A stretch of DNA of 64,000 nucleotides, from positions 4,856-68,855 of the forward strand of contig CAKSSR010000009.1 in NCBI GenBank assembly GCA_934489735.1, in the 5' to 3' direction. The DNA is from an uncultured Eubacteriales bacterium. Its GTDB lineage: Bacteria; Bacillota; Clostridia; Oscillospirales; Acutalibacteraceae. Shown here one piece after another: positions 1-64,000 of the stretch (position 1 is its first letter; each line of letters starts with the position of its first letter). The notes under the pieces were generated by a model. The model had not been told where the DNA came from. It was given only the letters and a program-made list of their open reading frames with translations, and ran no database searches. Position numbers and translations under genes: made by a program.

Positions 1-881
1 TTTGCTTTTTTTATTTTTTTATATAAGAACAAACTTTTTAGGTATGTAATTGTTCCAAAGCTTTTACCTGGGGATACTAATTCATTCAAGTCCAGGTACC
101 ACATGATAAATCCTGCTGGTTTATTGTCTTTGAATGCAAATATAAGGCTTTCAGGATGTATAAAAGTTAATAATTCTTTTAACATTTCCTTATCTTCCTC
201 ATAATTTCTCGAATAATAATATCGATGATCTTTAAAGCATTCATTATTCAAGTCAGTATATATCTTAGAAAAATAATCAAAGTTCTCTTTGTCGAAGAAC
301 TTATATTCATAATTTTCGTCGACTCTGTCGATTAATGGTGAAAATCTCTCCATTTTTCTTTGACTGTCGGTACTTGACCATAGGTAAGTATTTAAAAATA
401 CTTCTTCAAAATCTAAATTTTTAAAGTAATCGTTATAATATTCTGGATTTGCGCCCATTCCGAATGAATTTTTTGAATCAAACTTATTTGCCAGCATACC
501 CAGGCCATAATTTACATGTCCGGCCAAGCCAACGACTAATTTTTGAGCACTATACTTTTTACCGATGCTTGATACTTCTTTTATCAACAATTGAACTGCG
601 TCTGGTTCGTTATCCAGTCCTTCAAAAAAGCTCATTTGTATGTAATCGGGGAGTTCTTTTGTATAGATAGCTATACATTGGCATTTAATTTCGTTATCAT
701 CTCCTAGTACATACATAGGAAATATCTTTTTTTTGTTAGAGAAACGGGTCCTCGAGTAAAACAATTGCTTTATCATCATCATATTATCGTCTACAAAGAC
801 TGCATTTTTTTTATAGATTTCTTTTCTAAATTTAATATATTTTAATTTTTCTTTAATTGATTTTACAATAATTACTTGCAT
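1..881 (-). CDS. GNAT-fold (double-GNAT/NMT-like) N-acyltransferase-like protein, N-terminal ~293 aa; gene runs off the left window edge
   Basis: My own minus-strand translation from ATG 881-879 stays open to nt 1. An AAGGTGG RBS lies about 12 nt upstream. Sequence: MQVIIVKSIKEKLKYIKFRKEIYKKNAVFVDD...VVGLAGHVNYGLGMLANKFDSKNSFGMGANPEYYNDYFKNLDFEEVF...LIFAFKDNKPAGFIMWYLDLNELV. It is absent from the ORF track only because there is no stop inside the window. The family call rests on a remembered motif layout, not a search. Confidence 0.5.
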   Translation of the reverse strand, partial: MQVIIVKSIKEKLKYIKFRKEIYKKNAVFVDDNMMMIKQLFYSRTRFSNKKKIFPMYVLGDDNEIKCQCIAIYTKELPDYIQMSFFEGLDNEPDAVQLLIKEVSSIGKKYSAQKLVVGLAGHVNYGLGMLANKFDSKNSFGMGANPEYYNDYFKNLDFEEVFLNTYLWSSTDSQRKMERFSPLIDRVDENYEYKFFDKENFDYFSKIYTDLNNECFKDHRYYYSRNYEEDKEMLKELLTFIHPESLIFAFKDNKPAGFIMWYLDLNELVSPGKSFGTITYLKSLFLYKKIKKA

Positions 882-924
882 TTATTATTTTAGCCACCTT
901 TCTTGGCAAAAAGAGTTAACTTTA

Positions 925-1191
925 CTATACATTTGACATGACATTTACTTGACTATCTATATATTCTACTAGATCTCCGATAGTATTTATTTCTAGATAT
1001 TTTTCTTCTGGTACAACTACTTTATACTTTTCTTCTATTGTGAAGAGTAAGTTTATCAAGTCAAAAGAAGATAGATCCAGATCGCTTCTTATATTTGTTT
1101 GTAAACTTATGTCTTGTTCTCTTATGTCACATTCTTCTTTTAGAAATTTCTTTAAATTGGTAAATAATTCTTCTGATCTGTTACTAATCAT
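925..1191 (-). CDS. stand-alone acyl carrier protein (88 aa)
   Basis: Track ORF. Small acidic protein with the phosphopantetheine-site motif DLDLSSFDLINLL. Its ATG overlaps the stop of the upstream ligase ORF by 8 nt. Confidence 0.8.
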   Translation of the reverse strand: MISNRSEELFTNLKKFLKEECDIREQDISLQTNIRSDLDLSSFDLINLLFTIEEKYKVVVPEEKYLEINTIGDLVEYIDSQVNVMSNV

Positions 1192-1846
1192 ATTGATCCC
1201 TCATTATTTTGTTATTACTTGTCTTTTTGAATTCGTTTTTCATTAGTTCAAAGTCACATATTTTCATATAGTATGGCAATTCGGAATTAATTATATCTAT
1301 ATCTTTTTTCAAATCAATGCTTCCAATATCCTTAACAGAATTGTCTAAAAATATCTTTGCGATTATCTTATATGTCCCTTTTTTCAATGCTACTATACAT
1401 TCTTTTACATAATTCAATCTTAAAAGCTTGTTTTCTATTACTTCCGGCGAAAATTTCTTTCCATTTTTCAAGACTATTAGATTACTTTTTCTACCGGTGA
1501 AATACAAAATATTACCATCTTTATATCCCAGGTCACCAGTTTTATAATATCCATTAATAAATGACTGTCGAGTTAGTTCATCATTTTTATAATATCCTAG
1601 CATTACACTAGGACCTTTGACTAATATTTCTCCATCGTCTGCTATTTTTAAATCGATGTCTTTCAATATCAATCCAACGCTTCCGATGACGTTATTCTTA
1701 GCCATGCAAACAGAAACCAATGGAGAGCATTCGGTTAATCCATATCCATTAACTAAATCTATTCCAAGTTCTTTATATTTGCTGACATAAACATGATTAA
1801 GTTTGGCCCCTCCAGAAAGCATTAAGGATAAATTCTTACATATCAA
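1184..1846 (-). CDS. adenylate-forming acyl ligase (acyl-CoA synthetase / fatty acyl-AMP ligase family), C-terminal half
   Basis: Core motifs GYGLTE (A5), YKTGDLG (A7) and GRKSNLIVLKNGKKFSPEVIE (A8). The frame differs from that of the N-terminal half. Confidence 0.8.
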   Translation of the reverse strand: MICKNLSLMLSGGAKLNHVYVSKYKELGIDLVNGYGLTECSPLVSVCMAKNNVIGSVGLILKDIDLKIADDGEILVKGPSVMLGYYKNDELTRQSFINGYYKTGDLGYKDGNILYFTGRKSNLIVLKNGKKFSPEVIENKLLRLNYVKECIVALKKGTYKIIAKIFLDNSVKDIGSIDLKKDIDIINSELPYYMKICDFELMKNEFKKTSNNKIMRDQYD

Positions 1847-1916
1847 GTTACCAAATAATAATCTTCTAATATCTATTCCGACCTTTAGTAAAAGGTTGCT
1901 TATCTTTATCGAAATA

Positions 1917-2768
1917 TTAAATATCTTTTCTTTCTTTCTTTCTCTTTTTTATTTCAAGAATTAGTTTTTTATATATTCCTTCAGCAAGCATAGGTACAGC
2001 GCCAATGCAATAAGGGTTAAATTCTTTAATATCTTTGAACAAATATTTAATGTCGCTATTAATGCATACAGTCATGCCTTTATATAATGCTACCAAGACT
2101 CCACAATTGAAGCCATATGTGTGGTTGAATGGTAAAATTGCTAAAAAGGAGTCTTTGGGATCATTGTTTTGTAAAGCACCTCTTATATTAGAAATGATAT
2201 TTTTTTGAGAAAGCATTATTCCTTTGTTTATTCCGGACGTCCCAGATGCAAATGCTAACATTGAGAACTTGTTATCAGGGACATCCTTGATGTTATCAAA
2301 CATTTCATTAATATCAAATTTTTTCGATATAATATTATTAAATTCCTCATCGATATTTATAATTTTTATATCAGAACTTAAATTTTCTAATTTATTCTTA
2401 GTTTTGTCTGTATAAAACAAAACTTTGATATCAAATTCCTTTATTATTTTAAATAAGTCTTCTCTAGGTAAGTTTTTATCTAAAGGTGCTATTACATTTG
2501 AAAAGACAGAGCTTAAATAAGTCACAATATATTCATAGCGATTTTCAGATATTATTCCAATATTTAGATTTTCTATATTATTTTCTATATAATAATTATA
2601 CATGCTACATATATTAGATATCAAGTCATTGAATGAAATTTTATTTATATTCTTTTCTTTTCTATATCTTACTGCTACATTGTCTTTGTAAATTGTATAT
2701 AAATCCTTAAGCATGTCATAGAAGTTTGAACCTTCTCTTGCCTCATACAATTCAAAATCTTTGTTCAT
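1917..2768 (-). CDS. adenylate-forming acyl ligase, N-terminal half
   Basis: FASGTSGINKG (A3 motif) and NHTYGF. The ATG lies 1 nt after the stop of the peptide ORF. See the finding on the frameshift junction. Confidence 0.8.
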   Translation of the reverse strand: MNKDFELYEAREGSNFYDMLKDLYTIYKDNVAVRYRKEKNINKISFNDLISNICSMYNYYIENNIENLNIGIISENRYEYIVTYLSSVFSNVIAPLDKNLPREDLFKIIKEFDIKVLFYTDKTKNKLENLSSDIKIINIDEEFNNIISKKFDINEMFDNIKDVPDNKFSMLAFASGTSGINKGIMLSQKNIISNIRGALQNNDPKDSFLAILPFNHTYGFNCGVLVALYKGMTVCINSDIKYLFKDIKEFNPYCIGAVPMLAEGIYKKLILEIKKRKKERKDI

Positions 2769-2769
2769 T

Positions 2770-3048
2770 TTACTTAATAAGTCCTTTCTTTATGCCAAAT
2801 TGATAGCATTTGTTTAGTTCATCCATGGTTACATTTACACCTCTTTTATCAAAAAGTCTTTTTGTTTCTGAGAGACTCTTACAATTCGCTAATTGATTTG
2901 TAAATTTTTTATCATTTAATGCAATCCTTACATCCTTTCTACACATGGCAAGAAAGAGTCTTCCTTGCGTAGTACTTAAATATCTGTCCAAGGCATTAGA
3001 ACCTCCTGATATTTCTTCTAAATTTTCGTTACTTAATTCATTTGACAT
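2770..3048 (-). CDS. 92-aa peptide with double-glycine-type leader motif (candidate bacteriocin/RiPP precursor)
   Basis: The N-terminus MSNELSNENLEEISGG fits the LSxxELxxIxGG double-glycine leader consensus. The C-terminus is Lys-rich (FGIKKGLIK). A GGAG RBS is present. This is the first gene of the operon. Confidence 0.6.
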   Translation of the reverse strand: MSNELSNENLEEISGGSNALDRYLSTTQGRLFLAMCRKDVRIALNDKKFTNQLANCKSLSETKRLFDKRGVNVTMDELNKCYQFGIKKGLIK

Positions 3049-3089
3049 TAAAATTCATCTCCATTTCTACAAAAAATACAATATTATAC

Positions 3090-3119
3090 ATTATACATTA
3101 AAATAGTAGTAAAAATCAA
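3090..3119 (-). promoter_or_regulatory. putative sigma-A promoter of the peptide-ligase-ACP-acyltransferase operon
   Basis: The minus strand reads TTGATT, an 18-nt spacer, then TATAAT preceded by TG. It lies about 40 nt upstream of ATG 3048. Confidence 0.4.
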
Positions 3120-3298
3120 ATAAAACGATATAGAATTTTTAGAAATATTTTTATAATATTAAGCAATGAGGAAGAAAATTTAAACTAAATTAAGGATGAT
3201 TGAAATTCAAATTACATAGTTTTAGAGAATTTGAGTTAAAAATAGCTGTTAAAGTGCAATCGGATGTGGTATAATAAGCAAAAGATTCAAATGAGCAG

Positions 3299-4354
3299 GT
3301 GAACGAATTGTTATCTATTATTGTAAATGGAAGTAAAGTTTTAATAAAAAGAGGGATTTTAGATTATTGTGGGGAATTTATCATAGACGAAGTAAAGTTT
3401 TCTAAGGCATTGATTATAAGCGACAGGAATGTTTCAAGGATTTATATGGACAGGCTGACGAAGCAGTTAAGCGACATGAACTTTAAAACTGACATATATT
3501 TAATAGAAAATGGAGAAAAGAGCAAAAATTTAGCGACAGCTGAGAAAATATATGACTTATTATCATCGACATTAATATCAAGGGCAGACTTAATCATTGC
3601 AATTGGAGGGGGAGTAGTTACAGACATAGCGGGATTTGTAGCTGCGACATACAAAAGGGGAGTAAATTTAATAAATATTCCAACATCTTTACTAGGAATG
3701 ATAGACGCATCGATAGGAGGGAAGAATGGAGTCAATACGAATTTTGGGAAAAATCTAGTAGGGACATTCTATCAGCCGAAGTTAGTCATCATTGATCCAG
3801 ACATTTTAAACACTTTACCAATGGATGAACTAAGAAGTGGTATAGCCGAGGCAATAAAGTACGGATGCATAAGTGACAGATATTTATTTAGTATTTTAGA
3901 GCAAGGCAGCTTGGATGAGAATAGGGAAGAAATAATAAGTAGATGCATAATAATAAAGAAAAAGGCAGTAGAGGACGACCCATTTGACGAAGGGGAGAGA
4001 ATGTTATTAAATTTTGGACATACCATTGGACATGCGATAGAGAAAATGTACAATTATGGGACTGTATCGCACGGGCAAGCGGTATCAATTGGAATGAACA
4101 TAATGACAAAGGTATCAGAAATGGAAGGATTGACTTCAAAAGGGACATATAAAAGGCTAACCTTACTATGCAAGAAATACAACTTACCGATAAGCGTTGA
4201 TGTACCAATAGACATGATATATAAAACGATATTAAATGACAAAAAGGCACTAGACGACTATATAAATTTAATATTTATCAAAGAAATAGGGAAAAGCTTT
4301 ATATACAAGTCAAAAATTGATAGATTCGTTGAACAAATGACTAAAATATGTTAG
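3299..4354 (+). CDS. aroB: 3-dehydroquinate synthase
   Basis: Motifs GGGVVTDIAGFVAATYKRG, NFGHTIGHAIE and HGQAVSIGM. An in-frame TTG at 3308 has a better RBS (AGGTGA, 5-nt spacer) than the GTG at 3299. Confidence 0.9.
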   Translation: MNELLSIIVNGSKVLIKRGILDYCGEFIIDEVKFSKALIISDRNVSRIYMDRLTKQLSDMNFKTDIYLIENGEKSKNLATAEKIYDLLSSTLISRADLIIAIGGGVVTDIAGFVAATYKRGVNLINIPTSLLGMIDASIGGKNGVNTNFGKNLVGTFYQPKLVIIDPDILNTLPMDELRSGIAEAIKYGCISDRYLFSILEQGSLDENREEIISRCIIIKKKAVEDDPFDEGERMLLNFGHTIGHAIEKMYNYGTVSHGQAVSIGMNIMTKVSEMEGLTSKGTYKRLTLLCKKYNLPISVDVPIDMIYKTILNDKKALDDYINLIFIKEIGKSFIYKSKIDRFVEQMTKIC

Positions 4355-4394
4355 AATAAGGGTGGTGAAAGCTATCAATTGATAGCGATGTGAC

Positions 4395-5486
4395 ATGTCA
4401 TCTATTTGGGGGAGCAATGTAAAGATATCTATTTTTGGAGAAAGTCATGGAAAAGGGATAGGAGTTACAATCGACGGACTACCATCTGGAGAGAGAATAG
4501 ATATGGAAGAGATAGAATTTGAAATGAAAAGAAGGAGGCCGGGTGAGAATTCTTTATCGACTGGAAGAAAAGAGAAGGACAAGCCAGACATAATTTCAGG
4601 GATGCTAAACGGATTTACGACAGGGACACCTCTGTGCACTATTTTCTATAATAATGACATAAATCCTTTACATTATGATGAACTAAATTATATAATTAGG
4701 CCTGGCCATGCCGACTATACTGGCCATGTACGATACAAAGGGTTTGCAAATTTCACGGGAGGAGGGCATTTTTCTGGAAGATTGACATGTCCATTAGTAT
4801 TTGCAGGTGCAATATGTAGACAGATTTTAAGAAAAAGAGGGATAGACATTGGATCGCACATCAGTTCAATTGGAGAAATAAACGACGAAAGGTTTAATCC
4901 AACTAAAATTGATGAAAAGACTTTAAATAAGTTGGCAAAGTGTTCGTTCCCGACGATTGATGTTGGCATAAAGGAAGAAATGATTAAAAAAATAGAAGAA
5001 GTAAAGAAAGACAATGATAGCATTGGAGGAACTATAGAATGTGCTATTATTGGAATCAAAGCAGGATTAGGCTCGCCTATGTTCGACGGAATAGAAAGTA
5101 AGATATCTTCAATCATTTTTAGCATACCGGGAGTAAAAGGGATAGAATTTGGCAATGGCTTTTATTCATCAAGCATAAGAGGAAGCGAGAATAATGATCC
5201 GTTTTTTTATGAAAATGATAAAATTAAGACAAGGACTAACAATCATGGAGGAATATTGGGAGGAATAAGTTCAGGAATGCCAATAATATTTAGGGCAGGA
5301 TTTAAACCGACTCCATCGATTGGCAAGATTCAATCAAGTATTAGCTTAAAAGATAAGACTCAAGAGGAAGTTAATATAAAAGGCAGGCATGATCCATGCA
5401 TAGTCACCAGAGCAGTACCAGTAGTTGAGTCAGCTGCAGCAATTGCTATGCTTGATATATTATTGTCTGATATAAGTCAATTTTGA
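4395..5486 (+). CDS. aroC: chorismate synthase
   Basis: FGESHGKGIGVTIDGLPSG, RPGHADYTG and GRHDPCIVTRAVPV are typical AroC signatures. Confidence 0.92.
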   Translation: MSSIWGSNVKISIFGESHGKGIGVTIDGLPSGERIDMEEIEFEMKRRRPGENSLSTGRKEKDKPDIISGMLNGFTTGTPLCTIFYNNDINPLHYDELNYIIRPGHADYTGHVRYKGFANFTGGGHFSGRLTCPLVFAGAICRQILRKRGIDIGSHISSIGEINDERFNPTKIDEKTLNKLAKCSFPTIDVGIKEEMIKKIEEVKKDNDSIGGTIECAIIGIKAGLGSPMFDGIESKISSIIFSIPGVKGIEFGNGFYSSSIRGSENNDPFFYENDKIKTRTNNHGGILGGISSGMPIIFRAGFKPTPSIGKIQSSISLKDKTQEEVNIKGRHDPCIVTRAVPVVESAAAIAMLDILLSDISQF

Positions 5487-5517
5487 TATATGAAAAGGAA
5501 TGGGGTGAATGTAGGAT

Positions 5518-6312
5518 ATGGAAAATTTAAAAATAAGTAAAAATTCTTTATATGGATTAAAAAAAATAGAAGAGCAGTTTGAATCATTGCACAAGGGGCT
5601 GCATATAATAGCAGGACCGTGTTCAGTAGAAAACAGAGAAATGATGGAAATTACAGCCGAGAAGCTATCGGAACTAGGAATTGAGTTCTTAAGAGGAGGT
5701 GCATTTAAACCGAGGACATCTCCTTATGATTTTCAAGGATTAGGCGAGGAAGGTTTGAAAATATTAAGAGAAGCAGGGAAAAAGTTTGGAATGCTAACTG
5801 TAAGCGAGGTAGTGGACACGAGATACGTAGAAACTATGACAAGGCATGTAGATATGTTGCAAATTGGTTCAAGAAACATGAGCAACTTTGAATTACTTAA
5901 AGAAGTTGGAAGGTCAAAGCATCCAGTTTTATTAAAAAGGGGGATGTGTTCAACAGTTGAAGAGTTCAAGTTTGCGGCGGAATACATAGCAAATGAAGGA
6001 AATAAGAATATTACTTTATGCGAAAGAGGCATAAGGACATTTGAGACAGCAACTAGAAACACCTTGGACATAGCGTGCATTGCAATATTAAAGAAAGAAA
6101 CAAAGTTACCAGTAATGGTTGACTTGAGTCATTCACTTGGCCGTAAAGATATATTAATATCAGTTGCAAGATCTGTAATAGCAATGGGAGTCGACGGAAT
6201 AATGATAGAAGTTCATAATGACCCGGGTAAAGCACTTTCAGATAAGTTTCAGCAATTAAGTTTGGATGAATTTAAGTATTTTATGACACAGATAGCAAAA
6301 AATGAAGTTTAG
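5518..6312 (+). CDS. aroF: 3-deoxy-7-phosphoheptulonate (DAHP) synthase, type I-beta (KDO8PS-like)
   Basis: 264 aa. Motifs [34 protein letters not shown] and LQIGSRNM. Confidence 0.85.
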
Positions 6313-6317
6313 GAGAG

Positions 6318-6866
6318 ATGATTTTGAAAAATATATTGATTTTGTCAGGGAGTCCACATAAAAATGGAACCTCTTCAGCATTATTGGATAGGTTTGAAGA
6401 GGGAGCAAGAAGCAATGGCAATGAAGTAACTAGGAGGAACGTAGCTTTCCTCAATATAAATGGATGCCTTGGCTGTAATAATTGTAAGATCAACAAGGGA
6501 ATTTGTAGCCAAGTTGATGACTTCTCGATGATCAAAGATGACATAAGGGAATCAGACGTAGTAGTCTTTGCAACGCCTTTATACTATTTTGGAATGTCGG
6601 CTCAGCTCAAACAAGTGATAGACAGATTCCACTCAATCGGCGACGAACTTAAGAATAAGAAGAGACAGACAATACTAATTTCAACTCAAACAAATCCAAG
6701 TCAAGAAATAACAAAAGCATTGATAGACCATTACAAAATGATTATAAATTATTGGGGATGGGATATAATTGATATGCTAATTGCTACGGCAGTACCGACT
6801 TTGGAAGAACTTATTAAGACGGATTATTTAGAAAAAGCTAAAGAACTAGGAAAAAGAATATCATGA
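6318..6866 (+). CDS. flavodoxin-fold NAD(P)H-dependent FMN reductase / iron-sulfur-flavoprotein-like protein
   Basis: ILILSGSPHKNGTSS N-terminus, CLGCNNC cysteine cluster and VVFATPLYYFGMSAQLK. It starts 6 nt after the DAHP synthase stop. Confidence 0.7.
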   Translation: MILKNILILSGSPHKNGTSSALLDRFEEGARSNGNEVTRRNVAFLNINGCLGCNNCKINKGICSQVDDFSMIKDDIRESDVVVFATPLYYFGMSAQLKQVIDRFHSIGDELKNKKRQTILISTQTNPSQEITKALIDHYKMIINYWGWDIIDMLIATAVPTLEELIKTDYLEKAKELGKRIS

Positions 6867-7675
6867 GAAAGAAAAAGATATATTTTGGAATGTTTTTTTG
6901 CTTTATAATTATGAATTTTGTACTTTATGCTGAGGTGAATGCATTGTTTTCTAATACTCATTATAACATCGGTAAGAAAATGATTACTAAAATGGATAAA
7001 AAACTAGAAGAAGATGAAGAAAAAGCATTCTTATCTGGAATGGTTTATGCAGATATAGGAAGATTTAAGTTCGATAAAGAAGTAAAGATTAACTCAGACT
7101 CAGAAGAATTTGTAAACATATTAGAAAAGTTTGCTAAGAATGATAACGAGATTTGGTTTGTAAAGGGAATGAAGATGCATATTATCCAGGACAGTCACAC
7201 AGACGAAATGATTTCAAATATCTTTGGAAAAAATGAAGAAGGATATATAGGTTATATAAAAGACTGCGGGATTTTAGAAAAGTACTTTTCAAATGTTGAC
7301 AACAGTTATCTATATAATAACCATTTGGATAAGTTTAGTCTTGATCAAGTGAAAAAAGGATTGAATATTGATAAAATGTTCGATAAATTTCACTTGCCGG
7401 TAGGAAATATCAATATATTATGCAAATCAATTTTAAATAATTATTACGACCACTTAAAAAAAGAAGAATTAGTTTCATCATATAACGATCTGATTATAAA
7501 AACATATGAATCTTTAGGATTGGATTTGAATAATGAAGACATTAATCAACAAGAGGCTAATATAGTTGGATCATGTGCAATCATTAGTTATGTTTCAGAA
7601 GTAAAAACTGACTTGAGTAAGATAATTGAATCAGAAATTGAGAGAATATCAGACTTATGTTTAGAATTTATTTAA
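6863..7675 (+). CDS. signal-peptide protein, possibly zinc phospholipase C / P1-nuclease-like superfamily
   Basis: Hydrophobic N-terminus, then THYNIG...GMVYADIGR...MHIIQDSHTD (a His/Asp pattern). The ATG overlaps the previous stop (ATGA). The family call is weak. Confidence 0.35.
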   Translation: MRKKKIYFGMFFCFIIMNFVLYAEVNALFSNTHYNIGKKMITKMDKKLEEDEEKAFLSGMVYADIGRFKFDKEVKINSDSEEFVNILEKFAKNDNEIWFVKGMKMHIIQDSHTDEMISNIFGKNEEGYIGYIKDCGILEKYFSNVDNSYLYNNHLDKFSLDQVKKGLNIDKMFDKFHLPVGNINILCKSILNNYYDHLKKEELVSSYNDLIIKTYESLGLDLNNEDINQQEANIVGSCAIISYVSEVKTDLSKIIESEIERISDLCLEFI

Positions 7676-7699
7676 ATAATGAATAAGAGGTGATTATAT

Positions 7700-8068
7700 T
7701 TGAGACCAATAGCTAACTTTTTATGGATAATATTTGGCGGATTGATACTTAGTTTGTTCTGGGCAATGGCAGGCTTGATATTTTGCATATCCATAATAGG
7801 AATACCATTTGGAATGCAATGCTTTAAGTTTGCTTCGCTTATGTTGGCACCATTTGGGAAAGAGATAATTTATGCAAATGGAATCGGAAGCTTTATATTG
7901 AATATAATATGGATATTATTTTTTGGCTGGGAACTTGCAATTCTTTCATTAGTAATAGGAGTTTTGTGGTGTTTGACTATAGTCGGATATCCAATAGGAA
8001 TCCAATGTATTAAATTTGCTAAGCTTTCGTTTATGCCATTTGGCGCAGAGATAGTAAATTTAGAATAA
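7700..8068 (+). CDS. YccF-domain (DUF307) inner membrane protein
   Basis: Two internal repeats of the IIGIPFGMQCFKFA / VGYPIGIQCIKFA type, with four predicted TM segments. Confidence 0.8.
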   Translation: MRPIANFLWIIFGGLILSLFWAMAGLIFCISIIGIPFGMQCFKFASLMLAPFGKEIIYANGIGSFILNIIWILFFGWELAILSLVIGVLWCLTIVGYPIGIQCIKFAKLSFMPFGAEIVNLE

Positions 8069-8085
8069 TTTTATATATTTTTGGG

Positions 8086-8112
8086 AGGCTGTACTTAACA
8101 GCCTTTTAACTT
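8086..8112 (+). terminator. rho-independent terminator after the yccF-like gene
   Basis: AGGCTGT-ACTTA-ACAGCCT hairpin followed by a T-rich tract. Confidence 0.65.
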
Positions 8113-8217
8113 TTAGTATAAGTATATAAAGTTTGTTAAATTTTTGTTAAGTTTGATATTTTTATGAGCTAATATGATATAATGATTTCATATTGATTCT
8201 AAATGGAGGAAAATGTT

Positions 8218-8848
8218 GTGAATTTTATAGGAATGATTAAAAAAACTTTATGCATTTTATGTTTGGGCACCGCAATGTCAGCAATATCGGTAATGGCTAC
8301 TGACAATGACTTTTCAAAGTCTGAAATTTTTGGACAAAATAGGACTTATATGGGGATTGATAGAAACGACCACGCACACTCGTGACTTTAGTCATGAGTT
8401 AGTGGAAGAACCGTAGGAACTACGGGGATAGCTTGGTAAATATCTTTCCGTTAGGAGAGAGTTCCCAAGAACCCTGCGACTTTAGTTGTGGGAGGTTCAG
8501 GGAGTAGAACCATCAAAAGCTAAAGTAATGTCAGAAATATTTGATAAAGAAGTTACTTCTGGCAAGAGCTATCAATATGCTGATGAGTATGTAACAGCAA
8601 AATTTTCAGAAAATTTAGATGAAAGTGAAGCAAGATTAAAGGCTGAGATGGTAGAACAAGAACTTAGATCTGGCAGAAGTTGTTGCTATACATATGAGTA
8701 TGTAAAATTAAGGATTAAAGACAAAATGGAAGAAAGGCAAGCCAGAAACATAGCAGATGTATATGAAAGATTAGTTTTAATGGGAGTAAAAACTGAGTGT
8801 GCAGAAGGAATGGCTAAGCTAATGTTAGGAATTATCACCATTGGCTAA
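8218..8848 (+). pseudogene. disrupted paralog of the 8922..9776 secreted helical-repeat gene
   Basis: The N-terminal piece (GTG 8218 to TGA 8383-8385) encodes a signal peptide, VNFIGMIKKTLCILCLGTAMSA, nearly identical to the neighbour's. The C-terminal piece (track ORF 8486..8848) carries the same GKSYQYADEYV / GRSCCYTYEYV repeats in another frame. The 109-nt element lies between the two pieces. Confidence 0.7.
8392..8500 (+). repeat. 109-nt structured repeat element, copy 1
   Basis: 108/109 identical to 42450..42558. Predicted fold: a closing stem GAACC/GGUUC around three hairpins, namely CCGUAG-GAA-CUACGG, GCUUGG...(UCUUUCC-GUUA-GGAGAGA)...CCAAG and CCUGCGAC-UUUA-GUYGUGGG. Confidence 0.85.
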
Positions 8849-8921
8849 CGATTTGTATGTAGATTAGATTTAGAAAAAAGCATTATTTAATGTTTTGAAT
8901 AGAAAATTTGGAGGAAAAACT

Positions 8922-9776
8922 ATGAATTTTATAGGAATGATTAAAAAAACTTTATGTATTTTATGTTTGGGCACCGCAGTGTCAGCAGGATCTGTAATGG
9001 CAATGAATCCATGTGGAGGCCGCACACCAGCAGCTGTAATAATTGAGAGAGAAGTTAGTTCGGGCAGAAGCGTTCAGTATGCAACTGCATATGCAAACTT
9101 TATTCAAAGAGGATTTAGTGAAGCTAAAGCAAGAAAAATGGTAGAAATCTTTGAAAGTGAAACAAGAGCAGGCAGAAGTGTGCAGTATGCAGAGAAGTAT
9201 GCAATTAGTAGAGTCGAATATGTATTAGATGAATCGGAAGCAAGAAGATGTACAGAAGTATATGTAAATGAGCTCAAAGAGGGTAAAAGTGCGATATATG
9301 CAGAATTTTATTCCATAGCCTTAGTAAGAGGAAGAACGGATGAGGCTACAGCAAGGAAATCTGCAGAAATTTTTGAGCAAGAGGTCAAAGCTGGTAGAGG
9401 TGCTGTTTATGCATGTGAATATTCAAAGCTAATAGCATGCCATGGTTTGCCTGCAGAATCGGCAAGGAGGCTAGCAGATGCTGCAATCAGAGAAATGAAA
9501 GCAGGGAAAAGTCCAGTCTACATAGACCAATATATTAGATTAAAGGTAGGTCAAGAAACTGGTGAAGAAAGGCCGATGGATGAAGAGACAATAAGAGAAA
9601 TAGCAAGAATTTATGCTGATTTGGTTAACCAAGGAGTAGAACCAGAACAAGCTGAGCGTATAGCAAAAGCATTTTTAGGAATTGGCGGGATGGTAGTAGC
9701 CGTTGACGAGGAAGACGAAAACGATATTCAAGATGCGGTAAGGATTGCTTTAAATAAAGATAACAAAAATAGATAA
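8922..9776 (+). CDS. secreted helical-repeat protein (about 37-aa G[RK]SxxYAxxY repeats)
   Basis: ATG 8922 is preceded by GGAGGAAAAACT (the track ORF starts at 8895). Signal peptide MNFIGMIKKTLCILCLGTAVSAGSVMA. The motif G[RK]S/GxxY recurs at residues 53, 89, 126, 163 and 200, giving a period of 36-37. Confidence 0.8.
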   Translation: MNFIGMIKKTLCILCLGTAVSAGSVMAMNPCGGRTPAAVIIEREVSSGRSVQYATAYANFIQRGFSEAKARKMVEIFESETRAGRSVQYAEKYAISRVEYVLDESEARRCTEVYVNELKEGKSAIYAEFYSIALVRGRTDEATARKSAEIFEQEVKAGRGAVYACEYSKLIACHGLPAESARRLADAAIREMKAGKSPVYIDQYIRLKVGQETGEERPMDEETIREIARIYADLVNQGVEPEQAERIAKAFLGIGGMVVAVDEEDENDIQDAVRIALNKDNKNR

Positions 9777-9792
9777 GAGAACAGAACAAATT

Positions 9793-9838
9793 AACCGAAA
9801 CTCACTTAGTTGTGGATTTCGGTTTAAATTTTTTTATA
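9793..9838. terminator. bidirectional terminator between convergent genes
   Basis: AACCGAAA ... TTTCGGTT forms an 8-bp stem with a 16-nt loop, followed by TAAATTTTTTTAT. Confidence 0.6.
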
Positions 9839-9856
9839 AATTGATTAATTGTTTTA

Positions 9857-10822
9857 TTATTTCTTAGACTTTTGTCTGTATAAGAAGAAAATAGACAAGG
9901 CGCTGATAGCGATGAATGACAAAACTATGACGTATGCAGTGCTATTTTCACCGGTTTTTAAATATTTGTTACCTGATTTAGATTCGTCTTCAGATATTTT
10001 ATCATTTTGCTTAGAATCGTCATCAAAAGTATTATCAGACTTATTAGAGGAGGTATCATTTACTACTTCAAAGCTAGTAGAAGCAGAACCAGTTTTAGAA
10101 TTTATTGATATTGAATGCTTTCCGTTAGACAAAGTTGATATAAATTCAGGTTTTAGTTCGACTATAGTACTCCCGCTCTTGACGGTATAACAATCTTTAC
10201 CAATTTCTTTTGCATCTACATATACACTTTCGAAATCTTCATACTTAGCATTTGAAGTAAATGTCAAACTTTTGCTAGAGCCTTGTTCCCATTTACTATT
10301 TTCACCTTTTGTTATCTTATTTTTGCTATCTCGAACGTAATGATAAGTATCTTCCCACATTACGTCGTTACTTATTAACTCTTCGCTTTCTCCTTCAACT
10401 ATTTTTGCGATCTGGACAGAAAATGTCAAGTAAGAATCTTTAATACTTAAGCCGGCCTTTTCATAATCTGGGCAACCTCCATTCAAAAAGTTAGAAACGT
10501 CGAAAGACATAGGCAAACTATAAGAACCATTTGATCCAGATGAATCAAGTGTTATAGAATATATTGGATTTTTTTTATCTTTGGCATCAAACAGGTTAAA
10601 TTTTACTGCGGTACGGAACTCTTTGCCATTGGAATCCTTACCGCCGGTTGGCCACATGTAATCCCAGATTGCATAAATTGTCTGTCGGTCAGATCCTATC
10701 TTCATATTTAAGTCATAAGGATCCATATTGGTATCAGCAGCAATTGAATAAAATTGAGTAAAAGTAAATATCATTGATAAAGAAATAAACAGTAATGATA
10801 TCTTTTTATTAAAGAACTTCAC
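9857..10822 (-). CDS. cell-surface protein with LPXTG-like sorting signal (YLKTGEN + TM + KSKK)
   Basis: Likely GTG start at 10822, preceded by AGGAGTG (the track ORF starts at TTG 10846). Signal peptide present. The C-terminus ends with ...YLKTGENSTAYVIVLSFIAISALSIFFLYRQKSKK. Confidence 0.75.
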   Translation of the reverse strand: MKFFNKKISLLFISLSMIFTFTQFYSIAADTNMDPYDLNMKIGSDRQTIYAIWDYMWPTGGKDSNGKEFRTAVKFNLFDAKDKKNPIYSITLDSSGSNGSYSLPMSFDVSNFLNGGCPDYEKAGLSIKDSYLTFSVQIAKIVEGESEELISNDVMWEDTYHYVRDSKNKITKGENSKWEQGSSKSLTFTSNAKYEDFESVYVDAKEIGKDCYTVKSGSTIVELKPEFISTLSNGKHSISINSKTGSASTSFEVVNDTSSNKSDNTFDDDSKQNDKISEDESKSGNKYLKTGENSTAYVIVLSFIAISALSIFFLYRQKSKK

Positions 10823-10844
10823 GGAATCACTCCTATTAGTAATC

Positions 10845-10931
10845 AAAGCTTGTCGTCCTATTGACTTTAGTCAGCAAAATGGTTATAGTTGGATAAGAAC
10901 GAAAATGAAAACTAAAGAAAGGACAAGCTTT
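10845..10931 (-). promoter_or_regulatory. long imperfect stem-loop in the 5' leader of the 9857..10822 gene
   Basis: AAAGCTTGTC(G)TCCT (10845-10859) pairs with AGGACAAGCTTT (10920-10931). The enclosed region of about 60 nt contains a TGAC-TTTA-GTCA hairpin (10862-10873). The structure ends about 15 nt before the RBS. Confidence 0.45.
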
Positions 10932-11040
10932 AATTAATAATTATTTGATAAAATTTTACCACGGGTTATTGTACAATGAGAATATTATACTTGAAATTAG
11001 ATAAAAGTACAGTCCTGTTTCCAAAAAGTCACTTTCCAGG

Positions 11041-12792
11041 TTGGAAACGTTAGGATTGTTTAAATATTTGGAGTTGATTTTATTGAAATTTAGTGAGAGG
11101 TTAAATAATTATATCAATTTACTAGGATGTACGGCAAAAGACTTAAGCAATGCATCAGGTTTATCTACGGCCACATTAAGCAGGTACAGGTCAGGGAAAC
11201 GCATACCGGACGTGGATTCTGAAATTTTTAAGAAAATTTACATGGCGATCATAATAATAGCCAATAGCAAGATGGCGGAGAAGTTAGATAAAAATGCAAT
11301 CAAGAAAGAATTTTTAGAATGTTCGGATATTATAATGATAAATAAAGAGCAATTTAGGCAGAATCTTAATACTTTGATATCGATATTAAATATAAATATA
11401 TCAAAGTTATGTCATTATATAAATTATGATACGTCGACTATATATCGGATAAGAAATGGGACACGTCAGCCAGCAGAATTATATAAATTTGCCTGTGGGG
11501 TATCGAAATTTATTTCAGAGCAAGCAAATTTTGATAATGACAAGAACATAGTAGCAAAACTATTGAATTGCGATATCAAAGAGTTAAGGGACGACTTGAA
11601 TTATGAATCAAAAGTTAGGAAGTGGTTAATAAGTAATAAAGAAAACAATAATTGCATATGTAAATTTTTAAATAGATTAAGTGAGTTTAACTTGAATGAT
11701 TATATAAACAAGTTTAACTTTAATAATATTAAGGTACCGTCGGTCCCATTTCAAATTCCCACGTCGAAAACATATTTTGGCTTAGAAGAAATGATGGAAA
11801 GTGAGCTAAGCTTTATAAAATCTACAGTTTTATCAAAATCGATGGGAAAAGTCATAATGTATAGCGACATGCCAATGCAAGAGATGGCGAAAGATAAAGA
11901 ATTTCCAAGGAAATGGATGTTCGGGATGGCATTGATGTTAAAAAAGGGACTCTATTTCAAACAGATACATAATCTAGATAGGCCTTTTGAAGAAATGATA
12001 TTAGGACTGGAAGCCTGGATACCGCTTTACATGACTGGGCAAGTTTCTCCATATTATTTAAAGAACGTTCAGAACAACGTTTTTTTACATTTCCTAAAGG
12101 TTTCGGGGTCAGCAGCACTTGTAGGAGAAGCAATCGCAGGGTATCATGATGAAGGGAAGTACTACTTGACAAAGAAAAAAGAGGAGGTATCATATTATAA
12201 GAAGAGGGCGGAAGAACTTTTAAGCAAAGCATATCCATTAATGGACATATATAAGGAAGACAGGACAGATGAGTTAAAGGCATTATTACTTTCAAATTCG
12301 AACATATCAGGAAATAGAAGAAATATTTTATCATCGCCACCGTTATATGTAGTTGATGAAGAATATTTAAGGAATATTCTAGAATTTTATAGGATAGATG
12401 AAGAAAAAATAAGAAAGATATTAAATTTTTCAAGGTTTCATAGAGAAATAATAGAGAAAATTTTAGAAAATAATATAATAAATGATGAAATTCAAGTACT
12501 AAGTAAGGAAGAATTTGAAAAAGAACCGGTAAAGGTTTCGTTCTATGGAATGTTTTGCAACTTAGACTTGCCTTATACTTACGAAATGTATTTAAATCAT
12601 ATAGAACAAATGGAGAAATTCTCAAATAGAAACAAGAATTATTTGATAAGTAAAAGGGATAAGTCAACATTTAGAAACTTGAACATATCTATCCATGAGA
12701 AAAATTTAGTAATTGTATCAAAAAGTAAGTTCCCGGAGATATATTTTGTCATCCGTCATCCTAAATTAAGAGACTCTATAGAAACTTTATGA
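11041..12792 (+). CDS. tandem XRE-type helix-turn-helix protein with a large uncharacterised C-terminal domain
   Basis: Two HTH units: AKDLSNASGLSTATLSRYRSGKRIP and ISKLCHYINYDTSTIYRIRNGTRQP. About 400 further aa have no motif I recognise. An alternative TTG start at 11083 follows a GGAG. Confidence 0.65.
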   Translation: METLGLFKYLELILLKFSERLNNYINLLGCTAKDLSNASGLSTATLSRYRSGKRIPDVDSEIFKKIYMAIIIIANSKMAEKLDKNAIKKEFLECSDIIMINKEQFRQNLNTLISILNINISKLCHYINYDTSTIYRIRNGTRQPAELYKFACGVSKFISEQANFDNDKNIVAKLLNCDIKELRDDLNYESKVRKWLISNKENNNCICKFLNRLSEFNLNDYINKFNFNNIKVPSVPFQIPTSKTYFGLEEMMESELSFIKSTVLSKSMGKVIMYSDMPMQEMAKDKEFPRKWMFGMALMLKKGLYFKQIHNLDRPFEEMILGLEAWIPLYMTGQVSPYYLKNVQNNVFLHFLKVSGSAALVGEAIAGYHDEGKYYLTKKKEEVSYYKKRAEELLSKAYPLMDIYKEDRTDELKALLLSNSNISGNRRNILSSPPLYVVDEEYLRNILEFYRIDEEKIRKILNFSRFHREIIEKILENNIINDEIQVLSKEEFEKEPVKVSFYGMFCNLDLPYTYEMYLNHIEQMEKFSNRNKNYLISKRDKSTFRNLNISIHEKNLVIVSKSKFPEIYFVIRHPKLRDSIETL

Positions 12793-12810
12793 TTATTTTG
12801 AAGGAGGTAA

Positions 12811-14703
12811 ATGTTTAGTATGGATAAAGAGCAAAAAAGTATATTAATGAGGATTATCATATCAATATTAATGCTGATTGTTTTAAATTTTATACCAATG
12901 ATAAGCTGGCTTAGAATAATTTTATATATGGCTACGTATTTGATAATAGGATTTGATATTTTGAAAGAAGCTGGCTTTGGAGTGATAAAAGGAAAGGTAT
13001 TTGATGAGAACTTTTTGATGGCTGTGGCAACGATAGGATCAATTGTTTTGGCAATATATGAAAAGAGCAGCGAATTCAATGAATCGATAGCTGTTATGTT
13101 ATTTTATCAAATAGGAGAGTTGTTTCAAGATTATGCAGTCGACAAGAGCAAGAAAAATATAAGTAATTTAATGGATATAAGACCGGACTATGCAAATATC
13201 GAAGAAGATGGAAGAATATCTAAGGTGGACCCAAATAAAGTATCAATAGGCAGTACGATAGTGGTTCAACCGGGTGAGAAAATCCCAATAGAGGGAATAG
13301 TAGTAGAAGGAAATTCTTTCTTAGACATGAGTGCATTAACGGGCGAAAGCGTCCCCAAAAAGGTCGAGATCGGTAATGAAGTAATAAGTGGTTGCATCAA
13401 TATGGAAGGACTTATAAAAGTTAAGACAACTAAAGAATTTGGTGAGTCAACTGTATCTAAGATTATCGAACTAGTTGAAAAGTCAAGCGAGAACAAGTCA
13501 AAATCAGAGAACTTTATAACAAAGTTTGCAAGAGTATATACTCCTGTTGTATGTATAATGGCTTTAGTGTTGGCTATTGTTCCACCGACTATTGATATCT
13601 TTTTGAACGGGACATCAACGTGGTTAGACTGGATATACAGAGCATTGACATTTTTAGTAATAAGTTGCCCTTGTGCACTAGTTGTTAGCATTCCTTTAAG
13701 CTTTTTTGCTGGAATAGGAGGGGCAGGAAAAGAAGGAATATTGATAAAAGGTTCGAACTTTATGGAAATACTATCGAAAATAAATGTGGTTGTATTCGAT
13801 AAGACAGGGACATTGACTCAAGGAGTATTTGAAGTTAAAGGAGTTCATCATAATAAAATAGAAGATAGACAGTTATTAGAATATGCAGCTTTGGCTGAGT
13901 CATCCTCATCGCATCCAATAAGTAAGAGCCTACAAAGAGCATATGGCAAGGAAATAGATAGAAATAGAATAAAAGATGTAAAAGAGATCAGTGGGCATGG
14001 ATTAATTGCCAAGGTTGATGAGGTAGAGGTGTGCGTGGGTAATGAAAAATTAATGGAAATGATAAAAGTGCCATACGAGCATTGCCATTCAGTTGGAACG
14101 ATTATACATGTTGCCATAGATAAAGAATATATGGGGCATATAGTGATATCAGATATTGAGAAACCGACATCAAAACAGGCAATATTGGAATTGAAAAAGA
14201 TAGGAATAGATAAGACAATAATGCTAACTGGAGACTCTAAAGAGGTGGCAAAGAAGGTGGCAGAAGACTTGAATGTGGATGAGGCATATGGAGAAATGCT
14301 CCCTAATGACAAAGTTTTAAAACTGGAAGAGATATTGAAAGAAAATTCTAGAAATTCTAAGCTGGCATTTGTCGGAGATGGAATAAATGATGCACCTGTA
14401 TTGTCCAGGGCTGACATCGGTATAGCAATGGGAGCAGTTGGATCGGATGCAGCAATAGAAGCGGCAGACGTGGTATTGATGGACGATGACCCGTTAAAGA
14501 TATCAAAAGGAATTAAGATATCAAAGAAATGCCTGGCAATAGTATATGAAAATATAACGTTTGCATTGGTCGTAAAGTTTTTATGTCTGGGATTCGGGGC
14601 TTTCGGCATAGCTAACATGTGGCTAGCAATCTTCGCCGACGTGGGGGTAACTGTTATAGCAATTATCAATGCGATACGTGCCTTGAATGTAAAAAGACTA
14701 TAA
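12811..14703 (+). CDS. heavy-metal (Cd/Zn/Co-type) translocating P1B-type ATPase without an N-terminal metal-binding domain
   Basis: TGES, SCPCALV (CPC), DKTGTLT and VGDGINDAP motifs. GGAGG RBS. It starts 18 nt after the HTH gene stop. Confidence 0.9.
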   Translation: MFSMDKEQKSILMRIIISILMLIVLNFIPMISWLRIILYMATYLIIGFDILKEAGFGVIKGKVFDENFLMAVATIGSIVLAIYEKSSEFNESIAVMLFYQIGELFQDYAVDKSKKNISNLMDIRPDYANIEEDGRISKVDPNKVSIGSTIVVQPGEKIPIEGIVVEGNSFLDMSALTGESVPKKVEIGNEVISGCINMEGLIKVKTTKEFGESTVSKIIELVEKSSENKSKSENFITKFARVYTPVVCIMALVLAIVPPTIDIFLNGTSTWLDWIYRALTFLVISCPCALVVSIPLSFFAGIGGAGKEGILIKGSNFMEILSKINVVVFDKTGTLTQGVFEVKGVHHNKIEDRQLLEYAALAESSSSHPISKSLQRAYGKEIDRNRIKDVKEISGHGLIAKVDEVEVCVGNEKLMEMIKVPYEHCHSVGTIIHVAIDKEYMGHIVISDIEKPTSKQAILELKKIGIDKTIMLTGDSKEVAKKVAEDLNVDEAYGEMLPNDKVLKLEEILKENSRNSKLAFVGDGINDAPVLSRADIGIAMGAVGSDAAIEAADVVLMDDDPLKISKGIKISKKCLAIVYENITFALVVKFLCLGFGAFGIANMWLAIFADVGVTVIAIINAIRALNVKRL

Positions 14704-14733
14704 TCATTGGGAAAAAATAAGAAATATATATGA

Positions 14734-14772
14734 CTCTGTATTGATTTTTAAAGTCAGTACAGAGATTTTTTT
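14734..14772 (+). terminator. rho-independent terminator of the ATPase operon
   Basis: 14-bp stem (two G-U pairs), loop TTA, then ATTTTTTTA. Confidence 0.8.
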
Positions 14773-14889
14773 ATAATTTGGCAAGACAAAAAAAGAAAAT
14801 GAAAAAGAATATAATGAACAATCATATATATATTGTGCACTAATATCATTTTAATAATATAGATATATGCACAAATAACTAAAACTGAC

Positions 14890-14918
14890 TTGACACAACA
14901 CATATTTATATATATAAT
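14890..14918 (+). promoter_or_regulatory. consensus sigma-A promoter of the giant LRR gene
   Basis: TTGACA (14890-14895), a 17-nt spacer, then TATAAT (14913-14918). Both hexamers are perfect. Confidence 0.7.
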
Positions 14919-14942
14919 CAATACAAGTACAGGCATTTTTAT

Positions 14943-14961
14943 TACAAACTCATAGTTTGTA
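14943..14961 (+). promoter_or_regulatory. perfect 8-3-8 palindrome (operator-like or leader hairpin)
   Basis: TACAAACT-CAT-AGTTTGTA, about 25-45 nt downstream of the -10 box. Confidence 0.4.
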
Positions 14962-15018
14962 TAGACTTTAGCTAGGAATATCCACGTTTTTTGATTATAC
15001 CATTAGGAGGTAATAAAT

Positions 15019-18000
15019 ATGAATTTGAAGTTTTTTACATTGTTTTTTATTATATTAATGACAATAGAGCTAAATATATATGCTTTGGATAATGATTGTA
15101 ACGAAATTGATCTAAATAATACGAATATATGTATGGATGATAATTGTAAATTACTGACTAAAGGAATGACTGAAAAAGAAAATGATGATAACTTTGTAGA
15201 AATGTGTGACAAAATCCATCATGCTAATGAAAATGAAAAGGAAAAGCATGGGGAAAAGATGAATAAATCTAGTATAGTGCAAGGTAATGGTGAAAAAGCT
15301 AAGGATGATATTGAATATTTAAATGAAAATACTAAGTGCGTATCAACTGAGATCGAGAATCATATAGAAGAGTTAGACCAATTTGATGGAAATAATGAGG
15401 AAAATAACAAAGAAATGTTCGCTCAGGATTTAAAGACGGCTGAAATAGATGAAAATGATTTAATAAGTGGTAGCGATACTCAAGGATCTACAGGGACCCA
15501 AAGTGATGAAAATATAAAACTTGAAAACGAGACATTAACTATTTCAGTGGTTGGCGAAGTTACTTCAGATATGATAAGCCCATATAAGAGCGCAGTGAGA
15601 AATGTAATATTAAATGATACCGTTACAAGTATAGGAACGGAAGCATTTTTGAATTGCAGAGCTTTGAAATCTGTAGAAGTTTCTAAGAATGTGGGAAGCA
15701 TAGGAAGAGGTGCATTTGCAGATTGTACTAGCCTGAAGGAAATAGTATTTAAAGGGTTGCCTACGATAGATAAAGAGAATGTAGTATTCAGTGGACTAAA
15801 TACGACTATTTATTATCCGTTAAGCGAAAGTGGTTGGCAAAGTATAGTCAGTAATAAAAGCAGTAGTACTTATCAAGGTGCGACTAATATAGAATGGGTC
15901 GGATATAACTATTTTACTTATTGCGGAAACAAAAACCAGAACGGAGGAAGGAATTTAATAGATATAATTAATGAAGTTTCAAATTCGGAGTACGAATTAA
16001 GCATAATTAAGTCTAAAGCAGCGGATAGTAGTGGATTCGATATGATAGACTATAGTGATGACGAAATAAATAATAATGAAAATCGAACATTACTAATCCC
16101 TAATGGCTACACAGTTTCATCAATAACTATAGAAGATGGAGTAACAGGAATAGGAGCCAATGGCTTTAGAATGGGTGATGAAAAAATTGATGGCATAAAG
16201 GAAATTGTAATCCCGGAAAGCGTAAAATCAATAAATGAAAACGCATTTTATGGTCTTACAAGTTTAACTTCTGTTATATTTGAAGGAAAGTTTCCAAAAG
16301 TAAGCGGGACCAATACATTTAAAGATTGCAAAGTTACATTTCATTGCAATATGCATTATTGTAATGACAAAGAGTTTATAAAATTGACTGGAGAAACTAA
16401 ATGTTTTGGAGCTGAAGAAGCGAAATGGGACATATTTGGTTATTGCGGGAAAGGAAATTCAAAGATATTGAAGTGCACTTTAAAGAAAATAGAAGAAATT
16501 GGAGAGGATCATATATACAAAGCAGAGATAAATGTGGACTCTTCTTACGGCAGTGATTACTATATGGAAGATTATACTGCCATCAGGAGGTTTATACCAG
16601 AAGAATATACCAAGTATATTAAATATTTAATGCTGGACGTAAACATAAAGAACATAGGGGACTACGCCTTTAACGGATTAAGTGCGCTTAAATGGATTAT
16701 AATTAATGATAAGATTGAAAAAATAGGCAAGAATGCATTTGATGGATGCAATCGTTTAAAAGAAATAGATTTTATTGGGGATATGCCAGAGATAGGAGAG
16801 TTTGCCTTTAAAAATATTGCAGATTCAGCAACGATTTACTACGAAAGAGGCAATACAACTTGGAATAATGCTGAAGAAAATGGTATAAATATTAATAAAA
16901 ATGCAAGCTATAGAGGAGCAACTAATTTAAAATGGGCTGAGTGTCATCATTCAAGACATAATAGTAAAGGAACTGTATATAAAAGATGGACTGAATATGA
17001 CAATGGCAGTTATAAGAAGTTAGCATTCATGGGATACGGAATGATAGTAGACGATAATAATAATGAAAGTGTTTATGGAGAGGGATACTCCCCGACAACA
17101 ATAGAAATAAAAGAAGGATTGATATCTTCTGGTAAGTATTATAGATGGACTGCTACGAAAAATGCAATTTTTGCAGATACTGTTCAAATTCTAACTGAAA
17201 ATTCATTTAGAAGTAATAATTTAAGTGATATATTGTTGCCAAAAGGTTTAAAAACGATTGGGTACGCTGCTCTTTCTGATTTAAAAAGAGTTAATATTAC
17301 ATTTCAAAGTTATCCAACTTCTATGAACGGTTGTATGTTTGCCTACTGGGATAGTGCAGATAGGAATAAAACTAATCCTACGATATACTATCCTATTAAT
17401 AACAACAACTGGATTACAGCCAAGAGTGGGAATAAGAGAATAGTTGATAATACTTCTTTTGGAAACGGGATAAATATAAAATGGATAGGATATTGTTACT
17501 GCGGGGACAAAAGTGTTAACAACGGGGAAGATGTAAGATGCGAAGTTGAGAAAACGAGTGACGGAAGTTACAAAATGAGAATAACGGGCAAAGGAAACAT
17601 TAGAGATTATGAGCTAGACGATAGAATGATTCCAGAAAGTTATTCAAAAGATGTAAGGACATTGACCGTAGATTCAGGGGTAACAGGAATAGGGGCACAT
17701 GCATTTGAGAATTATAACAGCCTGAAGTCGGTAGACATAAATGGGGACTTATCAAAGATTGGCAGCAAAGCATTTTCGAATTGCCTTGAGTTAGGGACAA
17801 TAGACATTGCAGGGGCATTTCCACAAGAATTTAGTGAAGATGCATTTAACAATATTGACGTAGACGTATATTATTTATCAGACAAATGGAATAATGATAA
17901 GAAAGCACAAGAAGCGATAACGAATAACAAGCATGCAGGAGCAAGTCGCATAAATTGGTATAGCGACAATGTAACTGTTATTAAATGTGGGAATAAAATA

Positions 18001-21000
18001 TATTGCTATATTTATAAGAACCAAAATAAAATGGCATTCAGGGGCAGTGGGCACATAGATAATTATACAGGTAGTAATATACTTGCGAAAAGCAAAGACA
18101 TAAATGGCAAAGAAATAGATGTAAAACCAGAAGATATATATTATCTTGAGATGGAAAATGAAATACAAACTATAAGTAATAATATGCTAACTGGTTTTGT
18201 AAACTTAAAGACTATAGATACTAGCAATAAATTAATTGTTATAGGTAGAGAGGCATTCAAAAATAATAAGCTTTTAGAATCAGTAGCACTTCCAGATCAA
18301 ATAAATGAAATTTATGAAAGTATATTTGAAGGATGTGAGAGTTTAAAAAATGTAAACTTCCCGAGGAATACTAAAGGAATTACTAAGGCAATGTTTAAAA
18401 ATTGTAAGAGTTTATCTGAAATAGAACTACATGATGAAGTAACAGGAATAGGAGAAGAAGCATTTAGCGGTTGCAGCAGTTTAGACTATATAGAAATTCC
18501 CAAGTCAGTGACAACAATTGGCAAACAAGCGTTTGAAAGCTGTAGCGATTTAAATTCAATAAGCATCTTCGGGCAACCAAAGATAGAAGAAAATGCTTTT
18601 AAAGATTGCAAAGGTTTAAGAAAAATATACTTTTATGGAGATTTCCCTACTATAGATTCAAGTTCTTTTAAGAATATTGGTAGCAAAAATGATCCAACAA
18701 TTATATATTATCCAGGAGAGAATGAAACATGGAAAGCAAAGTATGATGAAAAGGTACTAACAGAAACATATGGAGGAGCGACAAATATAATTTGGACGCC
18801 GTATAATATCATAAATTGTGGACCGGATGACAATCCATCAAGTGTCATATGTCAATTAGTGAAAACTGATGGAGAAAATTGCTATAAAGCAAGAATAGTT
18901 AAGAATGGGGCAAGCAAAGGGGAAGAAATGAGAGATTATGAGGAAGGAAATAACATATTAACTGATACAAATTATGATAATTGTGAGATAAAATCTATAA
19001 AGATTGAAGAAGAAATATCGAGCATAGGAAACAATGCATTCAGTGGGTTTGAAAGTCTAGAGAGAATTTCATTTTACGGAGACTTTGTTACTGTAGGAGA
19101 GAATGCTTTTGGAGGAATAGGCAACAATGATCAAGCGGTTGTTGCATATTATCACGGGGACAATGCGACATGGAGAAAGAAGTATGAAGCCAAAGAGCTT
19201 ACAAGTGACTACAAGGGGGCAACCAATATAAAATGGATGCCATATGATATGATTTATTGTGGACTAATCAGTGAAAATGAAGGAGAGAATTTGATATGTA
19301 AACTTATTTTAACTGAAGGAGGGGAATACATAGCAAAGATATCAAAGAATCAAGCTGATTCTAGTGGGAAGATGAGAGATTATAATGCAGGAATGAACAT
19401 ATTGAAAGGAACTGAGTTTGAATCATATAATGTTACATATGTAGAAATAGATGAAGGTGTGACAACTATAGGCGCAAATGCCTTTAATGGATTGACAAGT
19501 ATTCAAAGAATTTATTTTTATTGTGACTATCCAGGAAAGGACAATACAGCGGAAGACAATATAGGAGAAAATGCATTCAAAGGGCTAGGAAAAAGTGACG
19601 ATCCAGTTATAGCATATTATCCGGAAAATACTAGCGATAGAAATGATGAAGCGGTACATATGTGGAACGGGATAAATGTGACAGATAAATTGACATCAGT
19701 TTTTAAAGGTGCAAGTAATATATTGTGGAAGCCATATAATAGTATATATTGCGGCGCCAATAGTGAAAACAATTATAGCGATTTGATCTGTAGACTGATT
19801 TATGTAAGCGGCGAGCAGGAAAATGAAGTATACATAGCGAGAATATCAAAGAATGGATTAGCTTCTGATGGTAAGATGAAAGATTATGATACAAATAATG
19901 GAAATATAATATCATCGGATAAGGATTTTAAAGATTTTGCTAACAAAATTCAATATATAGAGATAGAAGATGACGTAAGTAGTATAGGCAAGAATGCCTT
20001 TAATGGACTGACCAACGTGAGAAAAATGAATTTTTATGGAGATTTTCTTACTATAGGCGATAATGCTTTTGTAGGTATTGGAACAAATGGCAATCCAACA
20101 GTAATATATTATCCAGGAAACAATGAGACATGGCAAGAAAAGTATGAAGAAAATTTATTGACAAACACATATGCAGGAGCAACTAATGTAGTTTGGACGC
20201 CATATGATTCGATATATTGCGGGAAAGTAGGAAATGAAAAAGCTTTAATTTGCAAATTGATTTTAATCGGTAAGGATAATTATATGGCTGTAGTGTCAAG
20301 CAATGATAAGGAAAATGGAGAGATGTCAGACTATGAGGAAAATGAAAATATTTTTACAACATATAGTAGAAGTAAACAAAGCAGTACAGGAGCATTAGGC
20401 AATAGTGAAGGAATTGTTGAGAAAATTCACGAAATAGAAAGCAGTTTTGAGACAGGAGAAGGAGAAGAGATTCAAACTATTGATAATACCAGCATTGGGG
20501 ATAAGATAAGCGTAGTAAGAATAGGAGAAGGGGTTAAATCTATAGGCAAAAATGCTTTCAGTGGATTAAAAAATTTAAGAGCTGTTGTTATAGAGGGAGA
20601 ATTGAGCACGATAGGGGAAGGAGCATTTAAGAATTGTAGCAATTTAGAGGGAATTGTCTTTCTTAATGAAGCTGTAAGTAATACTTCTATTAAATCAGAT
20701 GCATTTTTAAATGATTCATTTAGTTTTTATTATCCTATTGATAGCAAAATTGACAATAAATCAATGGAAGGTAAAGGCGCACAGAGAATAGACATAAAGC
20801 CATATAAGTATTGTATCAATTGCGGGGACTTCAGTATAAGCGATGGAGACAACGCTGTAGCTTTAGTAGTGCCACATGGCAACAATAAGTACAAAATAGA
20901 GATAATAGGAAGCGAAAAGGTAGGGGACTACGAAGCAAGTTATGGCATGTTGGACGACAGTAGCATAGAAATATCAAAGAATGACATAATTTCAATAAGC

Positions 21001-24000
21001 ATAGGTGATGGAATAGATACAATAGGCGAAACTTCTTTCTACAACTTTAGCGGAGTAAAAGAGATCCAGTTTAATGGAGCAATACCTAGCCAAATCGATG
21101 AGAAGGCATTTAAAGGGATAAGCAACGTAAATATCTATGTACGTGAAGACGAAGAATTCCCAACGAATGCAAAGATATATAAAAGTGCTGAAAATGTAAA
21201 GTGGTTCAAGTATTGCTATTATAACTACTGTGGATTAAAAGATAAAGACAATGGAATAGACTTAATATATAGGATTACTATTGATGATAATAATGATAAT
21301 ATATTGAATATATTTGGAAATGGAGAGATGAGAAATTATAATGATGGAAATATAGTAAGTAATGAATATGAAATAAAAGCCGTAACTGTAAGTAATGGAA
21401 TTAGCAATTTAGGAACAAACTTTATGAATGGTATGTCGTCTTTAAAAACGGTATCCATGATGAATAACATAACTAAGATAGGAGACAGAGCTTTTGAAAA
21501 TTGTATTGGTTTAGAAGAAATAGTATTTCCAAATGATTTAGAATATTTAGGAGGAAGTGTTTGTCTTGGATGTACTGGCTTGGAATCAGTGAAGCTTTCA
21601 AGTAAAATAAGTAAGATAAATAATAATGCATTTAACGGCTGTACAGGATTGACTAAAGTAGAACTACCGGAAAGTGTGACCAGGATAGGGGAAAATGCCT
21701 TTGAGGGTTGCACAGGTTTAACCGAATTTAAAATTCCAAGCCAAGTTGTAGCTATTGGAAATTCAGCTTTTAAAGATTGTACAAGAATTGAGAACTTTTC
21801 GTTTTATGGCAACTTTATTAAGGAAATAGGAGAAGATGCATTTGGAAAAATTGGACAAGAAAATAATGCGACGGTTATGTACTACCCAGGGGATAATTCG
21901 ACATGGACTAAACAAGAATATGTTTTAAGTAATCCTAACTATAAAGGAGCAAAGAATATAAAATGGGTAGCATATATGTATGGCTACTGCGGGGACTTGA
22001 GTACAAACGAAGGTAAAGACATAATGTATGTCGTGCTAAGTAGAGATGACAAGTATACAGTTGAAATTTCGGGAAATGGTAAGATGAGGAACTATATTTC
22101 AGGAGATTCTTTATTATTTGCTTTCAACGGGAAGAAAAATATTGAAAGTATAAAGGTAGATGAAGGAGTAACTAACATAGGTTCTAACGCTTTTTACGAT
22201 TATACTTCTCTGGTTGATATAACTTTACCGAGCACTATGAATTATATAGGAATGTCATCGTTTGAGAACTGTAAATTGCTATCAGAAATAGAGATTTCGG
22301 AAAGAATAACTGTGATTGAAGAAAGAACTTTTAAAGGCTGTGAAAGCTTGACCAATATAAAAGGAAGTTTGAGTAACATAACGAAGATATGTAAGTCAGC
22401 TTTCCATGACTGTCTTAAGTTAAGATCTATAAGTTTTTCGGAGAAATTGATATCAATAGAAGACAACGCATTTAAGAATTGTAAGGAAATGTATGTAAAA
22501 AATAACCCAGATGGACTTATGGTTATGGGAAGAGGAGCATTTTATAATTGCTGCAAGTTGAGTTCGATATCAATTCCGAATGGAATAAAGAACATATTTG
22601 ATGACACATTTAATAATTGTTCGAGTTTGAATGAGATAAAGTTAGCTGACAGTATCGAAAGTATAGGAAAATCTGCATTTAGTAAGTGCGTGTCAATTAA
22701 ATATATGTACTTGCCAGCAAATATTAAAGAAATAAGAGAAAATGCTTTCTCATTATGTGATAATATTAAAGAAATTTACTTTAACGGAGACTTCCCCGCA
22801 ATAAGTAACAATGCATTTTTAAATTTGAATACCAAGGCATATTATAACGAAGAGATTTGGACAAGTATTGATGCTGCTAAGGCTTTAAATGATAAGAAGT
22901 ATAAAGGCGCAAAGAATATAGAGTGGATTAATTATATTAAAATAATAGAGTGCGGGAAAGCAAATCCTAAAGATGTAATTTGCAGGATAGTAAGAAGTGA
23001 TAATTCTAAATATAAGGCCATATTTACTGGAATTGGAGAAATAAAAGACTATACTAAAGATAATTTACTTTTAGGAGCAGATAAGGATGTTTCTAATAGT
23101 ATAATTGTTGCAGAATTTGGCGATGGAATAACAAATGTAAGTAATTATCTATTATACGATTGGATAAATTTACAATCTGTAAAGCTTTCTGATACAATAA
23201 CATGGCTAGGGAATAATAGCTTTGCTGAAAACCAGTCGTTAAAGGTTCTACATATCCTTAAAAATATAACTAGACTTGGCTCAGAAGTACTGGCGAATTG
23301 TAAAAACTTAGAGAAAATTTACTTTTATTGCGACTTCCCTCAAGAAGTGGGAGAAAATGCATTTGAAAATTTGAAGACAATTGCATATTATCCTAAAAAT
23401 AATGAGACTTGGACAGCAAAAATCAATAAAAATGGTGCCGGAGCTGTGAGAATATCAGACATAGATTGGAATTACGTAGGAAGAGATGAACCAAATGACT
23501 GTAATCGGATTGCATATTGTTCCGGCGACGTGGATGAGGCAGAGATTGATGAATCTTTGGTTAATGATGAATTAAATATTGAAGAGCATTTGGATAAGAA
23601 CGAAGATAAAACAAACAGCCCTGAGCTTGATATTGAAAAGGATTTGTTATCGTCAGGTGAGAGATTGGTTGAAAATGAAAACAAATCTTTATCAAGTGAT
23701 TGCATGAATGGAAATGTTGCAGAACAAAACGATGAAATCGTTGATGAAAAATATAGAGGAGCTGAAGAAATTATTTGGGCTCAAAATGAATTTGTATATT
23801 GCGGCTTGGAAGAAGAAAATGAAGGCAAGAATGTTATATGCGAATTCGTACCCGTGGATGACCAAAGTAACTATAAAGCAGTAATTTCTATCAATGGATC
23901 GAGTCCAAGCGGCAAAATTAAGGACTTTAATGACAATATATTAAGCGATAATAACCTTGATTACAATATAACTTCTGCTGTCATAGAAGACGGAATAACT

Positions 24001-27000
24001 TGCATAAGTAATAATTTGTTTAAGAACGCCAGCAGCTTGGAAACAGTAGAAATTAAGAACAATGTGAGCTGTATAGGAAAATCCGCCTTCGAAGGATGTG
24101 AAAAGATTAAAGAAGTTTTAGTTCCCGACAGCGTATTTGAAATAAATGAAAAGGCTTTTGCAGAATGTAGCAGCCTGGAATCAATAGAATTCTCTAATAA
24201 TTTGAATAAAATAGGAACAAGTGCATTCGAAAATTGTAAAAGCTTATCAAGTTTTGACCTTCCGGATACTTTGGAAAGCATAGGAGAAAAAACTTTTTAT
24301 AATTGTAATGGAATTAATTCAATAATAATCCCCCAGAATGTCATAAGTATAGGAAAATTTGCATTCGCTAAGTGCGCATCTTTGAAAATCGTGAATTTGC
24401 CAGAAAAATTAAGCAATATTGAAGACGGCCTGTTCCAAGATTGTACAAATTTGAATAATATTAATATCCCTGATCAATTGGAAAGGATCGGTTCAAAGGC
24501 ATTTGCAAGCTGTGCAGGAATCAAAACTTTAAAGATCCCTGATAAAGTAACAGAAATAGGTGAGTCAGCATTCAGTGGATGTAGTGCTTTGCAAGAAATA
24601 AAATTACCGACGTCTTTAAAGGAAATAAGCAACTACTTGCTAAATGGATGCACAATGTTGACATCGGTAGAGATCCCATTGCAAATTGAAAAAATATGGG
24701 AGGAATCGTTTGGCGGGTGCATAAAAATAAAAAATATTTACTTTCAAGGAGACTGCCCTACATTTAAAGGTTCCAACGCATTTGAAGGAATTGATGGAGC
24801 AACTATATATTATCCAAGTGGCGATGAATATAAAGGATGGACAAATGAAGTAAGTAGTTCACCAACAGAGTATCAAGGCGCCAAAAATTTGACGTGGAGT
24901 GGCTACGGATATGTATACTGTGGCTTGGAAAAAGAAAACGGTGGCAAGAATGTAATATGCAGATTTATTCCAGATGGAAGCTATTATAAAGCAGTAATAT
25001 CAATAAGTAGCCCTGACTCAAGCGGAAAGATAGCTGATTATTATAATTTTACTAATTGGAACGACTACATATCAAAAATTAGCTCTATAATAATAGAAAG
25101 AGGAGTGACTGAAATAGGGAGCGGTTTGTTTAGGAGTGCAACGATATACTGGAACGAAAAAGAAGCAATTTCTATAGCAGATACTGTTACAAATATAAAA
25201 ATGGGAGCTTTCGGTGTTACTGAAATTAAGAACGGATCAAGGAAAATATTAAAAATTCCTAAAAGTGTTAAAAGTATTGAACAAGGGGCATTTTCAATCA
25301 TTGGTTTCAATGAGATATATTTTGAAGGAAGTTGCCCTATAGCTAACGGATATACGTTTGGTTCAAAGGGGAGTGATGGAACTATAGCATATTATCCAGC
25401 AGGAGATAACTCGTATAGTAAAGCAATTGAACAATATCCTAATTTTGAATGGAAAATGTGTTGCTTTTGTGGGAAAACTAATGAAAATGAAGGAAGAAAT
25501 GTTATTGCAACGTTTACTTCTAATGAAAATGGGAACTACAATGTGTATATATCTACCCATTTGGGAAATAAAGAAGAAAGTGAAACAAGTAAAAAGAGTG
25601 GAATGCAAGACTATTCAAGTAAGGAACAGACGCCCTGGAACAAGTTTAGACATAAAATACAAGATATTACTATATCAGCGCAAGTATTAAGTGTCGGTTC
25701 TTATGCATTTAGTGAATGTGAAGGATTAAAAAATGTAAAAATTTATAGTTCAGAAATAAACTCGAATGCATTTAGTAAGAGCAATATTGTAAAATTAATG
25801 ATATTTAATAAAATTCCAATAAGAGAAAGAGCTTTTTATAAATGTGGCACATTGGATTCAGTTATTTTTTATTCTGGTTTTGAATCTATTGGGAAAGAAG
25901 CATTTGCTTACTGCAGAGATTTTAATTCTTTATATGCAGATAGTGAAAAAATTAACAATTCAATACCAATAGAACCACAGGGTGATGTTGGAACTGATGG
26001 AAATATTGAAGATGCCTTTAAAGGAAATAAGATAAATTTATACTGTAGCGAGGCGATATATAATAAAATGTATAAAAAATTTGGAGACGTATTTGTATTT
26101 GGAGGGAAAAACTGTAGCCGTAAGATAGCAACAATCATAGATTATAATGATAGCGACAATAATTATTATGAATATAGTATTGACAATAAGATGTTGCATA
26201 TCTATGGGAATGATTGTGGATTAATTGATGTATATAATCGTGGAAACGAAGAAGGATTTAAAAAATTGGATATTGCAAAATATATTGAGAATGTAGAGAC
26301 AATTATAATAGAAGACGGAATTACAGAAATGGGTTACTATGGTTTTTCAAAATTTACTAACCTCAAGTCAGTGAAGATCAGCAATACTGTAACAGATATA
26401 TATGGATCTTTATTCAGTGGTTGCAAAAACTTAACTTCAGTAATATTACCTGAAAATATAATAAGTTTAAAATATAATTTATTTAAGGACTGTACAAGTT
26501 TAACTTCAGTAACAATACCTAAGAGCGTGACAAGTTTAGGAGACAATTTGTTTTACGGATGTAAAAGTTTAACTTCAGTAACAATACCTGAGGGTGTGAC
26601 AAGCTTAGGGGATAATTTATTTAACGGATGTACAGAGATTAAATCCATTTATTTTCTGGGATATAATGTTCCTGAGATGACAGGCAGCACACTTGAAGGA
26701 CTTGGAAGCGAAGGTAATGCAGTGACTTTATATTATCCATATTATAGTGATATCTGGAAAAGTCAAAATATTACTACTAATTACAAAGGGGCTACTAATG
26801 TAGTTGGAAAGGCCTTCGTTGGAGGATACTGCGGCGATCCAAATGTAAACAATGGTAAGAATATATCATGTATATGTAGGGAAACCTCAACAGATGTATA
26901 TGAAATGATCATCTTTGGGAAGGGAAAGATACAAGATGGGATAAACGGTAGTAATAATTACGGATACTATCGTTACGATTCGTTTTTTTATGATTTTATT

Positions 27001-28023
27001 GACGAAAATATAATAAATAGTATTACATCTGTTATAATAGAAGAGGGAGTAACTAATATTGGAATAGGAACTTTTGCGAGCCTTACTGGATTAGTTAGCG
27101 TAAAACTACCGTCAAGTATAGTTAGCATAGGGGAATATGCATTTGGATATTGTGAGTACTTAACAAGTGTAAACTTTGAAGGAGGAATCAAGACGATAGG
27201 GGAATATGCATTCTATAATAGCGGATTAGTGACAATAGAAATTCCCAGCAGTGTAGTTGACATAGGGGAAAGTGCATTTGATAGTTGTGGGCATTTGACA
27301 AGCGTAACCTTGAATGAAGGAATCAAGACGATAGGGGAATATGCGTTTTATGATAGCGGATTAGGGACAGTAGAAATTCCCGGCAGTGTAGTTAGCATAG
27401 GGAGAGGTGTATTTAGTGAATGTAATAGCCTTAAAGAGATGCATTTTAAAGGAAACTTCCCTGAAATGATGAATATTTTTGGCACAAGTAATCCTGCAAT
27501 AACTATATTTTATCCAGAAGGTAATACGACCTGGGAAAACAACAAAGGGTCAATTAACGCAAAATATACGAATGTGAAATTTGGTACGGATAAGCCAGAA
27601 GATACAAGCAATGTAACTCCAGGAAGTGATGATCAGGCAAGCAATGAGTCTGCAAATGATACCTATATAGTGCCATATGGCTACGGAAGTATAGTATTTT
27701 CAGGGAATTATAGTGAAATAAAGAAGATATATATACCAAGTTCAGTTGATTATGTTTATTTTGACCTGAGTAATTTCAAAAACTTGAAGTATATAATATT
27801 TTATGATAAGAATCTACCTGAGAATTTAGATTTAAACAAAGAAAGTATTGAGAAAAATTTAGAGAAATATGATATTTATTGCGTTTCGAGATTAGTACAT
27901 GACTTTAAAAAGATTAATAGTTTATATCTTTTATATAAAAATTTAATAAAATGGAGACCTGGATGCTACATGGTTGTCACAGTATCTAACGTATTTAAGG
28001 AAAAGGAAGCAAACCCATTGTGA
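15019..28023 (+). CDS. giant (4334 aa) secreted BspA-type leucine-rich-repeat surface protein
   Basis: AGGAGG RBS and signal peptide MNLKFFTLFFIILMTIELNIYA. Dozens of ~23-aa LRRs of the form IxIPxSVxxIGxxAFxxCxxLxxI. They are organised into about 18 super-modules that end in FxGDFPxxxxxAF...TIYYPxxNxTW...YxGAxNIxW, each followed by a YCGxxxxNxGxN(V/L)IC...YxAxI...GxMxDY head. Confidence 0.9.
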   Translation: MNLKFFTLFFIILMTIELNIYALDNDCNEIDLNNTNICMDDNCKLLTKGMTEKENDDNFVEMCDKIHHANENEKEKHGEKMNKSSIVQGNGEKAKDDIEYLNENTKCVSTEIENHIEELDQFDGNNEENNKEMFAQDLKTAEIDENDLISGSDTQGSTGTQSDENIKLENETLTISVVGEVTSDMISPYKSAVRNVILNDTVTSIGTEAFLNCRALKSVEVSKNVGSIGRGAFADCTSLKEIVFKGLPTIDKENVVFSGLNTTIYYPLSESGWQSIVSNKSSSTYQGATNIEWVGYNYFTYCGNKNQNGGRNLIDIINEVSNSEYELSIIKSKAADSSGFDMIDYSDDEINNNENRTLLIPNGYTVSSITIEDGVTGIGANGFRMGDEKIDGIKEIVIPESVKSINENAFYGLTSLTSVIFEGKFPKVSGTNTFKDCKVTFHCNMHYCNDKEFIKLTGETKCFGAEEAKWDIFGYCGKGNSKILKCTLKKIEEIGEDHIYKAEINVDSSYGSDYYMEDYTAIRRFIPEEYTKYIKYLMLDVNIKNIGDYAFNGLSALKWIIINDKIEKIGKNAFDGCNRLKEIDFIGDMPEIGEFAFKNIADSATIYYERGNTTWNNAEENGININKNASYRGATNLKWAECHHSRHNSKGTVYKRWTEYDNGSYKKLAFMGYGMIVDDNNNESVYGEGYSPTTIEIKEGLISSGKYYRWTATKNAIFADTVQILTENSFRSNNLSDILLPKGLKTIGYAALSDLKRVNITFQSYPTSMNGCMFAYWDSADRNKTNPTIYYPINNNNWITAKSGNKRIVDNTSFGNGINIKWIGYCYCGDKSVNNGEDVRCEVEKTSDGSYKMRITGKGNIRDYELDDRMIPESYSKDVRTLTVDSGVTGIGAHAFENYNSLKSVDINGDLSKIGSKAFSNCLELGTIDIAGAFPQEFSEDAFNNIDVDVYYLSDKWNNDKKAQEAITNNKHAGASRINWYSDNVTVIKCGNKIYCYIYKNQNKMAFRGSGHIDNYTGSNILAKSKDINGKEIDVKPEDIYYLEMENEIQTISNNMLTGFVNLKTIDTSNKLIVIGREAFKNNKLLESVALPDQINEIYESIFEGCESLKNVNFPRNTKGITKAMFKNCKSLSEIELHDEVTGIGEEAFSGCSSLDYIEIPKSVTTIGKQAFESCSDLNSISIFGQPKIEENAFKDCKGLRKIYFYGDFPTIDSSSFKNIGSKNDPTIIYYPGENETWKAKYDEKVLTETYGGATNIIWTPYNIINCGPDDNPSSVICQLVKTDGENCYKARIVKNGASKGEEMRDYEEGNNILTDTNYDNCEIKSIKIEEEISSIGNNAFSGFESLERISFYGDFVTVGENAFGGIGNNDQAVVAYYHGDNATWRKKYEAKELTSDYKGATNIKWMPYDMIYCGLISENEGENLICKLILTEGGEYIAKISKNQADSSGKMRDYNAGMNILKGTEFESYNVTYVEIDEGVTTIGANAFNGLTSIQRIYFYCDYPGKDNTAEDNIGENAFKGLGKSDDPVIAYYPENTSDRNDEAVHMWNGINVTDKLTSVFKGASNILWKPYNSIYCGANSENNYSDLICRLIYVSGEQENEVYIARISKNGLASDGKMKDYDTNNGNIISSDKDFKDFANKIQYIEIEDDVSSIGKNAFNGLTNVRKMNFYGDFLTIGDNAFVGIGTNGNPTVIYYPGNNETWQEKYEENLLTNTYAGATNVVWTPYDSIYCGKVGNEKALICKLILIGKDNYMAVVSSNDKENGEMSDYEENENIFTTYSRSKQSSTGALGNSEGIVEKIHEIESSFETGEGEEIQTIDNTSIGDKISVVRIGEGVKSIGKNAFSGLKNLRAVVIEGELSTIGEGAFKNCSNLEGIVFLNEAVSNTSIKSDAFLNDSFSFYYPIDSKIDNKSMEGKGAQRIDIKPYKYCINCGDFSISDGDNAVALVVPHGNNKYKIEIIGSEKVGDYEASYGMLDDSSIEISKNDIISISIGDGIDTIGETSFYNFSGVKEIQFNGAIPSQIDEKAFKGISNVNIYVREDEEFPTNAKIYKSAENVKWFKYCYYNYCGLKDKDNGIDLIYRITIDDNNDNILNIFGNGEMRNYNDGNIVSNEYEIKAVTVSNGISNLGTNFMNGMSSLKTVSMMNNITKIGDRAFENCIGLEEIVFPNDLEYLGGSVCLGCTGLESVKLSSKISKINNNAFNGCTGLTKVELPESVTRIGENAFEGCTGLTEFKIPSQVVAIGNSAFKDCTRIENFSFYGNFIKEIGEDAFGKIGQENNATVMYYPGDNSTWTKQEYVLSNPNYKGAKNIKWVAYMYGYCGDLSTNEGKDIMYVVLSRDDKYTVEISGNGKMRNYISGDSLLFAFNGKKNIESIKVDEGVTNIGSNAFYDYTSLVDITLPSTMNYIGMSSFENCKLLSEIEISERITVIEERTFKGCESLTNIKGSLSNITKICKSAFHDCLKLRSISFSEKLISIEDNAFKNCKEMYVKNNPDGLMVMGRGAFYNCCKLSSISIPNGIKNIFDDTFNNCSSLNEIKLADSIESIGKSAFSKCVSIKYMYLPANIKEIRENAFSLCDNIKEIYFNGDFPAISNNAFLNLNTKAYYNEEIWTSIDAAKALNDKKYKGAKNIEWINYIKIIECGKANPKDVICRIVRSDNSKYKAIFTGIGEIKDYTKDNLLLGADKDVSNSIIVAEFGDGITNVSNYLLYDWINLQSVKLSDTITWLGNNSFAENQSLKVLHILKNITRLGSEVLANCKNLEKIYFYCDFPQEVGENAFENLKTIAYYPKNNETWTAKINKNGAGAVRISDIDWNYVGRDEPNDCNRIAYCSGDVDEAEIDESLVNDELNIEEHLDKNEDKTNSPELDIEKDLLSSGERLVENENKSLSSDCMNGNVAEQNDEIVDEKYRGAEEIIWAQNEFVYCGLEEENEGKNVICEFVPVDDQSNYKAVISINGSSPSGKIKDFNDNILSDNNLDYNITSAVIEDGITCISNNLFKNASSLETVEIKNNVSCIGKSAFEGCEKIKEVLVPDSVFEINEKAFAECSSLESIEFSNNLNKIGTSAFENCKSLSSFDLPDTLESIGEKTFYNCNGINSIIIPQNVISIGKFAFAKCASLKIVNLPEKLSNIEDGLFQDCTNLNNINIPDQLERIGSKAFASCAGIKTLKIPDKVTEIGESAFSGCSALQEIKLPTSLKEISNYLLNGCTMLTSVEIPLQIEKIWEESFGGCIKIKNIYFQGDCPTFKGSNAFEGIDGATIYYPSGDEYKGWTNEVSSSPTEYQGAKNLTWSGYGYVYCGLEKENGGKNVICRFIPDGSYYKAVISISSPDSSGKIADYYNFTNWNDYISKISSIIIERGVTEIGSGLFRSATIYWNEKEAISIADTVTNIKMGAFGVTEIKNGSRKILKIPKSVKSIEQGAFSIIGFNEIYFEGSCPIANGYTFGSKGSDGTIAYYPAGDNSYSKAIEQYPNFEWKMCCFCGKTNENEGRNVIATFTSNENGNYNVYISTHLGNKEESETSKKSGMQDYSSKEQTPWNKFRHKIQDITISAQVLSVGSYAFSECEGLKNVKIYSSEINSNAFSKSNIVKLMIFNKIPIRERAFYKCGTLDSVIFYSGFESIGKEAFAYCRDFNSLYADSEKINNSIPIEPQGDVGTDGNIEDAFKGNKINLYCSEAIYNKMYKKFGDVFVFGGKNCSRKIATIIDYNDSDNNYYEYSIDNKMLHIYGNDCGLIDVYNRGNEEGFKKLDIAKYIENVETIIIEDGITEMGYYGFSKFTNLKSVKISNTVTDIYGSLFSGCKNLTSVILPENIISLKYNLFKDCTSLTSVTIPKSVTSLGDNLFYGCKSLTSVTIPEGVTSLGDNLFNGCTEIKSIYFLGYNVPEMTGSTLEGLGSEGNAVTLYYPYYSDIWKSQNITTNYKGATNVVGKAFVGGYCGDPNVNNGKNISCICRETSTDVYEMIIFGKGKIQDGINGSNNYGYYRYDSFFYDFIDENIINSITSVIIEEGVTNIGIGTFASLTGLVSVKLPSSIVSIGEYAFGYCEYLTSVNFEGGIKTIGEYAFYNSGLVTIEIPSSVVDIGESAFDSCGHLTSVTLNEGIKTIGEYAFYDSGLGTVEIPGSVVSIGRGVFSECNSLKEMHFKGNFPEMMNIFGTSNPAITIFYPEGNTTWENNKGSINAKYTNVKFGTDKPEDTSNVTPGSDDQASNESANDTYIVPYGYGSIVFSGNYSEIKKIYIPSSVDYVYFDLSNFKNLKYIIFYDKNLPENLDLNKESIEKNLEKYDIYCVSRLVHDFKKINSLYLLYKNLIKWRPGCYMVVTVSNVFKEKEANPL
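26422..26628 (+). repeat. three tandem 69-bp units (one LRR each) inside the giant gene
   Basis: Units at 26422-26490, 26491-26559 and 26560-26628. Units 2 and 3 are highly similar at the DNA level (tg.a.aagtttaacttcagtaacaatacct...). Confidence 0.8.
27181..27450 (+). repeat. two tandem 135-bp units (two LRRs each) inside the giant gene
   Basis: The stretch g(g/a)aggaatcaagacgataggggaatatgc...attcccAgcagtgtagtt recurs at 27181 and 27316. Confidence 0.8.
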
Positions 28024-28182
28024 TGAATTAATTAAACGGAGGAGTAAAGTGAACGAGCTATCTTGGGAGGTGGGATGGTTTGTTCACTAAAACTTAAAAC
28101 CTTGGTTAAAGAAATTTTAAGTTAGTATACGTTCGTTTCATAAAAAAAATAAAAAAGGAATCATAAAAAGAGAACAAATCAA

Positions 28183-28745
28183 AGGGGAAAAGAAACGTAA
28201 TGGAGATTTGCGATAACGGGAGATCAAAGATATCAGGGATATGTAAAGCATAAATTAAGTAATATGATGACGTTTGCCAATAATAAAGAAGCTTTTTTTA
28301 AGAGGAACTTGGGATAGAGAAGATACCATCAAAGCCAAAACAAAGATTCTCAACACTTCAAACAATGACAGCATATCTAACGGAGTTGTTTTAGAAAAGG
28401 AAAATAAACGGGAGAAGACCGATGGGATACCAGTATTTCAAGAAATGTTTGGATACTTAAGAATAAAAGGCAAGACTATCACAGCGGATGCAATACATTG
28501 TTAGAAAGAGATTTGTGAAAGGGCAATAGAGAAAGAAAATCAAAAGAGTCTGTACAAGGAATAAAAATAAAGTAACTGAATAGACTAGCTATTATATTTC
28601 CAATTCAAAGGCTTCTACAAAAAAATCACTTGCTATTTTAAGAAAACATTGGACGATTGAAAGCATGGAACTGGATATTGACTTATTTCTTGTATTTGAA
28701 TTTATGAAACGAGTCGAAATTAGTATAAACGGTATTGACTTTTTT
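28183..28745 (+). mobile_element. decayed ISAs1-family transposase remnant (multiple stops/frameshifts)
   Basis: Fragments ...KHKLSNMMTFANNKEAFFKRNLGIEKIPSKP..., GKTITADAIHC (compare ITIDAMGCQ) and AILRKHWTIESMELDIDL (compare HWxIENxLHWxLDV). It is homologous at the DNA level to 46082..46420. Confidence 0.6.
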
Positions 28746-28832
28746 GAGATATAGTATATAATGATAATGTGCCATATAATATTATTTATACAAATAGTCA
28801 AGAAAATTTAAAAATTGAAAGGATTGATTTAT

Positions 28833-29366
28833 ATGAGTAAAAGACTTAACATGGCTATAGTATGCACATCATTAGCAGCTATGATGAGTTTAACAGGATG
28901 TGGGTTCCTTAATGATTATAATAATGACTTTATTATAGCGAGAACTAGCAGTTATAATGTAGTGGGACGAAATCATTCACTGAGCGGTGACGGAATGACT
29001 TTAAATTGTGACATAATTAAGCTTTCTGGACATTACAATTTGGGAACAATTGAAACTGAGACAGACTGTGATGAGAAACTGGAAGTATCCATGAAGGCTA
29101 CGCAGGGAAAAGTTAAGTTAGTTTTAGTACATCCCAATTCTCATGTAGAGGTATTGAAGGAAGTGAAGGCTGGTTTAGATAATCAGATTGAAGGAGAAGT
29201 AATATTTCATTGTGAGAAAGGGCAAAGTAAGTTGAAGATAGTAGGAGAGGACTTTGAAGGAACATATAAGATCAACAAAACGGCATATTCGAAGGTGAAC
29301 CTTAGTCCTGAATATGTATTACGTTCAGATGGAAGCGACATGAATTCTCCGGATATTAAGATGTAA
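28833..29366 (+). CDS. lipoprotein of unknown function
   Basis: MSKRLNMAIVCTSLAAMMSLTGC carries a lipobox (LTGC). The track ORF starts at 28815. Confidence 0.7.
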   Translation: MSKRLNMAIVCTSLAAMMSLTGCGFLNDYNNDFIIARTSSYNVVGRNHSLSGDGMTLNCDIIKLSGHYNLGTIETETDCDEKLEVSMKATQGKVKLVLVHPNSHVEVLKEVKAGLDNQIEGEVIFHCEKGQSKLKIVGEDFEGTYKINKTAYSKVNLSPEYVLRSDGSDMNSPDIKM

Positions 29367-29420
29367 AGGATAGTTGATATTATTTTATCATATCTCAATA
29401 ATTTTTGGGAGAGTGAAGAT

Positions 29421-31556
29421 ATGGAGCAAGTAAGTGGAGTAGTCGAAAGAATTACTTATTGCGATAAAGAGAATGGATTTGGAGTAATAAAAGTAAAGGT
29501 AAGCGGCTATAGAGAATTGATTACTATGGTTGGGAATCTATCTACTGTGAACATAGGGAGCGTTGTCAATGCATTAGGAATTTGGAGGACGAATTCGAAG
29601 TTTGGCAAACAATTCAAGGTGGAAAATTGGAAAGAGTCACTTCCGTCAGACAATTATGAAATAGAGAGGTATCTGGGGAGTGGATTGATTAGAGGAATTG
29701 GCCCAAAGATTGCTAAAGTGATAGTTGACACATTCGGCTCGAGAACTTTTGAGATTATAGAGAGAACTCCTGAAAAATTATTAGGGATCCCTAAGCTTGG
29801 AAAGAAGAAGATAGAATTAATAATTTCAAGTTGGAAAGAGCAAAAGAATATCAAGGAATTGATGATATTTTTGCAAAAGATAGGGATAGGGGCATCATTT
29901 GTTAGAAAAATATTTAATGCATATGGAAAAGAAAGTATAAATATAATAAAAGATAATCCATATCAATTGATAGACGATATAAATGGAATAGGTTTTAGGA
30001 CGGCAGATCTCATCGCACAAGGATTGGGATTGAATAGAGAGTCATATGACAGGTGTCGGACAGGGATTATATACATTTTAGAATATATGGCTAATACAGA
30101 AGGACACTGTTATTTACCATTTGATGAGCTTATAGATAAATGTTCTAGGATGCTTCAAATAGACCCTTGCAAAATTATAATGACATATGACAGTCTGGTA
30201 AGCAATGGGGAACTAATTGTTGATTCAGATAGAGTTTATTTGCCATCGTTCTTCAGATCGGAGATCGGATTAGCAAATAAGATAATGAATATTAAGAAAT
30301 TTAATAAATTTGTAGAAGTCTATGACGAAAATCTTGATATGGAAATTGAAAAAGTTGAAATGAAGAATGGTATAAAATATGATGATGTTCAAAGATCAGC
30401 AATAAAGTCGGCGGTGTCATCTAAATTTACTATAATAACTGGAGGAGCAGGAGTAGGAAAGACTACAATAACTAAAGCAATTATAAATATATTTGAAAAT
30501 AGGAATAAAAAAGTAATCCTAACTGCACCGACAGGAAAAGCAGCTAAAAGGTTAGCGGAAGTTACTGGCATTGAAGCTAAAACGATACACAGGCTACTGG
30601 AAGCTCAAAAAGATGGATATTTCTATAGAAATAGTGAGCATAAAATAGACGGAGATGTACTAATAGTCGATGAAACCTCAATGGTAGATATAATTTTGAT
30701 GAATAATTTACTAAAAGCAGTTCCAGATGGAATGACTGTTATATTAATAGGTGACTCAAACCAGCTTGCATCTGTCGGACCGGGGAATGTCTTGAAGGAT
30801 ATAATAAAATCTGCATGCGTGGAGGTAATAGAACTAAAGAAAATATACCGGCAGACTAAAATCAGTAATATAATTTTAAATTCTCATAAGATAAATGATG
30901 GAGAAATGATAGACTTGAACAATAAGCCTGACTCCGATTTCTTTTTTATAAAGGAAGATAACGATGAGAGATGCGTTGATATAATATTGAACTTGTGTTC
31001 AGACAGATTGCCAGCTTATTATAAAGTAAATCCTATCTCTGATATCCAAGTTATTACTCCCATGAAGAGAGGATGCTTGGGAGTAGACAATTTGAATAGA
31101 GCTTTGCAAGAAAATTTAAATCATAATAGAAATTTTTTGAGAAGAGATACAATCGAATATCGTATGTGTGATAAAGTAATGCAAATAAAGAACAATTATG
31201 AGAAACAAGTCTTCAATGGGGATATAGGAGTGATCTGTTCGATTGATAAAGAAAGAGAAGAATTGGAAGTTAATTTCGATTGTCGAACGATAAGATATAA
31301 TATTTCAGAATTGGATGAGATAAACTTGGCTTATGCATGTACAATCCATAAAAGCCAAGGGGCAGAGTATCCAATTGTTATTATTCCTATGACGACTTCA
31401 CATTTTGTTATGCTGGAAAGGAATTTGTTATATACGGGCGTGACAAGGGCTAGGAAAATTTGCATTTTGGTTGGAAAAGAGGACGCTGTTCAAAGAGCTA
31501 TAGAGAACAATTTATCAAGGGTTAGATATACTTCACTATCTCAAAGACTATCTTAA
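29421..31556 (+). CDS. recD2: RecD2-type SF1 ATP-dependent DNA helicase (RecD/TraA family)
   Basis: 711 aa. N-terminal OB/HhH region, Walker A GGAGVGKTT, LIVDETSM, GDSNQLASVGPG and the C-terminal YACTIHKSQGAEYP...YTGVTRAR. Confidence 0.9.
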   Translation: MEQVSGVVERITYCDKENGFGVIKVKVSGYRELITMVGNLSTVNIGSVVNALGIWRTNSKFGKQFKVENWKESLPSDNYEIERYLGSGLIRGIGPKIAKVIVDTFGSRTFEIIERTPEKLLGIPKLGKKKIELIISSWKEQKNIKELMIFLQKIGIGASFVRKIFNAYGKESINIIKDNPYQLIDDINGIGFRTADLIAQGLGLNRESYDRCRTGIIYILEYMANTEGHCYLPFDELIDKCSRMLQIDPCKIIMTYDSLVSNGELIVDSDRVYLPSFFRSEIGLANKIMNIKKFNKFVEVYDENLDMEIEKVEMKNGIKYDDVQRSAIKSAVSSKFTIITGGAGVGKTTITKAIINIFENRNKKVILTAPTGKAAKRLAEVTGIEAKTIHRLLEAQKDGYFYRNSEHKIDGDVLIVDETSMVDIILMNNLLKAVPDGMTVILIGDSNQLASVGPGNVLKDIIKSACVEVIELKKIYRQTKISNIILNSHKINDGEMIDLNNKPDSDFFFIKEDNDERCVDIILNLCSDRLPAYYKVNPISDIQVITPMKRGCLGVDNLNRALQENLNHNRNFLRRDTIEYRMCDKVMQIKNNYEKQVFNGDIGVICSIDKEREELEVNFDCRTIRYNISELDEINLAYACTIHKSQGAEYPIVIIPMTTSHFVMLERNLLYTGVTRARKICILVGKEDAVQRAIENNLSRVRYTSLSQRLS

Positions 31557-31569
31557 GGTAAATAATGAA

Positions 31570-31607
31570 AGACAAAGACTTCTATTGAGCCTTTGTCTGA
31601 TTTTTTT
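31570..31607 (+). terminator. rho-independent terminator after recD2
   Basis: AGACAAAG ... CTTTGTCT stem followed by TTTTTTT. Confidence 0.75.
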
Positions 31608-31617
31608 GTCCTATTTT

Positions 31618-31682
31618 GTATTTTTGTGGTATTTTACTTTGAATTTTTGTGGCATTTTGCTTTGTATTCTTGCGGTGCGTTA
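31618..31682. repeat. three imperfect tandem ~23-nt repeats in a convergent intergenic region
   Basis: gtatttttgtggtattttacttt / gaatttttgtggcattttgcttt / gtattcttgcggtgcgtt. Confidence 0.6.
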
Positions 31683-31868
31683 AAAAAAATCTCAATTTTT
31701 AAGACTTGCCCTTGAATTACCAAGGCTTTATCTTGAATTTTATAGTCAACCTTTTGCCGTAAAACTACAAACTGACTAAGAGGGGATTGAAATCTAATGC
31801 CAAATTTGGATAATCTGTATATAAGAAAGACCAAGCAGTTGACAAAAATCATCAACTACTTAGCTTTG

Positions 31869-33170
31869 TTAGACTTTCCTTTTAGAATATATTATATAAA
31901 GAAGAATACTTATGACAGTTACTAAGAATTCAGTAACAGGAAAGGCAAACCATATACCAAAGTTGGATAATAAATTAGATAGAATGAATGCAGAGGGGAT
32001 AATTATTATGAATCCTCTTAGAATAGATATGATATGTGCTGGCTTTGCATGTTCAGTTGATGTAAAGTAATTAGATATCAATATGTTGAAGCCTACAAAA
32101 GGACATGCTAAGAAATATAACTTTAGACCTGGAATGGCTATGGACCTTAATAAGTCATTGCCTTCTCCATTGAAGGACTCGGTAATCTGAGAGGAGAATA
32201 TAAATATCGATGAATATATTAGAACTGATATAATTATTAACGATATGATAGCATATTTTAATATTTCTTTGACATTTGATTTGATATGGTCACCATAATT
32301 TGAACTTATGATGGGCTGAATACCTTGGGCTAAGCCATTGTAGATAGCTACGATTACAAGTGAGATGTTAGCTATTATCCCATAGGCAGCAATTCCAACA
32401 TTGCCTTGCTGTTTTAGAATGATATAATTGAAAACAATTATGACGACCCCAGAAGAAACTTCCGAAATTAACGAGGGAATACCGTTGAAGTTGATATCCT
32501 TTATTATATTTTTATCTAATTTACATTTCGATATATGAAATTTATTCTTTTTTAATAGAAAGTAAAAAGAAAGTACAATTATGCTTATAATATGAACGAG
32601 ACCTGCAGCAGCTGCAGCGCCAAATATGCCAGTCTTTAATATAAATATTAGAATATATTCGAGAACGACCGTAGAAATACTACCGGTTAACATGGCAGCC
32701 ATAGATAATTGAGGACAACCATCATTACGGATGAAACATAGTAGGACATTGTTTAAAAGGAATGCCGGAGAAAGTATTAGGATTGTCTTAAGATACTCTT
32801 TGGTCATGTCGAATACGGATTCATCTGCACCTAGAAGGCTCACTATTGCATCAGAGAAGAACAGAGCGACTAATATTAGGATCAGGCTGATAAATGTCAC
32901 CAAATAGATAGTATTTGTAAAGATTTTGTTGATATATTCTTGACTGTCATGCCTATGTATTGAATATTTTATTCCAGCGCCCATACCGATCATTAATCCA
33001 GTGCCTTGCAGAAGGCTGTATATAGGTAGGGCTAAGTTTAAGGCAGCCAATCCATTCGTTCCTATTCCATTTGCTATAAAGAACGTGTCGGCTATCAAAA
33101 TGGTCGATAGTCCTAACATCCCCAGTATGTTCATTGAAGCATATTTTAAGAAATTATTTAAAAGATGCAT
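31869..33170 (-). CDS. MATE family efflux transporter
   Basis: 433 aa with about 12 TM segments and a typical N-terminus, ...NILGMLGLSTILIADTFFIANGIGTNGLAALNLALPIY. Confidence 0.85.
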   Translation of the reverse strand: MHLLNNFLKYASMNILGMLGLSTILIADTFFIANGIGTNGLAALNLALPIYSLLQGTGLMIGMGAGIKYSIHRHDSQEYINKIFTNTIYLVTFISLILILVALFFSDAIVSLLGADESVFDMTKEYLKTILILSPAFLLNNVLLCFIRNDGCPQLSMAAMLTGSISTVVLEYILIFILKTGIFGAAAAAGLVHIISIIVLSFYFLLKKNKFHISKCKLDKNIIKDINFNGIPSLISEVSSGVVIIVFNYIILKQQGNVGIAAYGIIANISLVIVAIYNGLAQGIQPIISSNYGDHIKSNVKEILKYAIISLIIISVLIYSSIFIFSSQITESFNGEGNDLLRSIAIPGLKLYFLACPFVGFNILISNYFTSTEHAKPAHIISILRGFIIIIPSAFILSNLLSNFGIWFAFPVTEFLVTVISILLYIIYSKRKV

Positions 33171-33245
33171 ATAGTCCTCCTTAAAATTTATTAATAATTA
33201 GTACTGGATGTTATTGATTTGATCCAGTACTTGTTTAATTATATC

Positions 33246-34262
33246 TTATTTATTGTCAACCCATTTGTTTTCTAAGAAGTTACCGTCACTATCGCATGAT
33301 GCAAATGACTTAATATACTTAGTTTTTCCAGGCGTTTTCAATTCGAACTCTGCAGTTCCGTCACCTTTACTTAACGATAAGTTAGATGGCTTTGCAAAAG
33401 TTCTCAAATTGTATTCGGAATCATAGTTATGCGATCCAAAGGATGCACCTATGCATTTACATTCCTTATGAATGTTATTATACCTAAAGTACAAGTCTAC
33501 ATATCCTTTCGATACGCAGTTATTATTTGAATCATAATATATTTTTCTAATTCTTTGAGTCACATATTTATAATCGGTATCTTTTTTCATTTTATTATAT
33601 CTATTATCTATCTTACTTATAATTACTCTTTCAGAAGATTTGTCTTTATTCACATTTTTCGTGTCCGATATAATAGTCTCGTTGCTTGAAGCTGGATTGT
33701 TCTCATCAGCATTTAAGCATTCAAAGCCTCTGCCATATAGATTTATTTCTCCAGTTGGGGTGCATGATATGTCTACGTTAGCATCATTTATACGTCTTTG
33801 TTCCTTAAATGAAAAATTCTCATATAAAATGAAGTCATTGCTTGAAATCATTTGATTTGCGCTTCTTCGTATCGACTTTGTGCTTACTGTTTTATACTTT
33901 TTCGGTAAGTTCTCGCTAACGACGCAATCGACTTTGTTATTTTTGATTGCCACGTAGTTGTTTTTATCATAAACAAAGGTAAAAGTTATAGAGTTTTTAT
34001 TAATCGGTACGTCTATATCGGATATTGAGAAAGAATTGTTTATTGAAATTGTCTTCTCATATAAAGGTCCGTTGTCACCTTTTACATCGGTACATTCCTT
34101 TTCTTCTAGTACCCAGCCTGATATATTATAATTTATTCCATTTGAACAATCGGTTATGTCTAATTGTTCCTTCTCTGATATTCCATTGACCGTGGATATT
34201 CCAAAGCAAATAAATATGAAAAACATAATAGGTATTATAAATTTTTTCATATAATCAATCAT
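33246..34262 (-). CDS. secreted Cys-containing protein of unknown function
   Basis: Signal peptide MKKFIIPIMFFIFICFGISTVNG (an alternative ATG is at 34250). No motif recognised. It lies 10 nt downstream of the PLC-like gene. Confidence 0.6.
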   Translation of the reverse strand: MIDYMKKFIIPIMFFIFICFGISTVNGISEKEQLDITDCSNGINYNISGWVLEEKECTDVKGDNGPLYEKTISINNSFSISDIDVPINKNSITFTFVYDKNNYVAIKNNKVDCVVSENLPKKYKTVSTKSIRRSANQMISSNDFILYENFSFKEQRRINDANVDISCTPTGEINLYGRGFECLNADENNPASSNETIISDTKNVNKDKSSERVIISKIDNRYNKMKKDTDYKYVTQRIRKIYYDSNNNCVSKGYVDLYFRYNNIHKECKCIGASFGSHNYDSEYNLRTFAKPSNLSLSKGDGTAEFELKTPGKTKYIKSFASCDSDGNFLENKWVDNK

Positions 34263-34271
34263 TCCCTTCTA

Positions 34272-35000
34272 TTATTTAATGTCTTCATAGAATCTGTATA
34301 ATATTCCGCATACTGAATGTTGAGCATTTAGTACAGAGTTCTCAGCTACTTCTTCCGGAGATAAGTACTTATGCCTTAACATACCAAAGTTGTTATTGGC
34401 AGACCAAGCACAGTTCTTACCGATCTCTTCTAACGAAGTATATTTGTAATATTCTAGTTGATTTTTCTCTATTTCTACTATATGTCTCGTGCACACATCG
34501 TCACATTTGCTTTCAAATTTGACGTGGCTTAAGAAGTTTACTCCTGCATCTAGATAACTTTTATTATTCGTATGCACAGGCGTGTTTAAATCTTCCATAT
34601 AATGAATGGCCCTGCCGAGAAGTTCCATTCCCTTCTTTTTGTTGCCGTTTACGCATAGGGTCACTGCGTTATTGTAATGATTACAAAATCTTCTTAATGC
34701 TGAATCTTCCTCGCCATTAAAGTTTAATTCCGTTACTGGATTATAGAAGTGCCCTTTATATAATCCTTCTATTTCGTCTTCATCTGGCTTAGTGCAAGCA
34801 TCCAATAATATATCCCTTGCAGCCTTATCGTAAAAATCTTTAAATTTTGCATCGGTATTGTTAAGGACGTTTAATCCTATTGAAGTAGCATATATATGAG
34901 TGTAAGAAGCGAACCCCATACTGCTAGAAAAAGTTAATAAAAATAAAGCAATTGTTGATATTAAGTAAATAATGCTCTTTTTTACTGAGTTTAACAACAT
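34272..35000 (-). CDS. zinc-dependent phospholipase C family protein
   Basis: Start ATG 35000 with an AAGGAGG RBS (the track ORF extends to 35171). Signal peptide present. Motifs DACTKPDEDE...GHFYNP and AIHYMEDLNTPVHT (zinc-ligand pattern). Confidence 0.75.
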   Translation of the reverse strand: MLLNSVKKSIIYLISTIALFLLTFSSSMGFASYTHIYATSIGLNVLNNTDAKFKDFYDKAARDILLDACTKPDEDEIEGLYKGHFYNPVTELNFNGEEDSALRRFCNHYNNAVTLCVNGNKKKGMELLGRAIHYMEDLNTPVHTNNKSYLDAGVNFLSHVKFESKCDDVCTRHIVEIEKNQLEYYKYTSLEEIGKNCAWSANNNFGMLRHKYLSPEEVAENSVLNAQHSVCGILYRFYEDIK

Positions 35001-35211
35001 ATTACCAACCTCCTTTTTAATATTATATAATATGTTAGAATTGAATAATGTTACGATAAGCCAACAATTAATATTATAACATAAAATCAGCAACTTGTAA
35101 ACACAAAATATGAAAAATATATAAAAATTTTTGAGACGGGATGGGAAAGGGAACAAAATGACTATTATCATTTATCTTTGATTATCATATTATAACTATA
35201 AAAGGTAAAGG

Positions 35212-35739
35212 GTGATGCAAATGTTTGATAAAATTAGAGAACATTTAGAATTTATTAAGGAAATGGATCCTTCAAATAAATCAAAGCTTAGCATATACTT
35301 GTTAAGCCCAGGGTATAAGGCTTACAAATATTATAAATTGTCTAGCTGGTTTTACCGTCATGGTATGAAATTTATAGCAGAATTCACCTCAATGAGGGCA
35401 AGAAGAAAGACGGGAATAGAAATACATCCAGGGGCAAAGATAGGGAAGAACTTATTTATTGACCATGGCATGGGAGTCGTAATAGGACAGACGACAGAAA
35501 TAGGAGATAATTGCATAATATATCATGGGGTGACATTGGGATCGAACGGAAAAGAAGTGGGGAAACGACATCCGACAGTAGGGGACAACGTTTTGATAGG
35601 AGCAGGTGCAAAAGTATTAGGATCATTTAAAATCGGAGATGGAGCGAAAATAGCAGCAGGGGCAGTAGTCTTAAACGAAGTACCAGAAAATACTACAGTA
35701 GTAGGAATTCCTGCGGTTGCGGTAGAAAAAGTTAAGTAA
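35212..35739 (+). CDS. cysE: serine O-acetyltransferase
   Basis: Left-handed beta-helix hexapeptide repeats: [43 protein letters not shown]. Confidence 0.88.
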
Positions 35740-35850
35740 ATGTTGCTTGACTATGATAAATAAAGAGAGTAAAATAAATTTGACAATCAAAATTTAACTT
35801 TATAAATGGGTATACTATATACTATATGTAAAGTATTCGAGGTGATTATA

Positions 35851-37254
35851 ATGAAATTGTATAATACTCTTACTAGAAAGAAAGAAGAATTTATTCCAAT
35901 AGAACCGAAAAAGGTAAAAATGTATGCTTGTGGTCCAACAGTTTATAACTACATTCATATAGGAAATGCAAGACCAATTTGTATTTTTGACGTCTTGAGA
36001 AGATATTTTGAATATATTGGATATGAAGTTACGTTTGTTCAGAATTTTACAGATATAGATGATAAAATAATCAGGAAAGCTAAGGAAGAGGGCAGCGATT
36101 ATATACAAGTATCCAAGAAATATATAGAAGAATATAAGAAAGATGCTCAGGGACTTAACGTTAGAGAAGCAACAGTTCACCCATTGGCAACCGAAAATAT
36201 GGACGAGATAATAGATATAATATCAAATTTAGTAGAAAAAGGATATGCATATAGGGCAGACAATGGAGATGTTTACTTTTCGCCAGCTAAATTTAACGAA
36301 TATGGCAAGCTGTCACATCAACCTATTGAAGACTTGAAAGCTGGGGCAAGAATTGAGGTTGGAGACATAAAGAAAGAAGCAATGGACTTTGCTCTTTGGA
36401 AAGCAGCAAAAGAAGGGGAACCTTACTGGGAGTCACCATTTAGTAAAGGAAGACCAGGATGGCATATAGAATGTTCAGCGATGGCTAGGAAATATTTAGG
36501 GAAGACTATAGACATCCATTGCGGAGGGCAAGACTTGATATTCCCACATCATGAAAATGAGATAGCGCAAAGCGAATGTTGTAACGGAGTAGAGTTCGCT
36601 CATTACTGGTTGCATAACGGATATATAAACGTAGACAACAAGAAAATGTCAAAGTCTCTTAACAATTTCTTTACAGTTAGAGAAGTGTCAGACAAATATG
36701 GATACGAACCAATTAAATACTTGATGATCTCTTCACATTACAGAAGTCCGATAAATTATAGTGAAGATATAATAAAGCAATGCGTGTCTTCGTTAGAAAG
36801 ACTTTACAATTTTAAAGACAATATGAAGTTTTTAATAAATAATACAGCCGAAGGTGAAGAGGATATTGAAATATCGAAGACAATAGACTCATTTAAGGAA
36901 CAATTTATATCAGCAATGGATGACGATTTTAATACAGCTGATGCACTATCGGCTATCTATTCATTGATAAGATATATAAATACGGAAGTAGTTCCTAACA
37001 AACCATCTAAGAATGTATATGAACATGCATTGAAATTGTTTACGGAATTATGTGACGTTTTAGGAATTGTTTATAAAAAAGACAACGATGATGAAGAATT
37101 GAATAAAAAAATAGAGAAAATGATAGAGGAAAGAACGATAGCAAGAAAGAATAAGGACTGGAAAAAGTCAGATGAGATAAGAGATCAGCTTAAAGAAATG
37201 AATGTAATAATAGAAGATACCCCTCTGGGAATGAAGTGGAAGTTCGCTAAATAG
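35851..37254 (+). CDS. cysS: cysteine--tRNA ligase
   Basis: ATG 35851 after GAGGTGA (the track ORF starts at 35806). CGPTVYNYIHIGNAR (HIGH) and KMSKS motifs. Confidence 0.93.
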   Translation: MKLYNTLTRKKEEFIPIEPKKVKMYACGPTVYNYIHIGNARPICIFDVLRRYFEYIGYEVTFVQNFTDIDDKIIRKAKEEGSDYIQVSKKYIEEYKKDAQGLNVREATVHPLATENMDEIIDIISNLVEKGYAYRADNGDVYFSPAKFNEYGKLSHQPIEDLKAGARIEVGDIKKEAMDFALWKAAKEGEPYWESPFSKGRPGWHIECSAMARKYLGKTIDIHCGGQDLIFPHHENEIAQSECCNGVEFAHYWLHNGYINVDNKKMSKSLNNFFTVREVSDKYGYEPIKYLMISSHYRSPINYSEDIIKQCVSSLERLYNFKDNMKFLINNTAEGEEDIEISKTIDSFKEQFISAMDDDFNTADALSAIYSLIRYINTEVVPNKPSKNVYEHALKLFTELCDVLGIVYKKDNDDEELNKKIEKMIEERTIARKNKDWKKSDEIRDQLKEMNVIIEDTPLGMKWKFAK

Positions 37255-37401
37255 TAAAAAGATATGAAAAAGTTTTTATCAAGGATAAAAATGGTTGAAT
37301 ATTTGATGTAAATGTGCTAGAATGTTTTAGGTTGAGCTAGGACTGGTATGAAATGATTTGAATTAGTCTTAGGTTAATTAATATATAATGATTAAAAGGA
37401 T

Positions 37402-38865
37402 GTGATGTTGATTATGAATTCGATAGAAAATCTTAGTATGCTTATGGATTTTTATGAATTGACTATGGTAAATGGCTTGTTTAAGAATGATATGCAAGAC
37501 AAGATTGTTTATTTTGATATGTTTTTTAGAAAAGTGCCAGACAACGGTGGATATGTAATATTCGCAGGGCTTGAACAATTGATAGATTATATAAAAAATT
37601 TATCATTTTCTGAAGAAGATCTAGAATATCTCAAGTCAAAGGGAGTATGTGATGAGAAATTTATAGACGCATTAAGAAATTTCAAGTTCAAGTGTGATAT
37701 TTGGTCTGTACCAGAAGGCACTGTTGTATTTCCTCAGGAGCCATTGATAACAGTTAGGGGACCAGTATTTCAAGCGCAGCTTATAGAAACTATGTTATTG
37801 TTAATAATAAACCATCAAAGTTTAATAGCAACTAAAGCAAATAGAATAGTCAGGGCAGCTCATGGAAGAGAAGTAATGGAATTCGGTGCAAGAAGGGCAC
37901 AAGGGGCTAGCAGTTCTATATATGGAGCAAGGGCAGCATATATAGGAGGATGCTCTTCTACATCGAATGCTATATGCGATTTAAAGTTTAATATAAAAGC
38001 AGTAGGAACAATGGCACACAGCTGGGTACAATTGTTTGATACTGAACTAGATGCGTTTAAAGCATATGCAAGAGCATATCCAGACAAATGTATGCTATTG
38101 GTAGATACGTATGACACTTTAAAATCAGGACTTCCAAATGCAATAAAGACATTTAATGAAGAAGTATTGACAAGAGGATGCAGACCAATTGGAATAAGGA
38201 TAGACAGCGGAGACATCTCTTATTTATCCATTAAGGCGAGAGAGATGTTGGATGAGGCTGGATTTGAAGACAGTAAGATTTGCGTCTCCAACTCACTTGA
38301 TGAACATATCATCAAAAACCTATTGGAAGAAGGGGCAAAGATAGATTCTTTTGGAGTGGGTGAGAAATTAATTACATCTGCATCAGATCCTACATTTGGA
38401 GGAGTATATAAGTTATGTGCGGTTGAAAGAGATGATGGCAGCATTGAACCGAAGATAAAAATAAGCAATAATGTGAGTAAGGTTACCATTCCAGGAGTAA
38501 AGTCTGTTTGGAGATTATATGATAGATCTACGAATAAATCTATAGCTGATTTGATTACTTTACGTGAAGAAGTGATAAATGACAACGAACCGTATATGAT
38601 ATTTGACCCAGACCATCCATGGAAGAAGAAAATTGTAGAAAATTTTAGAGCAGTAGATATAAGGAAACAAATATTTAAGAATGGCCAATGCATATATGAT
38701 AAATTAAATATAGATAATATAAGAGAGTATGCAAAAGATCAAGTAAATACTTTGTGGGAAGAAGTGACGAGATTTAAAAATCCACATACGTATTACGTAG
38801 ATTTATCTGAAAAGTTATGGACGAGCAAGAATAAAATTATATCTGACATCAGATCAATTATGTAA
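37402..38865 (+). CDS. pncB: nicotinate phosphoribosyltransferase
   Basis: LLMDFYELTM N-terminus, GTMAHSWVQ and DSGD. The precise start is uncertain (37402 or 37414). Confidence 0.88.
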   Translation: MMLIMNSIENLSMLMDFYELTMVNGLFKNDMQDKIVYFDMFFRKVPDNGGYVIFAGLEQLIDYIKNLSFSEEDLEYLKSKGVCDEKFIDALRNFKFKCDIWSVPEGTVVFPQEPLITVRGPVFQAQLIETMLLLIINHQSLIATKANRIVRAAHGREVMEFGARRAQGASSSIYGARAAYIGGCSSTSNAICDLKFNIKAVGTMAHSWVQLFDTELDAFKAYARAYPDKCMLLVDTYDTLKSGLPNAIKTFNEEVLTRGCRPIGIRIDSGDISYLSIKAREMLDEAGFEDSKICVSNSLDEHIIKNLLEEGAKIDSFGVGEKLITSASDPTFGGVYKLCAVERDDGSIEPKIKISNNVSKVTIPGVKSVWRLYDRSTNKSIADLITLREEVINDNEPYMIFDPDHPWKKKIVENFRAVDIRKQIFKNGQCIYDKLNIDNIREYAKDQVNTLWEEVTRFKNPHTYYVDLSEKLWTSKNKIISDIRSIM

Positions 38866-38943
38866 ATAATGATATAAAGTAAAAATCGGGAACGAAAGAG
38901 AGGACGCTGCTTATAAATGAAAATCAATAAGTGGTAATTACAT

Positions 38944-39816
38944 ATGGTTGATATAAATAAAGATAGGAAGATAATCTTAAGTGCAGACAGTGCTTGCGAT
39001 TTAGGTAAAGAATATAAAGAAAAGTATGGCTTAAATTATTATCCATTTTATATAATAGAAGGAAATAGTCAATATAGAGATGGGGAGGACATAACTCCTG
39101 ATGACATATATAAGATTTATTATGAAAAAAAGATAATTCCTAAGACAGCAGCAGTAGGAGTTTGGGAATACAGTGAATACTTTAAAAGATTCGTCAATAT
39201 GGGATACGATGTCATCCATGTAAATTTAAGTTCAGAAATATCATCAGCATATCAGAATTGTGTCAGTGCAGCTAAGGAAATAGGACATGTTTATCCTATT
39301 GATTCTAAGAATCTATCAGTTGGATTTGGAGAATTGGTAATAGAAATATCAAAATTGATAGAAAAAGGTATGGACGTACAAGAAATTTTAACAGAGGCTG
39401 AAGAGATAAAGAAGAAAATATCAATGAGCTTTATTCTAGATACTCTTGAATTTATGAAGGCGGGTGGAAGATGTTCAATGATTGCTGCTCTAGGGGCAAA
39501 TTTATTGAAGATAAAACCATGTGTAGAAGTAAATAATCAGACAGGTAAGATGAACATTGGAAAGAAATACAGAGGAGACATAGACAAAGTAGTAGTAAAT
39601 TATATAAATGATATATTACTTTCTAAGAAAAATGTGGATTTGGAATCAGTTTTTATCGTTCATTCAGGAGTGAATAAGAAATTATTAGATATAGCTAAGA
39701 ATACTGTGAGAAAAGGCTTGGGATTAAAGAAAGATGTAAGCATTTTTAGAGCGAATTGTACAATATCATCACATTGTGGTCCAAATACAATAGGATTATC
39801 ATTTAGAACTATTTAA
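38944..39816 (+). CDS. DegV family fatty-acid-binding protein
   Basis: IILSADSACDL N-terminus, 290 aa, typical DegV layout. Confidence 0.85.
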   Translation: MVDINKDRKIILSADSACDLGKEYKEKYGLNYYPFYIIEGNSQYRDGEDITPDDIYKIYYEKKIIPKTAAVGVWEYSEYFKRFVNMGYDVIHVNLSSEISSAYQNCVSAAKEIGHVYPIDSKNLSVGFGELVIEISKLIEKGMDVQEILTEAEEIKKKISMSFILDTLEFMKAGGRCSMIAALGANLLKIKPCVEVNNQTGKMNIGKKYRGDIDKVVVNYINDILLSKKNVDLESVFIVHSGVNKKLLDIAKNTVRKGLGLKKDVSIFRANCTISSHCGPNTIGLSFRTI

Positions 39817-39837
39817 TCGAGAGAGGAAGACGAGTAA

Positions 39838-40668
39838 ATGTTGAGAGTTGGATGCCATTTATCTTCATCAAAGGGATATGAAAATATGGGATTAGAAGCA
39901 TTATCAATAGATGCAAATACCTTTCAGTTTTTCACGAGGAATCCTAGAGGTGGCAAGGCGAAAGCAATAGATAAAGATGACATAGGCAGATTAAATGAGT
40001 TGATGATAGAAAAAGATATAAAGAAAATAGTCGCACATGCGCCATATACGGTAAATGTATGTTCAGCTAAAGAAAATGTTAGAAAATTTGCTGTGGATGC
40101 TATGGCAGATGATTTAAAAAGAATGGAATACTTGCCGGGGAACATGTATAACTTTCATCCAGGTAGTCATGTTGGTCAAGGCGTGGATAGAGGAATTGAA
40201 TTAATTGTAGAAGCATTAAATAAAATATTAAAGCCACAACAGAGCACGTGTGTCTTATTAGAGACTATGGCAGGGAAAGGAACGGAACTGGGATCTAAAT
40301 TTTCAGAAATTCGAAGAATAATTGATAAAGTGGATCTAGATAATAAACTGGGAGTGTGTTTGGATACCTGCCATGTATTTGATGCTGGCTATGACATAGT
40401 GAATGATTTAGATGGAGTGCTAGAGGAATTTGATAAAGTGATAGGTTTAGACAGACTAAAGGCAATCCATTTGAACGATAGTATGAATTCAATTGGAAGT
40501 CATAAAGATAGACATCAAAAGTTGTCTCAGGGCTATATTGGTAAGGAAGCAATAGCAAATATTATAAACCATGAAAAACTAAAAGACTTACCATTTATCC
40601 TTGAGACTCCTAATGATATTTCAGGATATAAAGAAGAAATAAGAATGCTAAGAGAATTAAAATTTTGA
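39838..40668 (+). CDS. nfo: deoxyribonuclease IV (endonuclease IV)
   Basis: [13 protein letters not shown]..., [28 protein letters not shown] and HLNDS motifs. Confidence 0.9.
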
Positions 40669-40688
40669 TAAAGAGGGAATGATTTTAT

Positions 40689-42371
40689 ATGATGGAAGAA
40701 GTAAAAGAAGAGAGAAAAGAAAGTAATTTCATAGAAGATATAATAAATGAAGATATTAAGACTGGAAAGATAGATGAAAATAATAAAGTGCATACAAGAT
40801 TTCCACCGGAACCTAACGGATATTTACACATAGGTCATGCGAAAGCAATCTGCATTGACTTTGGTATGGCAAAGAAGTATAACGGAGTATGTAATTTAAG
40901 AATGGATGATACAAATCCGACGAAAGAAGACGTTGAGTACGTAGATTCTATTAAAGAAGATATAAAATGGTTGGGATTTGATTGGGGAGACAGGTTTTAT
41001 TATGCATCAGAATACTTTGAGGATATGTATAATTACGCTTGTGAACTGATAGACAAAGGATTGGCTTACGTCTGTGAACTATCCCCAGAAGAAGTAAGAA
41101 AGAATAGAGGAGATTTGACAACTCCTGCAATAAGCCCTTACAGAGACAGACCTAAAGAAGAAAGTTTAGATTTATTTAAAAGAATGAGGGCAGGTGAGTT
41201 TGAGGATTCTAAAATGACACTTAGAGCAAAAATTGACTTAGGCTCAGGTAATTTTAACATGAGGGATCCAGTTATATATAGGATTAATAGAGCCCATCAC
41301 CATAGGACAGGAAATGAATGGTGCATTTATCCGATGTATGACTTTGCTCACCCGATAGAGGATGCAATTGAAGGGATAACTCATTCTTTATGCTCATTAG
41401 AATTTGAAGATCATAGACCGTTATATGACTGGGTTGTTAATAATATATCAATAGAGAGCAAACCGAGACAAATAGAATTTGCAAGACTTGGTATAAACAA
41501 CACAGTTATGAGCAAAAGGAAGCTCAGGGAACTAGTTGAGAAGAAAATAGTCAGCGGCTGGGACGACCCAAGAATGCCAACGTTATGTGGATTGAGAAGA
41601 AGAGGTTATACTCCTGCATCAATAAGAAATTTCTGCGAAAGAATAGGCGTAGCTAAAGTAAATAGTATAGTTGACTATGGATTTTTAGAGCATTGCTTAA
41701 GAGAAGACTTAAATATGAATGCACAGAGAGTAATGGGAGTTTTAAGACCAATAAAACTTATTATAACAAATTACGAAGAGGGCAAAGAAGAAGTATTTGA
41801 AACCGAGAATAATCCTAACAAACCAGAAGATGGCACGAGAAAAATAACATTTTCAAGAGAGCTATATATAGAGAGAGACGACTTCATGAAAGAGCCTGTA
41901 AAGGGATACTTCAGGTTGTATCCAGGTAATGAAGTAAGATTGAAGACGACATATATAATAAAGTGCACAGGCTTTAAGGAAGATGATGACGGAAACGTGA
42001 CAGAAGTTTATGCGGAATATGATCCAGAAACAAGGGGAGGAAATGCTCCTGACGGCAGGAAGATAAAGGGTACCATACATTGGGTCAATGCAAGCACAGC
42101 TGTTGATGCGACCGTGAACTTATATGAAAATTTATTCACTGTGCCTGATCCAGACAGTGGAGATAAGAATTTTATGGATTATTTGAACCCACATTCATTA
42201 GAAGTATTAAGAAATTGCAAAGTAGAACCATTTGTAAGAGAGAATAAAGAATGTAGGGCATATCAATTTATGAGATTGGGATACTTTTGCTTAGATAAAG
42301 ATAGCAAAGACAATGATATTATATTTAACAGATCAGTGTCATTGAAAGACAGTTTTAAGAAAAAGCAGTAA
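40689..42371 (+). CDS. glnS: glutamine--tRNA ligase
   Basis: RFPPEPNGYLHIGHAK (HIGH), VMSKRKL (KMSKS-like), 560 aa. Confidence 0.92.
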   Translation: MMEEVKEERKESNFIEDIINEDIKTGKIDENNKVHTRFPPEPNGYLHIGHAKAICIDFGMAKKYNGVCNLRMDDTNPTKEDVEYVDSIKEDIKWLGFDWGDRFYYASEYFEDMYNYACELIDKGLAYVCELSPEEVRKNRGDLTTPAISPYRDRPKEESLDLFKRMRAGEFEDSKMTLRAKIDLGSGNFNMRDPVIYRINRAHHHRTGNEWCIYPMYDFAHPIEDAIEGITHSLCSLEFEDHRPLYDWVVNNISIESKPRQIEFARLGINNTVMSKRKLRELVEKKIVSGWDDPRMPTLCGLRRRGYTPASIRNFCERIGVAKVNSIVDYGFLEHCLREDLNMNAQRVMGVLRPIKLIITNYEEGKEEVFETENNPNKPEDGTRKITFSRELYIERDDFMKEPVKGYFRLYPGNEVRLKTTYIIKCTGFKEDDDGNVTEVYAEYDPETRGGNAPDGRKIKGTIHWVNASTAVDATVNLYENLFTVPDPDSGDKNFMDYLNPHSLEVLRNCKVEPFVRENKECRAYQFMRLGYFCLDKDSKDNDIIFNRSVSLKDSFKKKQ

Positions 42372-42449
42372 AAGCTTTGTAAATTTAAAAAATGATAAAG
42401 GTGAGAGATGAATTGTGCTTCCAGCTATTAATAAAAGTAATCGATTGAT

Positions 42450-42558
42450 TCATGAGTTAGTGGAAGAACCGTAGGAACTACGGGGATAGCTTGGTAAATA
42501 TCTTTCCGTTAGGAGAGAGTTCCCAAGAACCCTGCGACTTTAGTCGTGGGAGGTTCAG
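42450..42558 (+). repeat. 109-nt structured repeat element, copy 2
   Basis: Identical to 8392..8500 except C42545 versus T8487. It ends 49 nt before ATG 42608. Confidence 0.85.
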
Positions 42559-42607
42559 TAAAATATTGAAGGAAATCTTTAAAGTAAATTGAGAGGGAAT
42601 TAAAATT

Positions 42608-43597
42608 ATGACAAAAAGATTTTTAAATTGTACAGTAATAGGATTAATTGTAATATCAGCTATGTCAATGTCTTTTGAATCGTTTGCTGAATCGGATAAC
42701 AAGCTTGAAAAAGAACAACCTAGCCAGAAGTTCTTTGAAGAGGTATGTAAGAATTATGGCGTGAGTAATCAAGAAGAATTGATTTGTGCTCTAGAAAATA
42801 GCAGGCCTTATGATAATATAGTATTGAAAAATGATATAAAACTTGATAGAAGTATAAATATTGATAAGAGCATACAAATAGATTTAAACGACCATGTGTT
42901 GACCGTTGATGAAAGCAGTGAAGCGAAGATAATTTGTGGAAACAAGAAACTAATGGGCGTGAGTTCGTATACAGTTTACAAGCCGGGATATTACGAGAGG
43001 CAATATGTATATAGCACGGATAGAAACAAGAGACCGGAAGTTAAGTTGATATATCATCCAGGTTATAATGAAGTAAAATATAGTAACTCATATTCTTATA
43101 AAGATAATGTAGAAGTAACCTTTAGGAACGGAGCAGTAGTAAAAGAGAATGCAAAAGATGGAGCAAATAAGAATAATGACGTCTCTGATGCAAATGGAGA
43201 CAACGGCCTGGATGGAAAGAATTTAATAGAATTGATGTCTGGTAATATAATTTTAGATAAAGCTGTAATCAAAGGAGCAAATGGTGGAAGCGGCGGTAAC
43301 GGAGGATATCAAAAGTTATGGCACATACCGTTTTTCGGCGGCGGAGATGGCGGCAGAGGAGGCAAAGGCGGCAACGGAGGAAGCGCTATTCAAATCCAAA
43401 GACCTAATTTAAAGATAATATTAAAGAATCGTAGTGCGATCATGGGAGGAAAAGGCGGAAGAGGTGGACAAGGAAGCGAACCGAATCCGAACTATTACTT
43501 ATGGTCAGGAAAAAGAGGGACGGATGGATCAAATGGTTATCACAGTTTAGGATCAAATATGATGTCAAATGTAGATGATTCTAAAAATTTTAATTAA
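42608..43597 (+). CDS. secreted protein with glycine-triplet-rich C-terminal region
   Basis: Signal peptide present. N-terminal part IVLKNDIKLDRSINIDKSIQIDLNDHVL. C-terminal runs of GGX triplets: GANGGSGGNGGY, GGDGGRGGKGGNGGS, GGKGGRGGQGSE and GKRGTDGSNGY. Confidence 0.7.
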   Translation: MTKRFLNCTVIGLIVISAMSMSFESFAESDNKLEKEQPSQKFFEEVCKNYGVSNQEELICALENSRPYDNIVLKNDIKLDRSINIDKSIQIDLNDHVLTVDESSEAKIICGNKKLMGVSSYTVYKPGYYERQYVYSTDRNKRPEVKLIYHPGYNEVKYSNSYSYKDNVEVTFRNGAVVKENAKDGANKNNDVSDANGDNGLDGKNLIELMSGNIILDKAVIKGANGGSGGNGGYQKLWHIPFFGGGDGGRGGKGGNGGSAIQIQRPNLKIILKNRSAIMGGKGGRGGQGSEPNPNYYLWSGKRGTDGSNGYHSLGSNMMSNVDDSKNFN

Positions 43598-43699
43598 ATT
43601 AAAGAATTGATTAGATCGACGAATAAAAGCTTATATAAAAGCAGATAATATTATTGGCACTGAAGATATTAAGTGCAATAATTTATGAGGTGATTATAT

Positions 43700-43867
43700 A
43701 TGAGCGGAAAACAAGCTAATTCAAGTATAAAATGTAGTGTCAACAAGTGCAAAAATCATTGCGGATGTGAGAACTATTGCTCTCTTAACTCAGTTGTGAT
43801 AGGGACACATGAAGCAGATCCAACAGTATGTCAATGTGTAGACTGCGAATCTTTTGAAGCTAAATAG
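43700..43867 (+). CDS. DUF1540-like small Cys-rich protein (55 aa)
   Basis: My own translation: MSGKQANSSIKCSVNKCKNHCGCENYCSLNSVVIGTHEADPTVCQCVDCESFEAK. GAGGTGA RBS. It falls below the track length cut-off. Confidence 0.65.
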   Translation: MSGKQANSSIKCSVNKCKNHCGCENYCSLNSVVIGTHEADPTVCQCVDCESFEAK

Positions 43868-43996
43868 AAAAACATTAGAAATGTTTAATCCAAGTTAAGA
43901 AAATTAGCTTGGATTTTTCTATTTGTTATCATAAGGTAAGTAATTTTAGCATATAGATTTATCGTAGAAGAAATTACTTGAGGAGGAAGTAATATT

Positions 43997-44764
43997 ATGC
44001 ATTATTTAATATTAACTAAGAGAAAAATAATGATATTTAGCTTATGTTTTGTACTAGGATTATTTACTTTATTAGTATCATTTAATGGGATATCATCAGT
44101 AGTAAGCGCATCTAATACAGAGAAAAAGATTCCAATATACTGCGTGGACAAGAAGGAAAAAAAGATAAGCATTTCTTTTGATGCGGCATGGGGAAATGAA
44201 CAGACTCAAGAACTTTTGGATATTTTAAGTCAATACAACGTAAAGACGACATTTTTTTTGGTAGGCAGTTGGGTAGATAAGTATCCGGAATCAGTAAAAG
44301 CAATAAGCGATGCAGGACATGACGTGGGAAATCATTCAAATACTCACCCTCATATGACTAAACTATCTAAAGAAAAAGAAAAAGAAGAAATAAGTCTATG
44401 TAATGAAAAGATATATAAAATAACAAATAAGAAACCAACATTGTTTAGACCACCGTATGGAGACTATAACAACAGCGTGGTAGAAAGTGTGAGAGAATTA
44501 GGTATGCATTGTATACAATGGGACGTTGATAGCTTAGACTGGAAAGACCCGACATCTGAAGAAATGTTGAAGAAAGTGACAGAAAGTATAAAACCGGGAT
44601 CAATTGTATTATTCCATAATGGAGCAAAGAACACTCCTAAGACACTTCCTAAGACGATAGAAGCTATTAAGAACCAAGGCTATGAAATAGTGCCTATATC
44701 TGAATTAATTCTTCAAGGAGAGTATAAGACAGATCATGAAGGGAAACAAATATTATGTAACTAA
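43997..44764 (+). CDS. polysaccharide/peptidoglycan deacetylase (NodB homology domain)
   Basis: ISISFDAAWG, TFFLVG, GHDVGNHSNTHPHM, RPPYGDYN and LFHNG motifs, plus an N-terminal TM/signal segment. Confidence 0.88.
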   Translation: MHYLILTKRKIMIFSLCFVLGLFTLLVSFNGISSVVSASNTEKKIPIYCVDKKEKKISISFDAAWGNEQTQELLDILSQYNVKTTFFLVGSWVDKYPESVKAISDAGHDVGNHSNTHPHMTKLSKEKEKEEISLCNEKIYKITNKKPTLFRPPYGDYNNSVVESVRELGMHCIQWDVDSLDWKDPTSEEMLKKVTESIKPGSIVLFHNGAKNTPKTLPKTIEAIKNQGYEIVPISELILQGEYKTDHEGKQILCN

Positions 44765-44770
44765 ATTAAG

Positions 44771-44807
44771 AGCTACTAAGGAATAATTAAGTCCATAGTA
44801 GCTTTTT
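44771..44807 (+). terminator. rho-independent terminator after the deacetylase gene
   Basis: AGCTACTA ... TAGTAGCT stem followed by TTTTT. Confidence 0.7.
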
Positions 44808-44874
44808 GATTATATTTGATTGAAAAATGTAATCCGAAGTTCACCAAATCTTAAAGAATAATATGTTCGTTTAA

Positions 44875-44908
44875 TAAAAAAATAGGGGAAGGGAATCAAG
44901 AGGTAATA
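44875..44908 (+). mobile_element. short solo fragment matching the 5' end of the ISAs1-like remnant at 46082
   Basis: aaaaaaataggggaagggaaTcaagaggtaatat versus aaaaaataggggaagggaaCcaagaggtaatat at 46082-46114. Confidence 0.55.
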
Positions 44909-45012
44909 TAAAGATAGACTTTTTTTAATTGTCTTCTTTACGGACTTGTTAAAATTTAAAGTCGTTTCTTTTGAGTCTCTTATTCAAAAGGTAATTCCTC
45001 CTAATTATTTTC

Positions 45013-45260
45013 TTACAAATCCTCAATTTTTATTTTATGATTCTTATTTATTCCTTCCTTTTCAAGCCATATATGTACTCTGCGATATCCATAAGTATTT
45101 CGGCTCTTTCCATGGCATTCTCTTATCTTATTGGTTAGCTCTAAATCTCTATCAGGTATTTCTAATCTCTTTAAAAATGCATAATATCCACTGTGGGATA
45201 CTTCTCCTTGGGCTATTTCCCCTTTGTTCTTCCTTTTGAAAAAGCTTCTAATTTGTTCAT
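45013..45260 (-). mobile_element. IS3-family transposase remnant (orfA end / orfB start only)
   Basis: The minus strand reads MNKLEAFSKGRTKGK*. The next frame reads QGEVSHSGYYAFLKRLEIPDRDLELTNKIRECHGKSRNTYGYRRVHIWLEKEGINKNHK..., the typical OrfB HTH_21 region, and then truncates. Confidence 0.6.
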
Positions 45261-45453
45261 AAATCTTTTTACCCCCTTGATATATATTCTACATCAAGAG
45301 GGTTTTCTTTTCAATTATCCTTTTTACAGGCTTGTTCAAGGGGTCGCATTTCTCTAAAAATGGCTTTTATTTCTTTAATTTTTCAATAGAAAAGTTAAAT
45401 TTATCTCCTATAATCCTTCACTTATGTAACAAAGGCCTAAAACTTCCCCTTAT

Positions 45454-45921
45454 TTAATTAGCATTTTCTTGTCCCCATGAAGATTCCCTGTTCAATATGT
45501 CTAGCAACTGTACTGCCGAATTATCCATAACTAAATCACTGCTAGTATTAAGACCACCCACTGCAGATGGGTTTATTTCCGAAATCTTATCGATTATTTT
45601 ATTTGCTATTGCCTCCATTTCGTCCGATTTATAGATATTGTCAAGCCATTCACTTTCATGCTTTTGGGACACTATTTCTTCCTTTTTATCTTTTAAAAAC
45701 TTCCAAAGTTTTTCTTCTATTGCTTGTGCAAGCTCATGTATTCCCGTTCCAGCAAATTCTCCATCTTCAGAACATATCATTTTATTTGAGCCCTCAAAAT
45801 AAACTAATCGAATTGAATTGTTGTCTATAACTTCACGTAGTTCGTCATTTGTGAGTTTTAATTTTTTGTCTGGATCTATATTCATACAATCAAAACCTAA
45901 AACTCCTCCTCTGTTGGTCAT
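45454..45921 (-). CDS. hypothetical protein (155 aa), orphan in the IS-remnant region
   Basis: ATG 45921 after GGGAG (the track ORF starts at 45957). No recognisable motif. Confidence 0.55.
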   Translation of the reverse strand: MTNRGGVLGFDCMNIDPDKKLKLTNDELREVIDNNSIRLVYFEGSNKMICSEDGEFAGTGIHELAQAIEEKLWKFLKDKKEEIVSQKHESEWLDNIYKSDEMEAIANKIIDKISEINPSAVGGLNTSSDLVMDNSAVQLLDILNRESSWGQENAN

Positions 45922-46018
45922 AAAAATCATCTCCCTGAATTTATATTTTTTTAGCATAAAACTAAAATTTTTTAATGTGCGGTGAATTTTTCAATCGTAT
46001 AATCACTGCGACGATAAT

Positions 46019-46048
46019 ATTATAACATACATACGTACTTATTGTCAA
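46019..46048 (-). promoter_or_regulatory. near-consensus sigma-A promoter for the 45454..45921 gene
   Basis: The minus strand reads TTGACA (46048-46043), an 18-nt spacer, then TATAAT (46024-46019). Confidence 0.6.
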
Positions 46049-46081
46049 GTGTTTTTATGTATTTTGCCACATTTGTTTTAT

Positions 46082-46420
46082 AAAAAATAGGGGAAGGGAA
46101 CCAAGAGGTAATATGGGAGAAGAAATTTGCAATAATAGAAGAACCAAGACATTAAGGACATGTTAAATATAAATTAAGTGATATATTGGTAATGTACAAT
46201 TTTTATATGGATTAAATGACGTTTATCAAGAATAAAGCAGACTTTTTTAAGGAGGAATTTGAAATAGGGAAGATACCATTGAAACCGACAATGAAATCGA
46301 GTGCCAAATACAATAGATGGGGAAGAAGTAGGGAAGATAATAATTTAAATAATGAAGAAAATAGTAAGGACAAGGCATAAAGTAATAGCAATTGATAGGA
46401 AAGCGATATGTAACAAATGA
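46082..46420 (+). mobile_element. decayed ISAs1-family transposase remnant (N-terminal part)
   Basis: DNA and peptide similarity to 28183..28745, for example ...INLSDILVMYNFYMD*MTFIKNKADFFKEEFEIGKIPLKP... and ...KVIAIDRKAI. It is interrupted by stops. Confidence 0.55.
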
Positions 46421-46686
46421 AATGAGCCTGAAAAAATTAAATTAGGTATTTACTTTTTTAAGATTTTATGTTATACTTGTTCCAGTGCATAATCTAAACA
46501 ATTTTCTTTGTTTTTCGTAATACTTTCTTTAACCCTTATTATTATATCAACCGTTTAGATTATGTACGCTTTTTTTATTTTTTTTAAAATAATCGGTGAA
46601 TTAATTTTACTGTTTTATGACAAATTTTCAGAAATCTATTGTAACTAGATAAGAAAGTTTAAGATTTTTTAGGAGTAGATAAGCAT

Positions 46687-48252
46687 ATGAATAGAAATGA
46701 AAACGGTAATGGCAATGAGGGATATGAATTTTCAACCTATGTACTTACAGGAGATCGACTTAGAAAGATAGTAGACTCTGTAAAAGAGTATAAGAAACGA
46801 GAATGCTATAGAGCAATTAATGACTTTATTTCAGGAAATATAAGAGATAAAGTATTTATTCTTTATGGCCTACGAAGGACCGGAAAGACTACATTGATCC
46901 GTCAAGTATTATTAAACATGCCTTTAGATAGATTTGAAAAGGCTGCATTTATTCAAATAAAGCCAGGGGATACTTTATCAAATGTTAATCATGACTTAGA
47001 AACTCTTGAGAGGCAAGGATATGAGTATATATTTATTGACGAAGTGACATTAATTGGAGACTTTATTGAAGGAGCAGCAGTATTTTCTGACATTTATGCT
47101 AGCAGTGGGATGAAAGTTGTATTATCAGGAACAGATTCTCTTGGATTTTTGTTTGCAAAGCATGAACAATTGTACGACCGTTGCATTATGCTGCATACGA
47201 CCATCATTTCTTATGGAGAGTTTGAAACGGTTTTAGGCATAAAAGGAATTGATGAGTATATTCGCTATGGAGGGACAATGAGCGTATCGGGAATTAATTA
47301 TAATAAAGGAATAGGGTCATCGTTTTCGACAGAAGAAGCTACAAAAGAATACATAGACAGTGCAATTGCAAAGAATATCCAACATTCTTTAAAGCATTAT
47401 CAGGATGGAGCACATTTCAGAGGATTATATGAATTGTTTAAGGAAGATGAACTAACAAGTGCAATTAATCGAGTCATAGAAGACATAAACCATCGTTTTA
47501 CGAAGGAAGTACTTACAAAGGCTTACAGATCCAATGATTTATCTATATCTGCGAGGAATATGTTGCATGATCGAAGCAATCCAATTGACTTATTTGATAA
47601 TATTGATGATGAATTGGTCAACGACTCTATTAAGAAAATGTTAAATATTCTTGATAAAGACGAGCAAAAGGTAAAAATAGAAGTAGAGCACGCATATCAA
47701 ATTAAAGAATATCTTAATTTATTGGACCTAGTAGCAGAGGTTGATATTAATTATTTGCCAAATACTAATAAAGGGAAGAAAAAAGTAATCATAACGCAGC
47801 CTGGGATGAGATATGCGCAAGCAAAATCACTCATAGGCAGTCTAATGTCAGACAAAATCTTCAATTCCTTATCAATATTAATCAAAAACGAGGTAGTTGA
47901 TCGCATATTAAATGAAATAAAAGGCAGAATGATGGAAGACATAGTGATATTAGAGACAAAGCTTACAAATCCAAGAAAGAAAATATTTCAATTACAGTTT
48001 GCCATTGGGGAATTTGACATGGTAATTCAAGACACAGATAAGCTAACGTGTAAGATATTTGAAATAAAGCACAGTGATAAGGCAGTGGTAAGTCAATATA
48101 GGTACTTGACAGATGAAGAAAAATGTAAAGAAACGGAACATTATTTTGGAAAAGTAGTAGAGAAAAATGTAATATATCGAGGAAATACTAAGAAATTTAA
48201 TGGCATTAGTTATATAAATGTAGAAGAATACTTAAAGTCGCTTAAAGGATAG
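46687..48252 (+). CDS. AAA-type ATPase with C-terminal PD-(D/E)xK-like domain (DUF4143-type ATP-binding protein)
   Basis: Walker A GLRRTGKTTL, Walker B YIFIDEV, and the C-terminal FDMVIQD...CKIFEIKHS (a D...ExK pattern). Confidence 0.7.
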   Translation: MNRNENGNGNEGYEFSTYVLTGDRLRKIVDSVKEYKKRECYRAINDFISGNIRDKVFILYGLRRTGKTTLIRQVLLNMPLDRFEKAAFIQIKPGDTLSNVNHDLETLERQGYEYIFIDEVTLIGDFIEGAAVFSDIYASSGMKVVLSGTDSLGFLFAKHEQLYDRCIMLHTTIISYGEFETVLGIKGIDEYIRYGGTMSVSGINYNKGIGSSFSTEEATKEYIDSAIAKNIQHSLKHYQDGAHFRGLYELFKEDELTSAINRVIEDINHRFTKEVLTKAYRSNDLSISARNMLHDRSNPIDLFDNIDDELVNDSIKKMLNILDKDEQKVKIEVEHAYQIKEYLNLLDLVAEVDINYLPNTNKGKKKVIITQPGMRYAQAKSLIGSLMSDKIFNSLSILIKNEVVDRILNEIKGRMMEDIVILETKLTNPRKKIFQLQFAIGEFDMVIQDTDKLTCKIFEIKHSDKAVVSQYRYLTDEEKCKETEHYFGKVVEKNVIYRGNTKKFNGISYINVEEYLKSLKG

Positions 48253-48270
48253 CTTAAGTTGATGCAAAAA

Positions 48271-48329
48271 AGAGCTTGTATACTAAAGGAAAAATGTTAA
48301 CCAAAGTATACAAGTTCTTTATTTTTTTC
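48271..48329. terminator. bidirectional terminator between convergent genes
   Basis: AGAGCTTGTATACT ... AGTATACAAGTTCT stem, flanked by an A-run upstream and a T-run downstream. Confidence 0.65.
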
Positions 48330-48333
48330 TTAA

Positions 48334-51300
48334 TTATTTCTTCATTTTTTTATTATATATCATTATTCCTGATACCGATAGTACGATTATTCCAAATAAT
48401 ATTAAAGCTGATTTAAACAAATTGTCACCAGTACGTGAGTTTGCGCTATTGCTTACTTTATTACTTGGGCTACTTGGTGAATCAGAGCTGTCGCTTGAAT
48501 ATGTATCGTCAGTGCTGCTGCTATATGAGTTAATATTATTTGTTGAATCGTTTGTAGTAGATCCGTCAGACGAGCCATTATTTGTATCTGATGGGGTTAC
48601 CGTTGAATTGTTGTTACCATCATTATCTGTGCCAGAATTCGTACTGGATGTCACTGTAAAGTTAGTACTTGCTGTCCCGGCACTAGATGCTATATCAATA
48701 CTATGACTTCCTTCTGACAAAGCTTGAAGATATGATGACTTTAGCTCAATTCCGTTATCGGATACATTATAATTTTCACTGTCTATAATCTCGCCGTCTA
48801 CAGACACATTCAATGTTGAATCATCATTATAACTAGTATTCGACTTGAACTCAAGGGACTCATTACTATTCTTTATCCAAGTGCTGTTGGCTCCTTCAAT
48901 TATTCTACTTCCTCCTTTTATTATGACGTCGCTCGGGTTAATTTCGGTCTTGCCTGCTTCATCTGAGAAACATTTTCCGCACCCTGTGCATACATAATGC
49001 TCTATGTTTCCGTCTTTTTCAACAGTTGGTTCAGTTGCTTCAACCTTTTTTATTTCAACGTGGTTATCTGGATCAACTGTTCCAAACTCTTTTCCACAGA
49101 CATTACAAACTTTCCCTTTTACGCAGGTAGGTAACGCTCCTGAGTCGGTATGGTCTACAAAAGATATCGAAAATTCCATCGGCGCATAGTTTCCATCGTC
49201 ATCTTTATCCTTGAATGTTAATATTACTTTGTATTCACCCGTTTCTATATTACATAGTTCATTAATTGAATCTGAATTAATTATATAAGAAGTCTGACCA
49301 AGTGGTTTAGTTTGTTTATTATTATTATGGATTAATGTTATTGATTCGATAACCGAGTCCGATTCAATAGTTAAGTTATCACAGTACTTTCCACCATCTG
49401 CTATTCCAGTTACTTTTGCTTGCTTTTTCTTTTCCCACTTGGCATATAATATTTTGTCAGCTTTATTTCCAAAAGTATTGCTGGTTATTGTTGTGATTGC
49501 TGGTTCAGTAAAGTTCGCATCTGTGTACCAACCTTTAAATATATATCCATCTCTACTGATTTCGTTTGGACCTGGTAATGTAATGTTATCCCCATCTATG
49601 TATAAGAAAGGAATTGTTGATGAATCTGTATCATCTGCTTCTACTCCTTCTACCGTTGTACCTTCGCCGGATAAAAGATTTATTTGCTCTACTGCTCCCG
49701 TTGCAAAACTTGACTCAGTTTCTTCTACATCGCCTGTACTGTTACGTCCATTTTTCCACTGTCCGCTATATTTCATTATCCCTTGAGAATATAACGAGAT
49801 ATATTTCTTCCTTTTTATAAAGCATATTCTAAATATAGGTATATCGTCCGCTGTTAGTCCGTCTTTTTCTATATATAGTTTGCTATCAATTACTTGAGGT
49901 TCGTTGACATTTTCATTAATAATTTCCAAAACGTTCTTGGGATCCTTATAACCATAGCTTTCATTTTTATATGTATCTACATTTTTTGTTCCAGTTTCTT
50001 CACTTTCTTGTCCCATGTATGGGAAGTATTCTTCGGAACTATCAATGGTTTTTAAATAATTATCAACAATTACTCCCGCTTTGTCAGTTTTAGTACTTGC
50101 GTAGGTCTTCGATAGCTTAGCTTCATACTTTGGTTTGTTGATCTTTAATCCACGACTCGTTGATTGGGTTTCCCCATTGGCTCCTATTACTAGTTCTAAT
50201 TTATCATCGGTTGAGCCTATGTACGTTTTTGTAAAGTAAGGATTGTATTTTGGTTTGTAAGTTTTTTTCGTATCGTTAGCATTCTTTTTTATTTCCTCTA
50301 AATCTCCTACAAAGTCCTTTATCTCTTCTATCCTGTCGAATTTATATAGTTCTACTTTGTAAGGAAGACCTGTCTTCGCTTGCCATTGAGCTGTATATGT
50401 TTCTTTTAGGATAGTTTCTTCTTTTTTATTTGCTTTACGTATCATATTTAAAATTACCTGAATTGAACTTGATTTTATTATTTTGTTCGTTCCATCTTCG
50501 TGCTGGTATCCGGTAAATAAATATCCCTTTCTTTCTACCTTTATACTTGGAATTTTTGATATTAATTCAGAAATTGTAGATGTTTTTACTGTAGCAGTAG
50601 TACTGTGGTCGCTACCATTGTCAATGTATGTGACTGTCATAACATATTCATATTCATCAGGTTTATTTTCTATTGCCGCCTTTTTAATGGTTATTGTAAC
50701 GTCTTTATTGGTTGTTATTTCTCCACTTTTATTTGGATCTGGATCTTCAAATTTAAAGGTTCCGTTATTCGATTCAAATGTAGCTTCTATTTGTTTTGTG
50801 ACATCCTCTATATCCTTATTATCACCTATATACTCATTTCCCGAATTAAATCCATTTAGTTTAGGTAGCTCTCCCTCTGCTCCTTTCCATATCTCTGAAT
50901 CTTCACCATTTCCATCATTTAAAGCACTAGACTTACCTGTTGCTTCTTCATTAGCAAAACAGTTGCTTATCTTTACTTCGTCTGAGGTACGGGTAGGGTA
51001 GCTTTCGCTTTGATAGCCACATATTGCCCCTTCGTTTACATTTTCTTCAACTTGCTTAGTCACTGGGCAGGTGTTATAAGAGTTTTTAATGAGACTATAT
51101 TCAGTATTGTAACCGCATATACCTCCTATGTCATCTTCTCCTAAAACTTCTCCTTGTTTACCGTTGTAATCACTATTATAACAGTTGTTAATTCCAGTAT
51201 CACCTCTGCTAAATCCACATATTCCTCCAATATTTTGTATGCCTGCTACAGTTGAGCCTTCATTGAAACATTCCTCTATAGTACCTCCGTTACATCCGCA

Positions 51301-51978
51301 TATGCCTCCTACAAAGTTCTTTCCTAAAATGTTGCAATATGGTTTGAAAACTTTATCTGGTTTAGAAACACTTTTTTCTATTTCTTCCATACTCTTTCCT
51401 TGATTTTTTAAATATTTAACCTCAGCATTATATGCCTCCATCCTTTTTAAGTATTTACTATACTCTTCACATGCTTTTATATATTTGTCGTAATCTGTAT
51501 ATATCTTAACAGTATACGTACCGTTTACATTTTCCCCTTCATATGTTCTATCTTCAACAGGTCCTGGATCAGATAATGTCTCTGTTATCAGTCCAAGCTT
51601 CTTTATGCTTCCGTTGCTTAAACCAAATATGCCTGCATATTCCTCTGAATTAATGCTGACATTCTTTATTATATGATAATCACCGTCAAATGTCCCCGTG
51701 TAAGGATGCTTTTTGTTCCCTATCGGTACAAAGCTCTCATGCTCAAAGTCTAAGTTGCTGAGTAACTTGGCACTACCATTGTTCTTTAAACCGCTATTAC
51801 CATTGTTTACACTTTCGCTAAGCCAGTTAAGCTCTTCTATGCTCGATATAAGATAAAACTCACCATTGCTTGGCGGCTCTATTGAGTTAGCTTGCACTAT
51901 GCCAAATATAAATGACATCATTATTATTGAATTTATAATTGTACTTAAAATCGATTTGTTCGATTTCATTTTTACCAT
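48334..51978 (-). CDS. 1214-aa cell-surface protein with GLUG-type and Listeria-Bacteroides (InlB B-type) repeats and an LPXTG-like sorting signal
   Basis: Signal peptide present. VGGICGCNGGTIEECFNEG / IGGICGF / IGGICGYN (GLUG-like) and GYIFKGWYTDANFTEP...LYAKW. A Ser/Thr/Asn-rich stalk precedes the C-terminal NSRTGDN, a TM segment and KKMKK. Confidence 0.8.
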   Translation of the reverse strand: MVKMKSNKSILSTIINSIIMMSFIFGIVQANSIEPPSNGEFYLISSIEELNWLSESVNNGNSGLKNNGSAKLLSNLDFEHESFVPIGNKKHPYTGTFDGDYHIIKNVSINSEEYAGIFGLSNGSIKKLGLITETLSDPGPVEDRTYEGENVNGTYTVKIYTDYDKYIKACEEYSKYLKRMEAYNAEVKYLKNQGKSMEEIEKSVSKPDKVFKPYCNILGKNFVGGICGCNGGTIEECFNEGSTVAGIQNIGGICGFSRGDTGINNCYNSDYNGKQGEVLGEDDIGGICGYNTEYSLIKNSYNTCPVTKQVEENVNEGAICGYQSESYPTRTSDEVKISNCFANEEATGKSSALNDGNGEDSEIWKGAEGELPKLNGFNSGNEYIGDNKDIEDVTKQIEATFESNNGTFKFEDPDPNKSGEITTNKDVTITIKKAAIENKPDEYEYVMTVTYIDNGSDHSTTATVKTSTISELISKIPSIKVERKGYLFTGYQHEDGTNKIIKSSSIQVILNMIRKANKKEETILKETYTAQWQAKTGLPYKVELYKFDRIEEIKDFVGDLEEIKKNANDTKKTYKPKYNPYFTKTYIGSTDDKLELVIGANGETQSTSRGLKINKPKYEAKLSKTYASTKTDKAGVIVDNYLKTIDSSEEYFPYMGQESEETGTKNVDTYKNESYGYKDPKNVLEIINENVNEPQVIDSKLYIEKDGLTADDIPIFRICFIKRKKYISLYSQGIMKYSGQWKNGRNSTGDVEETESSFATGAVEQINLLSGEGTTVEGVEADDTDSSTIPFLYIDGDNITLPGPNEISRDGYIFKGWYTDANFTEPAITTITSNTFGNKADKILYAKWEKKKQAKVTGIADGGKYCDNLTIESDSVIESITLIHNNNKQTKPLGQTSYIINSDSINELCNIETGEYKVILTFKDKDDDGNYAPMEFSISFVDHTDSGALPTCVKGKVCNVCGKEFGTVDPDNHVEIKKVEATEPTVEKDGNIEHYVCTGCGKCFSDEAGKTEINPSDVIIKGGSRIIEGANSTWIKNSNESLEFKSNTSYNDDSTLNVSVDGEIIDSENYNVSDNGIELKSSYLQALSEGSHSIDIASSAGTASTNFTVTSSTNSGTDNDGNNNSTVTPSDTNNGSSDGSTTNDSTNNINSYSSSTDDTYSSDSSDSPSSPSNKVSNSANSRTGDNLFKSALILFGIIVLSVSGIMIYNKKMKK

Positions 51979-52399
51979 CTCCTTTTATTTTAATTAGTAC
52001 TTTTTAAATATCAATCCTATTAATTTTTTACACCTCCTCATACTTTTGGTCACCAATATTAAATTAATATGTAATTATTATACATACTAAATTCTTAATT
52101 GTAAATAGTTTTTTTATTTTTTGTTTACATAACTAATTCTGTGCATAAAAATTATGTCGATTTCATAACATGAATGTCGCTAATTTATAAATAATGCTTC
52201 ATCGCTTTAACATATCCTTTCAATAACTTAATAATTCGTAAAAAATTCCCTATTTTATTACTAATTAATATAAAATTTTTATATTTTTTCTTCACATCAC
52301 TTGACTAATCTGTAATTATATTGTATAATATTATTGTTGTTAGTTGAATTTTGTTCAGCATATGCAATAATATTACTTGATAAAAGGAGATGATTTTAA

Positions 52400-52558
52400 A
52401 TGTTGGCCTCTATTTTCGGTTTGGGATTCTGCTCCCTTTTGGCCGCTGGTGCCTCATATCTTAATTTCACTGGCGCTAAAAAGTCTTTGGGTGACTGGCA
52501 GAAGGATTATTATAGAGATTTAAATAAAAATGTCACCCCAGACATAGAAAAATATTAA
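52400..52558 (+). CDS. 52-aa small membrane protein
   Basis: My own translation: MLASIFGLGFCSLLAAGASYLNFTGAKKSLGDWQKDYYRDLNKNVTPDIEKY. AAAGGAGA RBS. It falls below the track cut-off. Confidence 0.5.
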   Translation: MLASIFGLGFCSLLAAGASYLNFTGAKKSLGDWQKDYYRDLNKNVTPDIEKY

Positions 52559-52613
52559 AAATATGTGAGATTTTTTGACGCATACTTGTAAAATATAAAC
52601 AAAATTTAAGGAG

Positions 52614-53762
52614 ATGATGATTATGCCAGAAGAAACAGCTTCGGATGTGGCTTGTAAAGTTATAGGAACAACAGTTGTATATATAGGGATGGGTACATTA
52701 GAAGTAGTTGGAGTAACAGGAGATTTGCTAGACAAAGGAGCAAAGGCTGTAGCTAGTACGTATAGCGTTGGGAAGGGGGTTGTTAATGGTCTTGTTAGTG
52801 GTACGGTTAATTTGACTAAGTGGCTCTTTGGGGGAAAATCAGGAAGCGAACAATCACAAGACAAATTTATAGAAGAGGCAAAACAGTTTGAAAAAATCGT
52901 ACCTGAAAAGATGGCAGAGGCGATAGCGTTAGATACTACATTAAAGAGTGCAGTGCAATCAAGTAATCCAGATGCCGGTAAAGGTGAAGGAATTGTTGAA
53001 AGCTTGACTGAACTTGGAAAAGTAAGTACGGAGCTAAAAGGAAATACGAAAAAACTAGAAGCTGATACTGAAACTATAAGTCAAGATAATTCAAGGCTAG
53101 AAAACGGAATGAAGGCTATAGGTAGCGTGGTAGCAAATACGAGTGAGAGTACTAAGGTAATAAGTCCCGAGACTCATGAAAAGATGAGTCAAAGAATAGA
53201 AGAAAAACAAGATAAAATGGAAAAAATAGAAAAGAAAAAAGCTGAATTATTAGCTAAAAATGAAGGTATAGTTGAAGAAACAAAGGAACTTGCAGAAAAG
53301 CAAACAGAAATATTCGAACAAGTTCAAGGGGATGTACAGGCGGCAGAGGAAGAATTAAAAGGAATGAACAAAAGTTTAAGTGCAGTTAAAGAGCAAGTGA
53401 GCAATTTTGTTTCAAATACTACTGGACAGTCTTTAAGTGATATTCAACCAGTAGATCCTGAAGAAGTATCGCAAAAAATTGAAGAAAAATATGTTGAATC
53501 AACAGATAAAATGGAGGAAATTTTAAGTAAGATTGAGACTAAGACAGCTTCACTGAAGGAGGCTTATGAACAAGCTAATAAAGTTTTGATAGAAAGAAAA
53601 ACAGATGATAATGCTAAAATGCCGAATCACTTTGATAATTACAGTGACGTGGAACAACGCAGTTTATATTTTGATGGGATAATTGAAAGTTGTGACAAAG
53701 CAAAAAACCTTGTTGAAGAATGTAGAAATTTAATGAGCACATGTAAAAGTTTATGTTCGTAA
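52614..53762 (+). CDS. 382-aa protein: Gly/Val-rich hydrophobic N-terminus plus a long coiled-coil
   Basis: Track ORF. N-terminal VIGTTVVYIGMGTLEVVGVTGDLLDKGAKAVASTYSVGKGVVNGLVSGTV, followed by E/K-rich heptad-like sequence. Confidence 0.6.
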   Translation: MMIMPEETASDVACKVIGTTVVYIGMGTLEVVGVTGDLLDKGAKAVASTYSVGKGVVNGLVSGTVNLTKWLFGGKSGSEQSQDKFIEEAKQFEKIVPEKMAEAIALDTTLKSAVQSSNPDAGKGEGIVESLTELGKVSTELKGNTKKLEADTETISQDNSRLENGMKAIGSVVANTSESTKVISPETHEKMSQRIEEKQDKMEKIEKKKAELLAKNEGIVEETKELAEKQTEIFEQVQGDVQAAEEELKGMNKSLSAVKEQVSNFVSNTTGQSLSDIQPVDPEEVSQKIEEKYVESTDKMEEILSKIETKTASLKEAYEQANKVLIERKTDDNAKMPNHFDNYSDVEQRSLYFDGIIESCDKAKNLVEECRNLMSTCKSLCS

Positions 53763-53795
53763 CCTAAAATTTAAAAATTAGAAGAGGTGATATAT

Positions 53796-54275
53796 ATGAT
53801 GGATAATAGTATTGAAGATTTTTTGGATGGAAATATCTCATCAGGCTCAGTTTTTTATGATGACGTAGCTTTGAAAGCTATTGTTAATGGACTTGAAGGG
53901 ATAAAAATTTGTCTAAATGTTATTGTTGATCAAAAGGAAAACATAGAAAGATTAAATAAACTACAGGATTCTTTTAATAGTTTTGCAACAGTGAATCAAA
54001 ATAAAGAGAAATTAGAAAAAGGCATAGAAAAATTTAAAGAAATGAAAAAACAAGAAGTTGATACTAAGAAAGACATTAGATCTTTAATAAAGAAATATGA
54101 GGAGATGGCTGAAGCGGGTCCAAGCAAGAAAGAAATACAAAGCATATCAAAAGAGGCAATAGCTGGTCTTGATGCGCATGTAGGTACACCTGAAAAAAGA
54201 AGTGAAAAAGAAAAAGTCGATAGAAGGAAGAGTACTAGAAGCAGCCATGAAAAGAAGGGAAGAGCTATGTCGTAA
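53796..54275 (+). CDS. 159-aa helical, Lys/Glu-rich hypothetical protein
   Basis: ATG 53796 after GAGGTG (the track ORF starts at GTG 53787). Confidence 0.55.
   Translation: MMDNSIEDFLDGNISSGSVFYDDVALKAIVNGLEGIKICLNVIVDQKENIERLNKLQDSFNSFATVNQNKEKLEKGIEKFKEMKKQEVDTKKDIRSLIKKYEEMAEAGPSKKEIQSISKEAIAGLDAHVGTPEKRSEKEKVDRRKSTRSSHEKKGRAMS

Positions 54276-64000: not shown

Follow-up and report, generated by a model that had tools for sequence, protein, structure and literature searches.

For class II bacteriocins and ComC-type peptides, an N-terminal double-glycine leader of 16 aa is normal, and GdvG of the goadvionins/lipolanthines is a GNAT that depends on a carrier protein. In the selidamides, lipidation of Lys/Orn by GNAT maturases (KspN/PhaN) is established (Hubrich et al. 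2022, PMC8784127). According to the sections of that report consulted here, in selidamide precursors a long NHLP/Nif11 leader at the N-terminus precedes Gly-Gly and the core is short and variable, and their clusters encode lanthionine synthetases and arginases, with no dedicated ligase or carrier protein reported (PMC8784127). In the Oaa pathway of gut Clostridia, fatty acid amides are made by the adenylating enzyme OaaA, OaaACP and the stand-alone condensation domain OaaC (PMC13310621).

The locus described here lies at the left end of the window, the whole 64,000-nt stretch of DNA that was analysed, where positions 1-3119 contain the promoter-proximal part of a seven-gene minus-strand operon. 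The operon encodes, in order, a small GG-leader protein, a frameshifted ANL ligase, a carrier protein, a tandem-GNAT protein, a FemAB-like GNAT and two B12-binding radical SAM enzymes. The window edge cuts the operon, and the last three genes lie beyond it on the same contig in metagenome assemblies (identical contigs). The features in the window are as follows:

3090..3119, minus strand: sigma-70-like promoter candidate upstream of the peptide gene (TTGATT-18-TATAAT, 10/12 matches)
2770..3048, minus strand: gene for the 92-aa small protein, with a 16-aa double-glycine-type leader, MSNELSNENLEEISGG, and a conserved 76-aa helical domain (ORF, homologues)
3001..3048, minus strand: leader segment, codons 1-16, ending GG (read from the sequence)
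1917..2768, minus strand: N-terminal ligase fragment, 283 codons, with a premature stop at 1917-1919 (PF00501 E 1e-27, profile positions 9-273)
1927..1942, minus strand: (GAAA)4 tract, one unit above the intact allele, causing the frameshift (alignment of alleles)
1184..1948, minus strand: C-terminal ligase reading frame, the listed ORF starting at TTG 1846 (PF00501 positions 287-384, E 6e-16; AMP-binding_C_3)
925..1191, minus strand: stand-alone acyl/peptidyl carrier protein, 88 aa (PF00550 E 1.3e-10; serine motif DLSSFD)
1..881, minus strand: tandem-GNAT acyltransferase, first 293 of 363 codons, cut by the edge (full length from L001 10311-11402)

The gene arrangement given in the preliminary description was confirmed. 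Five minus-strand ORFs lie behind one promoter-like site, the ligase ATG (2768) is 1 nt from the peptide stop, the ligase stop (1184-1186) overlaps the carrier ATG (1191) by 8 nt, and the edge gene starts with ATG at 881 after a 43-nt gap, with its own RBS (AAAGGTGG) upstream and an ORF open to base 1. The fifth ORF is listed because the ligase is frameshifted. The promoter was assigned by position only, because the number of promoter-like sites in the window (23) was not above that expected in shuffled sequence (23.1).

We found that the ligase is one gene, split in the window strain by expansion of a 4-nt (GAAA) repeat and intact in other strains of the same species. The window and L001 carry (GAAA)4, L004 and L012 carry (GAAA)3, and an A/G SNP is linked to the difference; the split allele was present in at least five contigs and the intact allele in two. 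The (GAAA)3 allele encodes a 526-aa protein that aligns without gaps across the junction with the L096 orthologue (59% identity), and the premature stop in the window strain results from the frameshift. PF00501, which had been expected for an adenylating ligase, was found on both pieces, and the intact L004 allele matched it over profile positions 9-384 (E 2.8e-47), which places the protein in the ANL superfamily. Its substrate is not assignable to fatty acids: among solved structures the nearest belong to 4-coumarate, MenE and oxalate ligases and luciferase (E ~1e-18), and the NCBIfam matches were all far below their cutoffs with FadD, MenE and DltA mixed. Judged from its reading frames, the ligase of the window strain is a frameshifted pseudogene, and the pathway in this strain would be either impaired or drawing acyl-ACP from elsewhere.

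The predicted dedicated, stand-alone carrier protein was recovered with PF00550. It scored up to 57 bits with the NCBIfam ACP (AcpP equivalog) models, below their cutoffs, and is therefore a divergent dedicated carrier, not AcpP. For the edge gene, the proposed GNAT-like identity was supported by fold but not by Pfam, as PF00583 scored 20.2 bits against a cutoff of 20.7. Its AF2 model (pLDDT 90.9) matched 5kf1 in Foldseek (E 1.9e-15, TM 0.62/0.70) as well as 7q3a, 2wpw and MshD, with E values of 2e-15 to 5e-13 for 5kf1, 7q3a and 2wpw. The FemAB-like GNAT scored 25.1 bits with PF04339 (cutoff 27) and 23.8 bits with PF13480 (cutoff 22), and a search by sequence found no solved-structure relative. 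Both downstream radical SAM proteins, located on L001 outside the window, contain PF02310 and PF04055 and belong to class B (B12-binding). Neither gave an equivalog-level match, the best being HpnR, below cutoff; radical SAM enzyme 1 scored 179 bits with HpnR (cutoff 650), 134 bits with BchE and 22 bits with rSAM_ocin_1. RiPP maturases are established among B12 radical SAM enzymes and among GNATs, which speaks against the peptide-independent reading favoured below.

The small protein has the GG-leader start and the Lys-rich tail FGIKKGLIK first described for it. Its leader follows the double-glycine consensus, with hydrophobic residues at -4 (I), -7 (L) and -12 (L) before GG, and has acidic residues at -5, -6 and -9. 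The motif had been called oddly placed at the N-terminus, but 16 aa is a normal leader length for class II bacteriocin/ComC-type peptides. The leader spacing is canonical in the window peptide, P0121 and P0122, and is off by one residue in P0123, P0124 and P0125. Among ORFs of 25-160 aa in about 83 related loci, a strict leader regex matched only twice, both times in genes of the peptide family (L001, L096); an earlier count in much the same loci gave 4,598 ATG-start ORFs of 35-140 aa. The GG-leader pattern is not a chance one. All matches to curated leader/bacteriocin family models, including Bacteriocin_IIc, were sub-threshold (best E 0.06), and Nif11 (PF07862/TIGR03798) gave no match at its curated cutoff, the best reaching 13.4 bits (cutoff 23.8), with E 0.006 for one homologue. 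Weak Nif11 matches were present in three of six family members, and in the window peptide the Nif11-like stretch (residues 44-78, E 0.095) comes after the GG motif.

SGG(N) and LCR(K/E)DV..AL.D..FT...RGV.V..E are conserved throughout homologues P0121-P0125 and P0130-P0136. Conservation in the family is concentrated after GG: invariant positions, among them Lys63 and Cys36-Arg37-x-Asp39, occur only within residues 14-77, the part before GG varies in length, and the C-terminal tail is variable and Lys-rich. AF2 models residues 1-15 as disordered and residues 17-92 as six helices (pLDDT 85-90). The post-GG domain is hydrophilic (GRAVY -0.35 to -0.76), with a variable net charge that is acidic in some members. 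A conserved domain after GG that is predicted to fold is the reverse of a typical RiPP precursor, and is unlike the variable RiPP core. No structural relative of the small protein was found in the PDB (best E 0.76), and its family is very rare, with 12 clusters among 5.8 billion.

The enzymes belong to a cassette whose core, a tandem GNAT (GNAT1), a FemAB-like GNAT and then 2-6 B12 radical SAM genes in conserved order, was found in 79 loci from species-representative genomes, mostly of Lachnospiraceae; the tandem GNAT formed 154 clusters. A ligase and ACP lie upstream in about 50 of the 79 loci, and a class I methyltransferase was present in 32 of the loci searched. The window operon is the smallest cassette form in the survey, having lost the methyltransferase, extra radical SAM genes, ICMT-like gene and PPTase of its nearest relatives. 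The two radical SAM genes that it retains are orthologues recurring in nearly all long-enough loci (45-75% identity). An Sfp-type PPTase sits beside the cassette in L099 and L100, the L016 cassette, which has no ligase and ACP of its own, directly follows a fab/acc operon, and in L098 a peptide homologue follows a FabH-like gene (PF08541 E 2e-20). On the basis of these neighbours, a fatty-acyl donor is plausible. The literature searched contained no described product for the cassette.

The expected co-occurrence of the peptide with the ligase/ACP/GNAT genes was seen in part. The peptide lies within the cassette in all three long contigs examinable (window/L001, L096/L100 and L018/L099) and thus in two lineages besides that of the window, but a homologue was found in only 1 of the 79 loci (L018). 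In the other 78, neither a homologue of the peptide nor another conserved small ORF nor an ORF with a GG leader was present, and therefore the enzymes do not need the peptide. About 47 other cassettes have a ligase and ACP and no peptide, and GNAT1 of peptide-less loci has the same length, with 44-58% identity in most and 29-38% in the most distant. The peptide gene leads the operon in L096/L100 as it does in the window, with a 4-nt overlap onto the ligase start, and comes last in the L018/L099 operon. Each of the cassettes of window/L001, L096 and L018 contains a ligase and ACP of its own, and all group in a single GNAT1 sub-clade together with three peptide-less members. A second peptide sub-family adjoins an unrelated unknown protein and not a ligase.

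The suggested C39-peptidase ABC exporter was absent from the operon, its flanks and the five ORFs of at least 580 aa scanned in the 64-kb window; the only related gene, in L099, encodes a Peptidase_C39_2 that stands alone 3.4 kb upstream. The peptide gene has neither immunity nor exporter genes as neighbours. The two positions of the peptide in the cassette and the one 4-nt overlap with the ligase suggest a tight functional link, which an accessory role explains poorly. In two lineages the peptide is accompanied by ICMT/PEMT-like methyltransferases; together with the recurring sub-threshold Nif11 and GG-leader matches, this also tells against an accessory reading.

Because the cassette is present in most species without a cluster-encoded peptide, its primary product is most likely of a small acyl-amide/aminolipid type, not a RiPP. 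We therefore favour, with a probability of roughly 0.5, a peptide-independent, carrier-derived acyl product, with the GG-leader protein as a clade-restricted accessory. In this scheme the ligase would charge the dedicated carrier protein with a carboxylic acid, probably a fatty one; from the carrier the acyl (or an aminoacyl) group would pass to an amine acceptor through one or both of the GNAT-fold enzymes, and the B12 radical SAM enzymes would modify the product by C-methylation or similar radical reactions. The GG-leader protein, which looks like an exported, folded 76-aa helical protein, would have been acquired in one sub-clade. Its function may be bound up with the pathway, where it could partner or carry the product or be a secondary acceptor for it.

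At least 79 gut/rumen Clostridia species have the cassette, which comprises an ANL ligase, carrier, tandem GNAT, FemAB-like GNAT, 2-6 B12 radical SAM enzymes and, in some loci, a methyltransferase. The cassette probably makes a heavily tailored acyl-amide or lipid in abundant commensals. Products of related Clostridial acyl-amide pathways are host-receptor ligands. The GG-leader sub-clade offers a natural experiment on whether a small-molecule acylation pathway has acquired a partner or substrate made by the ribosome. In genome mining, a GG-leader ORF near GNAT and radical SAM genes is insufficient for a RiPP call.

The first proposal for this DNA was a Firmicutes lipopeptide RiPP locus; its enzyme identities and peptide linkage stood, but the peptide-less majority of loci and the conserved folded post-GG domain went against it. 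A true lipidated RiPP or small lipoprotein is, we believe, unlikely while deserving consideration. The 92-aa product would then be the substrate, the tandem GNAT or the FemAB-like protein would transfer the carrier-bound acyl group to its new N-terminus or to the side chain of a Lys, the B12 radical SAM enzymes would methylate the peptide, and a C39 protease/exporter encoded elsewhere would cut the leader. Translational coupling of the peptide gene to the ligase in two lineages and its place inside the cassette in a third would fit such a substrate, all the more as the cassette is the setting of all three long contexts of a very rare family. The conserved SGG with the canonical window leader, the invariant Lys63 and variable Lys-rich tail, the weak Nif11-like similarity (best E 0.006), the Peptidase_C39_2 of L099 and the GNAT lipidation of Lys/Orn established in selidamides (PMC8784127) also agree with it. 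However, the peptide is missing from 78 of the 79 loci although GNAT1 stays similar and of the same length, and the supposed core is conserved (invariant residues within 14-77 only) and predicted to fold. Moreover, no C39-ABC exporter was found in the operon or among the scanned window ORFs of at least 580 aa, radical SAM enzyme 1 is far nearer to lipid/tetrapyrrole methylases (HpnR, BchE) than to RiPP methyltransferases (rSAM_ocin_1), and the second peptide sub-family has no ligase beside it. Doubtful as well is a new ribosomal lipoprotein/RiPP in which the leader-released 76-aa helical protein would be acylated from the carrier by the tandem-GNAT/FemAB-like pair and C-methylated by the B12 radical SAM enzymes, the enzymes having been recruited from a peptide-independent lipid/amide pathway widespread in Lachnospiraceae.

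Another reading, which we regard as improbable, makes the small protein an accessory subunit that stays inside the cell with the ligase and carrier, in a role like that of the MbtH-like partners of adenylation enzymes; SGG would then be structural and not a cleavage site. The close coupling to the ligase start codon in two lineages, the ligase and ACP in all three peptide-bearing cassettes, the folded hydrophilic helical domain with its variable net charge and the invariant Cys36-Arg37-x-Asp39 are consistent with a subunit of this kind. Yet some 47 ligase and ACP cassettes do without such a protein, the L018/L099 gene lies at the far end of its operon, and the PDB holds no structural relative (best E 0.76). 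Furthermore, the protein's acidic, amphipathic segment leading into [IV]SGG fits export leaders, and the strict pattern was found in no ORF outside the peptide family in the roughly 83 loci. An unrelated, unmodified bacteriocin-like or signalling peptide, merely co-transcribed with decaying enzyme remnants in the window strain, would fit the GG leader, the frameshifted ligase and the genes lost relative to the nearest relatives, but is quite improbable, since the other five operon genes are intact ORFs in every contig seen, peptide and cassette occur together in three divergent lineages, the hydrophilic and sometimes acidic post-GG domain is unlike membrane-active class II bacteriocins, and neither immunity nor exporter genes adjoin it.

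With respect to known systems, the window peptide resembles double-glycine peptides exported by C39-peptidase ABC transporters (class II bacteriocins, ComC) in its 16-aa leader, hydrophobic residues at -4, -7 and -12, acidic residues and GG end. In contrast to these, its matches to their models are sub-threshold (best E 0.06), no exporter is nearby, leader spacing varies in the family, and the mature part is a conserved hydrophilic domain of six predicted helices instead of a cationic amphiphilic peptide. The predicted fold of the edge gene resembles tandem-GNAT structures (glucosamine N-acetyltransferase 5kf1, MAB_4324 7q3a, clavulanate CBG 2wpw and MshD 1ozp; TM 0.55-0.70, E 1e-9 to 2e-15), although identity is only 9-11% and those enzymes use acetyl-CoA and small amine acceptors. 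SbzI of altemicidin biosynthesis (PMC11685415) is a GNAT that uses a carrier-tethered acyl donor and not acyl-CoA, as the gene order suggests by analogy here. SbzI and GdvG differ in their PKS/FAS-derived donors and other acceptors, neither has a FemAB-like partner or multiple B12 radical SAM enzymes, and the likeness drawn here is one of donor use.

With the selidamide systems (Hubrich et al. 2022, PMC8784127), the locus shares a GNAT-fold enzyme beside a Gly-Gly peptide with Lys-rich ends and weak Nif11-like similarity. Unlike selidamide precursors, the window peptide has GG at residues 15-16 and a conserved helical domain after it. The GNAT here is a 363-aa tandem protein with sub-threshold PF00583, likened to KspN/PhaN by description and not by sequence comparison; a dedicated ligase and ACP accompany it, and in 78 of 79 loci it occurs without a peptide homologue or other conserved small ORF. 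The Oaa pathway (PMC13310621) consists of only three proteins, with no B12 radical SAM enzyme and no peptide gene, and OaaC is an NRPS condensation domain, whereas two GNAT-fold proteins hold that place here. The ligase is likened to OaaA by role and not by sequence comparison. In the Oaa pathway a free-standing adenylating enzyme loads an acid onto a dedicated ACP and a transferase forms an amide with an amine, as the enzymes here would do, and by this analogy it is the best functional counterpart for the peptide-independent product that we favour.

The left end of the window carries a peptide gene, an AMP-binding ligase in two pieces, a carrier protein gene and an edge gene, arranged as follows.

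Features of the peptide operon visible in the window
3119-3090, minus strand, promoter-like TTGATT-18-TATAAT upstream of the peptide gene
2770-3048, minus strand, peptide gene, 92-aa ORF; the product starts MSNELSNENLEEISGG and ends FGIKKGLIK
1917-2768, minus strand, N-terminal piece of the AMP-binding ligase, 283 codons, PF00501
1184-1948 (listed from TTG 1846), minus strand, second piece of the AMP-binding ligase, PF00501
925-1191, minus strand, carrier protein (ACP), 88 aa, PF00550
from ATG 881, open to the window edge, minus strand, ORF of the edge gene (tandem GNAT)

We confirmed that the spacings of the preliminary description are exact, with a single nucleotide separating the peptide stop from the ligase ATG, an 8-nt overlap of the ligase stop and the ACP start, and a 43-nt gap before the edge gene. 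The ligase and carrier families that it expected, PF00501 and PF00550, were found by Pfam on both ligase pieces and on the carrier protein. Sites of the TTGATT-18-TATAAT type were not in excess in this AT-rich window (23 found versus 23.1 expected from shuffled sequence), and a riboswitch or leader RNA was matched by Rfam neither in window positions 1-3400 nor in six cassette loci. Divergent from the operon lie aroB, aroC, a DAHP synthase gene and a flavodoxin-like gene (3299-7675, plus strand); these shikimate pathway genes stand beside the aryl/acyl-type ligase only in the window species, and the adjacency may be coincidence. Elsewhere in the window, one 4,334-aa ORF (15019-28023, plus strand) is built nearly throughout from BspA-type leucine-rich repeats (PF13306, 23 stretches).

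The operon was extended leftwards using contigs retrieved by exact-protein look-up of the ACP and the peptide. On these contigs the full-length edge gene encodes 363 aa and is followed by a gene for a 327-aa protein (FemAB_like, 25.1 bits; Acetyltransf_6, 23.8 bits), genes for two B12-binding radical SAM proteins of 454 and 438 aa, and a convergent unrelated gene. The closest NCBIfam models of the radical SAM proteins, HpnR, BchE and PhpK, were all far under their cutoffs. The idea that these enzymes are diabolic-acid or membrane-spanning lipid synthases found no support, as no connection with GNAT or ACP genes emerged from the literature. The 293 edge-gene residues visible in the window had no match in Pfam or NCBIfam. 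For the full-length edge protein, Pfam by itself stays just below threshold. An AlphaFold model of the edge protein, built on an alignment of 32 homologues, was confident (pLDDT 90.9) and matched the tandem-GNAT structures 5kf1 (E 1.9e-15, TM 0.62/0.70), 7q3a, 2wpw and MshD, with weaker matches to FemX and MprF. The original description of this gene as GNAT-like is thus correct, since its predicted fold matches tandem-GNAT structures.

We then identified the tandem GNAT in at least 154 protein clusters and at 79 loci in species-representative genomes, mostly Lachnospiraceae of rumen and gut, with some Oscillospiraceae, Defluviitaleaceae, Lawsonibacter and others. Identity was 44-58% in most loci and 29-38% in the most distant ones. 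Mapping by tblastn showed a conserved block in the order GNAT1 (the tandem GNAT), FemAB-like gene and two to six B12 radical SAM genes, with the ligase and ACP directly upstream in about 50 of the 79 loci and a class I methyltransferase in 32 of the loci searched. The window species has only two radical SAM genes, both orthologues recurring in nearly all sufficiently long loci. In an Oscillospiraceae MAG (L016), a cassette without its own ligase and ACP lies directly after a fab/acc fatty-acid synthesis operon. Several radical SAM genes of this locus (12067-14892) are in pieces of 128/218/123 aa and 281/167 aa, which suggests decay or assembly frameshifts. Each part of the cassette is an enzyme of a known kind; their combination is conserved, and no description of it was found in the literature searched.

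The window copy of this cassette is a reduced, frameshifted version. Alignment with same-species metagenome contigs showed a (GAAA)4 tract at 1927-1942 (minus strand) in the window where two of these contigs (L004 and L012) have (GAAA)3, and a nearby A/G difference was linked to the two alleles. With (GAAA)3 the ligase is 526 aa long and aligns with its orthologue from another lineage at 59% identity with no gap across the junction, indicating that the window allele is a derived 4-nt insertion. Five or more independent assemblies carry the split allele and two carry the intact one; the polymorphism between strains is real and no assembly error. The number of repeat units decides whether a strain of the species has an intact or a split ligase, and in the window strain the pathway has no functional ligase. 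The linked SNP suggests that these are stable alleles, as opposed to rapid phase variation. Rescue of the ligase by programmed frameshifting or transcriptional slippage was considered unlikely, because the alleles are separated by one complete repeat unit and a linked SNP and so resemble strain alleles, and the run is just six A's long.

Searched exhaustively with phmmer, 1.8 billion representatives gave five related clusters of the peptide, and a profile search raised the family to twelve; a scan of JGI metagenomes with the peptide profile gave no relatives. All members share [IV]SGG(N) and, behind it, the conserved domain LCR(K/E)DV..AL.D..FT...K..F..RGV.V..E. The segment before the GG is 15 to 33 residues long across six aligned members, invariant positions are confined to residues 14-77, and the C-terminal ~12 residues vary and are rich in Lys. 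The leader of the window peptide is canonical: positions -4, -7 and -12 are hydrophobic. Half of the homologues show a one-residue shift in this spacing. AlphaFold predicted residues 1-15 as disordered and residues 17-92 as six short helices (pLDDT 85-90). Foldseek against the PDB gave no structural relative under E 0.76, and a sequence profile search of the PDB was likewise empty; the peptides form a GG-leader helical protein family without annotated relatives. Their post-GG domain is hydrophilic (net charge -4 to +9), unlike the pore-forming class II bacteriocins, and matches to Bacteriocin_IIc, TIGR01847 and Nif11 recur among the members, every one sub-threshold.

In three large proteins (P0126-P0128, 742-2,322 aa), residues 56-89 of the peptide are matched weakly and repeatedly, up to 13 times, and the peptide's C-terminal half may be akin to a repeat module. 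On short contigs, a FabH-like gene lies upstream of the homologue P0125. The P0124/P0130 sub-family, a second sub-family of the peptide (…ISGGNAVTNLANTFWGK…CCKQFKKHCK), has downstream an unknown protein of >343 aa with no Pfam match (L102, 350-1378; L097, 442-546), which may be a different partner enzyme. A FemAB-like nature of the L102 350-1378 protein could not be established: a weak BLAST match (E 0.04) was borne out neither by hhalign (probability 1%) nor by a 70-sequence HMM (score -7) or Pfam.

Two other lineages carry the peptide with the cassette. In one (L096/L100), a 51% identical homologue likewise comes first and shares 4 nt with the ligase start; in the other (L018/L099), the homologue is the last gene, behind the radical SAM genes. 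Both also encode an ICMT/PEMT-like membrane methyltransferase, an Sfp-type PPTase and a 148-aa membrane protein (L099 7392-7982 and 18551-19715; L100 11027-12903), all missing in the window species. The ICMT/PEMT-like gene was found in no peptide-less locus, whereas a PPTase homologue is also present in L024 and the 148-aa protein in L016 and L019. The GNAT1 tree groups the three peptide-bearing cassettes with three peptide-less ones in a single sub-clade, consistent with the peptide having been gained once and later lost or moved. That the peptide recurs within the cassette speaks for a functional link.

The preliminary description had proposed that the operon makes a lipidated RiPP with the peptide as precursor. 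Among RiPPs, the selidamides are an established case of GNAT lipidation of Lys/Orn (PMC8784127), and both the GNAT fold and the presence of the peptide inside cassettes of other lineages favour the proposal, which has partial support only. However, the precursor architecture is reversed, and the putative core is conserved and predicted to be folded. The C39 exporter sought to the left of the window was found neither nearby on the extended contigs nor among the five window ORFs of at least 580 aa that were scanned. The only C39-related gene seen near any family member encodes a stand-alone 309-aa Peptidase_C39_2 protein without an ABC domain (L099 3843-4772), 3.4 kb upstream of a peptide-bearing cassette. 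Co-occurrence, also looked for, was rare: among the 79 cassette loci only L018 has a peptide homologue. Other precursors were found in the peptide-less cassettes neither by phmmer and the family HMM on 4,598 small ORFs nor by a GG-leader regular expression and all-versus-all clustering of 325 gap ORFs, in which the ACP was the only conserved small ORF family, antisense artefacts aside. We regard a RiPP lipopeptide as possible but improbable.

Because the enzyme set is conserved in dozens of peptide-free species, the basic chemistry cannot require the peptide, which is a rare, clade-restricted addition and might serve as a secreted partner, as a carrier or as a further acceptor. The most economical model would be a carrier-protein-dependent acylation pathway with radical SAM tailoring. 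In such a pathway the donor may be a fatty acid, a proposal drawn solely from the fab, FabH and PPTase neighbourhoods, the specificity of the ligase itself not being assignable; the acceptor of the acyl group and the reactions of the radical SAM enzymes are likewise putative. The cassette makes a good target in the search for natural products or lipids. Its logic is analogous to that of the OaaA/OaaACP/OaaC fatty acid amide pathway of gut Clostridia (PMC13310621), but where that pathway uses a condensation domain, the cassette has GNAT-fold transferases in its place.

Follow-up and report, generated by a model that had tools for sequence, protein, structure and literature searches.

Two gene-less IS200/IS605 derivatives, very probably descended from an IStron, carry a predicted omega-RNA scaffold in an uncultured Eubacteriales bacterium

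Introduction

The stretch of DNA analysed here, 64 kb from an uncultured Eubacteriales bacterium (the window), contains the same 109-nt sequence at two distant loci, and one of the two lies between the halves of a broken gene. What is this sequence, and how did it come to be there? A preliminary description, made from the letters of the window, had noted the repeat and its three hairpins and had left the choice between a small mobile element of RNA type and an unclassified ncRNA family. By comparing both copies with related sequences in plasmids, phages, genomes and metagenomes, we find that they consist of the fused ends of a DNA transposon, and that both are very probably gene-less derivatives of an IS200/IS605 element whose full-length form is an IStron.

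In such elements, as in ISDra2, the scaffold of the omega-RNA, which serves TnpB as guide RNA, is encoded from the 3' end of tnpB to the right end (RE) of the transposon, and the guide is host DNA beyond the RE. Published descriptions of omega-RNA scaffolds give three consecutive stem-loops, the first of which pairs to the 3' end of the scaffold, and one of which doubles at the DNA level as the recognition site of TnpA.

Results

The two copies (8392-8500 and 42450-42558) are identical at 108 of 109 positions, the sole difference being T8487/C42545, and identity breaks off sharply at either border of both. The preliminary description had reported exactly this duplicate with its one mismatch, and it is indeed limited to two copies: neither blastn-short nor a covariance-model scan with filters off revealed a third in the 64-kb window. 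One extra covariance-model match in the window, at 8337-8402 (20.6 bits), is the hairpin of the transposon left end (LE), and is attributable, on sequence, to the likeness of the LE and RE hairpins. The G+C content of the element is about 48%, versus about 33% for the window. The earlier failure to place the sequence in a known RNA family is matched by an Rfam scan of the whole 64-kb window, which gave no match at gathering score; at E<=10, the sole match at the two loci was sub-threshold, to RF02841 Ref70. Membership of Ref70 was rejected: its gathering score is 115, the hit reached 28.6 bits, and the central part of the model had no counterpart. A tRNA/tmRNA scan of the window found none.

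On the + strand, the sequence folds with a minimum free energy of -35.1 kcal/mol (z = -2.75; - strand, z = -1.3). In a MAFFT alignment of 20 short-form relatives, 92% of cells were paired, as against 37-48% in slid controls, 13 pairs changed on both sides, and 0 of 500 shuffles matched this result. Among 33 distinct model-aligned sequences 98.8% of cells were paired and 16 pairs changed on both sides, in an alignment that was fitted to the covariance model and leans towards it. RNAalifold independently returned hairpins 1 and 3, the closing helix and, for hairpin 2, the outer stem. Neither set of relatives varied in hairpin 1, in the closing helix or in the outer stem of hairpin 2, partly because relatives were gathered with an exact 29-mer that spans these three helices; covariation therefore tests just hairpin 3 and the inner stem of hairpin 2. 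For these two, the three-hairpin junction that had been drawn on paper is upheld by covariation as well as by folding energy and z-score, with double-sided pair changes present among many homologs. The mismatch between the copies, which had been called structure-neutral, indeed turns a G-C pair of hairpin 3 into G-U (pair 71-80).

The last 93 nt of each copy match the DNA just 3' of tnpB in many IS200/IS605 elements of Bacillota. Blastn against plasmids matched 671 records, mostly from Enterococcus, and plasmids of C. botulinum matched at 82.5%. In the best matches, the aligned stretch falls on, or shortly after, the 3' end of an annotated gene for the IS200/IS605 RNA-guided endonuclease TnpB, and matches in phage records were similar. 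On C. botulinum pNPD1_1 (L001), the match begins 39 nt past the tnpB stop, on the E. faecium plasmid NZ_CP040851.1 (L002) it overlaps the end of a tnpB that is preceded by tnpA, and homology 3' of tnpB was seen at about 60 other loci. The 29-mer from the start of the scaffold, GAACCGTAGGAACTACGGGGATAGCTTGG, occurs at more than 107 genome loci among the matches listed, almost all in Bacillota; most of those with enough upstream DNA have a full-length tnpB immediately 5', and the genes downstream of these relatives are mutually unrelated. In a four-way alignment, similarity ceases in every sequence at ...GGTTCAG, which corresponds to window positions 8500 and 42558 and which, by this alignment, is the transposon right end. 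The homologs lie at the 3' end of tnpB, on the same strand, and end at the RE, the window copies being without tnpB; the three stem-loops and the long-range pairing to the 3' end are present as well, the long-range helix being invariant in the alignments. Judged by position and fold, the three hairpins are a TnpB omega-RNA scaffold.

Upstream of the scaffold, the 16 nt shared by both copies (TCATGAGTTAGTGGAA) are transposon left end, to which copy 1 adds 30 nt leftward (Table 1). Full-length relatives have, in order, TTGAT, about 8 nt, the outer stem, CTCGTGAC-TTTA-GTCATGAG and TTAGT..., and the window has the same at 8357-8405. The LE is conserved in L094, L041, L001 and L101, and TTGAT stands directly 5' of the homologous LE in L094, L041, L001, L115, L118 and L119, and also in L047, an independent mini-element in which the same LE is fused to the same scaffold at a different junction. 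Because LE and TTGAT match those of full-length relatives, copy 1 is a complete element of 139 nt (8362-8500), made of a 44-nt LE, 2 junction bases and 93 nt of scaffold and RE. The start of the LE has a one-base ambiguity (TTGAT/AGAAACG in the window and L115 versus TTGAT/TAGAAACG in L118 and L119). The LE hairpin (8379-8398) and the RE hairpin (8473-8492) are alike, with a GAC-TTTA-GTC core, and we take their spacing, 17 nt between cleavage point and left hairpin and 8 nt between right hairpin and element end, to be like that of IS608-type ends. No ORF lies inside the 139-nt unit. Copy 1 thus has the features of a palindrome-associated transposable element, or PATE: homology at LE and RE, subterminal palindromes, insertion 3' of a pentanucleotide and no gene inside. 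TTGAT is also the published TAM of the C. difficile IS605 IStrons (bioRxiv 10.1101/2023.11.20.567912).

These boundaries bear on several points of the preliminary description. That copy 1 is an insertion agrees with our result; the bounds assigned to it, 8392-8500, do not, and are corrected to 8362-8500 (139 nt). The suspicion that the lesion extends left of 8392 was well placed, since the in-frame stops at 8383 and 8389 lie within the LE, and the extra hairpin drawn in the flank (CUCGUGAC-UUUA-GUCAUGAG, 8379-8398) is real and is the LE hairpin of the transposon. The flanks show no terminal inverted repeats and no target-site duplication, as had been stated, an absence that is the normal signature of IS200/IS605 elements such as IS608 and ISDra2. 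Neither of the two identities suggested, a ncRNA family without classification or a mobile element of RNA type, was borne out, as homology at LE and RE makes the sequence a DNA-transposon derivative.

Table 1. Positions of the transposon-derived features and of the genes around them. Coordinates are those of the window, except for the last three rows, which refer to the loci named.
Feature	Position	Strand	Details
Interrupted gene, 5' half	8218-8361	+	GTG start; signal peptide; last codon GAT lies inside TTGAT
TTGAT target motif, copy 1	8357-8361	+	Abuts LE start
LE, copy 1	8362-8405	+	44 nt; 96-98% identical to LE of L115, L118 and L119
LE outer stem, copy 1	8370-8373 / 8402-8405		CCAC / GTGG
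LE inner hairpin, copy 1	8379-8386 / 8391-8398		CTCGTGAC-TTTA-GTCATGAG
Scaffold and RE, copy 1	8408-8500	+	Model score 109.4 bits
PK/closing helix, copy 1	8408-8412 / 8494-8498		GAACC with GGTTC
SL1, copy 1	8411-8425		
SL2, copy 1	8432-8469		Inner stem 8443-8460
SL3, copy 1	8473-8492		RE hairpin
RE terminus, copy 1	8496-8500		TTCAG
Guide segment, copy 1 (predicted)	8501-8520	+	GGAGTAGAACCATCAAAAGC; directly 3' of RE; by position alone
Interrupted gene, 3' half	8501-8848	+	Repeat region; stop 8846-8848
Intact paralog of interrupted gene	8895-9776	+	Common N-terminus MNFIGMIKKTLCILCLGTA; outside element
TTGAT abutting copy 2	42445-42449	+	Directly abuts copy 2
LE remnant, copy 2	42450-42463	+	3' half of hairpin, TCATGAGTTAGTGG; first 30 nt absent
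Scaffold and RE, copy 2	42466-42558	+	Model score 112.4 bits
Guide segment, copy 2 (predicted)	42559-42578	+	TAAAATATTGAAGGAAATCT; by position alone
Empty sites (predicted, flank/flank)			...ATGGGGATTGAT/GGAGTAGAACC... and ...AATCGATTGAT/TAAAATATTGAAGG...
Helices of the folded RNA			Closing GAACC/GGUUC; CCGUAG/CUACGG; CUUGG/CCAAG around UCUUUCC/GGAGAGA; CCUGCGAC/GUCGUGGG
LE-less unit, L068	~3155-3244		
LE-less unit, L110	~7778-7915	-	
LE-less unit, L099	~5228-5365	-	

Two ORFs surround copy 1, one of 55 aa with a signal peptide (8218-8385) and one of 120 aa (8486-8848), and both resemble the neighbouring gene at 8895-9776. Joining 8361 to 8501 by removal of 8362-8500 opens a frame of 163 aa that unites the signal peptide with the repeats of the neighbouring paralog, and the downstream frame begins a codon at 8501; that copy 1 is an insertion which splits a gene, as had been proposed, is borne out in this way. 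When the reconstructed 163-aa protein served as query in a homology search, no uninterrupted ortholog came up, only the same truncated 3' half as called in other strains (P0001, 106 aa, 98% identical) and paralogs at 39% identity, among them P0002. The insertion is identical in 3 other metagenome-derived strains (191/191 nt), and all four sampled strains carry it, none having an empty-site allele. Evidence on excision thus comprises the ORF restored on removal and the one LE-RE junction common to both copies, beside no empty allele in four strains and no tnpA in the window. Because no empty allele was found, the boundaries of copy 1 rest on homology and frame restoration.

The interrupted gene and its neighbour (8218-8848 and 8895-9776, +) are tandem secreted paralogs whose repeats, about 35 aa long, follow the pattern E..SG(R/K)S.QYA..Y; Pfam assigns them to no significant family (sub-threshold TetR_C_13_2, E 0.0094), and they have only a handful of homologs among 5.8 billion proteins. 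A likely promoter of the interrupted gene is visible by eye at about 8150-8185 (+), with TTGATA, a 19-nt spacer and the extended -10 TGATATAAT; the length of that spacer made it escape the consensus scan. Elsewhere in the window, nearly the whole of a single ORF of 4334 aa (15019-28023, +) is made up of BspA-type leucine-rich repeats (PF13306, 20 stretches, 1216 bits), and a gene adjoining aroA (54526-55530, -) encodes an Xer-like tyrosine recombinase (Phage_integrase plus a SAM-like N-terminal domain) that is unrelated to the repeats.

A metagenome scan with a subfamily-specific 35-mer returned two contigs only, one of them L115, on which TTGAT, LE, about 500 nt of non-coding DNA, Y1 tnpA, tnpB (366 aa), scaffold and RE follow one another; its LE is identical to that of copy 1 at 50 of 51 nt. 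Three further loci, L117, L118 and L119, encode proteins 99% identical to L115 TnpB and have the same ends in different flanks, and all four carry Y1_Tnp and OrfB_IS605 genes and an RE 100% identical to that of the window. RF00028 matches just inside the LE of L115 and L118 at 68-72 bits (66-81 bits with L041 and L002; threshold 50), and because of this group I intron the parent is an IS605-family IStron. The window itself contains neither tnpA nor tnpB (Pfam, tblastn) and no group I intron core (RF00028), so that the two copies are not themselves IStrons. The parent TnpB shares 73% identity with TnpB proteins of C. difficile. Parent elements are known from gut-metagenome contigs, and two of the L117-L119 samples have ENA accessions close to that of the sample with the window's species.

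The right flank of L115 is the right flank of copy 2 (291 nt, 100%), and its left flank is unrelated and is not the glnS side. Chimeric assembly by way of the 95-nt repeat may have produced L115, and would suffice because that repeat is shared; alternatively, L115 may come from a strain with a full element and a rearrangement at this site. As proof that a full element once stood at the site of copy 2, L115 was set aside, its left flank being unrelated.

Among the more distant relatives, L002 (1022-1362) and L041 (4310-4715) have a group I intron inside the LE and are annotated just as tnpA/tnpB; given these RF00028 matches, L002 (Enterococcus) and L041 (Epulopiscium) are unannotated IStrons outside Clostridia. 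L094 has an internal deletion (~3120-3450) that joins the beginning of Y1 tnpA to the final ~34 tnpB codons, and in L103 only the first ~140 tnpB codons remain, joined to the scaffold. In this IS605-type family, deletion derivatives of all sizes seem to be common.

Copy 2 has the same LE-RE fusion junction as copy 1 at an unrelated locus, each copy lying 3' of TTGAT, and the identity of the junction indicates that both stem from one deletion event. Its RE is 100% identical over 95 nt to L115, L117, L118 and L119. When copy 1 and copy 2 are aligned with full-length LEs, the missing 30 nt lie between the normal cleavage point and a position just past TTTAG, which resembles the RE-terminal TTCAG; no microhomology was seen by eye at this deletion. 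Copy 2 is probably immobile. It is also present in another strain, and one Logan contig breaks off within its sequence, as a repeat would be expected to cause; the repeat accounts for breaks in short-read assemblies at this sequence. Copy 2 follows glnS with no terminator between them, a promoter scan detected no + strand promoter beside either copy, and only one terminator-like site was seen on the + strand, at 8081-8109, which is 5' of the interrupted gene and away from the element. Directly 3' of copy 2, 42608-43597 (+) encodes a secreted protein of 329 aa with no Pfam match and a glycine-rich C-terminal half (GGSGGNGG..GGDGGRGGKGGNGG).

Other units lack the LE as copy 2 does. Three loci of one MAG (L068, L110 and L099) have TTGAT followed by the last 11 tnpB codons and the scaffold, in three different interrupted genes, and phage phiCD27 (L120, 1484-1536) has TTGAT followed by a 54-nt RE remnant beside a recombinase gene. 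Every one of these LE-less units has its junction where TnpA would normally cleave.

Discussion

Starting from the homology, the boundaries, the covarying fold, the restored reading frame and the existing parent documented above, the history of the two copies may be reconstructed as follows. The full-length element would have comprised LE, group I intron, Y1 tnpA, tnpB, omega-RNA and RE in that order, and an internal deletion would have fused the 44-nt LE to the last 93 nt, giving a PATE of 139 nt. The third stem-loop, as single-stranded DNA, would be the RE hairpin bound by TnpA, and TnpA supplied in trans by a full-length copy presumably moved the PATE as single-stranded DNA. Copy 1 would then have inserted 3' of TTGAT within the secreted-protein gene and inactivated it. 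Self-splicing of copy 1 from the mRNA is impossible because it has no intron core, and its host gene stays broken. Copy 1 appears to have everything that TnpA needs; copy 2, presumably after loss of 30 nt of LE from the PATE, is without the 5' half of the left hairpin. In both copies the cleaved strand would be the G-rich + strand, which is the lagging-strand template, and a bias towards that template is known for IS200/IS605 transposition; with two copies, this agreement is weak.

If transcribed by read-through, each copy could yield an omega-RNA whose guide would be the 16-20 nt of host DNA 3' of ...GGTTCAG. Together with TnpB from a full-length copy elsewhere in the genome, this omega-RNA could direct cutting of the empty site (TTGAT plus guide) and so favour retention of the insertion. 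Retention favoured by TnpB in trans has been proposed for PATEs with omega-RNAs (PMC10055086).

Could the sequence instead represent an independent family of cis-regulatory or small non-coding RNAs, for instance riboswitches or leaders, with the downstream secreted-protein genes under its control? Both copies lie upstream of, and co-oriented with, secreted-protein ORFs, the fold is well supported and no Rfam family matches at gathering score; yet in dozens of genomes the same sequence adjoins the 3' end of tnpB and stops at the transposon boundary, the downstream genes of relatives are mutually unrelated, copy 1 sits inside a frame that reopens on its removal, and neither copy showed a terminator/anti-terminator or RBS-sequestering alternative. 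We regard such a regulatory role as extremely unlikely. We give practically no credence to the idea that these 109-bp direct repeats, in the same orientation 34 kb apart, are attL/attR-type repeats of a genomic island or prophage. The window does hold a tyrosine recombinase gene (54526-55530), but it is outside the interval, 12 kb from copy 2, and the interval itself has the housekeeping genes cysS, glnS, recD2, NAPRTase and P-type ATPase, with uniform GC content and skew. Moreover, the repeats are homologous to IS ends in unrelated contexts, and no strain with the exact 8501-42558 deletion and a single repeat was seen. Island or att-site identity was ruled out by the Pfam annotation of the interval.

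A further reading, that one or both copies are domesticated stand-alone guide RNAs which, through read-through transcription, serve a TnpB or a nuclease-dead TnpB-like repressor of TldR type encoded elsewhere and regulate host genes instead of aiding retention of the transposon, is in our view very unlikely. It would account for the fixation and 100% conservation of both copies across all strains sampled, but conservation among near-identical strains says little. Copy 2 has retained its whole scaffold without the mobility part, and lies in the leader region of a gene; scaffold retention is, however, partly an ascertainment effect of the way in which relatives were collected. Nor is there a TnpB-like gene in the 64-kb window, the guide is merely the adjacent flank, as it would be for any insertion, and the rest of the window offers no TTGAT-flanked match to either guide, the closest differing at 5 of 16 positions. 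Descent from an IStron by internal deletion is the reading that we adopt.

Under this descent, the exact junction of copy 2 with TTGAT in the absence of the LE is not what standard transposition would produce. One possible, though rather unlikely, source of such LE-less copies abutting TTGAT is a specific aberrant TnpA reaction in which the 3'-OH of TTGAT is joined to an internal pseudo-cleavage site, an idea that draws on the handful of junctions in copy 2, L068, L110, L099 and the phiCD27 remnant. In the window, that pseudo-cleavage site would lie just past TTTAG in the LE loop. If true, aberrant joining would immobilise the element and keep its omega-RNA module, giving rise to stand-alone guide RNAs retained by the host. 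The LE-less copies may accordingly be of interest for TnpA chemistry and for the origin of stand-alone guide RNAs.

Identification of copy 1 as a PATE explains the pseudogene at its locus, and illustrates what loss of the intron does to an IStron, in that insertion into a gene is no longer masked by splicing. It also flags the window's species as carrying, or having recently carried, an IS605-family IStron with active-looking TnpA and TnpB.

The nearest described systems are a C. difficile PATE that has IStron ends (Zedaveinyte et al., bioRxiv 10.1101/2023.11.20.567912) and, in G. stearothermophilus, PATE-like elements (Meers et al., PMC10055086). Like these, the window element is gene-less, with cognate LE and RE hairpins, TTGAT at the LE and no inverted repeats or duplications, and by analogy it would carry an omega-RNA that needs TnpB in trans. 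It differs from them in its sequence lineage and its length of 139 nt, in that copy 2 is without half of the LE, and in that mobilisation is here predicted. As for the omega-RNAs of ISDra2 and the CdiIStron, homologs of the scaffold lie at or after the 3' end of tnpB and end at the RE boundary, three consecutive stem-loops are present with the first region pairing with the 3' end, and the last stem-loop is common to TnpA recognition; unlike them, the window copies have no adjacent tnpB, keep 93 nt of scaffold, and encode an omega-RNA that is predicted. RF02841 Ref70 (Enterococcus sRNA 70) resembles the scaffold in the first 27 nt of its model, which match the scaffold start GAAGAACCGUAGGAACUACGGGGAUAG, and may in turn represent the omega-RNA of a related element in Enterococcus. 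Compared with CdISt1-type IStrons, the parents L115 and L118 likewise have a group I intron together with tnpA/tnpB, whereas the window copies are without the group I core. Since PATEs with omega-RNAs, and a PATE with IStron ends, have already been described, the present element is a further example of its kind, and a natural example of an omega-RNA module surviving without its nuclease.
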